Positions 1-64,000 of a stretch of 64,000 nucleotides of DNA are shown here, piece by piece (positions within the stretch are counted from its first letter, which is position 1; every line of letters starts with the position of its first letter). The notes under the pieces were generated by a model. The model was not told the DNA's origin and made no database searches. It saw only the letters and a list, made by a program, of their open reading frames with translations. The stretch is from Cetobacterium ceti (GTDB lineage Bacteria > Fusobacteriota > Fusobacteriia > Fusobacteriales > Fusobacteriaceae): assembly GCF_900167275.1 (NCBI RefSeq), contig NZ_FUWX01000014.1, positions 1-64,000 on the forward strand, read 5' to 3'. A program made the translations under genes and the position numbers.

Positions 1-1125
1 ATAATAAATGAATTTGGGAATAAAGTTTGGATGAGTGGAATCCAACTTTATGTAATGATATTTTTAGTTTTAATAACAATGGGAATAACTCATTTTTTAC
101 CAAAATTTACAAAGGCAATACCTTCTTCTTTAATAGCAATTGGAGTAACAACGGTGTTAGCAATCATTGCTACAAATAATGGAATACATATGCCAAATGT
201 AAAGGATTTTGCCGGCGGAAGTTTAGATGGAGGCTTTCCTAAATTTCATTTACCTAATATTCCTTTTAAATTGGAAACATTAAAAATTATTTTACCATTC
301 TCAATTGTAGCCACTTTAGTTGGATTAATTGAATCTCTTTTAACATTATCACTTATAGATGAATTAACAGATACAAGAGGTCAAGCAAATAAAGAGTGTA
401 TAGGACAGGGTATTGGAAATTTAATAAATGGTTTTTTTGGCGGAACTGGTGGTTGTGCAATGATTGGTCAATCTATGATAAATATAACTTCTGGAGGAAG
501 AGGTAGAATATCAGGAATAGCTATGGGAATTTCTTTATTACTGTTTATTCTTTTAGGTTCAAAAGTAATAGAAATAATACCATTAGCTGCTTTAGTAGGA
601 GTAATGTTTATTGTTGTGATGGAAACTTTTGCTTGGGAAACTTTAAAATTTAGAAAAAGAGTTCCTAAAAAAGATATTTTAATTATTTTAATAGTGACCT
701 TAATAACAATTTTTGAAGATTTAGCCATGGCAGTTGTAGTCGGAGTTATTTTATCTGCCCTTAATTTTGCCTGGGAAAAAGGGAAAAAAATAAATGGGAT
801 AATTGAAGAAACTCCTGAAGAAAAAGTATATATATTAGAGGGGCCTTTATTCTTTGGATCAGTAACAAGTTTTAAAGATTTATTTCATCCAAAAGATGAT
901 CCTGAAAATATTATTATTGATTTTAAAAATTCAAAAATTATGGACCATTCAGCTATAGAAGCAGTTAATTCAATAACTGAAAAATATAAAAGAAATGGAA
1001 AAAATTTAAAGTTAAAACATTTAAGTGAAGATTGTAAAACTTTATTAATAAATGCCCAAGAATTAATAAAGGTTAATATAATTGAAGATCCAATATATTT
1101 TGTTGGAGATGATTTATTAGATTAA
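1..1125 (+). CDS. SulP-family anion permease, C-terminal portion with STAS domain (5' end truncated by the window edge)
   Basis: Frame 1 is open from nt 1. Polytopic TM segments are followed by a STAS-like tail ('LEGPLFFGSVTSFKDLF...IIIDFKNSKIMDHSAIEAV'). The membrane core is too short to be complete, and SulP proteins are usually about 500+ aa. Confidence 0.7.
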   Translation: MINEFGNKVWMSGIQLYVMIFLVLITMGITHFLPKFTKAIPSSLIAIGVTTVLAIIATNNGIHMPNVKDFAGGSLDGGFPKFHLPNIPFKLETLKIILPFSIVATLVGLIESLLTLSLIDELTDTRGQANKECIGQGIGNLINGFFGGTGGCAMIGQSMINITSGGRGRISGIAMGISLLLFILLGSKVIEIIPLAALVGVMFIVVMETFAWETLKFRKRVPKKDILIILIVTLITIFEDLAMAVVVGVILSALNFAWEKGKKINGIIEETPEEKVYILEGPLFFGSVTSFKDLFHPKDDPENIIIDFKNSKIMDHSAIEAVNSITEKYKRNGKNLKLKHLSEDCKTLLINAQELIKVNIIEDPIYFVGDDLLD

Positions 1126-1127
1126 GA

Positions 1128-1166
1128 AAAGAGAGCATAATCCATTAGTGATATGCTCTCTTTTTG
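1128..1166. terminator. Rho-independent terminator hairpin (perfect 10-bp stem agagagcata/tatgctctct followed by TTTTT), serving convergent genes
   Basis: Inverted repeat read directly at 1131-1161, then a T-run. It lies between the SulP stop at 1125 and the minus-strand gene ending at 1173. Confidence 0.7.
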
Positions 1167-1172
1167 TATATG

Positions 1173-1628
1173 TTAATTTTTTTCAAATAATAAGAATGAT
1201 TTTTCCCCTGTGTAATCACAAGAAAAACCTAAGATTATTCCTAAAATTAATCCAATTGATACCATTTTCCAATCTCCATTACTTGCAAAAGTGGAAAAAC
1301 CTCCAATAAAGGTTCCCGGAATAAAGGCAAATAATTTACACTGTCCTTGTATACACATAAAAAATGTTACAACTCCTGTAATTATAGCAAATATATATTC
1401 TTGATTAAAATGTTTGGATAAAGCAATTACAATTACCGCCCAAAAAACTCCACTTAATGTGGAAAATAACGCTTTTTTAACCCCTCCATTATTTATTCCA
1501 CCTGCGGCAAAAAATGCAGTACAACCTGCAAATCCCATCCATACAGGAATATGGGTTTTAATTCCAATCCAAAACCATAAACCGCAAAGAATACCAGTTG
1601 TAAGAGATAAAAAAAATAATTTTTTCAT
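1173..1628 (-). CDS. Small integral membrane protein (about 4 TM), function unknown
   Basis: 151 aa, hydrophobic and glycine-rich TM segments; no motif recognised with certainty. Confidence 0.45.
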   Translation of the reverse strand: MKKLFFLSLTTGILCGLWFWIGIKTHIPVWMGFAGCTAFFAAGGINNGGVKKALFSTLSGVFWAVIVIALSKHFNQEYIFAIITGVVTFFMCIQGQCKLFAFIPGTFIGGFSTFASNGDWKMVSIGLILGIILGFSCDYTGEKSFLLFEKN

Positions 1629-1927
1629 AAAGATCCTCCATTAGATATGTTTGTGAAGTTATTAATATTGTATATAAAATTGTTCTTTTAAACAAAAAAA
1701 TCATAATTTTTTTATATTAAAAAAAATTGTAGCATGATTAAAAAAAAAAGTAAACAAAATTATATCTTAAAAATCAGAATGAAATATTAAAATACACGAA
1801 ACATATAATTTGATACACAAAATATATATAATAAGTTATTTTTTTAAAATAATATATAAAAAAATATAATTTGACATACAAAATATTAGATAATATTATT
1901 TATTTGAAAGATATGGGAGGAAATATT

Positions 1928-4168
1928 ATGAAAAAACAATTATTATTATTTAGTATTTTGGCATGTTCAAGTGTATATGGAGAAAATATCGGAAATATAA
2001 ACTTGGAAGAATCTAATATAGTTTCGAGAGGTGATTTTCAAAATGGAACAACAATTGTACAAAATAAAAATACAATTGTAATTACTCAAGAAAAAATCCA
2101 AGAAAAGAAATATAAAAATGTTGAAGAAGTTTTACAAGATGCACCAGGAATAATAATTCAAAATACTCCTTTTGGACCGAGGGTTGATATGAGAGGGAGT
2201 GGAGAAAAATCTTTAAGTAGAGTGAAAGTTTTAATTGATGGAGTGTCTATTAATCCTACAGAATCAGCAATGGCAAGTTTACCAATAAATTCAATACCAG
2301 TTGAGTCTATAAGGAAAATAGAAATTATTCCAGGAGGAGGAGCTACACTTTATGGAAGTGGTACAGTTGGAGGAGTTGTAAATATTTCTACAAATTCCAA
2401 TGCAACGAAAAATAATTTCCTTATGGATTTAAATGGTGGTTCTTTTGATAATAGAAGTATGGGGCTTGCAGGGGGATATAATATTAACAAAGATTTATAT
2501 GTAAGCTATGGTTTTAAATACTTAAATAGTGAGGGATATAGAGAATTAGAACAAAAGGACAATAAAATATTCCAAGGGGGATTTGATTATAAAATAAATA
2601 AGAAAAATAGAATTAGGTTACAAGGAAGAATGGGTGATGAAACTAACAATGGTACGACAGAAGTTACTAAAAAAATATTGGAGTTAAATAGAAAAGCTCC
2701 TGGAAAAGATTTAGATGTAAAAACAAAATCAAATAATTATACTTTAGATTATGAGTATAGACCGATTGATAAATTAACCTTGACTTCAACGATATTTAGA
2801 CAGAATCAAAATAGAGATTTAAATACAGAAAGTTTAGATGATGTAACTATTGAATTAACTAATGCTTTAGAAAAAGAAAAAGTAACTTCAAGTCAACAAT
2901 TTTCTTTTTATGATGTTAAATCAAAAATGAAAGCTAAATTTAAAGAGAAAAAAGATGGAATGAAACTAAGAGGAAAATATGAATATAAAGATGGAGAAAT
3001 TCTAATAGGATATGATTATACAGAAGCTAAAATCAATAGAAATTCAACTGTTAAATCTCATACTATAAAATCATATTATGATGGGAATACTCATATGACT
3101 TTAAACCAGAAAGAAATTTCTGGAATAACAAATCAAGTTAAAATTGATTTAAGTAAAAAATCTCATGGAATTTATATTTTTAATAAATATGATTTAACTG
3201 ACAAGTGGAATATTACTACTGGAATTAGAGGAGAATTTACGGAATATACTGGTAGTCGTAAAAATGGCCCTAATACAATGCCTATGGTAAAACCTAAAAC
3301 TCAGAATATTGAAACAGATAGAACAATGGAAAACTATGCTGGAGAAATAGGAGCTATGTATAAATATAGAGATTCGGGAAATATTTATGCAAGATATGAA
3401 AGGGGATTTGTAACTCCTTTTCCTTCTCAGTTAACAGATAAAATACAAGATCCCCAGCTTGAGACAACAAAACATAATAATGATCCTAATGCTTTTATGA
3501 GTGCACCTTATGTAAATGTTGCTTCAATTTATGTGGATAACAATTTAAAAGCAGAAACAACAGATACAATAGAGTTAGGAATTAGAGATTATATTAATGA
3601 TTCATATGTAAGCTTAGCATTTTTTGTGACAGATACTACAGATGAAATTGTTTTATTACAATCTGGAGTAACTAATCCTGCAATTAAAAGATGGCAATAT
3701 AAAAATATAGGAAAAACTAGAAGGATGGGAATTGAAGCAGAGGCAGATCAGACATTTGGGAAATTAGGATTTAATCAATCAATAACGTTAATAGATGCAA
3801 AAACATTAAAGGGAAATGATAAAGCACAAATAAAAAAAGGAGATACAATTCCTTTAGTACCCAAGGCAAAGATAACTCTAGGTGCCAAGTATAAATTTAC
3901 AGAAAAATTAACTTTATCAGGTTCTTATGTATATATAAGTAGTAAAGAAGCTAGAGAAATGACAGGGACAGATAAAACTATGAAATTTAAAATTGGCGGA
4001 TATGGGGTTACAGATGTTGCAATCACTTATAAATTAGATGAATACTCTTCAATTAAAGCGGGAATTAAAAATTTAACTTCAACTAAATATAATTTAAGAG
4101 AAACATCTATTGAAGCTGTTCCAGCTCCAGAAAGAAATTATTATTTAGGTTTAAGTGTTAAGTTTTAA
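1928..4168 (+). CDS. TonB-dependent outer-membrane receptor
   Basis: Signal peptide MKKQLLLFSILACSS preceded by RBS gggagg. Plug-domain motifs 'DAPGIIIQNTPFGPRVDMRGSG' and 'ATLYGSGTVGGVVNI'. Long β-rich body ending in a C-terminal aromatic ('LGLSVKF'). Confidence 0.8.
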   Translation: MKKQLLLFSILACSSVYGENIGNINLEESNIVSRGDFQNGTTIVQNKNTIVITQEKIQEKKYKNVEEVLQDAPGIIIQNTPFGPRVDMRGSGEKSLSRVKVLIDGVSINPTESAMASLPINSIPVESIRKIEIIPGGGATLYGSGTVGGVVNISTNSNATKNNFLMDLNGGSFDNRSMGLAGGYNINKDLYVSYGFKYLNSEGYRELEQKDNKIFQGGFDYKINKKNRIRLQGRMGDETNNGTTEVTKKILELNRKAPGKDLDVKTKSNNYTLDYEYRPIDKLTLTSTIFRQNQNRDLNTESLDDVTIELTNALEKEKVTSSQQFSFYDVKSKMKAKFKEKKDGMKLRGKYEYKDGEILIGYDYTEAKINRNSTVKSHTIKSYYDGNTHMTLNQKEISGITNQVKIDLSKKSHGIYIFNKYDLTDKWNITTGIRGEFTEYTGSRKNGPNTMPMVKPKTQNIETDRTMENYAGEIGAMYKYRDSGNIYARYERGFVTPFPSQLTDKIQDPQLETTKHNNDPNAFMSAPYVNVASIYVDNNLKAETTDTIELGIRDYINDSYVSLAFFVTDTTDEIVLLQSGVTNPAIKRWQYKNIGKTRRMGIEAEADQTFGKLGFNQSITLIDAKTLKGNDKAQIKKGDTIPLVPKAKITLGAKYKFTEKLTLSGSYVYISSKEAREMTGTDKTMKFKIGGYGVTDVAITYKLDEYSSIKAGIKNLTSTKYNLRETSIEAVPAPERNYYLGLSVKF

Positions 4169-4181
4169 TTAGGAGGGTAAA

Positions 4182-7100
4182 ATGAAAGAAAAATTATTAT
4201 TAGTATCGTTAATAGGTGTTTTAGGAAGTATGAATTTATATGGAGCAAAATATCCCTATAAGCAATTAAAGGGAGAAGTTATTGAAAAATCAGCATATAA
4301 GGATATATTAAAAATAATTAATGAGATAGATAGACAAAAAGGTTTAAATGAAAAATATATAATTGAAAATGAAAATGATAAAGCAGAAGCTAACGTAGGC
4401 GAATTAGATATTGTTCCTGTGGCACAATATACAATGATAGGTACTCCTACAGAAGATTTAACTAGGATAAAAGGTGGTTATGATAAAAATGATTTTATAA
4501 CTTTAAATAATGTTTATGATAATTTAGAATTAGAAAACAACGAAAAAAATAGAGAAATAAAAGGAGATATTTCTAAAATAAAAAGTGAAAAATTACCCTA
4601 TGTACATAAGGGAAGTATCAAAAGATTTTATTTTGGAAATGGAAATATAGTAAATAATATTATTTATTCTAATTCACAAGAATTTGAAAATATAAAAAAC
4701 AAAGAAAAAAATAATATTAATTATTTAATTGAAGGAGAATATCAAAAATTAAAAAATAAAAATGATCAAGATTATAGAATGTCTGTAGAAGATTATGAAA
4801 AAAATATAAAAAATAAATCAAAAAAAGAGATTCTTATATTTTTACAAAAAAAATTAAAAGAGAAGAATAAGGAAACACTTATAAAAGATGGAAATCTTTT
4901 TGTAACTGATAATGGTAAGAATTGGAAAGTTCTTTGGAGTTTAGAACCTATAAGTACAAATGAATATGATGGAGCAGGAATAAAAGATATAATAGACACG
5001 AATATTTATATTTATGAGGGTTATAAAGATAATGTTGAACAAAATAGAGGAAAATTATTATTAACAAATTCAAAGGACATTTATTTAGAAGATAAAGTTA
5101 GTCCTAAAGAACAATTTAGAATAATAAATAGTAAAAGTCTTTATGCTAAGCAGTTAAAAGAGTTACAAGAAGATAAGAAAAAATTATCAGAAAAAGATTT
5201 TAAAGAAAAATGGATTACACCTTTTGAAAAAAATGGAAAATATGAAAAAGCAATGATTGATTTTAAAAGCAATGTTGAAAATTTAAAGAAAGAAATAGTA
5301 ACTTTGGAAAAAGAAAAAGAAAATATTATAGATAAATTTAGTAGTCGATATATAAGATATGATATTTTTAATAATTATTCTGATCCACTTTCAGGAGTAA
5401 ATGAGAATGCTCTTAAGAAATTTAAACCAGCAGATTTAAAAGTTGCAAGAGAGTATATAGCTATAGCTACAAAATTAAAAAATAAAGAAATAGAATTATA
5501 TAATGGAAGTACTGAATGGAAAGATAAAGTTGTTGCTGCAAAAGATTTAGCGGTAGTAAAAGTTGGAAAGAAAGTTGAATTCAGAGGAAATGGAAAAATA
5601 AATGGAATTATTGATTTAGGTGAAGGATATAATATCCTTGAAATAGCTCAACAAGGAACAGGTAAATATGGAACTAATATCATATTAGGACCTTATGCAG
5701 AACTTCATAACATAAATGAGATTATAGCAAGTGGAGGAGCAGTGGGAGATAAGAAATTACCATCTATTTCAGGGAAAAATTCTCTAGCTTTAGATATAGA
5801 TAAAACAAAGCGAAATAAAAATGGTGAATTATATCAGCATGCTTTTGCAAAATCAGATAAAAATATAGAATTTACAAATCCTAGTTCAATACAAGGGAAG
5901 ATATTAGGACCAGAGAATTTTGGTGTGGAATTAATGGTTAGCAAATTAGATAAAGATGAAGTGGTAAATATGGGACGTGATTTACAATATAAATCTAGAA
6001 ATTTAGGTGAAGATTGGAAAAAAAGTCCATATGTAATAGGGAAACTACGTGTAGATTCAGATTCAATTGCTCATGATATAAAAGAATTAACAAGAAAAGA
6101 TGAAAATGGAAATACTTTATTAAATGTAAAAATAAAAGATAAAATTAAAGGACTAAATGAAGATGAAAATAAAGTATATAAAAGTATAAAAAATTCAAAT
6201 AATTTAGGAAGTTTATCTGATACATTAACTCTTACAAATAAAAAAACTTTAAATGGTGGAATAAGAGAAGAGGAAGCTTTAAAAGAATTGCAAGTTTTAA
6301 TAAAAGAATTAAAAGAAAATAATATTTATTCAAAATTAAATAAAGTAGCAAAAGATCAAATAGATATATTCACAATGATACCATTTAATAATGAAAATAT
6401 TTTTGAAAATAAAGGAGAAATAGGAATTGGAGGATATTTATCATCTAGAAGTGTTGAGAATAAATTTAAAGGATCAACTAACAGTGGATATGGAGTTTAC
6501 AGCACTGATATAAATGATACTTTTAGAGGGGGCTTAGTTTTCGGAGGTGGTAGTTCAAATTATACGGAAAAGAAAAATAATAAATTAGATGAAGTATCTA
6601 CAGATTCTAAAATAAAAGGACAAAATCTATATATTGGAGCTTATGGAAATAAAAAATTAACAGAAAATTTAAATTTAATAACAGGTTTAGGAATTGAATA
6701 TGGTGAATATAAAATTCAAAGAAAATGGGAAAATAATTATCAAAAATTTAAGTTTGATGGAAAATCAAATACAAATGGTGGGAATTTATATACAGGGTTA
6801 ATTTATAAATACAAATTGGAAAATGAAATGGAAATAGGACTAAAAGGAATTTTATCTTATACAATAATCAATCAAGGTAAAGTTAAGGAAGATAATAAAG
6901 CTTTAAGTATGGAAGTTTCTAAACAAAATTTTGAATATATAGATGGTGAATTTGGAATTAATTTAAGTAAAACTTTATATGGAAAAGGAAGCAAAAATAA
7001 ATTAACTGGTGGAATATATGGAACATATGGTTTTATGGGATATGAAAATAAAAATTTAACTGGAAAAATTAATAATTCATCTTCAACGTTTGAAATTTTA

Positions 7101-7253
7101 GGGGACAAAGAAAGAAAAGATGGAATTAAATTAAGTTTAAATTATGATGTAGAAAAAACCAATGGAGTTTTATATGGAATAGAGGGAAATTATAAAACAA
7201 ATACCAATAGCAATGAAATAACTATGGGAATAAAAATAGGGTATATATTTTAA
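4182..7253 (+). CDS. Type Va autotransporter-like surface protein: K/E/N-rich, coiled-coil-prone passenger of about 730 aa plus a C-terminal β-barrel translocator of about 280 aa
   Basis: RBS aggaggg. Signal peptide MKEKLLLVSLIGVLGSMNLYGA. The C-terminal third has an alternating aromatic/Gly β-strand pattern ('GIGGYLSSRSV...GLVFGGGSS...LYIGAYGN') and ends 'GIKIGYIF', a terminal Phe typical of autotransporter β-domains. Confidence 0.6.
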   Translation: MKEKLLLVSLIGVLGSMNLYGAKYPYKQLKGEVIEKSAYKDILKIINEIDRQKGLNEKYIIENENDKAEANVGELDIVPVAQYTMIGTPTEDLTRIKGGYDKNDFITLNNVYDNLELENNEKNREIKGDISKIKSEKLPYVHKGSIKRFYFGNGNIVNNIIYSNSQEFENIKNKEKNNINYLIEGEYQKLKNKNDQDYRMSVEDYEKNIKNKSKKEILIFLQKKLKEKNKETLIKDGNLFVTDNGKNWKVLWSLEPISTNEYDGAGIKDIIDTNIYIYEGYKDNVEQNRGKLLLTNSKDIYLEDKVSPKEQFRIINSKSLYAKQLKELQEDKKKLSEKDFKEKWITPFEKNGKYEKAMIDFKSNVENLKKEIVTLEKEKENIIDKFSSRYIRYDIFNNYSDPLSGVNENALKKFKPADLKVAREYIAIATKLKNKEIELYNGSTEWKDKVVAAKDLAVVKVGKKVEFRGNGKINGIIDLGEGYNILEIAQQGTGKYGTNIILGPYAELHNINEIIASGGAVGDKKLPSISGKNSLALDIDKTKRNKNGELYQHAFAKSDKNIEFTNPSSIQGKILGPENFGVELMVSKLDKDEVVNMGRDLQYKSRNLGEDWKKSPYVIGKLRVDSDSIAHDIKELTRKDENGNTLLNVKIKDKIKGLNEDENKVYKSIKNSNNLGSLSDTLTLTNKKTLNGGIREEEALKELQVLIKELKENNIYSKLNKVAKDQIDIFTMIPFNNENIFENKGEIGIGGYLSSRSVENKFKGSTNSGYGVYSTDINDTFRGGLVFGGGSSNYTEKKNNKLDEVSTDSKIKGQNLYIGAYGNKKLTENLNLITGLGIEYGEYKIQRKWENNYQKFKFDGKSNTNGGNLYTGLIYKYKLENEMEIGLKGILSYTIINQGKVKEDNKALSMEVSKQNFEYIDGEFGINLSKTLYGKGSKNKLTGGIYGTYGFMGYENKNLTGKINNSSSTFEILGDKERKDGIKLSLNYDVEKTNGVLYGIEGNYKTNTNSNEITMGIKIGYIF

Positions 7254-7262
7254 AATTATGAA

Positions 7263-7290
7263 AAAAACTACTTAATGGTAGTTTTTTTTA
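7263..7290 (+). terminator. Rho-independent terminator after the autotransporter gene
   Basis: Hairpin aaaaactac-ttaatg-gtagttttt followed by a T-run. Confidence 0.6.
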
Positions 7291-7806
7291 TTTGTTCGGT
7301 TACCGAATAAAGGAAATAAAAAAAAATACTGTATTTTTTTATAAGACAAATTTATTTAAGGAGGGAATATGATTAAATCAAGATTTATATCCAGTTAAGA
7401 TTTAGTTTTTTTAAAACCAGAAAATCCAAAATATGAATTTTTAAAATCATTAAAAAAATTTAATAGTGAAAAGCTAAAATTAAGTTATATTGATAATTAT
7501 TCAAATATGCATATTTTAATTTTAGAAAAAAAATTTATTGAAGAATACTTTGTAAATCATGATAAAACTTTAATAAAATGTAAAATTCCTTTAAATATAA
7601 AAACAGAAGAAAATTTTTTACAAAATTTATATCAATTTTTTTATTTGAAAAAAAATTTTATATTATCTGTTAGTAGAATAGACAATAAAGAAGAAATGAT
7701 AGCATCTCCAATTAATCCCTTAGATTATGAAATGTATTTTTTAGATAATGATTATATATATATATATATGATTTTTAATAATGATGAATTATTATAAAAG
7801 AGAGTT

Positions 7807-8259
7807 CTAAAGAACTCTCCTTCCTTGCCAAAATTTGTTAATCCAAAATTGATCTAGTGTAGAAATAGTAACGCCTTTTCTTCTAGAAGAGTGAATAAAT
7901 TTTTTGTTTCCAATGTAGACACCTACATGACGAGTACTCCAATTTATTTTAAATAAAATTAAGTCACCCACTTCAAGTTCATTCAAATCAACTTCTTTTC
8001 CAAATTTTGCAATAGTTTTAGTGGTTCTAGGTATTTTCTTATGAAATTCATGAGAATATAAAAGAACCATAAGACCAGAACAATCTACGCCATGTTTATT
8101 CATTCCACCATATTTATATTTAGTGCCTTTCCAATTGGAATAAAAATCATGAATTTTATTTAATCTAAAATTTCTTTCTTTTGAAGAAATTTTTGTAGAA
8201 GAACAGCCACCAATGAAAATTGTAAAAAGTAAAATAATAATTTTAAGATTAATTTTCAT
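7807..8259 (-). CDS. NlpC/P60 (C40) family cell-wall peptidase lipoprotein
   Basis: Lipobox 'FIGGCSS'. Catalytic Cys in 'GVDCSGLMVLLY' and His in 'HVGVYIGNKKFIHSS', the typical NlpC/P60 architecture. Confidence 0.8.
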   Translation of the reverse strand: MKINLKIIILLFTIFIGGCSSTKISSKERNFRLNKIHDFYSNWKGTKYKYGGMNKHGVDCSGLMVLLYSHEFHKKIPRTTKTIAKFGKEVDLNELEVGDLILFKINWSTRHVGVYIGNKKFIHSSRRKGVTISTLDQFWINKFWQGRRVL

Positions 8260-8382
8260 ATACTTTCCCCCTTTTTTTTAGAATAATATTTTTTTTTAAA
8301 AATGTCAAAGAAAGAGCTATTGACTTTATAAAAAACTAGAAGTTATAATAACTTAAATATATATAAAATAATGGAGGAGTTT

Positions 8383-9318
8383 ATGAAAAATATTCTAAAA
8401 ATTTTTAATTTTATAAAAAATTTTATTTATTCTAAAATTAAAAATTATAATAATTTAAAGAAAAAAGAAATCAGAAGTATTTCTCTTTTTTTATCTCTTT
8501 TTTTAACTGCATTAGAATTTTATAAATTTAATATTGTATGGAATTCTCAAGAGTTTATTTTAAGTACTTGTGCTATGGTTTTCTCGGTTTTTATTATGAT
8601 GTATCCTTGTTTGTATTTTTTTAGATTTAAGTTTAAAAGATTTTTAAGTAATCACATATTTTTTTCAATGGGACTTATGATTTATTTTACAATTTTAATC
8701 CCTATATTAGGTGAGATAAATGATAAGTTTTTAGCAGTTTCATTAAATGAAATTATTATTAAATTATTACACATAATAACAATTTTTGTTTCAATGTTTT
8801 TAATTTTACTTATAATTTCTAGACAGTTTATAATGTTAATTTATAAAAAAAGAAAAATAGCTGGAGTAGATATTTTAACAACATTTTTAACATATTTAAT
8901 ATTAGGAATTTCTTTTGGATCATTTTTCTATATTGCTAATTTAATGGCAAAAGAAAATTTATTTGTAGGTGTTATGAAGCCAACAACATTTAATTTTGAG
9001 AATTATTTAAATTATATATATATAAGCTTAGGAAACTTAACTACAGTAGGAACTGGAACAATTTCAGCAATAAATCCTTATGTTAGAATTATAAGTGTAT
9101 GTGAGACAATATTAGGAATATTTTTAACTAGTTTTTCTTTGGGATTTATTTTTTCAGTTTTAGGTGGAAATCAAAATTCTGAGGCAGCTTCAATTTCCGA
9201 AGAAGAAAATCCAAGTATTTTTGATGAAAATGTGATGATAACTTTTTATAAATATGTTAGAGAAAATGTTACTCAAATAAAAGCAGATTTAAATAATCTA
9301 GAAAATACAGAGTATTAA
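8383..9318 (+). CDS. Ion-channel-like membrane protein with a K+-channel-type pore segment
   Basis: Start chosen at the ATG after RBS ggaggag. Several TM helices. 'YISLGNLTTVGTGTIS' resembles the pore helix plus selectivity filter (T-V-G-Y-G-like) of 2TM/6TM cation channels. Confidence 0.45.
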   Translation: MKNILKIFNFIKNFIYSKIKNYNNLKKKEIRSISLFLSLFLTALEFYKFNIVWNSQEFILSTCAMVFSVFIMMYPCLYFFRFKFKRFLSNHIFFSMGLMIYFTILIPILGEINDKFLAVSLNEIIIKLLHIITIFVSMFLILLIISRQFIMLIYKKRKIAGVDILTTFLTYLILGISFGSFFYIANLMAKENLFVGVMKPTTFNFENYLNYIYISLGNLTTVGTGTISAINPYVRIISVCETILGIFLTSFSLGFIFSVLGGNQNSEAASISEEENPSIFDENVMITFYKYVRENVTQIKADLNNLENTEY

Positions 9319-9410
9319 AAAAATAAATGAATTATTATAAATTTATATTTTTAAATTATAATGAAATAAAGATATAATCCTTTGAATATATTAATAAACG
9401 GGAGGGTTAT

Positions 9411-10802
9411 ATGGAATTAATTAATTCTATAGTTAATAGTTTAAATGGTATTTTATGGGGTTATATTTTAATTGGAATGTTATTATTTATTGGTACTTAT
9501 TTCACTTTAAAAACGAGATTTGTCCAAATAGGACATATTCCTCATATGATTAGTCTTTTAGGTGGAAGTGCTGAACATGAAGGAGGTATATCATCCTTTA
9601 AAGCTTTTTGCATAAGTACAGCTTCAAGGGTTGGAACTGGAAATTTGGCTGGAGTTGCAATAGCAATAGCAGCAGGTGGCCCAGGATCTATATTTTGGAT
9701 GTGGCTGATTGCTTTAATAGGAGGAGCATCAAGTTTTGTTGAAAGTACTCTAGCACAAATTTATAAAGTTAAAGATGGAGATGTTTATAGAGGCGGCCCA
9801 GCTTATTATATGGAAAAAGCTTTAAATAAAAAATGGATGGGAGTAGCGTTTTCAATATTAATATCCATAGCATTTGGATTGATTTTTAATTCGGTTCAAT
9901 CAAATACAATTTCTTTAGCTTTTAACGAAGCATTTAAAATTGACAGAAGTATTGTAGGAATAGTTTTAGCAATATTCACTGGAATTATAATTTTTGGAGG
10001 AGTACATCGAATTGCAAATTTTAGTGCTACAGTAGTACCTATTATGGCAATTTTATATATTTTAATTTCTTTTTTTGTGATTATAAAAAATATATCCATA
10101 TTACCTCATATATTCGAAGAAATTTTTATAAATGCTTTTAAAATGGAATCAGCTTTTGGAGGAAGTTTGGGAGCTGTTATAATGGTAGGAATAAAAAGAG
10201 GATTATTTTCAAATGAAGCAGGAATGGGATCGGCTCCTAATGCAGCAGCAACAGCTGATGTGAGTCATCCAGTAAAACAAGGATTTGTACAAACATTAGG
10301 AGTTTTTACAGATACTATTATAATATGTTCTTGTACAGCTTTTATGGTTCTTATTTCAGGAACTCATAAATTAACAGATGCTACAGGAATTCAATTGACT
10401 CAAAGGGCATTAAGTTCCCAAGTAGGAGAATGGGGAAATATATTTATAGCTATATGTATACTTTTATTTGCTTTTAGTTCAATAATTGGAAATTATTATT
10501 ATGGAGAAACAAATATAGAATTTTTAAGTGAAAATAGAGTATACTTATCTATATATAGAATTTTAGTTATAGGAATGGTATTTTTTGGAGCTATTGGAGA
10601 TTTGGTATTAGTTTGGAATTTAGCAGATTTGTTTATGGCTTTAATGGCAATTTTAAATTTAATTGCAATTTTTATGCTAGGGAAAGTAGCTTTTGATGCT
10701 TTAAAAGATTATTTATATCAAAAGTCTCAAGGAATTGATCCTATATTTAAAAAATCTTCTATAGATTTACCAAATAAAGATACTATTGAATATTGGAATT
10801 AA
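9411..10802 (+). CDS. Alanine/glycine:cation symporter (AGCS) family Na+/amino-acid transporter
   Basis: RBS ggaggg. AGCS hallmarks 'GGPGSIFWMW' and 'GLFSNEAGMGSAPNAAA'; about 460 aa and polytopic. Confidence 0.85.
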   Translation: MELINSIVNSLNGILWGYILIGMLLFIGTYFTLKTRFVQIGHIPHMISLLGGSAEHEGGISSFKAFCISTASRVGTGNLAGVAIAIAAGGPGSIFWMWLIALIGGASSFVESTLAQIYKVKDGDVYRGGPAYYMEKALNKKWMGVAFSILISIAFGLIFNSVQSNTISLAFNEAFKIDRSIVGIVLAIFTGIIIFGGVHRIANFSATVVPIMAILYILISFFVIIKNISILPHIFEEIFINAFKMESAFGGSLGAVIMVGIKRGLFSNEAGMGSAPNAAATADVSHPVKQGFVQTLGVFTDTIIICSCTAFMVLISGTHKLTDATGIQLTQRALSSQVGEWGNIFIAICILLFAFSSIIGNYYYGETNIEFLSENRVYLSIYRILVIGMVFFGAIGDLVLVWNLADLFMALMAILNLIAIFMLGKVAFDALKDYLYQKSQGIDPIFKKSSIDLPNKDTIEYWN

Positions 10803-10830
10803 AAAAAATAAAATAGAGGATGATTTTACA

Positions 10831-11439
10831 ATGAATAGAGAAAACATAAGTTGGTATATTTTATATTTATTTTCTTGGATAGCATACTTTATATATCCTT
10901 TGATAGAAGTATTTTTAATTTTATTAATTTTTGGATTATTTATGCTGTTTGAAGAAAAAAAGGATATTACAAAATCCTCGTTAAATGGAAAACAAATAGA
11001 TAAATTAATTATAGATAATGATTTTAATAAAAATATAAATAAATTATTAGCTATGAGAAAAATTTATAATAAATTAAGTTTTTTTGCAGCAATTTATTTA
11101 GTATCCTTTATAGGAATAAAAACTTATTTAATGGAATATAAAATCTGTCCTCTTATCTTGTTAAATAAAATAAGTATTTTTGGAGTTGTTTTATTTATTT
11201 TAATTTGCTTATTTTTAACAAAAGAAATTAAAATAATTCAAAAATTAGAAATCTTATTAAATAGAGCAAATGAAATAAAAAATAGAAAACTTTATAAATT
11301 AGAAAGATTTCTATTAAATTATATTTCTTTGTATTCTACACAACTTTTTGCAGGAGATGAAATATCACCTATTAGAGATATAATTATGAATCATCTAATA
11401 TTATTTATTCATAGTATTTTCAACTTTATAACAATATAA
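10831..11439 (+). CDS. Hypothetical membrane protein
   Basis: The track's first start overlaps the upstream gene, so the ATG at 10831 (MNRENISWYILYLF) after agagga is preferred. Three to four TM segments; no recognised motif. Confidence 0.4.
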   Translation: MNRENISWYILYLFSWIAYFIYPLIEVFLILLIFGLFMLFEEKKDITKSSLNGKQIDKLIIDNDFNKNINKLLAMRKIYNKLSFFAAIYLVSFIGIKTYLMEYKICPLILLNKISIFGVVLFILICLFLTKEIKIIQKLEILLNRANEIKNRKLYKLERFLLNYISLYSTQLFAGDEISPIRDIIMNHLILFIHSIFNFITI

Positions 11440-11440
11440 A

Positions 11441-11474
11441 AAAGAGGCATTTATTTTTAAGTGCCTCTTTTTGT
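11441..11474. terminator. Bidirectional rho-independent terminator (agaggca...tgcctct flanked by A- and T-runs)
   Basis: Inverted repeat read directly between the convergent genes ending at 11439 (+) and 11476 (-). Confidence 0.6.
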
Positions 11475-11475
11475 T

Positions 11476-12357
11476 TTAGTTATTTTTTGTTTGATGAAAG
11501 ATTTCTCCTAAAGTTACAACACTTTGTAGTTCAGTAGGAATAATAATCTTAGTTGCTTGACCATCAGCAACTTTTTGGAAAGCTTCCATTCCTTTAAGTG
11601 CTAGAACACTTTGATCTGCTCCAGCTTCTTTTATTAATTTAATAGCTTCAGCATTTGCCTTTTGAACATTTAATATTGCCTCAGCTTCTCCTTCGGCTTC
11701 TCTAATAGCGGCTTCTTTTTTAGCCTCAGCTCTTAAAATTGCAGCTTCTTTTTCTCCTTCAGCAACTAAAATAGCAGATCTTTTTTGTCCCTCTGCTCTT
11801 AAAATAGATTCTCTTCTTCCTCTTTCAGCTTTCATTTGTTTTTCCATAGCATCTTGAATTTCAGCAGGAGGAATTATATTTTTTAATTCAACTCTATTTA
11901 CTTTAATTCCCCAAGGATCTGTAGCATCATCTAAAATAGCTCTCATTTTAGTATTTATAGTATCTCTTGAAGTTAAAGTCATATCTAACTCCATTTCACC
12001 TATAATATTTCTAAGAGTTGTTGCAGTTAAATTTTCAATTGCATTTAAAGGTCTTTCAACACCATAAGTATAAAGTTTAGGATCCGTTATTTGAAAATAA
12101 ACAACAGAATCTATTTGCATAGTTACGTTATCTTTTGTTATAACTGGTTGTGGCTTAAAATCAATTACTTGTTCTTTTAGAGAAACTCTTTGAGCTACTC
12201 TATCAATAAATGGGATTAAAATATTTAAACCAACATTCCATGTAGTTAAATAAGCTCCAAGTCTTTCAACTACATAAGCTTGAGATTGAGGAACAATTCG
12301 TACTTTTGTTGCCACCAATACTGCTAATATAAAAATTAAAATAATAATAAAAAACAT
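11476..12357 (-). CDS. SPFH/band-7 (stomatin/prohibitin-like) membrane protein
   Basis: N-terminal TM, then the SPFH core ('IDFKPQPVITKDNVTMQIDSVVYFQITDP'), then an Ala/Glu-rich coiled-coil tail ('EAEGEAEAILNVQKANAEAI'). Confidence 0.85.
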   Translation of the reverse strand: MFFIIILIFILAVLVATKVRIVPQSQAYVVERLGAYLTTWNVGLNILIPFIDRVAQRVSLKEQVIDFKPQPVITKDNVTMQIDSVVYFQITDPKLYTYGVERPLNAIENLTATTLRNIIGEMELDMTLTSRDTINTKMRAILDDATDPWGIKVNRVELKNIIPPAEIQDAMEKQMKAERGRRESILRAEGQKRSAILVAEGEKEAAILRAEAKKEAAIREAEGEAEAILNVQKANAEAIKLIKEAGADQSVLALKGMEAFQKVADGQATKIIIPTELQSVVTLGEIFHQTKNN

Positions 12358-12360
12358 ATG

Positions 12361-12768
12361 TTACTCCTTTTCTTTTATTTTTTTTAGTATAAGTTTGTTT
12401 CCTTCATAATCTTCTACTTTGGCAAATTCTCCAATTTCAAACACATCTTTTGAAATACAATTCCAATATTTACCTTCTAAATAAACAGTATAGTTATCAT
12501 TAGGTTTGATTTCAATTATTTTAACTCTAGAATTTTTAATTCTATCTACAGTAGAACTTTTTCCTTTTAAGAGTTTCAAAGATGCCTTTCTAATTAAAAT
12601 TAAAGAAAAAACTGATGTTCCAACAAAAATATAAAATTGATATAAAATAGATAAATTTGTAAAAAACATAGTAATAAAAGCACCAATAGCAAACCAAATT
12701 GAAATTAAACCAAAATTTAAAAGTTCTATCCCTAAAAATCCAAGACCAATTAAAAACCAAATAATCAT
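12361..12768 (-). CDS. NfeD-family membrane protein (partner of the SPFH protein)
   Basis: Two N-terminal TM helices plus a C-terminal OB-fold-like soluble domain. It lies immediately downstream of the SPFH gene, the conserved SPFH-NfeD operon arrangement. Confidence 0.7.
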   Translation of the reverse strand: MIIWFLIGLGFLGIELLNFGLISIWFAIGAFITMFFTNLSILYQFYIFVGTSVFSLILIRKASLKLLKGKSSTVDRIKNSRVKIIEIKPNDNYTVYLEGKYWNCISKDVFEIGEFAKVEDYEGNKLILKKIKEKE

Positions 12769-12955
12769 AATACAACTCCTTATTAAAGTTAATCTCTTAA
12801 ATGATATTATGAAAAGATATTAAAATCAAATTAATAATGAAAAATGATAAATATATATGTATAAAAATGGCGACATAGGATTGACTTTTTAATAATATTT
12901 GTATATTATTTATGCAATATGTTTCTTAAAAATATACTTCGAGGGGTGAAGACAA

Positions 12956-13606
12956 ATGCTAAATAAGCATAAAATAATTAATGAAATTTTAGAAGTTGGA
13001 GTGGTTGCAGTAATTAGAGCAGAAAGTATAGTGGAAGCAAAACGTATATCAGCAGCATGTATTGAAGGAGGAGTTAAAGCTATCGAGGTTACTTATACAG
13101 TACCTGGAGCTTCTGAGGTTATAAAAGAGTTGGGAAAAGAGTTTAATGAAAAAGAATTAATTGTTGGAGCAGGAACAGTATTAGATTCAGAAACAGCAAG
13201 AATAGCTATATTATCAGGGGCAAAATATATTGTCTCACCAGGATTTGATAAGGAAACAGCAAAGTTATGTAATAAATATGGAATACCTTATATGCCAGGA
13301 TGCATGACTATAAGTGAAATGACTAAAGCAATGGAATATGGAGCAGATATTATAAAATTATTTCCAGGAAGTGCCTTTGGAGCAGATTTTATAAAAGCAG
13401 TGAAAGCTCCTTTACCACAAGCAAATATTATGCCAACAGGAGGAGTATCAATAGAAAATGTTGATAAATGGATTAAAAATGGAGTTGTAGCAGTTGGAGT
13501 AGGAGGAAAATTAGCAACTGGACCTAGTGAAGAAATAACAGCTAATGCAAAGGAATTTGTAGCAAAAGTTAAAGCTACAAGAGAGGAGCTAAAAAATAAT
13601 GGGTAA
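12956..13606 (+). CDS. eda: 2-dehydro-3-deoxyphosphogluconate (KDPG) / 4-hydroxy-2-oxoglutarate aldolase
   Basis: 'VVAVIRAES...GGVKAIEVTYTVPGA...LIVGAGTVLD...KLFPGSA...PTGGVS': the Eda TIM-barrel signature with the Schiff-base Lys region. Confidence 0.85.
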   Translation: MLNKHKIINEILEVGVVAVIRAESIVEAKRISAACIEGGVKAIEVTYTVPGASEVIKELGKEFNEKELIVGAGTVLDSETARIAILSGAKYIVSPGFDKETAKLCNKYGIPYMPGCMTISEMTKAMEYGADIIKLFPGSAFGADFIKAVKAPLPQANIMPTGGVSIENVDKWIKNGVVAVGVGGKLATGPSEEITANAKEFVAKVKATREELKNNG

Positions 13607-14615
13607 AAAAATAGTTACTCTTGGGGAAATTATGTTGAGATTATCTACAATAGATAATAAAAGAATAATACAGTCTAATTCATTTCAAGCTGATTATGGT
13701 GGAGGGGAAGCCAATGTTGCAATTTCTCTTTCAAATTTTGGAATTGAAAGTTCTTTTATAACGAAATTACCTGAAAATTATTTAGGAGAATGTGTTTTAA
13801 GATATTTAAAAGCAAACCAAGTAAATACAAATAACATAGTTTTAGGTGGAGAGAGATTAGGAACATATTATTTAGAAGTTGGAAGTGGCGTTAGAAATTC
13901 CTCTGTTATTTATGATAGAAAATATTCATCATTTTCTACTTTAACATATGAGGAATTAAACGTAGAAAAAGCTTTAAAAGATGTTTATATTTTACATTTA
14001 TCTGGAATAACTCCAGCCCTTTCTGAAAGTTGCAAAGATTTAACTTTAAAAATTATAAAAAAAGCTAAAGAGATGGGAGTACTAGTTAGTTTTGATTTTA
14101 ATTTTCGTGGTAAATTATGGACTGTGGAAGAAGCAGGAAAAACTTTTAAAGAGTATTTGCCATATGTTGATATTTGTTTTGCAGGGATATTAGATGGAAA
14201 ATATATATTGAAATTAAATGTTGATGAAGAAAAATATGATTCATTTAGTGAAATTTTAAAAGCCTATTATAAAGAAATAAATACTATTTATCCTAATATA
14301 AAATATTTTATATCTACAAAAAGAGAAATCCATAGTGTGGATGATAATTCTTTAGAAGGATTTATTTATAGTAAAGGTTGTATATATAATTCGAAAAAAT
14401 ATAGGTTTTCAATAGTTGATAGAGTTGGTGGAGGAGATGCCTTTGCAGCTGGAGCTTTATATGGAATTATACAAGATATGAATTTAAAAGATACTGTAGA
14501 ATTTGCAACAGGAGCTTCTGTAATAAAGCATACAATTAAGGGAGATGCCAATTTAGTTAGTGTAGAAGAAGTAGAGAATTTCATTAAAAATGGAGCAGGA
14601 AAAATATCAAGATAA
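13599..14615 (+). CDS. kdgK: PfkB-family sugar kinase, 2-dehydro-3-deoxygluconokinase-like
   Basis: Overlaps the eda stop. N-terminal 'LGEIMLRL' and 'GGGEANVAISL'. C-terminal 'DRVGGGDAFAAGALYG' is the PfkB anion-hole/DTxGAGD-type motif. Confidence 0.75.
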   Translation: MGKKIVTLGEIMLRLSTIDNKRIIQSNSFQADYGGGEANVAISLSNFGIESSFITKLPENYLGECVLRYLKANQVNTNNIVLGGERLGTYYLEVGSGVRNSSVIYDRKYSSFSTLTYEELNVEKALKDVYILHLSGITPALSESCKDLTLKIIKKAKEMGVLVSFDFNFRGKLWTVEEAGKTFKEYLPYVDICFAGILDGKYILKLNVDEEKYDSFSEILKAYYKEINTIYPNIKYFISTKREIHSVDDNSLEGFIYSKGCIYNSKKYRFSIVDRVGGGDAFAAGALYGIIQDMNLKDTVEFATGASVIKHTIKGDANLVSVEEVENFIKNGAGKISR

Positions 14616-14643
14616 CTCGGGTTTTATTCCGAGTTTTTTGTTT
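14616..14643 (+). terminator. Rho-independent terminator after kdgK
   Basis: actcgg-gttttatt-ccgagt hairpin followed by TTTTTT. Confidence 0.55.
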
Positions 14644-14786
14644 GCAAAATAAACTATTAGTTTTATATATGAATATCATTTATAAAAAAATGTTGATTTT
14701 ATCAAAAGAATCTTGTATGATTTATCTATGAATAACAGTAGAAATTGTCCTAAAATTTTAAACACTGTTTTATCTAAGGAGGAAAA

Positions 14787-16316
14787 ATGTCTCAAAATGT
14801 AAGCAAAGAAAAAAAATTAACCTTGATATCATTAATTCTAATGATATTCACATCAGTATTTGGCTTTACGAACATTCCTAGATCATTTTATTTAATGGGA
14901 TATGCAGCAATACCTTGGTATATTATTTCAGCGGCGTTCTTTTTTATTCCCTATGCCTTTATGATGGCAGAGTATGGTGCGGCTTTTAAAGGGGAAAGTG
15001 GAGGAATTTATTCATGGATGAAAAGATCAGTAAATGAAAAGTATGCTTTTATTGGAACTTTTATGTGGTATGCATCGTATGTTATTTGGATGGTAAACAT
15101 AAGTTCTTCAATATGGATCGTTGTCTCTACAGCAATATTTGGAAGAGATTTAACTTCAAATTGGAAAATATTAGGACTAAATTCTACACAAACAATGGGA
15201 CTTTTAGGTGTTATTCTAATAGTATCAATAACATTTATTGCAACTAAGGGTTTAAATAAGATTACTAAAATTACATCTATTGGTGGTTTAGCAGTTACAT
15301 TTATAAACTTAGTGCTATTATTTGGATCTTTATTAATATTAGCTTTAAATGGAGGGCATTTAGCACAACCAATAACTAGTTTTAAAGGTGCATTCTTTAA
15401 TTCCCCAAATCCAGGATATCAAACTTTAATATCTGTTGGATCATTTATGGTATTTTCTATATTTGCATTTGGTGGAATTGAAGTAATTGGTGGATTAAGT
15501 GATAAAACTGAAAATGCTGAAAAAACTTTCCCTAAGGGAGTTACAGTTGCAGCTATAGTAATCGCAATTGGATATGCAGTTGGAATATTTTTATGTGGTA
15601 TTTTTACAAACTGGAACGAAATTTTATCAAGTCCAGGGGTACATATGGGAAATGTAGCTTATGTTCTTATGGAAAATTTAGGATACCAAATAGGACAAGC
15701 TTTAGGGCTTGCAAGTGGAACATCAGAAACTATAGGACTTATAATGTCAAGATACATGGGAATTTCTATGGTATTGGCTTTATTAGGTGCATTCTTTACA
15801 TTATGCTATTCACCATTAAAGCAATTAATTGAAGGAACACCAGATGAAATGTGGCCTGAATATGTAAAGAAAATAAAAAATGATATGCCTATGAATGCTA
15901 TGTGGATTCAATGTGGAATAGTAGTAGTATTTGTAATATTAGTTTCTTTCGGTGGAGAAGGGGCTTCAAAGTTCTTTTCAAAATTAATATTAATGACAAA
16001 TGTAGCCATGACAATACCCTATGTATTTGTAGCTGGAGCATTTCCATTATTTAAAGAAAAAACAGAAATAGCAAAACCTTTTGAAATTTATAAAAAAAGA
16101 AGTACAGTGTTAATTGCTACATTCTTTACAATAATTTCTGTTTCTTTTGCAAATATTGCAACAATTTTATCTCCATATTTAACAAGCGGAGATATTAGTT
16201 CAACTATTTGGATGATTGCAGGACCTGTATTCTTTACAATAGTTGCTCTTGGAATATATAAAAAATATGAATTAAAACATTTAAAAGATCAAGCTATAAT
16301 AGCTACTGATAAATAA
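14787..16316 (+). CDS. APC-superfamily amino-acid permease (YjeM/GadC-like)
   Basis: RBS aaggagg. 12-TM profile. N-terminal 'KLTLISLILMIFTSVFGF...AAFFFIPYAFMMAEYGAAF' is typical of APC transporters. Confidence 0.8.
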   Translation: MSQNVSKEKKLTLISLILMIFTSVFGFTNIPRSFYLMGYAAIPWYIISAAFFFIPYAFMMAEYGAAFKGESGGIYSWMKRSVNEKYAFIGTFMWYASYVIWMVNISSSIWIVVSTAIFGRDLTSNWKILGLNSTQTMGLLGVILIVSITFIATKGLNKITKITSIGGLAVTFINLVLLFGSLLILALNGGHLAQPITSFKGAFFNSPNPGYQTLISVGSFMVFSIFAFGGIEVIGGLSDKTENAEKTFPKGVTVAAIVIAIGYAVGIFLCGIFTNWNEILSSPGVHMGNVAYVLMENLGYQIGQALGLASGTSETIGLIMSRYMGISMVLALLGAFFTLCYSPLKQLIEGTPDEMWPEYVKKIKNDMPMNAMWIQCGIVVVFVILVSFGGEGASKFFSKLILMTNVAMTIPYVFVAGAFPLFKEKTEIAKPFEIYKKRSTVLIATFFTIISVSFANIATILSPYLTSGDISSTIWMIAGPVFFTIVALGIYKKYELKHLKDQAIIATDK

Positions 16317-16322
16317 AAAAAA

Positions 16323-16368
16323 GGACTATCACTAGTCCCCGGCTCTAGATTTTATCTAGAGCTTTTTT
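16323..16368. terminator. Tandem-hairpin terminator between convergent genes
   Basis: ggacta-tcac-tagtcc then gctctagat-ttt-atctagagc followed by TTTTTT. Confidence 0.6.
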
Positions 16369-16765
16369 ATTTGTTATCAGGTTTATAAACTCCAGAATTT
16401 AAAGCATTTTGCATAGCTGCACGAATTTTACTAGCTCTAACAGTAGCTCCTGCCATTTCTATTTTTTCAGGAGAATATAACATCTCTTTAGCGTCATTTA
16501 TATTTTTTCCTTCAGTAGCTTTTAAAGCTGCTAAATATTCATTTTTAATATTTTCTAGATTTTTATCTTTTAAATAATTTTTTCCCTTATATTGTAAAGT
16601 TCTAAACCTTGTATTAGAAACAATATCATTTTTTAATTTAAATTGAACTTCTGTTTGTGTTTCTTGCCCAGATACAAAAACACCTCTATAAGTTCCATCT
16701 CTATGGTCAGCTGCAAATGCAGAAATTCCAGATAATATTCCTACAACTATAAGTATCTTTTTCAA
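16367..16765 (-). CDS. Small exported protein, possibly FMN-binding-domain-like
   Basis: Signal peptide MKKILIVVGILSGISAFA. 'DGTYRGVFVSG' is reminiscent of FMN_bind domains. Weak. Confidence 0.4.
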   Translation of the reverse strand: MKKILIVVGILSGISAFAADHRDGTYRGVFVSGQETQTEVQFKLKNDIVSNTRFRTLQYKGKNYLKDKNLENIKNEYLAALKATEGKNINDAKEMLYSPEKIEMAGATVRASKIRAAMQNALNSGVYKPDNK

Positions 16766-16932
16766 AAAAATCCCTCCCGTAATTTACTATACAATTATAG
16801 TAAACTAAATATCTATAAAAGTCAATTATTTTTATATTCAAAATATATTTTTTACATAATAATTATGAGCCTATTTACATTTTTAAATTCTTAAGGTATA
16901 TATAAAAAGAAAGGAAAGTGTGGGAGGATAAA

Positions 16933-17283
16933 ATGGAATTAAAAATTTATGAAGATATATTTAAAAAGGATTTTTTAGAAAAATTAATTAATAAAAGTAG
17001 AAAAAAATTATTATATTTTTTTACATATAATGAGGGAGATAGAGATATATTATATAATAATTTAGATAAAGATAATGAACTTGTAGTATTAGTATATCAA
17101 AATCATAAATTGATTTTTGACTGTAAAAGTTTTCATTTTATGCTTGAAGAAACTATCGAAAATAAAATAGAAAAAAAAGTTTATTATTCACTTAACGACA
17201 ATCGAAGTAAAAGTGAAAAATTAAATTATTTTTATTCTTTTTTATTGACCCTGCCCTTAGAGGATAGTGTATCTTGTAAGTGA
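16933..17283 (+). CDS. Hypothetical protein
   Basis: ORF with RBS gggagga 4 nt upstream of the ATG at 16933; no recognisable motif. Confidence 0.35.
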   Translation: MELKIYEDIFKKDFLEKLINKSRKKLLYFFTYNEGDRDILYNNLDKDNELVVLVYQNHKLIFDCKSFHFMLEETIENKIEKKVYYSLNDNRSKSEKLNYFYSFLLTLPLEDSVSCK

Positions 17284-17293
17284 GGTGATATTT

Positions 17294-18373
17294 ATGAAAG
17301 ATTTATTTGAAAGTGTAAAAATTAATAATTTAGATATTAAAAATGCCTTTGTAAGAAGTGCAACATGGGAAAATTTAACAGAAGATGGATATATAAATGA
17401 AAAATTACTTAAAATTTATGAGGAACTTGCAGAGGGTGAAATTGGACTAATTTTAACAGGGTATGCAAATATCGTAAAAGAAGAACAACCTAATGCAGGA
17501 ATGTTTGGAATATATGATGATAGTTTTATAGATGGATATAAGCAATTAACAGAAGTTGTTCATAAATATAATAGTAAAATATTTTTACAAGTTGCTTATG
17601 GTGGAACAAAAACAACTTATAATTTAGGAGAAAGAATTATTTTCGCCCCAAGTGATATTCCTGAAAGGGGAACTGGTACGCAGGGAAAAACTATGACAAA
17701 GAAAGAGATAGATTATATTGTAGAAGCCTTTGGAGAAAGTGCTAGGAGAGCTAAGGAAGCTAATTTTGATGGAATAGAAATTCATGGAGCTCATACATAT
17801 TTAATAGGACAATTTTTATCTCCATATTATAACAAAAGAGAAGATGAATATGGTGGTTCTCTTGAAAATAGAATGAGATTTTTAATAGAAGTTTATCAGT
17901 CTATGAGAAATAAAGTAGGAAAAGAATATCCTATTATCGTTAAACTTACTGCAAGTGAATTTTTTGATGGAGGTTTAACCTTTGAAGAAACTAAACGTAT
18001 CTGTAAAAAAATGGAAGAAATAGGAATTGATGGAATTGAAATTTCTGGAAATATTCATGGAAAAGGTGAGAGTTTAATAGGAAAAGAATTTGATGGATTT
18101 ATTTTAAAAAATGAAGGATATTTTTCTGAGTATGCAAAAGAAATAGCTAAAATTTGTCAAATACCTATTATTACAGTGGGTGGAATAAAAACTTTTGAAG
18201 GTGCACAAGAAATTATAGATAATAGTGAAATATCAATGATTGGAATCTCTAGACCTCTTTTAGCAGAGCCAAAACTTATAAAAAAATGGAAAAATGGAAA
18301 TAGAGAAAAAGTAAAATGTATAAGATGTAGTAAATGTAGAAATAAAGATGGAAATTATTGTATTTTTAAATAA
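17294..18373 (+). CDS. Old-Yellow-Enzyme family NADH:flavin oxidoreductase (TIM-barrel ene-reductase)
   Basis: RBS gaggtga. 'FDGIEIHGAHTYLIGQFLSPYYNKREDEYGGSLENRMRF' is the OYE active-site region; 'ITVGGI' near the C-terminus. Confidence 0.85.
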   Translation: MKDLFESVKINNLDIKNAFVRSATWENLTEDGYINEKLLKIYEELAEGEIGLILTGYANIVKEEQPNAGMFGIYDDSFIDGYKQLTEVVHKYNSKIFLQVAYGGTKTTYNLGERIIFAPSDIPERGTGTQGKTMTKKEIDYIVEAFGESARRAKEANFDGIEIHGAHTYLIGQFLSPYYNKREDEYGGSLENRMRFLIEVYQSMRNKVGKEYPIIVKLTASEFFDGGLTFEETKRICKKMEEIGIDGIEISGNIHGKGESLIGKEFDGFILKNEGYFSEYAKEIAKICQIPIITVGGIKTFEGAQEIIDNSEISMIGISRPLLAEPKLIKKWKNGNREKVKCIRCSKCRNKDGNYCIFK

Positions 18374-18393
18374 ATAGTTGGCTACAAATTTAT

Positions 18394-18831
18394 TTAGTTG
18401 TTAGGGATAAGAAGATTAAACTTAATATCTTCTTCCCCTAAAACTATTATTTCTACTTCTAAATCTTTTAATTCAAGTGCTTCTTCCTCATCATTGCAAA
18501 CAAGAAGACTACCTTTTATAGATCCACTTCTACTGTAACGTCTTACTAATTCAAAAATTCTACCTATTTTAATAGGTGTAATTTTTTCATCAATAGAAAT
18601 TAAAGTATGTTTTGTATTGATAAAATATTCTTTAAAATCTTCAGTTTTTAATTCAAAAAAATATAAACTTTCAATATCTTGATAAAGTCTTACTTTTATA
18701 GTTGCATTAGAATAAATATCTTTATTTATTTTCTCTAAATCATAAACATCAAAATGTTTAAAAATAAAAGAAAATAAAAATGGTTTTTCTATAACAATAT
18801 CATTTGATGTAATAAATTTTGATTGTAACAT
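18394..18831 (-). CDS. Hypothetical cytoplasmic protein
   Basis: 145-aa ORF; possibly co-transcribed downstream of the permease gene; no motif recognised. Confidence 0.35.
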   Translation of the reverse strand: MLQSKFITSNDIVIEKPFLFSFIFKHFDVYDLEKINKDIYSNATIKVRLYQDIESLYFFELKTEDFKEYFINTKHTLISIDEKITPIKIGRIFELVRRYSRSGSIKGSLLVCNDEEEALELKDLEVEIIVLGEEDIKFNLLIPNN

Positions 18832-18888
18832 TTACTACCCCCATTCTGTAGCCAACTTTTATAATTATAAACCTAAGTATTTTAATAT

Positions 18889-20067
18889 TCAATAAAATAT
18901 TTTATGTAGCTCAAGAAAGTATAAAATACCTCCTACAATTAGAGCGGGAATTACATTATAAATTGTTACCATTAATGCAGATTTTTTATTTAAAGCTAAG
19001 AGAGGAAATAAAGCATCTCCATCGTTACAAATTGCATTTGCAGCTAAAGCAGAAAAAGGAACAATATCTGCTAAGTAAAGAGAAGCAATTAAAATTTGAG
19101 GACCACATCCTGGTATAAGGCCAAACGCTGTAGCTATAATAACAACTAAAAATCCATTTTGAGAAATGATTTCTAATAATTTTTCTTCCCCACCGATTAA
19201 CTGAATTCCTATTCCATATAAAAAGAAAGCTACAAAAACCCAAGTAATTAGAAATGCAGTTTCTTCTGCACTATGAATTATAGTTTCTTTTATAGAATTT
19301 AACTTACTTTCAACTTTATCAAAATTACTTCCTTGAGTAAATTTTCTACTAATAATAGTATAGGCAATACAAAGAAAAGTCCCTAAGAATCCAACAATTT
19401 CAAATATACTATGTTCTTCATGGGAATGATGATGACCATGAGCTAAATGTTCTATTGCTAAGGGAATACTTAAGATAACTAATCCCCAAAAAATTTTGTA
19501 CCAAATATTATGGGTGAAATTAAATATAAATGTACTTGTATGTGACCTATGTAAAACCTTATCTATAATATCATCATGATTATGAGCAAAATGTTTATGA
19601 TGATGATCTTTAATTTCAGAACTTCGATTAATCTCTTCTAATTTATTTTGATTTAAATTAACTTTAATATTTTTCCCAATATTGAATTTATCAATTAAAA
19701 TTCCAGAAGTAATTCCAGTAAATCCACTGATTAAAAGTATCCAAAAATATATTTTAGGAGCACCAACTAAGATAATAAATGCAGCATCTCCCATGGTTGT
19801 AATAAATGCAGCTACTAATGCTCCAAAGGATACTTTTCCAAGCACATATAATGGAACCATAATAATAGCTCCTCCACATCCAGGAATTAATCCTAATAAA
19901 GATGCTAGGATAATTTGATGAGATCCTTTTTTTTCTAGATGAGATATAATTATCCCATTAAATTTATAATCTATTAATCCAATAAGAAAAAGAGTAATTG
20001 AAACAAAAACTCCAACAGTTAAAAAAGCTTCAATTGCTGAAGAATAAATAATTTTAAAAATGTCCAT
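18889..20067 (-). CDS. Two-repeat polytopic permease with His-rich loops, putative metal-ion transporter
   Basis: Internal duplication: 'GLIPGCGGAIIMVPLYVLGKVSFGALVAAFITTMGDAAF' versus 'GLIPGCGPQILIASLYLADIVPFSALAANAICNDGDALF'. His clusters 'DHHHKHFAHNHDD' and 'AHGHHHSHEEH'. Confidence 0.5.
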   Translation of the reverse strand: MDIFKIIYSSAIEAFLTVGVFVSITLFLIGLIDYKFNGIIISHLEKKGSHQIILASLLGLIPGCGGAIIMVPLYVLGKVSFGALVAAFITTMGDAAFIILVGAPKIYFWILLISGFTGITSGILIDKFNIGKNIKVNLNQNKLEEINRSSEIKDHHHKHFAHNHDDIIDKVLHRSHTSTFIFNFTHNIWYKIFWGLVILSIPLAIEHLAHGHHHSHEEHSIFEIVGFLGTFLCIAYTIISRKFTQGSNFDKVESKLNSIKETIIHSAEETAFLITWVFVAFFLYGIGIQLIGGEEKLLEIISQNGFLVVIIATAFGLIPGCGPQILIASLYLADIVPFSALAANAICNDGDALFPLLALNKKSALMVTIYNVIPALIVGGILYFLELHKIFY

Positions 20068-20133
20068 AAAAACAGCCCCTTTATTTTGTAAATCAAACCT
20101 TTTTATATACTAATATAAAAAAACAGAAATTGC

Positions 20134-20162
20134 AATATTTTTTGAAAAAAAAATCTTCCATT
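20134..20162 (-). terminator. Rho-independent terminator downstream of the sigma-factor gene (minus strand)
   Basis: atcttcca-tttc-tggaagat hairpin preceded on the plus strand by A9, which is a U-run on the minus strand. Confidence 0.5.
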
Positions 20163-20171
20163 TCTGGAAGA

Positions 20172-20999
20172 TTAAATTCTTTGTAAACTATACATACTAT
20201 CTTTTTTTAGTTTTACCTTTAATTTATTTAAAGCTTTTGCTTCTAATTGCCTAATTCTTTCTCTTGTCACACCTAATTCATATCCAATTTCAGTTAAGGT
20301 TTTAGGTTGATCACTTAAAAAGCCATATCTATTATAAATAATAGTTTTTTCTTTTTGATTTAGAATAGAAAGGGCTTCTTCAATTTGATTTTGTAAAGCT
20401 AGATATTCAACTTTTTTTGATAAATTTCCAAAATTACTATCTTCAACGGTATCTAGTAAAATAATATCTTCAGAACTATTTTTAATTTCTTTATATAAAG
20501 AAATTGTATTTCGATTTATATTTTTTAATAGTTTTAAAGTTTTTTTAGAAATATTTAAAATTTTTGCTGCATCTTCATCTGTTAATTCTTTATTTTCTAT
20601 AAAAGATTTGTCTTGCAACTTTTTATAGTTATATAAAAGTTCGAGAATATAAACAGGTAATTTGATATTTTTAAATCCATTAAAACATGCTTTTGAAATA
20701 TATTGTTTTATCCAATATGTTGCATAGGTTGAAAAACGAAATCCTCTATCAGGGTCAAAAAGTTCAACAGCACGAGATAAACCGATAATTCCTTCTTGAA
20801 TTAGATCTAAGAGTTCATTTTCACTATTTAAATAATTTTTAGCAATACTTACTACTAGTCGTATGTTTGATATAATAAGTGTTTCACGGGCATCTTCATC
20901 ACCATTAAGAGCTCTTTTGGAATAATAAATTTCCTCTTGGGAAGTAAGATTTTTAATTTTACTTATTTCAGCAATATATGAATCTAAATGTTTCCTCAT
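20172..20999 (-). CDS. Sigma-70-family RNA polymerase sigma factor, RpoD-like regions 1.2-4.2 without region 1.1 (alternative, group-2/3-like)
   Basis: Region 2 '[15 protein letters not shown]...[39 protein letters not shown]'. Region 4.2 '[28 protein letters not shown]'. Confidence 0.85.
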
Positions 21000-21120
21000 A
21001 AATATTCCTCTTTTCTAGCTTTTTTCTAATAGAATTGTCCTACTTTATTATATAAAGAAGTAAAGGAATACTCTACCTAAATAACTATAAAATTTTATGA
21101 AATATTTATCATTATGAGAA

Positions 21121-22359
21121 TTATGATTCTAAATATTTAATTTCATTTTGTTTAATTTTTCTAAATTCTAAGGGAGTTTTATTGTATTTTTCTTTAAAAA
21201 CTTTAGATAAAAATCCTGAATTTGAAAAATTTAAATTTTCTGAAATATCAGAAATTTTATTTTTTTGAGTAATTAAATCATATGCAGCAAGTTGTAATTT
21301 TTGATCTAAAATATATTGTGATGGATACATCTGAAACTCTTCTAGAAATAAAGATACAACATTGTTTTTATTTAAAAAGAATTTTTTTTGTATATCTGCA
21401 ACTGTTATAGTCGTTATATTTTCATTAATATGTTTAACAATTTCTTCAATAACATTTTCATTTTTATCAAAAGATTTGTGCTCTGAGTATTCCATAAAAA
21501 TTCGAGAAAAAAGACGAAATAAAACTAAATTAATTTGATTTATGTCTTTAAATGAATTTAGTATTTCTAAACAGTCTGGAGAAAATTTAAAATGTTTATG
21601 AAGGAAGAAACTTTTTTCGATAATTTTAGTATAAAAATCTTCAAAGAAATTTTCTTTAATATGAATAAGAATATATTCAATGTCATCAGTTAAGATTTGA
21701 TATATTCCTAAAAATTTCTTTCTAGTCATAATAAAATTATTTTTACAAAGAACTTTTGAAACATTTTCAAAACGCATTTCTCCTTTTAAACAAAATCTTA
21801 AAATAACTCCATCTTTAGAATAAAAACTTCTTCCTAATTTAGGAGCGCTATTTCCAGAAATTTTAATAACATCAAAATATTTTGTTATATGAGTTTGAGC
21901 AATATCTTCTAATAAATTTAATTGATCAAGTATTTTGACTTCAGGACAATAATAGATATTTTCTATGAGGTTTAAATTAAATTTCAATAAATAAAATTCA
22001 AAATGATATAGTCGTAAACATCGCTCTTCTAATTTGATTAAAACGGTTTCTCTATTATAATTATAATTATCTTTTAGATCTAAATAATTTCCAATAATTT
22101 TTAAAACATTATCTTTAAAAGAATCATTTTTGAAAAAAATATTGTTTTTAGTAATCAATTTTTCATAAATATTTTCATGTTTACTTAAAGACTCATTAAA
22201 AACAGATAAAATGGATAAATTATCTAATTGAAGGAATTCTTTGTTATTTCCTGTTATAATCAGTTCAAAAATATTAAGAGTCTTTTTATATAAAGAAAAG
22301 AAATCTTTATTTTGATTAGACATATTTATTTCTAAAGCTTTTATGGCACCACTATACAA
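21121..22359 (-). CDS. AraC/XylS-family transcriptional regulator with a large (about 300-aa) unrecognised N-terminal domain
   Basis: C-terminal double HTH 'SQYILDQKLQLAAYDLITQKNKISDISENLNFSNSGFLSKVFKEKYNKTPLEFRK'. Probable TTG start at 22359, 7 nt after GGGAGGA; an alternative ATG lies at 22323. Confidence 0.7.
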   Translation of the reverse strand: MYSGAIKALEINMSNQNKDFFSLYKKTLNIFELIITGNNKEFLQLDNLSILSVFNESLSKHENIYEKLITKNNIFFKNDSFKDNVLKIIGNYLDLKDNYNYNRETVLIKLEERCLRLYHFEFYLLKFNLNLIENIYYCPEVKILDQLNLLEDIAQTHITKYFDVIKISGNSAPKLGRSFYSKDGVILRFCLKGEMRFENVSKVLCKNNFIMTRKKFLGIYQILTDDIEYILIHIKENFFEDFYTKIIEKSFFLHKHFKFSPDCLEILNSFKDINQINLVLFRLFSRIFMEYSEHKSFDKNENVIEEIVKHINENITTITVADIQKKFFLNKNNVVSLFLEEFQMYPSQYILDQKLQLAAYDLITQKNKISDISENLNFSNSGFLSKVFKEKYNKTPLEFRKIKQNEIKYLES

Positions 22360-22687
22360 ATTATAATCCTCCCTTAAAATTTAAGTCAATCTAAAATAAT
22401 GAACAAAACTTATTATAACATGTTTATAAGAAAAAATTAAGAAATTAATAAAAAAAATTAATAAAATTTGTGAAAACAAAGTATATTTATGTAATAAAAA
22501 AAATGAAATAATTATAAAAAAAATGACACCAAAGAGACATTTTGTGAAAAAGTTGACAATATGTCGTGAAAATCTAAAAAAAAGCAGAAATCTCATGAAA
22601 GTATACTATATTAATATCATAACAAAGCTATTATAATAAAATTGTGTACAAAATACAGTGTACAAGAACCAACAGAAAGGAATTATT

Positions 22688-23416
22688 ATGAAAATAAGAT
22701 TACATATATTATCTGTTTTATTTATATTTTTAAGTTTTATATCATATGGATTTGATTTTGGTCCTATGGGATTTGATAAAAGAATAGATGATGGTTCTGG
22801 ATATGGAGAGTTTTCTCTTAGAAATCATGAAAATCATCCCATAAGATATAAAATAAGTATTTTAGATTCTGGGAAAAAAAATAATATATCTAAATATGCC
22901 AGTGTTTATCCTAAAATTTTAACTATTCCAGCTCAAGGGGAAAAAATTTTTAAGGTATATGTAGATCCTAAAGAAAATATTAAACCTGGAGAATATACAT
23001 TTTTATTGGGAATGAAAAGTATTGGAATCCCATTTTTAGGAGATGGAGAAATAAAAAATTCTAAACCAGAAGTAACTATGCAAGCTGGTGTAAATGTAGA
23101 AATGTCATGTTATGCTGGGAATATTAAAAATTACTTTGACATCAAAAATCCACAATTTTATAAAAAAGTTGAAAAGGATGGAGTAATAAAAAGATATTTT
23201 AAAGGAAAAGTTTTAAATAATACTGGAAGAGGATATGAAATAGGTGTTGGATTTTATGATGCTAATAATACTTTAATGGACGTTAAAGCTAAAGGAAGAT
23301 TGGTAAATAAAAGCTCAATGGATGTAAATATATTAATACCAAATCAAGCTAAGAAAATAGTATTTTATGATTATAATAACCAAATTGTAGTAGGGCAACA
23401 AATAACAATTAAATAA
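22688..23416 (+). CDS. Periplasmic PapD-like pilus chaperone (paralog 1) of a chaperone-usher system
   Basis: Start chosen after RBS gaaagga (MKIRLHILSVLFIFLSFISYG signal). The mature N-terminus 'FDKRIDDGSGYGEFSLRNHENHPIRYKI' matches the chaperone strand A1 / Arg-8 region pattern. About 240 aa, β-rich, paralogous to 24106..24831. Confidence 0.55.
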   Translation: MKIRLHILSVLFIFLSFISYGFDFGPMGFDKRIDDGSGYGEFSLRNHENHPIRYKISILDSGKKNNISKYASVYPKILTIPAQGEKIFKVYVDPKENIKPGEYTFLLGMKSIGIPFLGDGEIKNSKPEVTMQAGVNVEMSCYAGNIKNYFDIKNPQFYKKVEKDGVIKRYFKGKVLNNTGRGYEIGVGFYDANNTLMDVKAKGRLVNKSSMDVNILIPNQAKKIVFYDYNNQIVVGQQITIK

Positions 23417-23450
23417 TAAATATTACATAAAAGCGGAGGAGAAAAAGAAT

Positions 23451-24017
23451 ATGAAAAAAGTTTTATTAGGATTATTAGCAGTTTCAGCAATTTCGTTTGG
23501 AGCTTCAAATTCAGGAGACAATAATTTAGAAAAAACAACAGGAGTTCCAGTAGAAGTAAGAGCAAATGTTATACCTAAAGGAGCAAGATTAGTATTAGTT
23601 GATGGAAATGATAATATAATTGATAAATTAGTTTTTGATCACAAAAATATAATCCAAGGACAAACTCATGCAATGACTCAAATGGTAAAAGTAAGAAGAA
23701 CGGATAATGGAGCTTTATTTGCATCTGGAAGCAAAGATGGAACAGTAACATTTAGTGCTATTCCTACTATAAATGGAAAAACTGCAACTGCAAATGATAA
23801 CAATTTTCCTTTATATAAAGATTTAGGTGGAAAAGAAGAAGAGTTAAGTTCAACTTTAGATTTTAATAATAAGCCAATTAACATAGATGAAACAGGAACA
23901 AAAGCTCAAACAATGGTAACTTCAACAGTTATAGCAAAAGCAGATCAAGAAGAAGGTTTATATATTGGAACAGGAACATTTACAGCAACATTAGGTGAGA
24001 AAGGAGCAACAAAATAG
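23451..24017 (+). CDS. Major pilin subunit, spore-coat-protein-U (SCPU)/CsuA/B-like
   Basis: RBS ggagga and signal peptide. N-terminal alternating-hydrophobic donor-strand-like 'VPVEVRANVIPKGARLVLV'. C-terminal 'GLYIGTGTFTATL' matches the SCPU C-terminal motif (cf. CsuA/B '...GDYKDTLLVTVNF'). Confidence 0.55.
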   Translation: MKKVLLGLLAVSAISFGASNSGDNNLEKTTGVPVEVRANVIPKGARLVLVDGNDNIIDKLVFDHKNIIQGQTHAMTQMVKVRRTDNGALFASGSKDGTVTFSAIPTINGKTATANDNNFPLYKDLGGKEEELSSTLDFNNKPINIDETGTKAQTMVTSTVIAKADQEEGLYIGTGTFTATLGEKGATK

Positions 24018-24105
24018 TAAAAAAGTAATTTATAGAATGGGGTAGTTATCTCACAGGATGACTACCTTTTTATATAAATTATACCTTTTGAAAAGGAGAT
24101 GAATA

Positions 24106-24831
24106 ATGAAAAGGATATATGTAATATTGTTATTATTAGGAACATTTAGTTGTTTTTTATATGGGTATATTAATGTAGATCCATTGTATTTTGATAAGAG
24201 AATCGATGGAGTGGGAGGCTATAAAGAATATACTTTAACAAATAGTACTAATAAGACTTTAAGATATCGAGTTTATAGTGAAAAAATAAGTAATCAAAAT
24301 GATATGAGCTCTTGGATAGATTTTTATCCAAAATCAATTACTTTAAAAAAAGGTGAAAGTAAAAAAATCAAAGTGTTAATTACTGCCCCTGTTGGAACAA
24401 AAGAAGGAGAATATATAGCGAATTTAGGAATTAAAGAAATCCCAATACCTCTATTAGAGAGTACTTCAGCAGTTAGTTTATATACTAATTTACAAATAGA
24501 ACTTGCTGGATATGTCGGAAATATAAAACCACAATTATCAATATCAAAATTACAAATAATTAAAAATAATAATTACTTAAAATTATTTGGAGGAATTGAA
24601 AATATAGGAAGAATTAGAACCAAAGCTGAATTTTATTTAGAAAATGAAAATAAAGATAAAATTTATTTAGGAAGTTATAGATTGTTTAAAGGGGATCGAA
24701 AAAATTTAAACAAATTAGAACCTATAAAAATAAATATAAAAAATATAGAAAAATATAAAACATTTTTAGTTACCGATAGAGATGGAAAAATAATTCTTAA
24801 GAAAAAAATTAAAATAATGGAAGGTAAATAA
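24106..24831 (+). CDS. Periplasmic PapD-like pilus chaperone (paralog 2)
   Basis: RBS aaggaga and signal peptide. 'FDKRIDGVGGYKEYTLTNSTNKTLRYRVYSEK' parallels the N-terminal domain of CU chaperones ('R..F.....s..l.l.N.......p.l.Q.w'). Confidence 0.55.
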   Translation: MKRIYVILLLLGTFSCFLYGYINVDPLYFDKRIDGVGGYKEYTLTNSTNKTLRYRVYSEKISNQNDMSSWIDFYPKSITLKKGESKKIKVLITAPVGTKEGEYIANLGIKEIPIPLLESTSAVSLYTNLQIELAGYVGNIKPQLSISKLQIIKNNNYLKLFGGIENIGRIRTKAEFYLENENKDKIYLGSYRLFKGDRKNLNKLEPIKINIKNIEKYKTFLVTDRDGKIILKKKIKIMEGK

Positions 24832-24834
24832 AAT

Positions 24835-27492
24835 ATGGGGAAAAAATATTTAAAATTTATGAGCTTATATTTTTTATTTAATATTTTAATTTTTGGAGAA
24901 AATATAGATAAAGCTCAGCTAGATCATTTGAAATCTATTGGGGTTATTTCCCAAGAAGATTATGATATTCTTTTAGGGGATTCAAAAATAAAATCTGGAA
25001 CATCAATGTATGATTTAGTAATAAATGGGGAAAATAAAAGTAAAACATTTGAAGTTATACAGGAGGGGGATAAATTATTTATTCCCCTAAAAGCATTTTT
25101 TGAAAATATTGATTTTACAAATTATAAAGATATTAATGGAGAAGTAACAATTTTATTAGGCGATAATTTAAAAAAAATTATTATAAATTTAAAAGAAAAA
25201 TATATTTTAATAGATGGCAAAGATGAAAAAATAAAAATAACTAAAGAAAATTTAATTGAAAAAAATGGAGAAATTTATTTAGAAGAAAATTTATTTAAAG
25301 AATTGTTCTTAGCTTATATAAGAATAGATAATGATTTATATAAAATGAATATGACCTTAAGTTTTAGCTCTCCAGAAGATATTGCAATTAGATTGGGAAG
25401 AACAAAGGATATTTTAAGAAATAAAAAATTATCCAACGAATTATATTATACAAATAATGCAAAATTATTTGAACTAGGATATTTAAAAGTTCAATTGGAT
25501 CAAATATATAGAAAAAGTAAGGATCAGCCTAAATATAAAAAAGATTGGGATGGAAATTTAGAATATCAAGGAGCAACTTTATACGGACAATTAACAAGTT
25601 CATATAATATGAAAGAAGATTTAATAGGAGATACATATTTAAGATATGATAATATTTGGGAAAAACACACCTTAGAAGTGGGAACATATGGAAGTGGCTA
25701 TGGAAAATCAAGAGAATGGGGATTATCTTTTAAAAAAGATAAGGGATATATTTTAGGAAGTGATAAAACTTATATTATTAAAGAAAATGTTCCTATTGGT
25801 AGTAGAGTAGAACTTTTATATATGGGAATTCCTATTGCAGTTCAAGATTCTAAAAATGGAATTGTAGAATTTGAAAATTCTGAAATTAAAGGTGACAGAG
25901 ATTATATATTAAAAATATATGAGCCTAGTGGAAAAATTATAGAAAAAGTTATTAATACTACAAGTGATTATAATCAGCAAAATAAGGGACAAATGGAATA
26001 TGACATTAATTTAAGAGAGGATGAAAGTTCTAGTAAGTTTAAAAGTTATAGTAATATTTATTATGGTTTAACTAATAATTTAACATTGGGATTAGGTTAT
26101 AGAAGAGAACCTCAAATGATAAATGATGATTATAAATATATAGATACTGGAAGATTAGAAGGAGTTTATAGTAATTATATAAATAGTTTACCTTATACAG
26201 TAGTTCTTGGTGGAGATAAAGTTTTCAATGATATTTATGATAATAGTAATAATAGAAATATAAACAAAAAATATTCTTATGATGTTTTAGGACAAATTGA
26301 TATTAAAAATATACGATTAAAAGTAAAAGAAAAGAAAAGTGGAGCTTATTATGATGAAAAAAATAGGCAGGAATATTCAGTTAAATATACTCCACTTAGA
26401 GCTTTAGATTTACATTATGACTATGAAAGAGTAGAAGATCATTTGAATAAACATACTTCAAATAGTAGATTTACAGCAAATTATTCTAAAACTATTAAAG
26501 ATTTATTGGTTTCAACAGAGTATTCAACTTCAAGAAGAGACAAAGATTCATATGGAGTAAATTTTTATTATAATGGCTTTAGAGCTTTTACAACTCGTTG
26601 GGAAAATAAATGGGACAACGATGGGAAAGATTATACAACTTCTTTCTCAATCTTTAATGGTGGAAATACTAACTTAAATTATACTTTAGAAGCATCTTAC
26701 TCAGAGAAAAATAAAGATATGTTTACTTTTAGATTCTCTATGGATTATGAGAATTTCTTAAGCTTTGATTTCTTTGGAGATAAAGGTGGAACAAGAGAAT
26801 TTAAATTTGGACTTAATAGAATAGTTGACTTAAAAAATCCTTTAGAAAAAATTGATTCAATGGATAGTTCTAGAGTAAAGGTAAAAACTTTTATAGATTT
26901 AAATAATAATAATAAATTTGATAAGGGTGAAAAACCAGTTAATAACGTAGTTGTAAATATTGGAAAAGAGAAGGTAGTTACAGATAGAAATGGAGAGGGA
27001 ATTTTTTATGGAGTGCCAAATCATATAACCTATGACTTAAAACCTACAATAAGAAAACCTTCATTTCTTTTAGGAAATAATAAAATCGTAATAGAGGGAA
27101 GAAACACATCAACTCTTACAGCATATATTCCAGTAAAACCTATGATTACTTTAACAGGAATAGTCAATGTTGATGATAGTTTTAAATCTAAACCTATTGG
27201 AAAAATGAAAGTATTTTCTAATTTACTTGTGAAAATAAAAGATATTAATGGTAAAGTTATTGAAACTACAATGCCTGATGAAACAGGAATTTTTGAAGTA
27301 AGTGGATTGTTCCCTAAAAAATATTTCATAGAGGTTACATATATTGGTGCAGATAGAGAGATTAAAGGGTTAAATAGAGTTGTTCAATTGACCTATGTAG
27401 ATAATGGAGAGGATGATAATGTTATTAACTTTAATGTTTCTAAGGATTATATATCAATGAAAGAAGGAGATAAAGATACATGGTTAAGTTAA
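24835..27492 (+). CDS. Outer-membrane usher (FimD/PapC/CsuD-like)
   Basis: 885 aa with signal peptide. N-terminal 'MYDLVINGENKSKTFEV..GDKLFIPLKAFFENIDF' fits the usher N-domain consensus (Y.L.VNG...F..DG.L.I....L..LG). Y/G-rich β-barrel body. Plug-like 'TYIIKENVPIGSRVELLYMGIPIAVQDSKNGIVEFEN'. C-terminal 'NVVVNIGKEKVVTDRNGEGIFYGVPNH' resembles usher C-terminal domains. Confidence 0.7.
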   Translation: MGKKYLKFMSLYFLFNILIFGENIDKAQLDHLKSIGVISQEDYDILLGDSKIKSGTSMYDLVINGENKSKTFEVIQEGDKLFIPLKAFFENIDFTNYKDINGEVTILLGDNLKKIIINLKEKYILIDGKDEKIKITKENLIEKNGEIYLEENLFKELFLAYIRIDNDLYKMNMTLSFSSPEDIAIRLGRTKDILRNKKLSNELYYTNNAKLFELGYLKVQLDQIYRKSKDQPKYKKDWDGNLEYQGATLYGQLTSSYNMKEDLIGDTYLRYDNIWEKHTLEVGTYGSGYGKSREWGLSFKKDKGYILGSDKTYIIKENVPIGSRVELLYMGIPIAVQDSKNGIVEFENSEIKGDRDYILKIYEPSGKIIEKVINTTSDYNQQNKGQMEYDINLREDESSSKFKSYSNIYYGLTNNLTLGLGYRREPQMINDDYKYIDTGRLEGVYSNYINSLPYTVVLGGDKVFNDIYDNSNNRNINKKYSYDVLGQIDIKNIRLKVKEKKSGAYYDEKNRQEYSVKYTPLRALDLHYDYERVEDHLNKHTSNSRFTANYSKTIKDLLVSTEYSTSRRDKDSYGVNFYYNGFRAFTTRWENKWDNDGKDYTTSFSIFNGGNTNLNYTLEASYSEKNKDMFTFRFSMDYENFLSFDFFGDKGGTREFKFGLNRIVDLKNPLEKIDSMDSSRVKVKTFIDLNNNNKFDKGEKPVNNVVVNIGKEKVVTDRNGEGIFYGVPNHITYDLKPTIRKPSFLLGNNKIVIEGRNTSTLTAYIPVKPMITLTGIVNVDDSFKSKPIGKMKVFSNLLVKIKDINGKVIETTMPDETGIFEVSGLFPKKYFIEVTYIGADREIKGLNRVVQLTYVDNGEDDNVINFNVSKDYISMKEGDKDTWLS

Positions 27493-28028
27493 TTATAATG
27501 ATATTTATAATTTTTATAAATATATTAACCTTTGGAGCAAATACAAAAATCTTAGATATTCATGATAAAAGTTTACCTAAAATTAAAGAAGAGGATATTC
27601 CAAAAGTTCCAGGGCTTCCAAATAAAGATATGGAAGAAAAAAATAATAAGGGAGAAATTATTGGAATTAGAAAATTAGAAAAAAATACTACTGTAATGAT
27701 GGAAGCACAGGTTAAAGTAGTAGTTCCCTTAGAAATTTTATCAGATATAGATATAAATACTGTGATTATAGATGATGAAAAGGCAACAGTTCCCTTTGAT
27801 ATAGAATTAAATAAAAAACCTGATAAGGAAAATTATTATAAAATAAACTTTAGTCAAAAAGATATTGATATTGATAATGATGGGAAAGTGGATACTAAAA
27901 TATACTCTCCAGATTATATAAATACAAAAATTGTAAAAGGAAATTATGTAACTGTTGATGGAGCTAATATTTCAAAAGAGGGAACACATAAGAAAACTAT
28001 TTATATGACTATAGGAGTGAGGGAATAG
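27480..28028 (+). CDS. Minor pilus subunit (SCPU-like)
   Basis: RBS aaggaga and signal peptide. The start overlaps the usher stop. C-terminal 'GTHKKTIYMTIGV' has the SCPU-like alternating pattern. Confidence 0.45.
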   Translation: MVKLIIMIFIIFINILTFGANTKILDIHDKSLPKIKEEDIPKVPGLPNKDMEEKNNKGEIIGIRKLEKNTTVMMEAQVKVVVPLEILSDIDINTVIIDDEKATVPFDIELNKKPDKENYYKINFSQKDIDIDNDGKVDTKIYSPDYINTKIVKGNYVTVDGANISKEGTHKKTIYMTIGVRE

Positions 28029-28481
28029 ATGATAAAAAAAATTATTTTTTCTTTTATGTTTATTAATTTAATAGCATTTGGAGAAATTCATATAAAAATA
28101 TTTCAACCTTTAAGATTTAATAATGTTAATACTCGAAGCATAAGTGAAAGTGATAGTGTAATTGGAGAAGGAATTTTAGAAATTTCCACTGATAATTTAA
28201 AAGAAGATGAAGGGAAAGAATTGGCATTTCTTTTTCCTCAAAAGGGCCTTATGACAAATCGGAAAAAATGGGTGAAAATAGATAGTTATTATATGGATTT
28301 AAAAGATAAAAAATTAATTATTGATAGAGAAACTGTACAAGTTAAATTTTATGCTAAATTAGATCGAGATAACTTTAGAAAACCAGGAGAAGATCCAGAG
28401 ATAGTTGAAGGGGATTATATAGGATATGTTCCTATTATTGTATCCCAATATAGTAAACTAGAAAATAGGAGTGACTCATGA
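28029..28481 (+). CDS. Minor pilus subunit (SCPU-like)
   Basis: ATG immediately after the upstream TAG. Signal peptide. C-terminal 'EGDYIGYVPIIVSQY' has the SCPU G-D-Y-x-G motif. Confidence 0.45.
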   Translation: MIKKIIFSFMFINLIAFGEIHIKIFQPLRFNNVNTRSISESDSVIGEGILEISTDNLKEDEGKELAFLFPQKGLMTNRKKWVKIDSYYMDLKDKKLIIDRETVQVKFYAKLDRDNFRKPGEDPEIVEGDYIGYVPIIVSQYSKLENRSDS

Positions 28482-31400
28482 AAATAATTATAATTTTTTT
28501 ATATATGATTTTAGGAATTACTAATATTTATGGTCAAAAAGAAATTCCCCATGAAACTATATTAGATAACCCTAAAGCAAAAATAACTACAATAGAGACG
28601 AAGAAACAAAAAGAAAAAGCAACCTTAAATATAACCGTTACTAAAATAAAAAGTAAAAATATAAATATAGAAGTTAATCCGAATAAAAAAATATTACTCT
28701 GTAATTTAAACGAAAATAATGTAAAGATTAATAAAAATGAACAGGTATTTTTTGTTGAAAATATTCAAGATATTCCAACAACAAGTACCATTAATGGAGA
28801 GCGAAGATTAAATCATTTGAGAAATCAGATGCTTTTTAGAAGTGCTGGAGTAGTAGCAGATAATGAACTTACATATAATTCTAATCCTGAGGAAAATAAG
28901 GATGGACATAAGATTGTTAGGGTTGAATATAAAAATGAACCTAAAAAGCTCTATATGGCCGTTTTAGACAATACAGGAGCTTTAAAAAGTGTATATAATG
29001 CTAACTTTAAATTAGCAGAAAGAATTAAAACTAAAGAAACGACCTTAAAAATATGGCTATTTAAAGGAGAAATGAAACATAGTAGTATAAATCTTATTTT
29101 TGACCCTAGTGAAAATAGTAGTGGAGATTTTAAAACTAGATCTTTAGAAGATGTTACTCCACCTGACCAGGCTGATAAAGCGCCTAATATTCATGATTCT
29201 GTTTTTGACTTTAATAATGATGGATTATTACATCAAAACTTTTTAGATACGGATATTTTAGAAGTAACAAATAATACAGGACAAGTTATTTCTAATAATG
29301 TTCAAGGTAGTTTTGAAAAATCAAATTATAAAAAAATTAAATTAAATATAAAGGGATTAGATATTAATTCGGTTATTTGGAATAGTTTTAAAGGATTAGA
29401 GTTAGATATCAGCAATCTTTCTAGGGTTCATATTAATTCACAAAAATTAGAATTTAATATTCTTCATTACTCTGGTGGAAGACAACTAAGACAAAAAATA
29501 CATGTGATTATATATTACAATGATGGAGTTTTAGCAGATCATATTACAGAAAGCAATACAAATTACAATTCCAATGATATTGAAAATTTTGATAGTATTC
29601 CAGATGGAACTATTATTAATCTTCCAACATTAAATAGAAAAGAAATTATATGGGGATTAAAAGATTTTGCAACAGAAGATTTGGATATGGAAGATTTTCA
29701 AAATAATAAAATTATAAATGATTTTTTAAATAAAACATTTTATGATAATAGTATTGACGATATTAATGGAATTAGAACTTTTATTCCTAGAAATTCTATC
29801 GTAAATGGAACAATTACAAATATTACTTTTCCATTAAAAAAAATATATTATACAAAAGAAGATAATAGTATTCAACCTTTAAGATTTACCTTCTTTCAAT
29901 TTTCATATGGAAATAATAAAAGAACGATAACTCCTACTTTTACTTTCTCAATTTATAATAAAGTAAAGAGTATTCCTTATACAGAAAATTTAAATATTAT
30001 AAATGTTCCTATATTAAATAAATTTATAATGTCTGAGGATAATAAAGGCATTTATAATAATGAAGTGCAATATGCAACAGGACATATTAGAATATATGAT
30101 AATCCAGATTATGAAACAGTCTATTTTGAAACAAATAATAAATATAAAACTACCTTACGTAATGGTGATAATCATTTAAGTCCGATAGAATTTACTGATA
30201 ATGTCGGAAATATTTATGAATTAGCACAAGATACAAAGGATACACAATTTATAAGCTATAGAATTAGAACTTTAAAATATAATTGGCAAAATCGATCTGA
30301 TGGAGAAATCAAATTTAAAATAACAATGAAGAGAAGCGATGGCTTTACATCTATTTATTCTTGTAAAATTTTGACAAAAGCTTTTAATCCATTATTTTTA
30401 TATAATAATACAAATTCTACTATAAAAATAAATGATAATAAATCTTTAAAAATTTTTAAAACTATAGAACAAAAAGATATTACTAGTCAAAAGGATTTAG
30501 AAATAGATTTAGGTAAAGTATATTTTTCTAAATTTGAAAGTTTAGATGCTTTAAATTTAAATTCTGAAAACATGTATATGAAATTATTAGAACAATGTAA
30601 TTTAATAAGTTCTTCTGGAAAACATCTACAAATGAAATTAAAATTTAAATATAAAAATAATCATCTAAATATTAAGGAAAATTCAGCAACATTAATTGGA
30701 ATAATTAATGCTAAAGATGTTGGAAATTTATTAGATAATCAAGATGAAAATATTTTTTATCTAGTTAAAGATATAAATAAAAATATATTACAAATATTTG
30801 TGGATAAGCAACAAGAAAGTATAGTTAAGGAATTGGAAATTCATATTTTAAAAATAAATCCAGAAGTAATTAATATTAAATATAATCGACCTGTTATTGG
30901 TAAAGAATTTATTTCATTATCTAACAATAAATATATTAGCATGAATAAAATTCCTGAATATTATGATATGCAGGGAAGTTCTCATTATATGACTATTGAT
31001 GTAGATAATCAAAATGTATATTCAGATGAAAAGTATACAAATAAAGCAATTAAAATTCCTTTAGATGATGAAAATTCTATTCAAATTGGATATACTCAAA
31101 AAGGAGCAATTCAACTTAATTTAACCAAATGGAATTATAAACCAATTAATAAAACCATTTATATTAAACATTATAATTATGGACATACTGGAATTAAATT
31201 TTATTATGAGTTACATTTATATGTTCCTCCTTTTGATCCATTGGATTATATTGAATCTATGAAATTTAATACATCTATAATACCACAAAGAGATAAAAGA
31301 ACTTACGAATTAGGAACAATTGTTTTAAAAAATACTAATAATAATATTACGATAAGAAAAGATATCCTAAAAGATAAACATGGACTAAGACTTATCTTTG

Positions 31401-32458
31401 GAAAGGTTAGTTTAATTGATTCTAATGGAGATATCTATATAAATGCAGCTAGAATAAGATTAAAATCCCAAAAAGAAGTCTTTTTCACACAACAACAGGG
31501 GAAAAAATTAATCTTTGATATTGATTTACCTAAAAATTTAGATACAACAAAAACTTATACTATTTTATCTAAATTAGATGAAAATACAATTAATGATATT
31601 GTTAATACTCCAGAAAATAAAATTACTAATTATAATATTGCTATAGGTCGAAATCATTTCTTTAGAGAATTGCTACCTAAAATTACGATAAAACCTCAAT
31701 CTTATATAAGTGGAGAATCAACTTTAATTTTTAAACCTGCATATACAAAGGGGAGATTTATAACATTTAATGGTGTTAATTTACAAGATAATTTTAAACT
31801 TTCATTATCTAATATAGATGATTCCTTTTTTGTAGACTTACCTGAAGATAAAAATAAAGGAAATGGATTAATTAAAATGAAAGATGGAGATATTTTAAAA
31901 ATAAACTCTTCAGAATATACTATTAAAAATGGAAAATTAATACCTCAGCATATCTTTTTTAAAGAAAATAATATTAAATTATTATTTAAGGTTGAAAATG
32001 GAAATTTAGCTTTAGCCTTAGAGCAATGGGCTTTAACTTCACAAAAAAATCTAGATTTAAATATAGAAATTAAAAGAAATAATAAATTAATATGTTTACA
32101 TAAAATAGACTTAATAGTTCCAAATTCATTTTTTAGAGTTCTAGAAGAAAATCCAATGGATTTTGGAGCAATTATTCAAGGTCAGAAAAATATTAATGCA
32201 AAAGGAAATATTTTATTTGAAACAACTCCAGGAACTAATATTCAAGTATCCTTAAGTAATTTAGATAAAAATAATAGTTTAAAAATAAAACATGAGAACT
32301 CTGATATTTTAACTGTAAAAGATATTAATTCTTATACAACATCAGAAGGAAATAATCTCTATAGAACTAATGTAAGAGGATCTCTGTCTGTTCCAGAACA
32401 TCAGACTATAGGAAATTATAAAGGAAAAATAATGGTAAATATCAGTATTAAACAATAA
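28478..32458 (+). CDS. Giant (1326-aa) putative tip adhesin subunit of the pilus system
   Basis: ATGA start/stop overlap with the upstream gene (translational coupling). Signal peptide MKIIIIFLYMILGITNIYG. β-rich, N/K/T-rich, no recognised domain. Its extreme C-terminus 'TIGNYKGKIMVNISIKQ' carries the same G-x-Y-x-G-x-h-x-h-x-h motif as the other subunits. Confidence 0.5.
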   Translation: MKIIIIFLYMILGITNIYGQKEIPHETILDNPKAKITTIETKKQKEKATLNITVTKIKSKNINIEVNPNKKILLCNLNENNVKINKNEQVFFVENIQDIPTTSTINGERRLNHLRNQMLFRSAGVVADNELTYNSNPEENKDGHKIVRVEYKNEPKKLYMAVLDNTGALKSVYNANFKLAERIKTKETTLKIWLFKGEMKHSSINLIFDPSENSSGDFKTRSLEDVTPPDQADKAPNIHDSVFDFNNDGLLHQNFLDTDILEVTNNTGQVISNNVQGSFEKSNYKKIKLNIKGLDINSVIWNSFKGLELDISNLSRVHINSQKLEFNILHYSGGRQLRQKIHVIIYYNDGVLADHITESNTNYNSNDIENFDSIPDGTIINLPTLNRKEIIWGLKDFATEDLDMEDFQNNKIINDFLNKTFYDNSIDDINGIRTFIPRNSIVNGTITNITFPLKKIYYTKEDNSIQPLRFTFFQFSYGNNKRTITPTFTFSIYNKVKSIPYTENLNIINVPILNKFIMSEDNKGIYNNEVQYATGHIRIYDNPDYETVYFETNNKYKTTLRNGDNHLSPIEFTDNVGNIYELAQDTKDTQFISYRIRTLKYNWQNRSDGEIKFKITMKRSDGFTSIYSCKILTKAFNPLFLYNNTNSTIKINDNKSLKIFKTIEQKDITSQKDLEIDLGKVYFSKFESLDALNLNSENMYMKLLEQCNLISSSGKHLQMKLKFKYKNNHLNIKENSATLIGIINAKDVGNLLDNQDENIFYLVKDINKNILQIFVDKQQESIVKELEIHILKINPEVINIKYNRPVIGKEFISLSNNKYISMNKIPEYYDMQGSSHYMTIDVDNQNVYSDEKYTNKAIKIPLDDENSIQIGYTQKGAIQLNLTKWNYKPINKTIYIKHYNYGHTGIKFYYELHLYVPPFDPLDYIESMKFNTSIIPQRDKRTYELGTIVLKNTNNNITIRKDILKDKHGLRLIFGKVSLIDSNGDIYINAARIRLKSQKEVFFTQQQGKKLIFDIDLPKNLDTTKTYTILSKLDENTINDIVNTPENKITNYNIAIGRNHFFRELLPKITIKPQSYISGESTLIFKPAYTKGRFITFNGVNLQDNFKLSLSNIDDSFFVDLPEDKNKGNGLIKMKDGDILKINSSEYTIKNGKLIPQHIFFKENNIKLLFKVENGNLALALEQWALTSQKNLDLNIEIKRNNKLICLHKIDLIVPNSFFRVLEENPMDFGAIIQGQKNINAKGNILFETTPGTNIQVSLSNLDKNNSLKIKHENSDILTVKDINSYTTSEGNNLYRTNVRGSLSVPEHQTIGNYKGKIMVNISIKQ

Positions 32459-32490
32459 AAAATATATGGACTATTTTTAATTAAGGGTAT

Positions 32491-32769
32491 ATGATAAAAA
32501 GAGATGAAGCTTTTAATGATTGGAGGATAAAATCTATGCTAGAATTTAAAAGTGAAAATGGGTACTACTGGGATGAAAAAGAAAACATCAAAAATAATAT
32601 ACTCTTAAAAATAGATCGTAATGATGAAAAGATAAAAAAATTGTTACTTTGGAAAAAGGGAGATATACAAGAAATAAAAATTATTTCTCCTATAGATAAT
32701 AAAGAATTCTTTATTCGAAAAATAAAACATCTTTCAATATACGATAATGTTTTTATAATTACTTGGTAA
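32491..32769 (+). CDS. Small hypothetical cytoplasmic protein (last ORF before the operon terminator)
   Basis: 92-aa ORF followed by an imperfect hairpin plus T-run at about 32770-32805; no motif recognised. Confidence 0.3.
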   Translation: MIKRDEAFNDWRIKSMLEFKSENGYYWDEKENIKNNILLKIDRNDEKIKKLLLWKKGDIQEIKIISPIDNKEFFIRKIKHLSIYDNVFIITW

Positions 32770-33157
32770 AAAGATTAGAAATATTTCTAGTCTTTTTATT
32801 TTTTTTGTATCTATAGTACATAAAATAATTTTAGCACATATAAATCATTGCATTTATTACCAAATAACTATTATAGGAACAAAAAAATTAAATTTTATAA
32901 ATATGTAACATAAGAAATTTCTATACTAAAAAAGTAGTATTATATTATTAATTAATCATAATTTTTTAAAAATTTAAAATTTGAAAAAAATTTTTATTTG
33001 ACTTTTTTAATTTAATTGATAAAATATATTGATAGCATTTATTATATTCAAATAGTAAATAACTATTACTTTGAAGAATTTATTGAGGTATACTCGTATC
33101 AATATAGGGTCAAATGGGACAATGATAAAGGTTTATAAAATTACAGGAGGAACAACT

Positions 33158-34084
33158 ATGGAAGCTTTAAAAACTATGGATTTAAATGCTCTACTGGAAA
33201 AAAATAGAGCTTTTACAAGTTTAGGAAAAGTTGCAAACTATATTCCTGAATTAGACAAAGCTAATCCAAATGCATTTGGGGTATGTATTATGGATTTAGA
33301 AGGAAATGAATATTGTGCTGGGGAGTGCAATGAAAAATTTACAATTCAAAGTATTTCTAAAATTGTAACGTTGATGCTTGCACTTTTAGATAATGGAAAA
33401 GAATATGTATTTTCAAAAGTTGGAATGGAACCAAGTGGTGATCCCTTCAACTCTATTAGAAAATTAGAAACATCAAGTCGAAAAAAACCATATAATCCAA
33501 TGATTAATGCAGGAGCTATTGCTGTTTCATCAATGATTAAAGGTGATGATGGTAGAGATAAATTTAATAGATTATTAGATTTCTTTAGAAAAATAATGGA
33601 AGATGATTCAATTGATGTAAATTATAAAATTTATATTGGTGAATCTGAAACTGGAAATAGAAATCGTTCAATGGGATATTTTTTAAAAAGTGAAGGAATT
33701 ATTAAGGGCGAAGTTGAAGAAGCTCTAGATGTTTACTTTAAACAATGTTCAATTGAAGTAACAGCTAAAAATATAGCAAAATTAGGACTATTTTTAGCAA
33801 GAAATGGAGTAACAAGTACAGGGGAACAAGTTGTTCCTTATAAAATAATAAGAATTATAAAAACTTTAATGTTTACATGCGGAATGTATGACAAATCTGG
33901 AGAATTTGCAGTAAAAGTTGGTCTTCCATCTAAAAGTGGAGTTGGAGGAGGTATTGTTTCTGTAGTTCCTGGGAAATTAGGAATAGGAATATATGCTCCT
34001 GCTTTAGATGAAAAAGGAAACTCAGTTGCTGGAACTAAATTTTTAGAAGATTTTGCAGAAATGTTTGATTTCAGAGTTTTATAA
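33158..34084 (+). CDS. glsA: Glutaminase A
   Basis: ATG 7 nt after aggagg. 'YIPELDKANPNAFGVCIMDLEGNEYCAGECNEKFTIQSISKIVTLMLAL' and 'KSGVGGGIVSVVPGKLGIGIYAPALDEKGNS' are canonical glutaminase (serine-dependent β-lactamase fold) motifs. Confidence 0.9.
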   Translation: MEALKTMDLNALLEKNRAFTSLGKVANYIPELDKANPNAFGVCIMDLEGNEYCAGECNEKFTIQSISKIVTLMLALLDNGKEYVFSKVGMEPSGDPFNSIRKLETSSRKKPYNPMINAGAIAVSSMIKGDDGRDKFNRLLDFFRKIMEDDSIDVNYKIYIGESETGNRNRSMGYFLKSEGIIKGEVEEALDVYFKQCSIEVTAKNIAKLGLFLARNGVTSTGEQVVPYKIIRIIKTLMFTCGMYDKSGEFAVKVGLPSKSGVGGGIVSVVPGKLGIGIYAPALDEKGNSVAGTKFLEDFAEMFDFRVL

Positions 34085-34121
34085 TTTTACTTGATTAAAA
34101 TTACTAGAGGACGGTGAACAA

Positions 34122-35510
34122 ATGAATTTTTTAGGCACAGTTAATAATATTTTGTGGTCATATGTATTAATAGCAATACTTCTTTTGTCGGGACTATACT
34201 TTACCTTTAAATTAAAATTTGCAAACATAACTCAAATTAAAGCGATGTTTAAAATAATGTTTGAAAAAAATGATGGAAAAGGAATTTCTCCATTCCAAGC
34301 CTTCTGTATAAGTGCAGGTTCTAAGGTTGGAACGGGAAGTTTAGCTGGAGTAGCTTTAGCTATTTCTGTGGGAGGTCCTGGATCTATATTTTGGATGTGG
34401 ATCTTAGCATTAATTGCTGGAAGTTTAAGTTTAGTAGAAAATACTCTTGCACAAATTTATAAAAGAAAAAAAGATGGTATATATGTAGGAGGTCCTGCAT
34501 ACTATATGGAAATGGGAATGAATAAGAAAAAATTAGGAATTGCATTTTCTATTTTAATTACTATCACTTATGGATTTATATTTAATGCTGTTCAAGCAAA
34601 TACAATTACAGAAGCTTTTCATCAAGCTTTTGGAATTTCTCAATATTCAGGAGCTATATTTTTAACAATATTAACAGGTATTGTTATTTATGGTGGTGCA
34701 AATAGAATCGCTAAAGTTTCTGAAATTATTGTTCCTGTAATGGGATTAGTTTATTTACTTGTAGCAGCCTTTATAGTTGTAAAACACTATAGTTTAATAC
34801 CTCAAGTTATTAGTTTAATAATGACAAACGCATTTACTTCTCATGCTGCTCTTGGAGGGTCTTTAGGAGTTATAGTTATGGAAGGTGTTAAAAGAGGATT
34901 GTTTTCAAATGAAGCGGGAATGGGTAGTACTCCTAATGCTGGTGCGAGTGCATCTACAAGCCATCCATTTAAACAAGGATTAGTTCAAACCCTTGGAGTT
35001 TATACAACAACATTAATTATCTGTTCTGCAACAGCATTTATAATTTTATTCTCAGGAGTTTTAGGACATACTGTTTCTAAAGGAATAGGATTAACTCACG
35101 CTGCAATGACTCATGAATTAGGTAGTTTTGGTGGAATATTCTTATTAATTTGTATTTTCTTATTTGCATATTCATCAATAATAGGAAACTATTATTATGG
35201 TATTATTAATATTGCATATACTGAAAATAAAAAATTACTAACACCTTTTAAAATAATTGCTTTAATCATGGTGTTCTGGGGATCTGTAAAAGATGCTCCA
35301 ACTGTTTGGGCTATAGCAGATTTATTTATGGCCTTTATGGCAGTTTTCAATATTTATGCTATTATAAAATTAAGAAAACCAGCTGTGGAATGTATTTTAC
35401 ATTATTTAGATGAACAGAAAAAAGGAAAAGATCCAGTATTTACTATTGATGTTCTTAGTGACAATCATGGTGTTGAAACATGGGATCATAAAGGAGAAAT
35501 TTCCTTATAA
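34122..35510 (+). CDS. AGCS-family Na+:amino-acid symporter (second paralog, co-operonic with glsA)
   Basis: 'GGPGSIFWMW' and 'GLFSNEAGMGSTPNAGA'; 462 aa and polytopic. Confidence 0.85.
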   Translation: MNFLGTVNNILWSYVLIAILLLSGLYFTFKLKFANITQIKAMFKIMFEKNDGKGISPFQAFCISAGSKVGTGSLAGVALAISVGGPGSIFWMWILALIAGSLSLVENTLAQIYKRKKDGIYVGGPAYYMEMGMNKKKLGIAFSILITITYGFIFNAVQANTITEAFHQAFGISQYSGAIFLTILTGIVIYGGANRIAKVSEIIVPVMGLVYLLVAAFIVVKHYSLIPQVISLIMTNAFTSHAALGGSLGVIVMEGVKRGLFSNEAGMGSTPNAGASASTSHPFKQGLVQTLGVYTTTLIICSATAFIILFSGVLGHTVSKGIGLTHAAMTHELGSFGGIFLLICIFLFAYSSIIGNYYYGIINIAYTENKKLLTPFKIIALIMVFWGSVKDAPTVWAIADLFMAFMAVFNIYAIIKLRKPAVECILHYLDEQKKGKDPVFTIDVLSDNHGVETWDHKGEISL

Positions 35511-35516
35511 AATTTT

Positions 35517-35548
35517 AAGCTCGAGAGAATTTCTCGAGCTTTTTTTTA
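35517..35548 (+). terminator. Rho-independent terminator
   Basis: gctcgaga-gaattt-tctcgagc hairpin followed by T8. Confidence 0.7.
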
Positions 35549-35632
35549 TAAAATTTAATTTTAGGATATACAGAGGATATATATTAGTATTATAATAGTT
35601 GTATAATAAAAAAAACAAAGGAGTAATTATAT

Positions 35633-35974
35633 ATGAAAAAAATAGTACTAACATTATTATTAGCAGTTTCTGCATTATCTTTTGGAGAGGATCATAAAAA
35701 TGATATTTTAGAAGATAGAATTGAAAATCAAATTCAGTTAGAATTAAGAAATAATATTACAGCAGATTATGATGTAGATATTTATAGAAATATGGCTAAT
35801 GTAGAAATTGATTTAAAAAGTTCTGTTAAAAACAAAGAGGAATATAATCTTATAGGGCAGAAAGTTGCTAGTATTGTTAGGGAAGAAACTGGAATTACTG
35901 ATATAAGCGTATCTATAGAAAAAGATCATCATTTTAAAGACGATGAATTAGTATATACAAAAAAATTTAATTAG
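35633..35974 (+). CDS. Small secreted protein of unknown function (first gene of the two-component-system operon)
   Basis: RBS aaaggag. Signal peptide MKKIVLTLLLAVSALSFG. No other motif. Confidence 0.45.
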   Translation: MKKIVLTLLLAVSALSFGEDHKNDILEDRIENQIQLELRNNITADYDVDIYRNMANVEIDLKSSVKNKEEYNLIGQKVASIVREETGITDISVSIEKDHHFKDDELVYTKKFN

Positions 35975-35982
35975 GAGCTTTT

Positions 35983-36630
35983 ATGATTTTATTGGTAGAA
36001 GATACTGAAAGCATTAGAAAATTAGTAAAACTATTTTTAAAAGATGAAAATATAGAAATTCATGAAGCTCAAGATGGGATTGAAGCTTTAAAATATTTAG
36101 AAAATGGAAATAAATATGAGCTTCTATTGGTGGATATTATGATGCCTAATTTAAATGGTTTAGAATTAACAAAAGAAATTAGGAACTTTTCTGAAGTTCC
36201 AATTATTTTCCTTACTGCTCTTTCAGATGAAAAAAGTCAAATTATGGCCTATTCTGCTGGAGCAGACGGATATTTAACTAAACCATTTTCAAAAGATCTT
36301 TTAAAATCTGTTATTAAAAGATATCTTAACAAGAAAAAAGATAAAAAACAATTTGAAGGATTAGAGATTCTTGAAGATAGTAGAAAAATTTTAATTGATG
36401 GAGAAGAAATATCTTTAGCTGCAAAGGAAAGAGAACTTTTATTTTATCTTATTGAAAATATAGCCATTGCCAAAAGCAGAGAACAAATATTAAATGGCGT
36501 TTGGGGATATGATTATTTCGGAAATGATCGTGTCGTTGATAACCATATAAAAAAATTAAGAATTAAACTTGGAAAATATTCTAAATTTATAAAAACAGTT
36601 AAACTTATTGGTTATATGTTTGAGGAATAA
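35983..36630 (+). CDS. OmpR-family response regulator (receiver + winged helix)
   Basis: 'ILLVEDTESI...LLVDIMMPNLNGLEL...PIIFLTAL' receiver region. C-terminal 'VWGYDYFGNDRVVDNHIKKLRIKL' is the winged-helix motif. Confidence 0.85.
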   Translation: MILLVEDTESIRKLVKLFLKDENIEIHEAQDGIEALKYLENGNKYELLLVDIMMPNLNGLELTKEIRNFSEVPIIFLTALSDEKSQIMAYSAGADGYLTKPFSKDLLKSVIKRYLNKKKDKKQFEGLEILEDSRKILIDGEEISLAAKERELLFYLIENIAIAKSREQILNGVWGYDYFGNDRVVDNHIKKLRIKLGKYSKFIKTVKLIGYMFEE

Positions 36631-36633
36631 TTT

Positions 36634-38223
36634 ATGAGACTAAAAAAACGCTTAATTACAATACTTTTTATTTCATTTTCTATTTTTTTAGGAATTGAAT
36701 TTATTGGTGGAGAATTTTATTTTGAAAAAATTTTTAGATATGTAAAAATGAAAGAATTAAAAAATATTTCTTTTATTAAGGGAAACATCATTAATTATAA
36801 AAAATTAAAAACTTATCAAGAAGAAAAAAATGCTTTTGTTATTATTTTAGACAAAGATAAAATTATGAATATGGAAAATTTTGATTATTTTACAATTACT
36901 GATGAAGAAGGAATTAAAAAAACATTTTTATTAAATGCCTTCCTAGATAATCTTTATTCTAATAGTAATTTTTCAATTGATAATAGTGAAACTTTAAACA
37001 TTACATATTTCAATTTAATTGGAAATTATTGCGTCCCAATAATAATTAATAATAAATTTAAAAATTATATAGATTATAAATTAGGAAACTATAATTTAAA
37101 AAAGCATCATTTAATTGGAAAAGTATCCTCTATAGAAACTTCTCAACTTAGTTTTACTCAGGGGGATGATCTTCTTGAAATTCTATTAAAATTAAATAAT
37201 TTCTCAAATAAAAATATTGAGTATCAAGAAGCTGATGGAGATCTCTCTAGATTAATAATTGAAAATAAAGGCGATTATAAAGTTATAATTTTTTATTCCT
37301 ATGAAAATATAAATGATATTTTTCCTACATTTAGAATTTATTTTTATGGGAAAATATTTCTGTTTATTATTTTAATATTTATAATTAGTAAAATAATAGA
37401 GAAGAAAATAATTTCGCCTATTACTAATCTATCTAATGTAGCTGATGAAATTGGTCAACTTAACTTCACACAAATTTCATATAATAAAAATGATGAAATT
37501 GGAGATCTTTATAAAAAAATAAATAATATGTCACTTCGATTAGAAGAAATGATTAGTTTATATAAAGATGAACTTTACAAAAATGGAATTAAAAATGAAG
37601 AATTAGAAGAAAAAATTAAAAATTTTATGCATGAAGTTAAAACTCCTCTTTCAGCTATTATTGGATTTAGTGAATATTTAAGAGAGGTTACTCCTTCAGA
37701 AGAAGTAGAAATCATCTATAAAGAGGGAAGAAGACTTTTAAGATTATCAAACGAAACACTATCTCTTGAAACTAAAAAAAATATTTATACTTTTGAACCT
37801 TTTGATTTAGGAATGATTATTGATTTAGGTAGTCGAATTTTTAAAAAAGAAATAGGAAATAGAAATCTTATATTAACTAATATAACTCCTATTGAAGTTA
37901 TTGGAGATAGAGAAAAAATCGAGCAAGTTATTTTTAATATCATTAAAAATAGTACAGAATATGCAAAACATAAAATTGAAATTTCTTTAGATGTTGCAGA
38001 TGATTTAGTATACATTTACATTAAAAATGATGGCCCTCATATTTATCCTGATTCATTAAATAAAATTTGGAATAAATTTTATTCTGATAAAAATATTAAA
38101 GGGCGTGGACTTGGACTATATATAGCCAAAGAAATTTTAGAAGCTCATAATAGTACTTATGGCGTTAAAAATATTAAAAAAGGAGTAGAATTTTATTTTA
38201 CTTTAAAAAGAAATAGGGTGTGA
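36634..38223 (+). CDS. Sensor histidine kinase (two TM helices, periplasmic domain, HisKA + HATPase)
   Basis: H-box 'HEVKTPLSAIIGFSEYL'. N-box 'NIIKNSTEYA'. G-boxes 'KNDGPHI' and 'GRGLGLYIAKEI'. Confidence 0.8.
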   Translation: MRLKKRLITILFISFSIFLGIEFIGGEFYFEKIFRYVKMKELKNISFIKGNIINYKKLKTYQEEKNAFVIILDKDKIMNMENFDYFTITDEEGIKKTFLLNAFLDNLYSNSNFSIDNSETLNITYFNLIGNYCVPIIINNKFKNYIDYKLGNYNLKKHHLIGKVSSIETSQLSFTQGDDLLEILLKLNNFSNKNIEYQEADGDLSRLIIENKGDYKVIIFYSYENINDIFPTFRIYFYGKIFLFIILIFIISKIIEKKIISPITNLSNVADEIGQLNFTQISYNKNDEIGDLYKKINNMSLRLEEMISLYKDELYKNGIKNEELEEKIKNFMHEVKTPLSAIIGFSEYLREVTPSEEVEIIYKEGRRLLRLSNETLSLETKKNIYTFEPFDLGMIIDLGSRIFKKEIGNRNLILTNITPIEVIGDREKIEQVIFNIIKNSTEYAKHKIEISLDVADDLVYIYIKNDGPHIYPDSLNKIWNKFYSDKNIKGRGLGLYIAKEILEAHNSTYGVKNIKKGVEFYFTLKRNRV

Positions 38224-38666
38224 TTAAACTGAAAAAATTTATCTTTTTATTATTTTGTTTTTTATCAATTTTATCATTCTCTCAAGATTTTTCTTATGAA
38301 AATCAAATATTAACTTTAGTTAATAGAGAGCGAAAAATTTATAACCTTCCTCCTGTGACTTTAAATAAAAAATTAAATCAATTAGCTCGTATAAAAGCTA
38401 CAGATATGGATACTTATAATTATTTTAGTCATTCATCTCCTAGATTAGGAAATTTATCCACATTTCTAAAAAAAAATAAAATTAAATATATGATAGCTGG
38501 GGAAAATATTGCCAAGGGGCAGAAAACATCGGAACATGTTTTTAATATGTGGATGGAATCTAAAGGACATAGAAAAAATATTTTAAATCCTAGATTTAAA
38601 GAAATGGGAATTGGCAAAGATTCTTCTAATAAAAATATTTGGGTTCAAGAATTTATAGGAGAGTAG
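38220..38666 (+). CDS. Secreted CAP / SCP / YkwD-like domain protein
   Basis: GTG start overlapping the kinase stop (GTGA). Signal peptide. 'GENIAKGQKTSEHVFNMWMESKGHRKNILNPRFKEMGIG' is the CAP-domain core. Confidence 0.65.
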   Translation: MIKLKKFIFLLFCFLSILSFSQDFSYENQILTLVNRERKIYNLPPVTLNKKLNQLARIKATDMDTYNYFSHSSPRLGNLSTFLKKNKIKYMIAGENIAKGQKTSEHVFNMWMESKGHRKNILNPRFKEMGIGKDSSNKNIWVQEFIGE

Positions 38667-38689
38667 GGGAAAATCCCCTACTTCTTATT

Positions 38690-40375
38690 TTATTTATTAT
38701 TTATATATTTAGCAGCATTCTCTCCTGCAATACGTCCAAATATAACTGCAGCACTATAAGCAGCACTTGAATTTGTAACTTCTCCAGCAGCAAAAAGTCC
38801 TGGAACTATTTTTCCATCTTCATAAAGAACCTCTGTCTTTTCATTTGCTACGACTCCACCTCTTGTCATATGGACTGCCGACTCAACTTGCACTCCATAA
38901 AAAGGTCCCTCTAATTTAAATTCTCTTTTAAACGGTTTTTCTGTATAAGGATCTTTAATTTTTCCTTTAACTCCTTTATTATAAGTTAAAATCGTTTCTT
39001 CTAAAATTTCAGAGTTAATTCCTAATTTTTCTCCTAATTCTTCTAAAGTATCAGCTTTTACATGATAACCCTTAGCTGTATGTTTTTGTAAACGATAACT
39101 TGATTCATATAAATTTTGATCATATATATAGAACACTTGAGAATCTGGTTGTTCTAACATTTTATTTGCTGCTTCAACTCTTTTATCCTTAGAAATTGAT
39201 TCACTCATAAATCTTTTTCCCATTTTATTTACAAGAATAAATCCATCTCCACCACCTGTTAAATCTCTTGTATGGCTTATAATAAATGGAAATATATTTA
39301 ATACATCTAAATTTTTAACTTCCATATTATATTTTTCAAATATTGGTAGGAAATCTCCTGTAGCTCCAATTTGATTAGATGTTTGGAAATTTTCAGAACC
39401 TGGAACATATTTCTTTAATAGTTCTTTATTACTTGAAAATCCTCCTGTAGTAATAACTACTCCTGTACTTTTTATATCATAAAAATTATTTTTATTTTGA
39501 ACTTTTACTCCTGAAACTTTTCCATTTTCCATAATGAAATCTAATCCCTTTGTAGATGTCCTTATATCAATTCCCAATTCCTTAGCTCTTTTTTCAAGGC
39601 CATCTTGTACTTCTTCTCCACCATAGGCATCTTTTTCAGCCATATGTCCTCTTTTTCCATAATAATGATTTAATTCAATTCCCATATTTCTTAGCCATTT
39701 ATCTAGGACCCATGCTCCTTTTGCTTGAGCCATTGTTCTTTCTGGTGTATCCATAGAATTACTATTATCCTTTACAAATTTTTCAATAGAATCTTCTACG
39801 CCAGCCTTTTTTTGAGCATCAGAATTTATTAAGTCATAAAAATTCATATCATACTTTCCATTTCCACTTAAAATATCCAATTTTTCAATTAAGATCACAT
39901 TTTTTATTCCTGATTCTTTAGCTGCAATTGCTGCTGCTAATCCTGCTGGGCCTCCACCAACTATTACTAGATCTGTTTTTACAGTTTCTAAATAAGCTAT
40001 TGGTTGCTCTGGTGCTTTTGTTCTAGGGGTAATTCTTCCATATTTTTTCCCCATTTTTTTGTATACCTCATTTACTCCTCTTTTTATAGCTGTAGAAGTA
40101 TATGTAGCTCCTGAAACGCTATCTACTATTGGTGAATTAGCTTTTAAAATTCTTTCTTTTAATATTGGAAAGGCTCTAGACATAATATGAGAAGTTTCAT
40201 TATGAGAAACTAACTTTATATCCTTTATCTTATCATCGTCTGATATAACTTCTAATTTTATCTCTCCTGAAAATCCCTTTTCTTTCACAACATACATTTT
40301 TTCATTAGCTAAAATATTTTGCCCTAAAGCTCCTACAATTAATCCCAGCATTAATAATTTCCCACTTTTATTCAT
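38690..40375 (-). CDS. Exported flavoprotein reductase: N-terminal FMN-binding domain plus FAD-dependent fumarate-reductase / urocanate-reductase-like domain
   Basis: Signal peptide. FMN_bind motif 'VDSVSGATYTSTAI'. Rossmann 'DLVIVGGGPAGLAAAIAA' and 'GLFAAGE' (fumarate-reductase flavoprotein C-terminal motif). Confidence 0.8.
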   Translation of the reverse strand: MNKSGKLLMLGLIVGALGQNILANEKMYVVKEKGFSGEIKLEVISDDDKIKDIKLVSHNETSHIMSRAFPILKERILKANSPIVDSVSGATYTSTAIKRGVNEVYKKMGKKYGRITPRTKAPEQPIAYLETVKTDLVIVGGGPAGLAAAIAAKESGIKNVILIEKLDILSGNGKYDMNFYDLINSDAQKKAGVEDSIEKFVKDNSNSMDTPERTMAQAKGAWVLDKWLRNMGIELNHYYGKRGHMAEKDAYGGEEVQDGLEKRAKELGIDIRTSTKGLDFIMENGKVSGVKVQNKNNFYDIKSTGVVITTGGFSSNKELLKKYVPGSENFQTSNQIGATGDFLPIFEKYNMEVKNLDVLNIFPFIISHTRDLTGGGDGFILVNKMGKRFMSESISKDKRVEAANKMLEQPDSQVFYIYDQNLYESSYRLQKHTAKGYHVKADTLEELGEKLGINSEILEETILTYNKGVKGKIKDPYTEKPFKREFKLEGPFYGVQVESAVHMTRGGVVANEKTEVLYEDGKIVPGLFAAGEVTNSSAAYSAAVIFGRIAGENAAKYINNK

Positions 40376-40473
40376 TTCTTCCCCTTTTAAAATTTTTTAA
40401 ACATTGTGAATTATTATAACTTATATTGATTAAAATAGGATTAATATATCACTTGATTTCTTTAATTTTTGTA

Positions 40474-41145
40474 TTAAAATCTATCTATATAATCTGTAAA
40501 AATACCATCTACTTCTAATTCAATAGCTTTTTTATAATCTATTTCTTCATTAACTGTATATGTAAATATTTTTAGATTATTTCTTTTTATAATTCTACTT
40601 TTTTCTATAGAAAATTTTTTTATATTTGGATTTATACTATAAGGCTTAATTCCTACTTTTTCTATGTATTCTTCTAAATTATTTGGAACTTCATCAAATA
40701 GAAGCCCGATTTTTAATTTATTATTTTTCTTATAAACTCTTTTTAAAATTTCATGATTGAATGAAGAAATTAATATATTTTCTTTAGGATAATCTTTAAT
40801 TTCTTCAAAAACATAATCTTCTATTTCTCTAATATCACTATTTTCAATTTTTAGTTCAATATTAAAAAAACTATCTTTTGGCAAAATATTTATAATTTCT
40901 TTCAATGTTGGAAGTTCTCCTTTTGAAATCTCATGAAGATAATTTTCAGTTAAATCTTTAATATATCCCTCTCCTTTAAATATTCTTCCTAAACTATAAT
41001 CATGATGGACAACTATTTTATTATCTTTTGTAAGTTGTACATCTATCTCATAAGCTTTTGCTCCCATTTCTACAGCTTTTTTTAAACTTGATAATGTGTT
41101 CTCTTTTAAATATCCTGATGCTCCTCTATGGGCAAATAGTATCAT
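40474..41145 (-). CDS. Glycerophosphodiester phosphodiesterase (GDPD family)
   Basis: 'ILFAHRGASGYLKENTLSSLKKAVEMGAKAYEIDVQLTKDNKIVVHHD' is the canonical GDPD HR(G) and E-x-D region. Confidence 0.85.
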   Translation of the reverse strand: MILFAHRGASGYLKENTLSSLKKAVEMGAKAYEIDVQLTKDNKIVVHHDYSLGRIFKGEGYIKDLTENYLHEISKGELPTLKEIINILPKDSFFNIELKIENSDIREIEDYVFEEIKDYPKENILISSFNHEILKRVYKKNNKLKIGLLFDEVPNNLEEYIEKVGIKPYSINPNIKKFSIEKSRIIKRNNLKIFTYTVNEEIDYKKAIELEVDGIFTDYIDRF

Positions 41146-41291
41146 TATAACACCTTCCGTATTTTCTTTATATTATACTTCTAATATTTTCAAAAAAAAA
41201 GTATTATTTTTCTGTATTTTTTTGTAAAATATAATAAGGAAATTTTTCACTTATCCCGTATAAAATAAAAACATTTAAAGGAGGTTTAATA

Positions 41292-42683
41292 GTGAAAAAA
41301 TTTAGTGTCACATCATTGGCAATGATAATCTTTGTAGGAGTTTTTGGATTCCCAAACATTGCCAATAATTTTAAAGCCGTTGGAACTTCGGCATCACTTA
41401 TGTTGATGGTTGGAGCCATTATATTCTTTTTACCACTTTGTTTAATTATGGCAGAATTTGGTGCCTATGCTAAGGATAGAGCAGCAGGTATTTATGCTTG
41501 GATAGAGATTGGATTAGGGAAAAAAATAGCCTATATAGCTATTTGGTCATATTTTGTTGCAAATATATTTTATTTACCAACTTTAGCAACTAGAATTCCT
41601 ACATATTTATCCTTTGTATTTTTTGGAGATGCAGAAGTTACAAATACTCAAACTGCATTACTTGGAACTGTAGCTTTAATTTTTGCTCTTATTATTGGAT
41701 TAAAATATGAAAAGCAATTTCACAAGGTTTCTACTTTTGTTGGATATTTATCTTTATTTGTAGCAGGTATTTTTTTAGTTGCTGGTATCTATGTATATGC
41801 CACTGGACAATCGTCTACAGCAATAACAGCTACTACCTTTGCTATTAATCTTCATGACAAACCTAGTATCGCTATGATTCTTAGTACCTTTGCATGGATT
41901 ATTTTTGCTTTTGGTGGAGCAGAGATATGTGGTGTATATGTAGATAAATTAGATGAACCTGAAAAGAACTTTCCCAAAGCAATTTTTATTGCTTCAGCAA
42001 CAATTGGAATTTTATATGTTTTAGGAATTCTTGCCATAGCTACATTTGGTACAGCCGATGAATTCAGTCAAGTATCTCTTGTTAATGCTGTTATAAGTGG
42101 ATATCAATTTATGGGTCAAAAACTTGGATTAGGACCTTGGTTTATTAGAATGATTGCTGTCAGTTATACATTAATTACAACTGTTTCTTTAGTTCTTTGG
42201 TCTGTTGCACTTGCTAAATCTGTATTTAGTGAAGTTCCCGAAGGAACCTTCCCTGAATGGTTAACAAGAAAAACAGAAACAGGGGTTCTTAAAAATAGTT
42301 TAATTTTCCAAACTATTTTAGCTTTACTATTTATTTTCCTTACTACATTTGGTGGAGATAAAGCCGGAGAATTATATTACAAAATTTATGATATGTCTAC
42401 AATGTCATTTATTGTTCCATATTTTTTCCTAGCACTATCATATATAATATTTAAAAAGAAAAATCATATTTCTCCATTCCAAGCTGTTAAAAATCCAATT
42501 GCTGGAATGATTTTAGGAAGTTTATTATTAATTTTATGTTTAGTTTCTCTTATTTTTTCAGGATATGATATAAGTAAATCCTTTGCAGATCAAATGGGAA
42601 CTATTGAATTATATTATGGCGGTTTATTATTTTTCCTACTAATAGGTGTAGTTATTAAATTCTTTAGTGGAAAAAAAAGATAA
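41292..42683 (+). CDS. APC-superfamily amino-acid permease
   Basis: GTG start 6 nt after aaggagg. 12 TM. 'LCLIMAEFGAYAKDRAAGIYAW' is the typical APC N-terminal region. Confidence 0.75.
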   Translation: MKKFSVTSLAMIIFVGVFGFPNIANNFKAVGTSASLMLMVGAIIFFLPLCLIMAEFGAYAKDRAAGIYAWIEIGLGKKIAYIAIWSYFVANIFYLPTLATRIPTYLSFVFFGDAEVTNTQTALLGTVALIFALIIGLKYEKQFHKVSTFVGYLSLFVAGIFLVAGIYVYATGQSSTAITATTFAINLHDKPSIAMILSTFAWIIFAFGGAEICGVYVDKLDEPEKNFPKAIFIASATIGILYVLGILAIATFGTADEFSQVSLVNAVISGYQFMGQKLGLGPWFIRMIAVSYTLITTVSLVLWSVALAKSVFSEVPEGTFPEWLTRKTETGVLKNSLIFQTILALLFIFLTTFGGDKAGELYYKIYDMSTMSFIVPYFFLALSYIIFKKKNHISPFQAVKNPIAGMILGSLLLILCLVSLIFSGYDISKSFADQMGTIELYYGGLLFFLLIGVVIKFFSGKKR

Positions 42684-42700
42684 ATATTTAAATTATTTAA

Positions 42701-42730
42701 AGGTCTAGAAATTTTCTAGATCTTTTTTTT
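42701..42730 (+). terminator. Rho-independent terminator
   Basis: gtctagaaa-tt-tttctagat hairpin followed by T8. Confidence 0.65.
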
Positions 42731-42822
42731 ATGGAAATTTGATGATGTAAAATTGCCTATTTACTCTATTAAATTTTGTGGTAATATCCTATTATATTAG
42801 AATTATTATAAAAGGAGATAAA

Positions 42823-45096
42823 ATGAAAAAAACTTTATTATTTTTATTTTTTATACTTATGGGAACTTTAAGTTTTAGTGAAAATTTACAAGAAAATGAA
42901 TATGAAATAATTATAAAGCGATTTAATACTTTAAATAATTATGCAGTTAATGATGAAAAAATATCTCAACTCTTAAATAATTTAAATTCTAAAAAAGAAA
43001 AAACATATCTTTGGCCTGAATATTCTAATATGAAAAATGGACCAGATATTCTTTTTACTTATAGAAATATAACTGAATTGGCAAAGGGATATTCCAATTC
43101 CAATTCTAAATATTATAAAAATAAAAAATTAAAAAATACTATTTTAAATTCATTAAATTGGATGAAGAATAATGCTTATAAAGAAAATTTCCCTGAATTA
43201 GGAAACTGGTGGCAATGGGAAATTGGTATTCCTAAGGATTTAAATAAAATTATTTCTTTTATGTATGAAGATTTAACTCCTAAAGAAAGATTAAGTTTTT
43301 TAAAAGGTAGCCAATATTTTCAACCTTACGCCAATTGGTCTGGATATAGTCCTAGTGCTAAATTCTCATCAAACCCAGAAAAAAGAGTTTCAACTGGAGG
43401 AAATAGAATTGATACATCTCTTATAGTTTTTATGAGAGGAATTCTTTTAAATAATTCTGAAGAAGTCCAAGAAGCTCTTAAATCTATTCCAGATGTAGGT
43501 GATTTCGTTGAAACAGGAGATGGGTTTTATAAGGATGGTTCCTTTATTCAGCATGAATCTATTCCCTATGGTGGCACTTATGGAGCTGTTCTCCTAGGAG
43601 GTCTTGGTATTATTCAAAACTTAGTTGCAAATACTTCCCTTGAAATTAAAGATCCTCGTTTTAATAATATTTATGATTCTATTATCAATGGGTATAATTA
43701 CCTACTTATTGACGGACGTATATCTGATTCTATAAGTGGAAGAGCTGTTACTAGACCAAATACCAATGATATGACCAGAGGAGAAGAAAATTTAATTGCT
43801 ATTGCCATGATTTCTCAAGGAGCACCTAAAGAATATAAATATAAATTGCAAGAAATTGTAAAAAGGAATATTGAAGAAAATAATTTAGTTTATCTTCCTG
43901 CTAAAATTAAAAATCCTGTAGAAAAAGAAGTTATTGAAAGTATTTTAAAAAATGATGATATATTAACTCATGAACTTATAGGAAGTAAAAATTTTGGAAA
44001 TATGGATAGATTTGTAAATAGAAATAAAAACTATTCCTTTATTTTAAGTATGCATTCTTCTAGAATTGGTAATTTTGAAAGCATTCTTGGAGAAAATTTA
44101 AAGGGATGGCATAGTTCTGATGGGATGTATTATATTTATACTCAAAAGCAAAATGAATATTTTGAATATTGGCCTACTGTAAATCCATATAGACTTCCTG
44201 GTACTACAGAAAGTTTAACTACTAGAAAAGATGTGAGTGGTCAAAGAAGAATAAAAAAATATATGGTACAAAAAGATTTTGCCGGTGGAGCTTGTGATGG
44301 ATTTAATTCTATGATTGGTATGGATTTTTCTTCTTGGAATGATAAAACAACAGGAAAAAAATCATGGTTTATTTTAGATAATAAAATTATTGCTTTAGGA
44401 AGTGATATAAATAGTACTGATGGTATTGTCAATACAACAATCGAAAATAAAATTATAGATTCTAAGGAAGATATAATTAAAAATACTGAAGATACTTTAA
44501 TCATTAAAAATGATAAATCTAATTTATATTCTGGATATTTTATTTTGGATAAAAATAAATTAAATAATATTTTAGATGAACGAATAGGATCTTGGAAGGA
44601 AGCTGGAGGAAAAGGTTCAAATAAAAAAATATTTAAAAAATATATTACATCTTATATTAATCACGGAGAAAATCCTAAAAATAATTCTTATGAGTACATT
44701 ATTATTCCAGAAGTTAAAGAAAATATTTTAAATAATTTTAATAAAAATTCTATTCATATTTTAAGTAATAATAAATTTGCTCAAGGAGTTGAATTTAAAA
44801 ATATTTTTGGAATAAATTTCTTTGAAGGATCAGATAAAAAAGTTAAAAATTTCATTGGGAAAACTCCTTTAAGTTTAATCGGTCATTCCAATGGAAATAA
44901 TTTAAATTTATTTATCTCTGATCCTACCCATAAAAATCAAGAGGGTATAATCTTAGAAATAATAGGATCTTATTCCTTAGAAAATAAAATTTCAAATGTA
45001 GATATTAATTATGAAAAAGATAAAACTATTTTAACAATTAAAAATTTAAAAAATGGAGAAAGCATAAAAGTTTCATTAGTAAAAAATAAAAAATAA
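42823..45096 (+). CDS. Polysaccharide lyase family 8 enzyme (hyaluronate / chondroitin-AC-lyase-like), secreted
   Basis: RBS aaaggaga and signal peptide. 'NWWQWEIGIPKDL' corresponds to the PL8 N-W-W-x-W/Y-E-I-G motif in the (α/α) toroid. 'GGNRIDTSL' and 'HESIPYGGTYGAVLLGG' carry the catalytic Asn/His/Tyr regions. β-sandwich C-terminus. Confidence 0.75.
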   Translation: MKKTLLFLFFILMGTLSFSENLQENEYEIIIKRFNTLNNYAVNDEKISQLLNNLNSKKEKTYLWPEYSNMKNGPDILFTYRNITELAKGYSNSNSKYYKNKKLKNTILNSLNWMKNNAYKENFPELGNWWQWEIGIPKDLNKIISFMYEDLTPKERLSFLKGSQYFQPYANWSGYSPSAKFSSNPEKRVSTGGNRIDTSLIVFMRGILLNNSEEVQEALKSIPDVGDFVETGDGFYKDGSFIQHESIPYGGTYGAVLLGGLGIIQNLVANTSLEIKDPRFNNIYDSIINGYNYLLIDGRISDSISGRAVTRPNTNDMTRGEENLIAIAMISQGAPKEYKYKLQEIVKRNIEENNLVYLPAKIKNPVEKEVIESILKNDDILTHELIGSKNFGNMDRFVNRNKNYSFILSMHSSRIGNFESILGENLKGWHSSDGMYYIYTQKQNEYFEYWPTVNPYRLPGTTESLTTRKDVSGQRRIKKYMVQKDFAGGACDGFNSMIGMDFSSWNDKTTGKKSWFILDNKIIALGSDINSTDGIVNTTIENKIIDSKEDIIKNTEDTLIIKNDKSNLYSGYFILDKNKLNNILDERIGSWKEAGGKGSNKKIFKKYITSYINHGENPKNNSYEYIIIPEVKENILNNFNKNSIHILSNNKFAQGVEFKNIFGINFFEGSDKKVKNFIGKTPLSLIGHSNGNNLNLFISDPTHKNQEGIILEIIGSYSLENKISNVDINYEKDKTILTIKNLKNGESIKVSLVKNKK

Positions 45097-45117
45097 TTAT
45101 AATGGGGGAATATTTTA

Positions 45118-48042
45118 ATGCTAAAAAAATTATGGGGAACAATGTTTCTTTTAAGTTCTATTTATTCTTATGGAACAACTATATATCAATTTGAAAATGG
45201 AATTCCTAAAAATATAAAATCTATAAATACATCTCGATTAAAAATTACCAATGAAAAATATAAAGATGGTAATCATTCACTTAAGTGGAATTTCAATAAA
45301 AATGATTCTATTTCTATTTTAGGAGATGTTGGCTATTCAACATTTAAAGATGGAGGCAAAGAAAAAGCTCGTTCAAGTTATTCCATGTGGATTTATAATA
45401 AAAAACCCATTGACGATAAACTTATAGTACAATTTAAAAAAAATGGAATTGTAAAAACATCTTTTCCAATTAATATGAATTTCACAGGTTGGAGAACAAT
45501 GTGGGTTCAATATGATAGAGATATGACTGGAACCCCTGAAGAAGGTATGGATGAAATTACCTTTATAGCTCCAAATACTTCTGGAGAAATATTAATAGAT
45601 CAAGTAATTCCATCTGTTTTAATCGATCCTAGACATAATGCAAGAGATGAACAAGTTCCTTTTGTTAATCTTCCAGCAGATGACGCTGTTAATGCTCATT
45701 GGATGGCTCTTTACAAAAACTATAATCTTATAAAATATCATAAAGATAATAAACCTTTAACAGAAAAAGAAATAGTTAGTATAAAATCTATTGAAGATAA
45801 ATTTTTTAATGAAATTATAAAAAAAGTTTCTGTTAATAAAGATATAATCGAAAAAAAGAAAGAACAATTAAAGGAATATAAAAAGATAAATTTAGAATTT
45901 ATCAAACGTTTAGTTATTTATAAAAATATAACGTCTGAAGAAAGAGAAAATATAAAATATGTTCCTACTAAAGAATTTGGAATATTTCTTCGAGAGTTAG
46001 GCTATATGTATCATTCTACTAATAATATTAAAGAAAAAAATGAAATATATTCAATATTCCAAAATGCATTAAATTATATGTATGATCAAGGTTGGACAAA
46101 GGGAAGTTCTCAAGGAACAATACACCATTTAGGTTACCAATTCAGAGAAATTTATCAAGGTGTATTTCTTATGAAAACTCCTCTTTTAAAAAATAATAAT
46201 TTAGAAAAAGCTAGAGAAATGGTAACTTGGTACAGTGCAATGGGAATTATTTATACTGATCCAAACTCTATGAGAGGAATAAATATTGATATTTTAAATA
46301 CAATGCTTCCTGGAATGTTAACTGCTATTTTATTAAATGATAATATAAATAAGGAAGCACAGGAACTTACTCAGTTTAATAAATATTTAACTAAAGCTAT
46401 AACCTATTCTCCTGGAGTTATTGGTGGTTTTAAAAAAGATGGTTCTGTTTTTCATCATATGCAAAATTATCCTGCCTATGGAAAAGGAGCTTTTGAAGGA
46501 TTAACTCCTATTATTTACTATTTAGGAGGAACTCCCTATGGTATAAAAGGTGTAGCTTATAATATTGTAAAAAATTCTCTTTTAATGTCTAGAATTTATT
46601 CTAATAAATTTAATTATTTACTAACTTTAACAGGACGTCATCCTAACAATAAATTTAAAATTGATGATAGTGGATTTAAATATACCGCTCTTGGTGGAGA
46701 GAATGGAGTTGATAAAGAGCTAGCAGAAGCTTATTTAAGACTTACTCCAAACGGAAAAGATGCCAATAAATTTAAAAATTTAGGTTTTTCACCCGAAAAA
46801 GCTCCTAATGGTTCTTGGACTATGAATATGGGATCTTTACAACTTCATAGACGTGGGGAATGGTTGGCTGGAGTTAAAGGTTATAGTCGTTATTTAGTTG
46901 GTAATGAGACTTATATTAAAAATAATCTTTTTGGAAGATATATGAGTTATGGAACTTTCCAAATTCTCCAAGATTCATTAGAGCAAAGTGGATTTGTTCA
47001 AGAAGGATGGAATTGGTCTCATTATCCAGGAACAACTGCTATAAATCTTCCTTTAGATAAATTAAAATCTAATATTTCTCAAGTTGATATTTATAGCGGA
47101 GTAGAAGAAATGCTTCTTTCTGATGAAACTTATTCTGGAGGAAATTCATTAAATGGTAATGGAATGTTTGCTATGAAGTTACATGAGCATCCAAAATATA
47201 ATGGTAGTCATAGAGCTAGGAAATCTGTATTTTTCTTTGATAATAGAGCTATTCTATTAGGAAGTAATATTGAAAATAATGATGCTATCCATGAAACACA
47301 TACAACATTGTTTCAAAATTATTTAGGACAAAATAATATTATTAAGGAAAATAAAATTTATAAAGAAAATACCCTTTTATTAGATAGTCAAAATAATCTT
47401 TATAAAATAAAAAATAATGAGGTAGTTTATTCTAAAGATTTACAACATTCTTTAGATCAAAATACAGGAAAACCTACTAAAAATAATTTTGAACTTGCTT
47501 ATATAAATCATGGAAAATCACCTAAAAATGGAACTTATGAATATGCTATTTTAATAAAAGGTGATAAAAAATCTCAAAGAAATTTTGAAAAAAATAGTAA
47601 CTATAAAGTTTTAAATCAAGATTATTCTTCTCATATTGTTGAAGATAATATTTCAAAAATGAGAGGGTATGCTTTCTTTGAAAAAAGTTCTTTACAAAAT
47701 GATAAATTTATAAAAACAATTGATACTCCATCTTTAATACTATTATCTCCAGAAAAAGATACTTTAGATATTAGTTTTGTAGATCCAGATTTAAGATTAT
47801 ATGAGGGAATTGATAAAAGTCAATATGACAAAAATGGACTTATGAAAGAGGTTAGTATTTACTCTAGAAATTGGAAAGGTAATGATGGCTTACCTCATAC
47901 CTCTACTCTTACTTTAAAAGGAAAATATAAATTAAAAATAGGAAAGAATGTTAAATTAAAAACTGACAAAAATAATACTATTTTAGAAATTACATCTACT
48001 TATGGAACTCCTGTAAAAATAAAATTAATAAAAACAAAATAA
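45118..48042 (+). CDS. Second, larger PL8-family glycosaminoglycan lyase paralog (chondroitinase-like)
   Basis: Signal peptide. Paralogous blocks shared with the upstream lyase, e.g. 'YINHGKSPKNGTYEYAIL' versus 'YINHGENPKNNSYEYIII', and 'GVIGGFKKDGSVFHHMQNYPAYGKGAFEG' versus 'GDGFYKDGSFIQHESIPYGGTYGAV'. Confidence 0.65.
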   Translation: MLKKLWGTMFLLSSIYSYGTTIYQFENGIPKNIKSINTSRLKITNEKYKDGNHSLKWNFNKNDSISILGDVGYSTFKDGGKEKARSSYSMWIYNKKPIDDKLIVQFKKNGIVKTSFPINMNFTGWRTMWVQYDRDMTGTPEEGMDEITFIAPNTSGEILIDQVIPSVLIDPRHNARDEQVPFVNLPADDAVNAHWMALYKNYNLIKYHKDNKPLTEKEIVSIKSIEDKFFNEIIKKVSVNKDIIEKKKEQLKEYKKINLEFIKRLVIYKNITSEERENIKYVPTKEFGIFLRELGYMYHSTNNIKEKNEIYSIFQNALNYMYDQGWTKGSSQGTIHHLGYQFREIYQGVFLMKTPLLKNNNLEKAREMVTWYSAMGIIYTDPNSMRGINIDILNTMLPGMLTAILLNDNINKEAQELTQFNKYLTKAITYSPGVIGGFKKDGSVFHHMQNYPAYGKGAFEGLTPIIYYLGGTPYGIKGVAYNIVKNSLLMSRIYSNKFNYLLTLTGRHPNNKFKIDDSGFKYTALGGENGVDKELAEAYLRLTPNGKDANKFKNLGFSPEKAPNGSWTMNMGSLQLHRRGEWLAGVKGYSRYLVGNETYIKNNLFGRYMSYGTFQILQDSLEQSGFVQEGWNWSHYPGTTAINLPLDKLKSNISQVDIYSGVEEMLLSDETYSGGNSLNGNGMFAMKLHEHPKYNGSHRARKSVFFFDNRAILLGSNIENNDAIHETHTTLFQNYLGQNNIIKENKIYKENTLLLDSQNNLYKIKNNEVVYSKDLQHSLDQNTGKPTKNNFELAYINHGKSPKNGTYEYAILIKGDKKSQRNFEKNSNYKVLNQDYSSHIVEDNISKMRGYAFFEKSSLQNDKFIKTIDTPSLILLSPEKDTLDISFVDPDLRLYEGIDKSQYDKNGLMKEVSIYSRNWKGNDGLPHTSTLTLKGKYKLKIGKNVKLKTDKNNTILEITSTYGTPVKIKLIKTK

Positions 48043-48048
48043 AAACTA

Positions 48049-48076
48049 AAGTCAGAGATTTTTCTCTGACTTTTTG
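48049..48076 (+). terminator. Rho-independent terminator after the lyase pair
   Basis: agtcagaga-tttt-tctctgact hairpin followed by TTTTT. Confidence 0.75.
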
Positions 48077-48089
48077 TTATAATTTTTCT

Positions 48090-48362
48090 ATGAGAAATTG
48101 GTATATATATTTATTACGTTGTAAAGATAATAGTCTTTATACAGGAATAACAACAGATGTTGAGAGAAGATTTAAAGAACACAAAGAGGGAAAGGGAGCT
48201 AAATATACAAAAGCTAAAGGAGTTATAAATATTGAAAAAATTTTTTCTGTTGAAAATAAATCTACTGCTCTTAAATTAGAATATAAAATAAAAAAATTAA
48301 CAAAAAAATATAAAGAAATTTTAATTAAATATGATAAATCTATTGTTGATTTTTTTTCTTAA
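48090..48362 (+). CDS. GIY-YIG nuclease-domain protein (UPF0213 / YazA-like)
   Basis: 'WYIYLLRCKDNSLYTGITTDVERRFKEHKEGKGAKYTK' is the GIY-YIG core with conserved R and E. Confidence 0.75.
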   Translation: MRNWYIYLLRCKDNSLYTGITTDVERRFKEHKEGKGAKYTKAKGVINIEKIFSVENKSTALKLEYKIKKLTKKYKEILIKYDKSIVDFFS

Positions 48363-48415
48363 ATAATATAACCTATAGGCACTGGTCTAGACCAGAATAC
48401 TTATGGGGGTATCTT

Positions 48416-49057
48416 ATGGAAAATATAAAGAAAATTTTAAGGAAAAAACAAGCCATTGAAATAGTTAATATTTTAAATGAGAATGGCTATCGAGGTATTT
48501 ATGCTGATTCCTTAGAAGAAGCTAAAAAAATTATACTAAATACTATTCCTTTAAAATCAACAATCGGTCTTGGGGGATCAGTTACTATAAATGAGTTGGA
48601 CCTTATAAGAATATTTAAAGAAGGGGATTACAATTTATTTGATAGATACAATCAACCTGATTGGCCTAGTACAGTTCAATGTATGAGAGAAGCTTTATTA
48701 GCTGATTATTTTATAACTAGTACAAATGCTATAAGTAAAAATGGTGAACTTATTCAAGTAGATTCTGGGGGAAATAGAGTGGCTAGTCTTCTTTATGGCC
48801 CTAAAAATGTAATTGTAGTTACTGGAATCAATAAAGTTGTTAATACTCTAGAAGATGGTATTGAAAGAATAAAAACTTATGTTGCTCCTTTAAATTCAAA
48901 AAGAATAAATCATAAAACTCCTTGTAATCTGTCTGGTCAATGTGAAAATTGTACCACCAAACAAAGAATATGTAACTATACATCTATAATAAAAAATGGA
49001 GAAAGAATGGGAAATCGAATTACTGTTATTGTTATTAGTGAAAAGGTGGGATATTAA
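48416..49057 (+). CDS. LUD-domain (LutC/YkgG-like, DUF162) protein
   Basis: 'IGLGGSVTINELDL...FITSTNAISKNGELIQVDSGGNRVASLLYGPKNVIVVTGINKVV' is the LUD fold pattern. A C-terminal Cys cluster is present. Confidence 0.55.
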   Translation: MENIKKILRKKQAIEIVNILNENGYRGIYADSLEEAKKIILNTIPLKSTIGLGGSVTINELDLIRIFKEGDYNLFDRYNQPDWPSTVQCMREALLADYFITSTNAISKNGELIQVDSGGNRVASLLYGPKNVIVVTGINKVVNTLEDGIERIKTYVAPLNSKRINHKTPCNLSGQCENCTTKQRICNYTSIIKNGERMGNRITVIVISEKVGY

Positions 49058-49650
49058 TGGATGTAAATATAAAATGGCTAAATCAAAAAAAAGCAGAAAA
49101 TATTACAAGAGTACTTTTAGGACAAGAGTATGAAACTATATTAGTAAATTCTTTAGATGAAATTAAAACTATTCTTTTAAATAAAATTCCAAAAGAAGAA
49201 TCTATTATACTAGGTGATTCTTGTGTTTTAGAAGATTTAAATTTAATTGATGCTTTTTATAAAAATGGTAATTATATTTTTAATTATCAACATGAACCAT
49301 CCTTAGAAATCAAACAAGAAATAAGACGTCAAGGTCTTTTAGCTGATACTTTTATAACTGAAATTGATTTTGTTACAGAACAAGGGGAGCTTATCTTACA
49401 AGGTGGTTTTTCTAATTGTGCTAGCATCTTTGGTCCTAATAAAATTTATGGAATCATCGGAATAAATAAAATAGTAAAAAATCTAAAAGATGCTGAAATT
49501 AAATCTCAATTAATTTTAGAAGCAAATAGCTTTAGAGAAAAATCTTATTATGATAAAGATTTGTATAATAACTTAGGAATTATCCATAATGGAAAAAAGT
49601 TTCCTAATAAATATACTCTATTTGTTTTAAATGACTCTTTAGGATTTTAA
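49057..49650 (+). CDS. LUD-domain protein, tandem paralog
   Basis: ATG overlaps the upstream stop. 'FITEIDFVTEQGELILQGGFSNCASIFGPNKIYGIIGINKIV' parallels the upstream paralog. Confidence 0.5.
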   Translation: MDVNIKWLNQKKAENITRVLLGQEYETILVNSLDEIKTILLNKIPKEESIILGDSCVLEDLNLIDAFYKNGNYIFNYQHEPSLEIKQEIRRQGLLADTFITEIDFVTEQGELILQGGFSNCASIFGPNKIYGIIGINKIVKNLKDAEIKSQLILEANSFREKSYYDKDLYNNLGIIHNGKKFPNKYTLFVLNDSLGF

Positions 49651-49713
49651 TTTTTCTTGAATTCTCCACAAATAAAGTATACAATTAATTATACTTTATT
49701 GTGGAGGCTAAAA

Positions 49714-50211
49714 ATGGAAAAATTAGGAATTTTTTATGGAAGTAATAGAGGAAAAAGTGAGTTTACTGCTCACCTTTTAAAAGATCTTTTAAAGGATAAA
49801 TTTGATGTTCATATATTTAATGTATCCAATGGTATAAATGAAATTCATTCATATAATAAGATAATTTTTATAACTGGGACCTATGGAGCTGGTGAACTTC
49901 AATCTGATTGGATTCGAAATTTAGAAGTTTTAAAAAAGACAGATTTTTCAGAAAAAACTGTAGGAATAATAGGCCGAGGTAATCAAGGATTCTTTGCGGC
50001 CACCTTTGTTAATAGCATGAAACCTCTTTATGATATAATTATTAAAAATGGTGGAAATGTAAAAGGATTTACTCCTTCTAAAGATTATTCCTTTGAAAAA
50101 AGCACAGCTTTAATTGATGAGGAGTTCGTAGGATTGCCTTTAGATGAAATGTTTATGCTAGAAGAAACTAAAAGTAGAATTATAGATTGGTTAAAAAAGT
50201 GGCTTATCTAA
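49714..50211 (+). CDS. Flavodoxin
   Basis: Start chosen at the ATG after ggagg ('MEKLGIFYGSNRGKSEFTA'). 'FITGTYGAGELQSDW' is the flavodoxin FMN-loop. Confidence 0.7.
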   Translation: MEKLGIFYGSNRGKSEFTAHLLKDLLKDKFDVHIFNVSNGINEIHSYNKIIFITGTYGAGELQSDWIRNLEVLKKTDFSEKTVGIIGRGNQGFFAATFVNSMKPLYDIIIKNGGNVKGFTPSKDYSFEKSTALIDEEFVGLPLDEMFMLEETKSRIIDWLKKWLI

Positions 50212-50227
50212 CAGCCACTTTTTTTAT
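50193..50227. terminator. Bidirectional terminator hairpin (aagtggct...agccactt with flanking A- and T-runs)
   Basis: Read directly; it overlaps the 3' end of the flavodoxin gene and abuts the tsx-like stop. Confidence 0.55.
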
Positions 50228-51069
50228 TAAAACATTATTGAATAATGTATTCCCACCGATTGGGAATTTTTATTTGAAGAGTAATTATTAACTTGTGAAA
50301 AATGATTGTTTATTTGATACGTATAACTTACCGATATATTTTTAGTAAAATAAAATCTTAATTGATTTTGCCACTGTAGGCTATCATGTGTTTCTTTTGA
50401 AGATCCATGTCTAGCTCCAAAATCATAATCTAACCAACCGCTAAATCCTAATTTCATTCCATTTTCAAATTGATAAAAACTACCACCATAGGCCATATTA
50501 AATAAATACCCATCCCATTTTTTTTCATTTCTACTATAATTTTTATCTATATATCTAGCATAAATATTTGTTTTAAAATAATCAAATTTTAAATATTTCA
50601 TTTGAGGTATATTTAAATAATTTCCTATTCCTATATAATGTTTCTCTATCCCTTTATTTTTACCCCATTCAACTCCTCTAACATTATCATAATCAAATTG
50701 ATAAGCTATAAACCATTCTTTAACTGGTCCTATTGATAAATTCTTATTTAATAATCCATCTAAAGAAATTCTTGGATTAAATTCTCCATAGGTATAATTT
50801 TTTTTTTCATGATCTTTATTTTTATCGCTCAAGTCTGAATCTTTAAATATATTAGAACGATCAACAAACCAATATAAATCTAGTAGGTCATATCTTGTTG
50901 TTCCTTGTAATTCAAATATAGTATCTTTTCCTGAAGCACCATATCCATTTGGTAATCCATTACTTTTTATTAAACTTCCCTCTAATACTGTAAAATTCCA
51001 TGGAGCATATTCTCCAAAAGATAGTGTTGATAACCCTATTGTTCCCCCAAGTATAATTTTTTTTAGCAC
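50227..51069 (-). CDS. tsx: Tsx-family nucleoside-specific outer-membrane channel
   Basis: Signal peptide. 'LSIGPVKEWFIAYQFDY' closely parallels E. coli Tsx 'LSFGPFKEWYFANNYIYD'. β-barrel ends '...HYSIMF'. Confidence 0.7.
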   Translation of the reverse strand: MLKKIILGGTIGLSTLSFGEYAPWNFTVLEGSLIKSNGLPNGYGASGKDTIFELQGTTRYDLLDLYWFVDRSNIFKDSDLSDKNKDHEKKNYTYGEFNPRISLDGLLNKNLSIGPVKEWFIAYQFDYDNVRGVEWGKNKGIEKHYIGIGNYLNIPQMKYLKFDYFKTNIYARYIDKNYSRNEKKWDGYLFNMAYGGSFYQFENGMKLGFSGWLDYDFGARHGSSKETHDSLQWQNQLRFYFTKNISVSYTYQINNHFSQVNNYSSNKNSQSVGIHYSIMF

Positions 51070-51083
51070 ATTTCCTCCCCATT

Positions 51084-51467
51084 TTATTTTCCTATTCCAT
51101 TTTTACCTGAATTTATAATATTTCTTATAGCATTTTGAAAACTATTATTATTATTTCGCTCTTCAATAGCTTCTACAATCATAGGCAAATTGCAACCATA
51201 TAAAACTTCTATATTTTTAGTTAATATTTCTTTTAAGGAAGTTGATATATTATAAGGAGTCCCCTTTTGTATGTCTGTTATTAATAAAATATCTTCATAG
51301 GGCAATTCATCTATAGAACTTTTTAATTTTTCTTTAAATATTTCTGGAGTATCTCCTTCTCTATATGTAATATATTTAATGTCTTTAAATACTCCTAAAC
51401 ATAATTCAATAGCTTCTTGTAATCCATTTGCAAAACTTCCATGTCCTGTAATGACAATCCCAAACAT
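51084..51467 (-). CDS. PTS EIIA component, mannose/fructose/sorbose family (stand-alone)
   Basis: 'MFGIVITGHGSFANGLQEAIELCLG' is the EIIA-Man N-terminus with the phospho-His. Start set at the internal ATG downstream of ggaggtg. Confidence 0.7.
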   Translation of the reverse strand: MFGIVITGHGSFANGLQEAIELCLGVFKDIKYITYREGDTPEIFKEKLKSSIDELPYEDILLITDIQKGTPYNISTSLKEILTKNIEVLYGCNLPMIVEAIEERNNNNSFQNAIRNIINSGKNGIGK

Positions 51468-51634
51468 CAATATCACCTCCATAAAAATATAGTTGTTAAT
51501 AATTTATATATTAAAAAAAAAAATCTGTCAATTCAATTATTATTTATTTGCTTTATTATTAAAGATGAGGTAATAAATATATTAATAAATTTTATAGTTT
51601 CTTTTTTATAGTATAAAAGAGGGAGGTAATATTC

Positions 51635-51865
51635 TTGTTGGTTAAAATCAATTTATTTGGAATTGAAACTGTTACCTATGTAAAAACTTTAAATCTACTA
51701 AAAGTAAAATTTAATAGTGGATTAATCTGTGCTTATAAACAAGTTCCAGAAAATACTTTTTTACAATTTGTCGATGAATTTCATAAAAATGAAAAAAAAG
51801 GCCATATTTTAAATTACTATAAAAAATTGTTAAATAATTTTGAATTAGAATTATTGGATTATTAA
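51635..51865 (+). CDS. KTSC-domain protein
   Basis: TTG start 8 nt after gggagg. 'LKVKFNSGLICAYKQVPENTFLQFVDEFHKNEKKGHILNYY' fits the KTSC consensus (...Y.dVP...f..f.....KG.yfN..i). Confidence 0.5.
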   Translation: MLVKINLFGIETVTYVKTLNLLKVKFNSGLICAYKQVPENTFLQFVDEFHKNEKKGHILNYYKKLLNNFELELLDY

Positions 51866-51905
51866 AAAAGCCCTCAGGTATCTAATATATACCTGAGGGT
51901 TCATT
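51866..51905. terminator. Bidirectional rho-independent terminator (ccctcaggta...tacctgaggg)
   Basis: Perfect 10-bp inverted repeat flanked by an A-run and a T-rich tract. Confidence 0.7.
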
Positions 51906-51909
51906 ATTT

Positions 51910-53193
51910 TTATCTATTTCCAAATTTTTTCATTAATAAGTATACTGGTACTCCAAATAATAATCCACCTAATCCAATTAAAATTTTAGTAATATCAGAA
52001 TTATAAACTAACCAACAACTTACAACTACTGCAAATACAGGAATTACTGGACCTAAAGGAACTCTAAAAGTTCTTACTAACTCAGGTCTTTTCTTTCTTA
52101 ATACAGGAATTGCTAAACAAGTTGGTAAATACTGTACAAATCTAGAAATAACTGATATTGCTGCTAATTTTGCAAAACTTCCAGAAAGTGCAAGTAAAAT
52201 TGCTAATACTACTGTGATTATAATTGCATAAACTGGTGTTCCATGTTTTCCATTTTTAGCTATAAATCTTGGTAAAATTCCATCTTCAGCTAAAGCAACT
52301 CCACTTCTAGGAGTTATGAAAGAGGCTGCTATATTAATACCTCCAATTGAAACTAATGTTCCCGCTGTTACAATAGAAGATCCTATTGGTCCTAAGAATC
52401 TATTTGCTGCATCTGCTATTGGAGCAGTACTTGAAGCTAATTCTGGTCCTAATGCACCAATTGATACAACTAATATTAAAATGTAAAATGCTGATACAAT
52501 AGCCATAACTGTCATAATAGCTTTAGGTACATCTTTTTCCGGATTATGCATATCTTCTGCAGCTACGGCAATAGATTCAAATCCTGTAAAAGCATAGAAC
52601 ATTAATAATGCTGCTGCTGCAAAGTTTGATCCACCTTCAACTGCTGCTGTAGGTGCTGGAGCATTGAAGTTTCCTCCATTTATAAAAAATACTCCAATAG
52701 CAACAAATAAAATTAAAGGTAATAACTTTCCAATTGTGATAACATTGTTTAAAATTTTTGAAATTTGTACTCCTAAAATATTAACAATTCCAAGACCGCC
52801 TAATATTATAATAATAATAGCCGCCTTTACTCCCCCATGATTTGCAGCTGGCCAAACTTTACTTAAAGCTTGTGCAAATGCTGCTGCCATTGCTGCCCAT
52901 GCTATAATTCCAATAATCCATTTCATGAATCCAACTTCAAATCCAACAAAATCACCAAAAGCTTCCTTTGCATAAACATATGGCCCACCGTTCTTTTTGA
53001 ACATTCCACCTGCTTCAGCAAAACATAAAGCTATACTTAAAACTAAAATCATATCAAATATAATAACACCTAAACTTCCTACACCCATTAGCTTATAAGC
53101 TTTATTTGGTAATAGGAATATTCCCGAACCTATAATCGCATTAATACCTAATAATACGATACTCCAAAATCCTAATTTATTTTTTTCTGCCAT
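51910..53193 (-). CDS. APC-family amino-acid/polyamine permease or antiporter
   Basis: 12-TM and G/A/I-rich APC-like profile ('GVGSLGVIIFDMILVLSIALCFAEAGGMF'). Confidence 0.75.
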   Translation of the reverse strand: MAEKNKLGFWSIVLLGINAIIGSGIFLLPNKAYKLMGVGSLGVIIFDMILVLSIALCFAEAGGMFKKNGGPYVYAKEAFGDFVGFEVGFMKWIIGIIAWAAMAAAFAQALSKVWPAANHGGVKAAIIIIILGGLGIVNILGVQISKILNNVITIGKLLPLILFVAIGVFFINGGNFNAPAPTAAVEGGSNFAAAALLMFYAFTGFESIAVAAEDMHNPEKDVPKAIMTVMAIVSAFYILILVVSIGALGPELASSTAPIADAANRFLGPIGSSIVTAGTLVSIGGINIAASFITPRSGVALAEDGILPRFIAKNGKHGTPVYAIIITVVLAILLALSGSFAKLAAISVISRFVQYLPTCLAIPVLRKKRPELVRTFRVPLGPVIPVFAVVVSCWLVYNSDITKILIGLGGLLFGVPVYLLMKKFGNR

Positions 53194-53226
53194 ATTTAAC
53201 TCTCTCTCCTTGATAAATAACTTTTA

Positions 53227-53952
53227 TTATTTTTTTGCTTCCTCAATTAATCTTTCAAATACTTTTGCCATATTTGAATAATCTTTGCTTAACATTTCAG
53301 GATGCCATTGTAATCCCATTACAAAAACATCTCCTTCTTTTTCAATAGCTTCTACTATTCCATCTTTTGAGTAAGCAACAGCTTTAAATCCTGGAGCTAC
53401 AGTTTTAACAGCTAGATGATGGAAACTATTAACTAAAGTTTCTGAACCTAAAATTTCATGTAATTTTGATCCTTCTTTTACTGTTACTGTATGAGTTGCA
53501 AAATTTGGTAATTGACCTTGATTATGTTTAATATAAGATCCTTCTGCAAATTTTAAATCTTGATATAAGCTTCCACCATTAACAACATTTAAAATTTGTT
53601 CTCCTCTACAAATTCCTAAAATAGGCTTCCCTAACGCCATTACAGCTTTTATTAAAGCCATATCAAATGTATCTCTTTTAGGTAAAAGTCCACCTAATTC
53701 CTTACAAGGTTCTTCTCCATAAAGCATAGGATTTACATCATGACCTCCTGACATTATAAGAGCATCAATTGCTTCTGCCTGTGCTCTTATAACTTCATCG
53801 TCATAAACCATAGGTATAATATATGGAACTCCTCCTGCTCTAACTACTGATTGTACATAATCATCATTCACATAAGCTCTTTCATAACCTGGGAACATTC
53901 CACCTTGGTCAATGATTAAACTACCTGAAATTCCAATAATCGGTTTTTTCAT
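53227..53952 (-). CDS. Class-I glutamine-amidotransferase-like hydrolase (peptidase C26 / PuuD γ-glutamyl-GABA hydrolase family)
   Basis: 'PILGICRGEQILNVVNGGSLYQD' carries the nucleophile Cys. 'LQWHPE' is the catalytic His region. Confidence 0.8.
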   Translation of the reverse strand: MKKPIIGISGSLIIDQGGMFPGYERAYVNDDYVQSVVRAGGVPYIIPMVYDDEVIRAQAEAIDALIMSGGHDVNPMLYGEEPCKELGGLLPKRDTFDMALIKAVMALGKPILGICRGEQILNVVNGGSLYQDLKFAEGSYIKHNQGQLPNFATHTVTVKEGSKLHEILGSETLVNSFHHLAVKTVAPGFKAVAYSKDGIVEAIEKEGDVFVMGLQWHPEMLSKDYSNMAKVFERLIEEAKK

Positions 53953-54177
53953 TACTTCCTCCTAAAAACATTAATTAAGTATTAAAATGGTATTAAAGAT
54001 ACGCTAATTATATAACTTTTTTCACAATTTGTTAATTAATTTTTTTTTATTTTTTTATCACTTTATTTATAACCCCTTTATTTATAATGGTTTCCGAAGA
54101 AAAAAAATTTTCAAAAAAAGTTTTTTTAATATATAATTTTAATTGTATATTGTAATTTATACATGATGATATGTTCA

Positions 54178-54654
54178 TTATATGTTCACTTTATCTTTTT
54201 TTAACTTTCTATATTTCCAAGGAGCTATTGGATTTTTTCCCTCCCATAATCCTTTTTTTTCTTGTTTAGCATATATCTCAGCAGCAGCTAATTCCATATT
54301 ATCCTTTGAGTATCTTTTATACCACCAAGCATTCCCATTTTTTACCATTTCCACATTGATATTTTTATGTTTATAATATACTATTCCTACTGTTCTACCA
54401 TATTGGTCTATATCCTTCACATCAATATTTACATATTTACCATATAAAAGATGATCTAGTATATCCTTTGATTTCATCCCATACTCTTGAGTCTTTTCAG
54501 GAGCATCTATTCCATAAAATCTAACTTTAACTTTTTTATGATGATCTAATATTGTTATAGTATCTCCATCAGCAACTTTTATAACTTTTCCTTCTAGTGC
54601 AAAAGTATATGTACTCATCAGTAATATCATAAGTAGTAAAAATATTTTTTTCAT
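54178..54654 (-). CDS. Secreted thermonuclease (staphylococcal-nuclease / SNase-like)
   Basis: Signal peptide. 'GKVIKVADGDTITILD...VRFYGIDAPEKTQEYG' is the canonical SNase motif. Confidence 0.75.
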   Translation of the reverse strand: MKKIFLLLMILLMSTYTFALEGKVIKVADGDTITILDHHKKVKVRFYGIDAPEKTQEYGMKSKDILDHLLYGKYVNIDVKDIDQYGRTVGIVYYKHKNINVEMVKNGNAWWYKRYSKDNMELAAAEIYAKQEKKGLWEGKNPIAPWKYRKLKKDKVNI

Positions 54655-54678
54655 TTCTGTATATCCTCCTAAGTATAA

Positions 54679-55344
54679 TTACAAGATTATTTTTCCAAAG
54701 GATAATAATCTTTTCTCTTCTAATTCTTTTAATTTTGCCTTACTTGTATAAATATAAGTTTCATCTTTAAAAATAATACGTTCTTCCTTATAATCTAAAC
54801 TTCTAATAAGAGAAATATTAATTATTGTTCCTCTATCTAATTTATAAAAATCTTTTATTTTTATAATTTTTTCTTCTACCTCTGAAAAACTACTTTTAAC
54901 AGTAAAAATTTTATCTGTAAATAAATGTATTTCCGTTTTTCTTGATACTCTACAATAAGTTATATAAATAACTTCTGAGATTTCAACAATTCCTCTTTGG
55001 TAAGTATCATTTAAATAAAATTCTTTATAATTTTTTTTATTTTGCAAAATTTTTTCTATTGCTTCTTCTAATTCAAATATATCTTGTCGTAAAACACAGT
55101 CTTCAATATATTCTAATTTTAATAATTTACGCATTTCTCTTATATTTTCCTTTCCTAATAAAACTATTACAGGAATATTTTTTTTCGCAGAATCTTTTAT
55201 TTTTTCTAAAAGATTTTCTCTACTTATATCTATAAGAAAAATTTCTTCTTCTAACTCTTCTTTCTCTATAAATTTATATTCTAAAGTTTCTTCTAATAAA
55301 ATTTTTAATTTCTCTTCTATATCTACTCTAATTTTAATCATCAA
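54679..55344 (-). CDS. LytTR-family DNA-binding regulator with a degenerate N-terminal receiver-like region
   Basis: C-terminal 'IYITYCRVSRKTEIHLFTDKIFTVKSSFSEVEEKI...FYKLDRGTIINISLIRSLD' is the LytTR domain pattern. No clear phospho-acceptor Asp context. Confidence 0.6.
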   Translation of the reverse strand: MMIKIRVDIEEKLKILLEETLEYKFIEKEELEEEIFLIDISRENLLEKIKDSAKKNIPVIVLLGKENIREMRKLLKLEYIEDCVLRQDIFELEEAIEKILQNKKNYKEFYLNDTYQRGIVEISEVIYITYCRVSRKTEIHLFTDKIFTVKSSFSEVEEKIIKIKDFYKLDRGTIINISLIRSLDYKEERIIFKDETYIYTSKAKLKELEEKRLLSFGKIIL

Positions 55345-56887
55345 AACTCAACTCCTCATATAAAGAATTAAGCCTAACTTTACTAGCAATATTTGCTATT
55401 TTTTTTGATAAATTTATCATATAATTATATTCTTCATAGGATATAGTAGTATTAGTTTCTTCAATTAAAATTAATCCTATATAAGGATTTCCACTAAATT
55501 CTATTCTAAATGCACAAGTATACTCTTTATTTTTAATTCTTGATCCATCTATATATAAATCTTCATCTCCACCATCTAAAATAAACTCCTTATATTCTTC
55601 TGGTTCTATAAATAATTTTACTTTTACAGATTTTATTTTTATATGTTTTTTTATTTCTTTTTCCAATTGAATTTTAAATTGCTTTTTATTTTGTACTAAA
55701 GATAACTTATTATAAGTTTTATCTAAAATCTCATCTTTTTGAGATAAAAGTTTATCTATTACTAAGGTATATATATCTAAAATAAATATTGTAGCAATTA
55801 TTACAAATGGTTCAGCTAACGTTTTAAAGTAAAATAAAGATGCATAAGCTAATGTCAAACCTAATATATATCTCACAATTCTAGTTAAATTTTTAGTATA
55901 TAATCTCAATTGATAAAAACACAATCCCCAATATATCCACATAAACTCTATTAACTCTATAAAATAATATAATTTTAAAGTTTTTGGAAAAATATTATGG
56001 AAAAATTCTAAAATAAAATATCCAAAACCTACTATACTCCATAAAATCCAGTTTTTTAAAGTCATGTGTTTTCTACGACTTATAAATATATAAATAATCA
56101 TTAAAAAAATAATTCTAGTTAAATCAATTATTTTTCTTGTAGAAGTTGCTAATTTTAATAAAGTAAACTGGTTATCTAAAAGATAAACATATATTTGTGG
56201 AGAAAAAATTGCTACTGCAAATAAAAAATTATATAAAAATACTAAAGCCATTCCTATATATATTAAAAATTTCGCTATTTTTTTCCTTTTGTCTATAAGT
56301 TTATCCATCATATAAAAGATAATAAAAAATCCTAATCCTCTCGTTACTAAAAATTCTGAAAATATTAAAATATTTGTTTGAAAATTTCCTCTAAAACTAA
56401 AAATTAGTTTCAATAAAAGCAATCCAAATAATCCATACAAAATCTTATCTCTTTTTAATTTTTTTCTAAAACCTAAAAATATACATAAGTTTAATCCAAT
56501 TAAAGTTAAAGTTATTAAATTTAAAAATATTTCTTGTTTTTTAGAAAATGCATCTCCTTGCAAATTTACTCTAACTAATTCCATTTCATTATTTTTAGCA
56601 ATATTTATAGATTTTGTTTCATCATCAAATTCAGCTTTTAATATATAATTTCCATTGGGAACATCTAAAAATATTTTACCATTTAAAAAATTTTTCTTTG
56701 GATTAGATAATGTTTCTCCTTCTGTATTTAATAAAGAATATTTCCCAATATCTCTATCTAAAACCTCTGTATTTTTTATTCGAGGCAAAACATATATAAA
56801 ATCCTTTTCATTTCTAGAAAGATATTTTAAATATCCTCCTAAAAAAATTGAAAGTAATCCTAACACAATCAATATTTTCCTTCTCAT
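55334..56887 (-). CDS. Polytopic membrane protein: periplasmic N-terminal domain, about 8 TM, and a C-terminal cytoplasmic domain; candidate non-kinase sensor partner of the LytTR regulator
   Basis: Signal/TM then a soluble roughly 100-aa segment, then multiple TM helices. No H-box or ATPase motifs. The stop overlaps the LytTR gene start. Confidence 0.45.
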   Translation of the reverse strand: MRRKILIVLGLLSIFLGGYLKYLSRNEKDFIYVLPRIKNTEVLDRDIGKYSLLNTEGETLSNPKKNFLNGKIFLDVPNGNYILKAEFDDETKSINIAKNNEMELVRVNLQGDAFSKKQEIFLNLITLTLIGLNLCIFLGFRKKLKRDKILYGLFGLLLLKLIFSFRGNFQTNILIFSEFLVTRGLGFFIIFYMMDKLIDKRKKIAKFLIYIGMALVFLYNFLFAVAIFSPQIYVYLLDNQFTLLKLATSTRKIIDLTRIIFLMIIYIFISRRKHMTLKNWILWSIVGFGYFILEFFHNIFPKTLKLYYFIELIEFMWIYWGLCFYQLRLYTKNLTRIVRYILGLTLAYASLFYFKTLAEPFVIIATIFILDIYTLVIDKLLSQKDEILDKTYNKLSLVQNKKQFKIQLEKEIKKHIKIKSVKVKLFIEPEEYKEFILDGGDEDLYIDGSRIKNKEYTCAFRIEFSGNPYIGLILIEETNTTISYEEYNYMINLSKKIANIASKVRLNSLYEELSFDD

Positions 56888-56960
56888 ATTTCCTCCTTAC
56901 ATCTTCTCATTCTATAGTATATCAATTAACAAATAAAAAAAGAAGCCAATGGCTCCTTTT

Positions 56961-58022
56961 TTATTTATATTCTTTTATTTCTACTTCATTTCGTAAAACA
57001 TCTAAAATATTAAAAACTAAAGCTTTCATCTCCATTTCACCTGGAAAAATCTCTATATTTTTTATAAACTTTAATTTTTCTTTTAATTCTTTAATTATAT
57101 ATTCAGAATATGAAATTCCCCCTGTAAATATCACTCCATCAATATCTCCATTCGCTACCCCATAAAGACTTCCTATTTCTTTTACAATTTGATAAATCAT
57201 TCCATCAATTATTAACTTATATTCTTTTATTTCTTCTATCTGTTCAATAATTTCTTTTAAATTCTTTGTACCTAAATAATTATATATACCCCCTTCACCC
57301 TTAATTTTTTTCATTATTTTTTCTTTTGAATATTTTTTTTCGAAAATTAAATTTAATATTCCTTCTACAGGTAATCCTCCAGATCTTTCTGGAGAAAAAG
57401 GTCCATCTCCATTTAAAGCATTATTTACATCTACAATTTTTCCTTTTTTATGAAGTCCTACTGATATTCCACCACCTAAATGAGCCACAATTAAATTTAA
57501 ACTTTCATATTTTTTATTTTTTAGTTTAGAATATTCTTTTGCCACTGCTCTTTGATTTAAACAATGAAATATCGACTTCCTTTTTATCTCTTTTAGTCCT
57601 GTTAATTTAGCAACTTCAGTCATCTCATCTACAACAACTGGGTCAACTATAAATCTAGGAATATTATATTTTTCTCCTATACTCTCTGCTAAAATTGCCC
57701 CTAAATTACAAGGATGTTTTCCATATTTTTCATTCCATAAATCATCTAACATGATTTTATTAATTTTATAGACTCCTCCTGAAATTGGTTTTAAAAGACC
57801 TCCTCTTGCACTTATAGCAGAAATCTCTTTTATTGAAAAATTTTTTTCTTTTAAAAAATTATCAATTAAATTTTTCCGAAATATAAATTCTTCTTCTAAA
57901 CTGCGATTTATTTCATCTAAATGTATAATATTTTCTTCCATAATCATTTTTTCATTTTTATAAATAGCTATTTTTGTAGAAGTAGACCCAGGATTAATTG
58001 CTAAAATTTTAAATTCTTCCAT
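56961..58022 (-). CDS. buk: Butyrate (branched-chain fatty acid) kinase
   Basis: 'ILAINPGSTSTKIAIY' and 'VAHLGGGISVG', with the ASKHA fold motif near 'GGISYSEYII'. Confidence 0.9.
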   Translation of the reverse strand: MEEFKILAINPGSTSTKIAIYKNEKMIMEENIIHLDEINRSLEEEFIFRKNLIDNFLKEKNFSIKEISAISARGGLLKPISGGVYKINKIMLDDLWNEKYGKHPCNLGAILAESIGEKYNIPRFIVDPVVVDEMTEVAKLTGLKEIKRKSIFHCLNQRAVAKEYSKLKNKKYESLNLIVAHLGGGISVGLHKKGKIVDVNNALNGDGPFSPERSGGLPVEGILNLIFEKKYSKEKIMKKIKGEGGIYNYLGTKNLKEIIEQIEEIKEYKLIIDGMIYQIVKEIGSLYGVANGDIDGVIFTGGISYSEYIIKELKEKLKFIKNIEIFPGEMEMKALVFNILDVLRNEVEIKEYK

Positions 58023-58175
58023 AAGAGAACCTCCATAAATTTAAACCTTTTTACAAGTATACTTTAAAAGAATTTTATAATGACTTTAAAATTCTTTTAA
58101 TTTGTCTTTTTTAATATAAATAAGGTATATAATGTAGTAGATAAAATTTTTCACCAAATTTTAAGGAGGTATTTA

Positions 58176-59258
58176 GTGAATATATTTAAAAAAATGGAAG
58201 AATTTAACTATGAACAACTTGTTTATTTTTATGATTCTGAAACTGAATTAAAAGGTATTACCTGTATTCATAATACTACTTTAGGACCTGCATTAGGAGG
58301 AACAAGACTTTGGAATTATAATTCTGAAGAAGATGCTGTTGAAGATGTTATAAGATTAGCTCGTGGAATGACATATAAAGCCGCTTGTGCTGGATTAAAT
58401 TTAGGTGGTGGAAAAACTGTTTTAATTGGAGATGCTAAAAAAATAAAATCAGAAAGTTATTTTAGAGGATTAGGAAGATATGTTCAATCGCTAAATGGAA
58501 GATATATTACCGCTGAAGATGTAAATACAAGTACTAAGGATATGGCCTACGTTGCTATGGAAACTGATTATGTTGTTGGTTTAGGAGGTAAAAGTGGGAA
58601 TCCTTCTCCAGTAACTGCTTATGGAGCTTTTATGGGAATTAAAGCTGCTTTAATGAAAAAATTCGAAGACTCTTCCATTGAAGGAAGAACATTTGCCGTA
58701 CAAGGAGCTGGACAAACTGGTTATTATTTAATCGATTATTTATTGGGTAATAATAAATTCAAAGAAAAAGCGAAAAAAATTTATTTTACAGAAATTAATG
58801 AGTCTTATATTGAGAGAATGAATAAAGAACACCCTGAAGTTGAATTTATTAGTCCAGATAAAATTTATTCTCTTGAAGTTGATGTATTTGTTCCTTGCGC
58901 TCTTGGAAAAATTGTTAATGATAAAACTATTGATGAGTTTAAATGTCCAATTATTGCTGGTACTGCAAATAATGTACTAGAAAGAGAAGCTCATGGAAAT
59001 ATGCTAAAGGAGCGAGGAATATTATATGCTCCTGATTATGTTATAAATGCTGGTGGTCTTATAAATGTTTATCATGAGTTAAATGGCTATAACAAGGAAA
59101 ATGCAATACTCGAGGTAGAACTTATATATGACAGACTTTTAGAAATTTTTAATATTGCTGACTCTTTAAATATTTCAACTAATATTGCTGCTAATGAATT
59201 TGCAGAAAAAAGAATAAAGCAAATTAAATCTCTAAAAAATAATTTTATAAAAAGATAG
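58176..59258 (+). CDS. Leucine (branched-chain amino acid) dehydrogenase
   Basis: GTG start 6 nt after aaggagg. The N-terminus 'MNIFKKMEEFNYEQLVYFYD' aligns with Bacillus LeuDH 'MEIFKYMEKYDYEQLVFCQD'. 'GLNLGGGKTVLIGD' and 'VQGAGQTGYYL' (Rossmann) are present. Confidence 0.85.
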   Translation: MNIFKKMEEFNYEQLVYFYDSETELKGITCIHNTTLGPALGGTRLWNYNSEEDAVEDVIRLARGMTYKAACAGLNLGGGKTVLIGDAKKIKSESYFRGLGRYVQSLNGRYITAEDVNTSTKDMAYVAMETDYVVGLGGKSGNPSPVTAYGAFMGIKAALMKKFEDSSIEGRTFAVQGAGQTGYYLIDYLLGNNKFKEKAKKIYFTEINESYIERMNKEHPEVEFISPDKIYSLEVDVFVPCALGKIVNDKTIDEFKCPIIAGTANNVLEREAHGNMLKERGILYAPDYVINAGGLINVYHELNGYNKENAILEVELIYDRLLEIFNIADSLNISTNIAANEFAEKRIKQIKSLKNNFIKR

Positions 59259-59269
59259 GACTGATAGAT

Positions 59270-60166
59270 TTGAAAACATTTGAGGAAATTTTAGAAAAAA
59301 GTAAAAATGAAGAAAGTATCAAACCAACTTTAGTTGTGGCTTGTGCTGATGACCTTCATGTTTTAGAAGCGGTTAATAAAGCATATCTAGAAAAAATGAT
59401 AAATGTTATTTTAGTAGGAGATCAATTTAAAATTGAAAAAATTTGTAAAGAAAATAATATTGACTTTAAAGACTTTAAAATATTAAATTCTCTAGATAAA
59501 AAAGAATCCTGTGATTTAGCAATTAAAACTCTTAAATCTGAAGGGGATATTTTAATGAAAGGTCTTGTTGACTCTTCTATTATTTTAAAAAGTGTTTTAA
59601 ATAAAGAATCTGGAATAAAACCCCATGGGAATATTTTATCTCATGTAGGTTTAGTAGAATTAGATACTTATGATAAATTTTTATTTATAACAGACGGTGC
59701 AATGAATATTGCACCTAATTTAGAAGAAAAAATTGAAATTATTAAAAATGCTGTTTATTTAGCGGAAAAATTAAATATTTCTAATCCTAAAGTTGCAGTC
59801 TTAGCAGCTAAGGAGAAAGTAGATGATAAAATGCCTATAACAAAAATTGCTCAAAGATTAGAAGAATTAAATTCTTTGGATGAAATTAAAGATTGTATGA
59901 TACAGGGACCTCTTGCTTTAGATAATGCAATTTCTAAAGAATCTGTAATTATAAAAGGAATAACTGGTCCTGTAGCAGGAAATGCTGATATATTATTAGT
60001 TCCTGAAATTGAATCTGGTAATATTTTATATAAATCTTTAATTTATTTTTCTAAGGCTAAGGCAGCAGGAATTATTTTAGGAGCAGATTACCCTATCGTA
60101 TTAACATCTAGAGCTGATTCCTTTGAAAATAAATTTCTTTCCATAGCCTTAAGTACTATTTTATAG
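59270..60166 (+). CDS. ptb: Phosphate butyryltransferase (phosphotransacylase)
   Basis: TTG start. It aligns along its length with clostridial Ptb ('LEAVNKA...ILVGD', 'MKGLVDSSIILKSVLNKESG', 'VLTSRADS'). Confidence 0.85.
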   Translation: MKTFEEILEKSKNEESIKPTLVVACADDLHVLEAVNKAYLEKMINVILVGDQFKIEKICKENNIDFKDFKILNSLDKKESCDLAIKTLKSEGDILMKGLVDSSIILKSVLNKESGIKPHGNILSHVGLVELDTYDKFLFITDGAMNIAPNLEEKIEIIKNAVYLAEKLNISNPKVAVLAAKEKVDDKMPITKIAQRLEELNSLDEIKDCMIQGPLALDNAISKESVIIKGITGPVAGNADILLVPEIESGNILYKSLIYFSKAKAAGIILGADYPIVLTSRADSFENKFLSIALSTIL

Positions 60167-60175
60167 GAGGATACA

Positions 60176-60391
60176 TTGGGTAAAGGTATAGTAAGTTTTA
60201 AAGAAGAAAGGTGTAAAGGTTGTCAACTCTGTGTAAAATTTTGTCCTGTTCATATTATTGCATTAAATAAAAATAAAGTTAATGATAAAGGTTATACTCC
60301 TGCAGGTATTTTAAATATGGATAAATGTATTGCTTGTAAAAATTGTGAAACTATTTGTCCAGATCTAGTAATTTCTGTGGAAAAAATTTAA
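60176..60391 (+). CDS. 2x[4Fe-4S] ferredoxin, δ subunit of 2-oxoacid:ferredoxin oxidoreductase
   Basis: 'CKGCQLCVKFCP' and 'CIACKNCETICP', two CxxCxxCxxxCP motifs. Confidence 0.75.
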   Translation: MGKGIVSFKEERCKGCQLCVKFCPVHIIALNKNKVNDKGYTPAGILNMDKCIACKNCETICPDLVISVEKI

Positions 60392-60403
60392 GGGGGTTTC
60401 TCT

Positions 60404-61474
60404 ATGGAAAAAATTTTTATTAAAGGAAATGAGGCTATTGGTTTAGCTGCTATTAAAGCTGGATGTAAAGGTTTTTTTGGTTATCCAATAACTCCTCAAA
60501 ATGAAGTTCCTGAATATTTATCTAGAGAACTTCCTCTAAATGGCGGAGTATTTATTCAAGCAGAATCAGAAATAGCTGCTATAAATATGGTTTATGGTGC
60601 TGGAGGTTGTGGAGCTAGAGTTATGACTTCCTCTTCATCTCCAGGAATTGCTTTAAAACAAGAAGGAATATCCTATTTATGCGGAGCTGAAGTTCCTTGT
60701 TTAATAGTAAGTGTTATGAGAGGAGGTCCTGGATTAGGTGGAATTCAACCATCTCAAGCAGACTATTTTCAAGCAACTAGGGGAGGAGGAAATGGAGATT
60801 ACTATCACCCTATTTACGCTCCTGCAACAGTTCAAGAAACTATGGAATTAATTTATGAAGCTTTTGATGTAGCCGATATTTATAAAATTCCTACTATGGT
60901 TTTATTAGATGGGGTTATTGCTCAAGTTATGGAACCTGTTATTCTTCCAGAATATATTCCACGAAAAGATCTTCCTAAAAATAAAGATTGGGCAACTACA
61001 GGAACAAAAGGAAAACGAAAACCAAATATTATTAACTCTTTATTTCTAAATCCAAATGATTTAGAAGAACATTGTAATAAATTAGATTCGAAATATAAAA
61101 AAATAATTGAAAATGAGATTAAATGGGAAACTTTTAATTGTGAAAATTCTGAAATTTTATTAGTTGCCTATGGTACCACAAGTAACATTTGTAAAAATGC
61201 CATTGAATTATTAAAAAAAGAAGCCATTGATGTAGGACTTTTTAGACCAATTTCCATATGGCCTTTCCCTAAAGAACAAATTCATGAGATAGCAAAAAAT
61301 AAAAAATTTATTTTAACTGTTGAAATGAGCAAAGGGCAAATGATAGAAGACGTTAAACTTTCTATTAATGGAATTACACCTGTTTATTTTTTTGGCCGTA
61401 CAGGAGGAATTATCCCTACTGAAGAGGAAATCGTTCAAGAAATAAAAAGATTGTTGCAGGGAGGTAATTTATGA
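60404..61474 (+). CDS. 2-oxoacid (2-ketoisovalerate-type):ferredoxin oxidoreductase α subunit
   Basis: 'GYPITPQNEV...IQAESEIAAINMVYGAGGCGARVMTSSSSPG' is the KOR/VOR α signature. Confidence 0.85.
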   Translation: MEKIFIKGNEAIGLAAIKAGCKGFFGYPITPQNEVPEYLSRELPLNGGVFIQAESEIAAINMVYGAGGCGARVMTSSSSPGIALKQEGISYLCGAEVPCLIVSVMRGGPGLGGIQPSQADYFQATRGGGNGDYYHPIYAPATVQETMELIYEAFDVADIYKIPTMVLLDGVIAQVMEPVILPEYIPRKDLPKNKDWATTGTKGKRKPNIINSLFLNPNDLEEHCNKLDSKYKKIIENEIKWETFNCENSEILLVAYGTTSNICKNAIELLKKEAIDVGLFRPISIWPFPKEQIHEIAKNKKFILTVEMSKGQMIEDVKLSINGITPVYFFGRTGGIIPTEEEIVQEIKRLLQGGNL

Positions 61475-62196
61475 AAGGATTAACCGATTTACAAACTCAT
61501 TATTGTCCTGGTTGTCCTCACGGAATTATTCATAAATTAGTTGGTGAGGTTTTAGAAGAATTAAACGTTTTAGATAATACCATTGGAGTTGCACCTGTTG
61601 GTTGTTCTGTTCTTGCATATAAATATTTCAATTGTGATATGCAAGAAGCTTCTCATGGACGTGCTCCTGCCGTAGCAACTGGAATTAAAAGGTTAAATCC
61701 TCAAAATACAGTTTTTACTTATCAGGGGGATGGTGATCTTGCATCAATTGGAATTGCTGAAATTATTCATAGTGCTGCAAGAGGCGAAAACTTCACAACA
61801 ATTTTTGTAAATAATGGAATTTATGGAATGACTGGTGGCCAAATGGCTCCTACAACTATGATTGGACAAAAGACTACTACATCACAAAATGGACGAAATG
61901 AAAATATCCAAGGATATCCTATTAAAATGTCTGAACTTTTAAGTACATTAGAAGCTCCCATTTATATAGAACGAGTTTCCACTCACGATCCTGCAAATGT
62001 TCGAAAAGCTAAAAATGCTATCAAAAAAGCTTTTCAGATTCAACTTGAAAATAAAGGATTTACTTTTATAGAAGTTTTATCATCTTGTCCTACTAATTGG
62101 GGAATGAATCCTGGTGATGCTCTAGATTGGATAAAAACAAATATGATTTCCTACTATCCACTAGGAATTTTTAAAAATAAAGAGGTGGATAAATAA
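61471..62196 (+). CDS. 2-oxoacid:ferredoxin oxidoreductase β subunit (TPP-binding)
   Basis: 'HYCPGCPHG' and 'GDGDLASIG' form the TPP motif. The start overlaps the α-subunit stop (ATGA). Confidence 0.85.
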   Translation: MKGLTDLQTHYCPGCPHGIIHKLVGEVLEELNVLDNTIGVAPVGCSVLAYKYFNCDMQEASHGRAPAVATGIKRLNPQNTVFTYQGDGDLASIGIAEIIHSAARGENFTTIFVNNGIYGMTGGQMAPTTMIGQKTTTSQNGRNENIQGYPIKMSELLSTLEAPIYIERVSTHDPANVRKAKNAIKKAFQIQLENKGFTFIEVLSSCPTNWGMNPGDALDWIKTNMISYYPLGIFKNKEVDK

Positions 62197-62744
62197 TGAG
62201 AGAAAATATTATTTGTGCAGGTTTTGGTGGACAAGGAATTATGTCTTTAGGAAAAGTTCTAGCTTATGGAGGAATGTTAGAAAATAAACATGTATCTTGG
62301 CTTCCTTCCTATGGAGCTGAAATGAGAGGTGGTACCGCTAATTGTTCTGTTATTGTTTCAGATTCTCCCATTGGTTCTCCTATAATAACAAAAAATGGAA
62401 CTGTTGCAATTGTTATGAATAAACCATCTTTGTATAAATTCCAAGAATTATTACAAAATAATGGAATTCTTTTTATAAATTCATCTTTAATAGAAGAAAA
62501 AACTAATAGAAAAGATTTAGATGCTTATTATATTCCAGCAACAGATATTTCTCTTCAAATATGTGGAGATATTAAATTTGCAAATATGGTAATGCTTGGA
62601 GCTTTTTTAGCTGTTACTTCTCTTTTAAAAGATGATTTATCGGATAGTTTAAATAAAATATTTTCAGGAAGTAAAATAAAATATTTACCTTTAAATTTAA
62701 AAGCAATCGAAGAGGGTAAAAACTATATAAAAAATTATTATTAA
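62196..62744 (+). CDS. 2-oxoacid:ferredoxin oxidoreductase γ subunit
   Basis: 'ICAGFGGQGIMSLGKVLAY...EMRGGTANCSVIVSD' is the γ-subunit signature. The start overlaps the β-subunit stop. Confidence 0.85.
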   Translation: MRENIICAGFGGQGIMSLGKVLAYGGMLENKHVSWLPSYGAEMRGGTANCSVIVSDSPIGSPIITKNGTVAIVMNKPSLYKFQELLQNNGILFINSSLIEEKTNRKDLDAYYIPATDISLQICGDIKFANMVMLGAFLAVTSLLKDDLSDSLNKIFSGSKIKYLPLNLKAIEEGKNYIKNYY

Positions 62745-62748
62745 ACAA

Positions 62749-62790
62749 AAAGCTCTTTTCTAATTATTTTTAGAAAAGAGCTTTATTTTT
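62749..62790. terminator. Bidirectional rho-independent terminator (agctcttttcta...tagaaaagagct)
   Basis: 12-bp inverted repeat followed by a T-run; it lies between the convergent VOR-γ and zupT genes. Confidence 0.65.
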
Positions 62791-63602
62791 TAAATAAATA
62801 AAAGTAAACTCAAGGCCATTACAACCATTCCTCCTATTAAACCATATACTGTCAGATGATGTTCTCCATAATTTTCTGCTGCTGGTAATAGTTCATCAAA
62901 AGATATGAATACCATAATTCCACCAACTCCAGCAAAAATAATTCCAAAAACAGTTTCACTCATAAATGGCAACAAAATTAAATATCCTATAATAGCTCCA
63001 ACTGGTTCTGCTAACCCAGAAAGAAAAGAATAAATAAATGCTTTCTTTTTACTTCCAGTAGCAAAATATAATGGTACCGATACTGCTATTCCCTCTGGTA
63101 TATTATGAATTGCTATAGCTATAGCTATTGAAATTCCCAAAGTTGGATTATCCACAGCAGATATAAATGTTGCTAATCCTTCTGGAAAGTTATGAATTGC
63201 TATGGCTATAGCTGAAAATACTCCCATTCTATATAAAGATTTCATATCTTTCATTCTTTCTTTTGGTACATTATTCATCTCTTCTACTTCTCTTATTTCA
63301 TGTGGATTATCAATATCTGGAACAAATTTATCAATTATAGCTATAAATAACATTCCTCCAAAGAATGATAATACAGTTATCCAATTACCTTTTACAATTC
63401 CCATAGCACTAACTAATGAGTCTCTTGCTTTAACTATAATTTCAACAAAAGATACATAAATCATTACCCCTGCTGAAAATCCTAAAGCTACAGATAAAAA
63501 TTTTGTATTAGTTTTTTTTGTAAAAAATGCTAAACAACTTCCAACTCCTGTTGCTAATCCTGCAAATAGGGTTAATAAAAAAGCAAATAATATATTGTTC
63601 AT
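62790..63602 (-). CDS. zupT: ZIP-family zinc transporter
   Basis: 'AIAIHNFPEGLA' and 'AIAIHNIPEGIAV' are the duplicated ZupT metal-binding motifs. 8 TM. Confidence 0.85.
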   Translation of the reverse strand: MNNILFAFLLTLFAGLATGVGSCLAFFTKKTNTKFLSVALGFSAGVMIYVSFVEIIVKARDSLVSAMGIVKGNWITVLSFFGGMLFIAIIDKFVPDIDNPHEIREVEEMNNVPKERMKDMKSLYRMGVFSAIAIAIHNFPEGLATFISAVDNPTLGISIAIAIAIHNIPEGIAVSVPLYFATGSKKKAFIYSFLSGLAEPVGAIIGYLILLPFMSETVFGIIFAGVGGIMVFISFDELLPAAENYGEHHLTVYGLIGGMVVMALSLLLFI

Positions 63603-63799
63603 AATTTCCTCCCCTAATTTAAATATAAATGTTTATTTTTTTATATTTTCTATTTTTTTTCTTATATCCTCTTTTATAATTAGTTCAAAAAATATCAGTT
63701 TTTGAGTTAATATTTCTATTTTTGGTGAAATTTTCTATTTTCTATTTTTTTTTATGATAAACTCCTAGTATAAAATAAATAAATGATTTTGGAGGCACT

Positions 63800-64000
63800 A
63801 TGAAAAAAATAATATTCGTAATTTTAACAATGCTAGTATTTATGACTGGATGTAGTAGCTTTAATACTGTAATTAAAAAAAGAAATTTAGCTACTGAAAC
63901 TAAAATGTCTGAGACAGTTTGGTTAAATCCTGAATTAATTGGAAATAAGACTATATTCGTTCAAATAAAAAATACATCTACGAAGCCAGTAAATATTGAC
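63800..64000 (+). CDS. traT: TraT-like complement-resistance / surface-exclusion lipoprotein (3' end truncated by the window edge)
   Basis: RBS ggagg. Lipobox 'FMTGCSS'. 'VIKKRNLATETKMSETVWLNPE...TIFVQIKNTSTKPV' closely parallels F-plasmid TraT '[21 protein letters not shown]...TVFLQIKNTSDKDM'. Confidence 0.75.
   Translation, partial: MKKIIFVILTMLVFMTGCSSFNTVIKKRNLATETKMSETVWLNPELIGNKTIFVQIKNTSTKPVNID

What the first reader, a model, noticed from the sequence alone, without database searches (positions are those of the whole stretch)
42823..48042. Tandem secreted PL8-family glycosaminoglycan lyases (hyaluronidase/chondroitinase-like)
Two paralogous secreted proteins (772 and 974 aa) carry the PL8 'NWWxWEIG' region and conserved catalytic-region blocks. 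Their C-terminal blocks are paralogous ('YINHG..PKN.(S/T)YEY'). PL8 hyaluronate/chondroitin lyases are host-matrix-degrading virulence or nutrition factors and are not a universal Fusobacterium trait. Their presence, together with eda/kdgK elsewhere in the window, suggests capacity to grow on host glycosaminoglycans.
Basis: partly seen in the sequence, partly recalled or inferred. Interest (0 to 1): 0.5.

Follow-up and report, generated by a model that had tools for sequence, protein, structure and literature searches.

The report
Two-gene glycosaminoglycan lyase operon, Cetobacterium

Summary
Gene A (42823-45096, 757 aa) and gene B (45118-48042, 974 aa) are intact, co-directional and 21 bp apart. 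Terminator-like hairpins flank the pair, and each product has an N-terminal signal peptide. A has the hyaluronate/chondroitin-AC-type PL8 architecture and keeps the Asn/His/Tyr/Arg/Glu catalytic residues. B is a chondroitinase-ABC-type PL8 enzyme (E 2e-178 to PDB 2Q1F) and keeps all listed catalytic residues.

- The NWWxWEIG motif is only in A.
- A and B are 24% identical, so they are distant subfamily relatives, not a recent tandem duplication.
- The organism is Cetobacterium ceti, not Fusobacterium.

Both proteins are exact matches to public records already named 'hyaluronate lyase' and 'chondroitin-sulfate-ABC endolyase/exolyase'. The C. ceti genome submission that holds A and B also holds GH88. 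In a second C. ceti strain GH88 lies with KduI, KduD, sulfatases, ABC permeases, an AraC regulator and a heparinase-II/III-like lyase. Eda and a KDG-kinase-like gene are in the window. Glycosaminoglycan foraging is therefore well supported genomically, but no enzyme activity has been tested.

Verdict: a new, uncharacterised member of a known kind; low interest. The more novel lead is the neighbouring LUD-domain gene pair, which travels with GH88 loci in several phyla.

The parts
42699..42725 (+). Terminator-like hairpin after the upstream amino-acid permease gene. It marks the 5' boundary of the lyase transcription unit.
   Evidence: 12-pair stem followed by a T-run; sequence.
42823..45096 (+). 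Gene A: a 757-aa PL8 lyase of the hyaluronate/chondroitin-AC type. The signal peptide is MKKTLLFLFFILMGTLSFS|E. Catalytic residues are N194, H244, Y253, R307 and E419; the NWW patch is at 128-130.
   Evidence: Pfam Lyase_8_N/Lyase_8/Lyase_8_C. S. pneumoniae hyaluronate lyase 7.7e-88. Residue mapping. Exact match to SJZ90020.1 'hyaluronate lyase [Cetobacterium ceti]'. dN/dS 0.097 against a second strain.
45118..48042 (+). Gene B: a 974-aa PL8 lyase of the chondroitinase-ABC type. The signal peptide is MLKKLWGTMFLLSSIYSYG|T. Catalytic residues are H337, D391, H447, Y454, R507 and E597.
   Evidence: Pfam Lyase_N/Lyase_catalyt/Lyase_8. PDB 2Q1F 2e-178 over residues 23-972, and 1HN0 3e-93. Residue mapping. 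Exact match to SJZ90048.1 'chondroitin-sulfate-ABC endolyase/exolyase'. dN/dS 0.10.
48048..48073 (+). Terminator-like hairpin 6 nt after the stop codon of B. It marks the 3' boundary of the A-B unit.
   Evidence: 11-pair stem followed by a T-run; sequence.
48416..49650 (+). Two paralogous LUD-domain genes (213 and 197 aa). They are syntenic with PL8/GH88 genes across Cetobacterium and Fusobacterium. Their role is unknown, and they are linked to the lyases by synteny only.
   Evidence: Pfam PF02589. Synteny in L002, L003, L010, L017, L064, L065, L088. AF2 model and fold search.
12956..14615 (+). eda (KDPG/KHG aldolase) and a PfkB kinase resembling KDG kinases. These would carry out the last two steps of unsaturated-uronate catabolism. 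They lie 28 kb upstream of the lyases.
   Evidence: Pfam Aldolase and PfkB. NCBIfam NF005119 is above its cutoff; the KDG/KDGal kinase models are the best matches but fall below their cutoffs.

Best explanation
A and B form a two-gene operon in Cetobacterium ceti that encodes two Sec-exported PL8 polysaccharide lyases with complementary substrate ranges.

A is of the hyaluronate-lyase/chondroitin-AC type. It most likely cleaves hyaluronan and low-sulfated chondroitin. B is of the chondroitinase-ABC type. It most likely cleaves chondroitin sulfates A and C, dermatan sulfate and hyaluronan.

Both work by beta-elimination. An Asn (A) or Asp (B) neutralises the uronate carboxylate, and His/Tyr abstract the C5 proton and protonate the leaving O4. 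The products are delta-4,5-unsaturated disaccharides.

The products are then processed by genes at a second locus, seen in a second C. ceti strain. An ABC transporter imports them, sulfatases remove sulfate, and GH88 splits them. KduI and KduD convert the unsaturated uronate to KDG. The window's KDG-kinase-like gene and eda then turn KDG into pyruvate and glyceraldehyde-3-phosphate.

Shown here: family, domain architecture, catalytic residues, operon signals, purifying selection, and presence of the downstream genes. Inferred: substrates, extracellular versus periplasmic location, and actual growth on glycosaminoglycans.
For: - Domain architectures.
- End-to-end homology to solved PL8 lyases: A to S. 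pneumoniae hyaluronate lyase at 7.7e-88 and Arthrobacter chondroitin AC lyase at 3.9e-74; B to B. thetaiotaomicron chondroitin ABC lyase 2Q1F at 2e-178.
- Catalytic residues are conserved. The residue list for 2Q1F, and its HA/CS/DS substrate range, come from PMC12088678.
- Operon signals: a 21-bp gap with an RBS before each ATG, and flanking terminator-like hairpins.
- Signal-peptide-like N-termini, no lipobox Cys and no other hydrophobic segment.
- dN/dS of about 0.1 between two C. ceti strains.
- GH88 is in the same genome submission (SJZ70172.1) and in the same sequencing run as the exact B protein (DRR658122).
- A second C. ceti assembly carries the A-B pair (L008) and a locus with KduI, KduD, AraC, two sulfatases, two ABC permeases, a Hepar_II_III lyase and GH88 (L009).
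- In C. somerae, A-like and B-like genes flank a contiguous cluster of sulfatase, binding proteins, permeases, KduI and KduD, with GH88 nearby.
- The gene content matches the experimentally studied Streptobacillus moniliformis glycosaminoglycan cluster (PMC5430744).
Against: - No enzyme activity or growth data exist for any Cetobacterium lyase in the searched literature.
- A scores far below the NCBIfam equivalog cutoffs: HylB 396 against 1350, chondroitinase AC 145 against 1000. It matches xanthan lyases almost as well as hyaluronate lyases (1.2e-81 against 7.7e-88). Its substrate assignment therefore rests on genomic context.
- A lacks two substrate-contact residues of the pneumococcal enzyme (F343 is E186, N580 is L422).
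- No solute-binding protein or ATPase for the importer was seen in the 21 kb of the second C. ceti locus.
- No route across the outer membrane is evident. The autotransporter-like genes that precede PL8 genes in relatives are absent from the window.
- No shared regulatory motif links the scattered loci.
Confidence: 0.85

Rival explanations
1. The lyases stay in the periplasm and trim imported oligosaccharides, as the periplasmic chondroitin lyases of Bacteroides do. They would not be released or surface-exposed matrix-degrading (virulence-type) enzymes. This changes the location and the ecological reading, not the enzyme family.
For: The only targeting feature is a type-I Sec signal. There is no lipobox, anchor, CBM or autotransporter domain. 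In relatives, HL-type PL8 genes are immediately preceded by autotransporter-beta-domain genes (L002, L003, L010, L020). No such gene is in the window. From memory: the close homologues of B in B. thetaiotaomicron are periplasmic.
Against: Polymeric hyaluronan or chondroitin sulfate cannot cross an outer membrane unaided, and no other depolymerase or SusCD-like importer was seen. The Streptobacillus model places PL8 lyases outside the cell (PMC5430744). The location was not tested here.
Confidence: 0.3
2. Gene A is not a glycosaminoglycan lyase. It acts on another glucuronate-containing polymer such as xanthan-like side chains or other microbial or algal polysaccharides.
For: Its PDB matches to Paenibacillus and Bacillus xanthan lyases (1.2e-81, 1.3e-73) are nearly as strong as those to hyaluronate lyases. 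It is below all NCBIfam equivalog cutoffs. F343 and N580 of the pneumococcal enzyme are not conserved.
Against: In every relative examined, A-like genes sit with GH88, sulfatases, KduI/KduD and a chondroitinase-ABC gene. Here A is co-transcribed with a chondroitinase-ABC homologue. The host organism is animal-associated. No xanthan-specific accessory genes were seen.
Confidence: 0.07
3. The pair is a decaying remnant of a larger cluster and is no longer functional.
For: The locus is reduced compared with C. somerae and with the SF1 plasmid. It lacks the autotransporter-like gene, the second PL8 gene and the transporter/KduID block next to the lyases.
Against: Both ORFs are full length with all catalytic residues. 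They have an RBS and terminators. dN/dS is about 0.1 between strains. The missing genes are present elsewhere in a C. ceti genome.
Confidence: 0.03

Closest known systems
Streptococcus pneumoniae hyaluronate lyase (PDB 1C82/1EGU and the mutant series 1N7N-1N7R)
   Same: Gene A aligns over residues 45-675 (E about 1e-87). It has the same alpha-toroid plus beta-sandwich architecture. N349/H399/Y408/R462/E577 and the W291/W292 pair are conserved.
   Different: A has no cell-wall anchor or extra N-terminal modules. F343 is Glu and N580 is Leu. It scores far below the NCBIfam HylB equivalog cutoff. The host is a diderm, so export is to the periplasm first.
Bacteroides thetaiotaomicron chondroitin sulfate ABC lyase (PDB 2Q1F)
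   Same: Gene B aligns end to end (residues 23-972, E 2e-178). It has the same three-domain layout. H345, D398, H454, Y461, R514 and E628 are all conserved (residue roles from PMC12088678).
   Different: The genomic setting is different. There is no SusC/D-type PUL. B is co-transcribed with an HL-type PL8 gene. The mode of action (endo or exo) and any metal dependence are untested.
Proteus vulgaris chondroitinase ABC I (PDB 1HN0, 7EIP)
   Same: Same family and architecture. The H501/Y508/R560/E653 tetrad is conserved in B.
   Different: It is a more distant relative (317 bits against 599 bits for 2Q1F).
Streptobacillus moniliformis glycosaminoglycan genetic cluster Smon0115-0127 (PMC5430744)
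   Same: Same phylum and the same parts list: PL8 lyases, a PL12-like heparinase II/III protein, sulfatase, GH88, KduI, KduD, ABC permeases, KdgK and KdgA.
   Different: In C. ceti the genes are split over at least three loci instead of one cluster. One of the two PL8 enzymes is of the chondroitinase-ABC type rather than a second HysA. An AraC regulator and a LUD-domain pair are present. The binding protein and ATPase were not located.
Cetobacterium somerae cluster (CP143319.1, L002; NZ_CP173065.2, L024) and Cetobacterium sp. SF1 plasmid p5 (NZ_CP188324.1, L010); both uncharacterised
   Same: These hold orthologous A-type/PL8 genes, B-type genes and the LUD pair. SF1 has the same direct A-to-B adjacency (A 62% and B 71% amino-acid identity).
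   Different: C. somerae has about 8 kb of sulfatase, transporter and KduI/KduD genes between the two lyases. SF1 carries the module on a replicon labelled a plasmid, with autotransporter-like genes and a second PL8 gene. Neither feature is in the C. ceti window.

Membership tests
CAZy PL8, hyaluronate/chondroitin-AC/xanthan-lyase type (gene A) | N-terminal alpha/alpha toroid (Lyase_8_N), a central beta super-sandwich (Lyase_8) and a C-terminal beta domain (Lyase_8_C) | tested here: met
   Pfam 1.7e-81, 6.8e-66 and 3.8e-05, all above the gathering scores.
CAZy PL8, hyaluronate/chondroitin-AC/xanthan-lyase type (gene A) | Catalytic Asn, His, Tyr, Arg and Glu at the positions seen in solved enzymes | tested here: met
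   N194, H244, Y253, R307 and E419 align with N349, H399, Y408, R462 and E577 of the S. pneumoniae enzyme. The residue roles are from memory of the structural literature.
CAZy PL8, hyaluronate/chondroitin-AC/xanthan-lyase type (gene A) | Assignment to a specific characterised orthologue (HylB or chondroitinase AC equivalog) | tested here: not met
   NCBIfam HylB 396 bits against a cutoff of 1350; chondroitinase AC 145 bits against 1000. The family is certain; the exact specificity is not.
CAZy PL8, hyaluronate/chondroitin-AC/xanthan-lyase type (gene A) | Beta-eliminative cleavage of hyaluronan or chondroitin | not testable with these tools
   This needs an enzyme assay.
Chondroitinase ABC type PL8 (gene B) | Three-domain layout: Lyase_N, Lyase_catalyt and Lyase_8 | tested here: met
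   Pfam 1.3e-50, 1.7e-75 and 9.4e-26. End-to-end alignment to 2Q1F at 2e-178.
Chondroitinase ABC type PL8 (gene B) | His/Tyr/Arg/Glu tetrad, plus the second His and the Asp neutraliser that allow both uronate epimers to be cleaved | tested here: met
   H447, Y454, R507, E597, H337 and D391 align with H454, Y461, R514, E628, H345 and D398 of 2Q1F, and with H501/Y508/R560/E653 of 1HN0. H345, D398, H454 and Y461 are listed in PMC12088678; the Arg/Glu roles are from memory.
Chondroitinase ABC type PL8 (gene B) | Activity on chondroitin sulfates A and C, dermatan sulfate and hyaluronan | not testable with these tools
   This needs an enzyme assay.
Fusobacterial glycosaminoglycan utilisation system (Streptobacillus type) | GH88 unsaturated glucuronyl hydrolase in the same genome | tested here: met
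   SJZ70172.1 is in the same C. ceti accession series as A and B. It is also in the same sequencing run as the exact B protein.
Fusobacterial glycosaminoglycan utilisation system (Streptobacillus type) | KduI/KduD, sulfatase, and KdgK/KdgA | tested here: met
   KduI, KduD and two sulfatases lie next to GH88 in C. ceti assembly GCA_053747295.1 (L009). That is a second strain, which carries a 97-98% identical A-B pair (L008). The eda and KDG-kinase-like genes are in the window.
Fusobacterial glycosaminoglycan utilisation system (Streptobacillus type) | Complete binding-protein-dependent ABC importer | tested here: inconclusive
   Two permease genes are present in L009. No binding protein or ATPase was found in the 21 kb seen.
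Fusobacterial glycosaminoglycan utilisation system (Streptobacillus type) | All genes in one contiguous cluster | tested here: not met
   The lyases, eda/kdgK and the GH88-KduID-transporter block are at three separate places.
Secreted proteins | Cleavable Sec signal peptide | tested here: inconclusive
   A basic n-region, a hydrophobic core and small-x-small sites (SFS|E, SYG|T) were read by eye and from a hydropathy profile. No dedicated predictor was available. Passage across the outer membrane is unknown.

The most novel reading that the evidence does not exclude
The lyase operon belongs to a wider conserved module. Its two neighbouring LUD-domain proteins (48416-49650) may carry out an undescribed step in the catabolism of glycosaminoglycan-derived unsaturated uronates or their amino sugars. 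They are auto-named 'lactate utilization protein'. LUD1, the one analysed in detail, has four invariant cysteines and an RpiA/eIF2B-like sugar-phosphate-binding fold. LUD genes of this subfamily sit next to GH88 genes in Fusobacteriaceae, in a Clostridium, in a spirochaete and in an unassigned metagenome contig.
Probability: 0.3. Interest if true: 0.55.

Novelty: new member of a known kind. Interest (0 to 1): 0.2.

Why it matters
It shows that Cetobacterium ceti, a gut and gill commensal of marine mammals and fish, has the genes to depolymerise hyaluronan, chondroitin sulfate and dermatan sulfate and to catabolise the products. That is useful for interpreting its niche. It extends the Streptobacillus-type glycosaminoglycan system to another fusobacterial genus. 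It opens no new question about the lyases themselves, because family, mechanism and annotation are already established. The only lead with wider reach is the unexplained LUD-domain pair that co-occurs with GH88.

Tried and rejected
- **Shared regulatory motif.** I searched the upstream regions of A, eda, LUD1, the EIIA gene and the two promoter regions of the second C. ceti locus. Only AT-rich chance matches appeared.
- **GGTCTAGA word.** This 8-mer occurs in the hairpin upstream of A and in the dyad upstream of LUD1. It occurs 4 times against 0.88 expected, but 2 of 100 shuffles reach that count and two of the hits are one palindrome. I judged it not significant.
- **Plasmid collection.** A protein search with B found only distant chondroitinases (35-37% or less) in Proteus, Vibrio and Bacteroides records, and nothing fusobacterial.
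- **Sigma-70 promoter scan.** It found fewer sites than the shuffles (45 against 53.8), so it gave no usable promoter call. By eye there is a weak TTTACT-N16-TGgTAATAT upstream of A.
- **LUD proteins.** A PDB sequence search and NCBIfam returned no significant match.
- **Outer-membrane partner.** I looked in the window for homologues of the autotransporter-like genes that precede PL8 genes in relatives. There are none.
- **C. ceti in the genome collection.** The genome-collection scan with B did not return C. ceti itself, so the second locus had to be reached through GH88 homologues instead.
- **Tandem duplication.** I rejected this reading because of the 24% identity and the different N-terminal domains.
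Full report
**What is in the sequence.** The interval holds two co-directional ORFs, 42778/42823-45096 and 45118-48042. The first most likely starts at ATG 42823, nine bases after a GGAG. That gives 757 aa, the length of the public gene calls. The second gene starts 21 bp after the first stops and has a GGGGGA ribosome-binding site. A terminator-like hairpin follows the upstream permease gene (42699-42725). Another lies 6 nt after the stop of the second gene (48048-48073). The anatomy is that of a two-gene operon.

**Source organism.** Both proteins are exact matches to Cetobacterium ceti records: SJZ90020.1/WP_078694350.1 'hyaluronate lyase' and SJZ90048.1/WP_078694351.1 'chondroitin-sulfate-ABC endolyase/exolyase'. 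The window is therefore C. ceti (Fusobacteriaceae, about 26% G+C), not Fusobacterium.

**Gene A.**
- Pfam finds Lyase_8_N (1.7e-81), Lyase_8 (6.8e-66) and Lyase_8_C (3.8e-05).
- The best solved relatives are S. pneumoniae hyaluronate lyase (7.7e-88), Paenibacillus xanthan lyase (1.2e-81), Arthrobacter chondroitin AC lyase (3.9e-74) and S. agalactiae hyaluronate lyase (1.7e-71).
- In the residue-level alignment, N194, H244, Y253, R307 and E419 match the pneumococcal N349, H399, Y408, R462 and E577. N128-W129-W130 match N290-W291-W292. F343 is Glu186 and N580 is Leu422.
- NCBIfam scores are far below the equivalog cutoffs for HylB and chondroitinase AC. The family is certain, but the precise substrate is not.

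**Gene B.**
- Pfam finds Lyase_N, Lyase_catalyt and Lyase_8, which is the chondroitinase-ABC architecture.
- It aligns end to end with the B. thetaiotaomicron chondroitin ABC lyase 2Q1F (2e-178) and with P. vulgaris chondroitinase ABC I (3e-93).
- H337, D391, H447, Y454, R507 and E597 match H345, D398, H454, Y461, R514 and E628 of 2Q1F.
- PMC12088678 lists H345, Y461, H454 and D398 as the catalytic set of 2Q1F. It gives HA, CS and DS as substrates, and assigns H454 the role that allows iduronate-containing dermatan sulfate to be cleaved.

**Relation between A and B.** They share 24% identity over the catalytic and beta-sandwich regions (E 1e-16) and have different N-terminal domains. They are distant members of one family, not a recent tandem duplication. 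The 'YINHG..PKN.(S/T)YEY' block is in both. 'NWWQWEIG' is only in A.

**Export and selection.** Both N-termini have a basic start, a hydrophobic core and a small-x-small site, with no cysteine lipobox and no other hydrophobic segment. This was read by eye and from a hydropathy profile, because no dedicated predictor was available. In a diderm it shows export to the periplasm only. Between the window and a second C. ceti strain (L008), dN/dS is 0.097 for A and 0.10 for B, so both genes are under purifying selection.

**Surroundings in the window.** The immediate neighbours are not glycosaminoglycan genes. Upstream lie an FAD/FMN oxidoreductase, a GDPD phosphodiesterase and an amino-acid permease. 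Downstream lie:
- a 90-aa GIY-YIG protein;
- two LUD-domain proteins;
- a flavodoxin;
- a Tsx-like channel;
- an orphan EIIA whose best match is AgaF, below its cutoff.

. The eda gene and a KDG-kinase-like PfkB gene lie at 12956-14615.

**The rest of the pathway.**
- A search with the C. somerae GH88 found two C. ceti GH88 proteins at 76% identity. One, SJZ70172.1, belongs to the same accession series as A and B. It also occurs in the sequencing run that contains the exact B protein.
- In assembly GCA_053747295.1, one contig carries the A-B pair at 97-98% identity (L008). Another carries sulfatase, KduI, KduD, a 719-aa AraC regulator, a second sulfatase, two ABC permeases, a heparinase-II/III-like lyase and GH88 (L009).
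- The binding protein and ATPase of the importer were not seen.
- The parts list matches the experimentally studied cluster of Streptobacillus moniliformis, another member of the phylum (PMC5430744). In C. ceti, however, it is split over at least three loci.

**Comparative context.**
- B-type genes at 59-71% identity occur in other Cetobacterium species, in Fusobacterium perfoetens, in Fusobacterium sp. SB021 and in several MAGs. Some of those MAGs are labelled with non-fusobacterial genera such as Clostridium, Sarcina and Actinobacillus. The next relatives, at 33-44%, are in Paenibacillus, Neobacillus, Vallitalea and Bacteroidales.
- In C. somerae the A-like and B-like genes flank a block of sulfatase, binding proteins, permeases, KduI and KduD, with GH88 and AraC nearby.
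- The direct A-to-B adjacency recurs in Cetobacterium sp. SF1 on a replicon labelled plasmid p5. There it is followed by an autotransporter-like gene, a second PL8 gene and the LUD pair.

**Literature.** No paper in the searchable library reports a Cetobacterium PL8 enzyme or glycosaminoglycan degradation by this genus. A 2026 C. ceti genome paper does not mention these genes.

**Side observation.**
- The LUD pair is syntenic with PL8/GH88 genes in all Cetobacterium and Fusobacterium loci that I examined.
- Of five sampled LUD1 homologues outside Cetobacterium, four lie within 8 kb of a GH88 gene: a common gut Fusobacterium, a Rectinemataceae spirochaete, Clostridium cavendishii and an unassigned metagenome contig. 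The fifth, from Clostridium gasigenes, does not.
- LUD1 has four invariant cysteines.
- Its confident AF2 model (pLDDT 93) matches the LutB LUD domain and DUF162, then ribose-5-phosphate isomerase and eIF2B folds.
- No paper in the library mentions a LUD-type term together with a GH88 term.

**Verdict.** The finding is correct in substance and needs only minor corrections. It is an uncharacterised member of a thoroughly known enzyme family and is already annotated as such in public databases. Interest is low. The unexplained LUD-GH88 association is the only element that might repay further work.

Noticed in passing
window 48416-49057 and 49057-49650: Two paralogous LUD-domain genes (auto-named 'lactate utilization protein', with no LutA partner) follow the lyase operon. 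They are syntenic with PL8/GH88/KduI/KduD genes throughout Cetobacterium and Fusobacterium. Four of five sampled homologues outside Cetobacterium also lie within 8 kb of a GH88 gene. LUD1 has four invariant Cys (C170/C176/C179/C186), and its AF2 model resembles the LutB LUD domain and RpiA/eIF2B folds. No paper in the library pairs a LUD-type term with a GH88 term.
   Followed up: partly
window 48382-48395; L010 12686-12699: A perfect 14-bp dyad, CTGGTCTAGACCAG, lies about 20 nt upstream of LUD1. Cetobacterium sp. SF1 has CTGGTACGTACCAG at the same position: the arms are conserved and the centre differs. The pattern TGGT-N4-ACCA occurs only once in the window. It could be an operator or a 5' hairpin.
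   Followed up: partly
L003 8094-9992; L010 154-1095 and 6542-10183; L002 4666-9984; L020 16883-19828: In relatives, each HL-type PL8 gene in these four loci is immediately preceded by a gene for a large protein with an autotransporter beta-domain; where gene calls were available the gap is 8-17 bp. These proteins are homologous to one another in their C-terminal halves. They may be an outer-membrane partner for export or display of the lyase. No homologue is in the C. ceti window.
   Followed up: partly
L010 (NZ_CP188324.1, Cetobacterium sp. SF1 plasmid p5): The same A-to-B adjacency and the LUD pair sit on an 88-kb replicon labelled a plasmid. A DUF1097 gene lies next to them there; its homologue (73% identical) is at window 1173-1628. 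The C. ceti contig (77.8 kb) might be a similar accessory replicon.
   Followed up: no
window 48090-48362: A 90-aa stand-alone GIY-YIG protein gene occupies the position where Cetobacterium sp. SF1 has an autotransporter-like gene and a second PL8 gene.
   Followed up: no
window 50227-51069 (-) and 51084-51482 (-): A Tsx-like outer-membrane channel sits next to an orphan mannose-family EIIA. The EIIA's best NCBIfam match is AgaF, the GalNAc/GalN PTS IIA subunit (94.7 bits against a cutoff of 130). No EIIB, EIIC or EIID gene is nearby. The pair is present in both C. ceti strains, but not next to the module in SF1.
   Followed up: no
L009 8001-9989: The second C. ceti locus encodes a 662-aa Hepar_II_III_N/C protein that weakly resembles HepC, directly upstream of GH88. 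This suggests heparan-sulfate-type substrates may also be used.
   Followed up: partly
window 22658-32458: A run of seven co-directional ORFs, including proteins of 885 and 1326 aa. Six have no Pfam hit at all, and the 885-aa protein has only matches below the gathering score. An AraC-type regulator is encoded divergently upstream (21121-22359).
   Followed up: no
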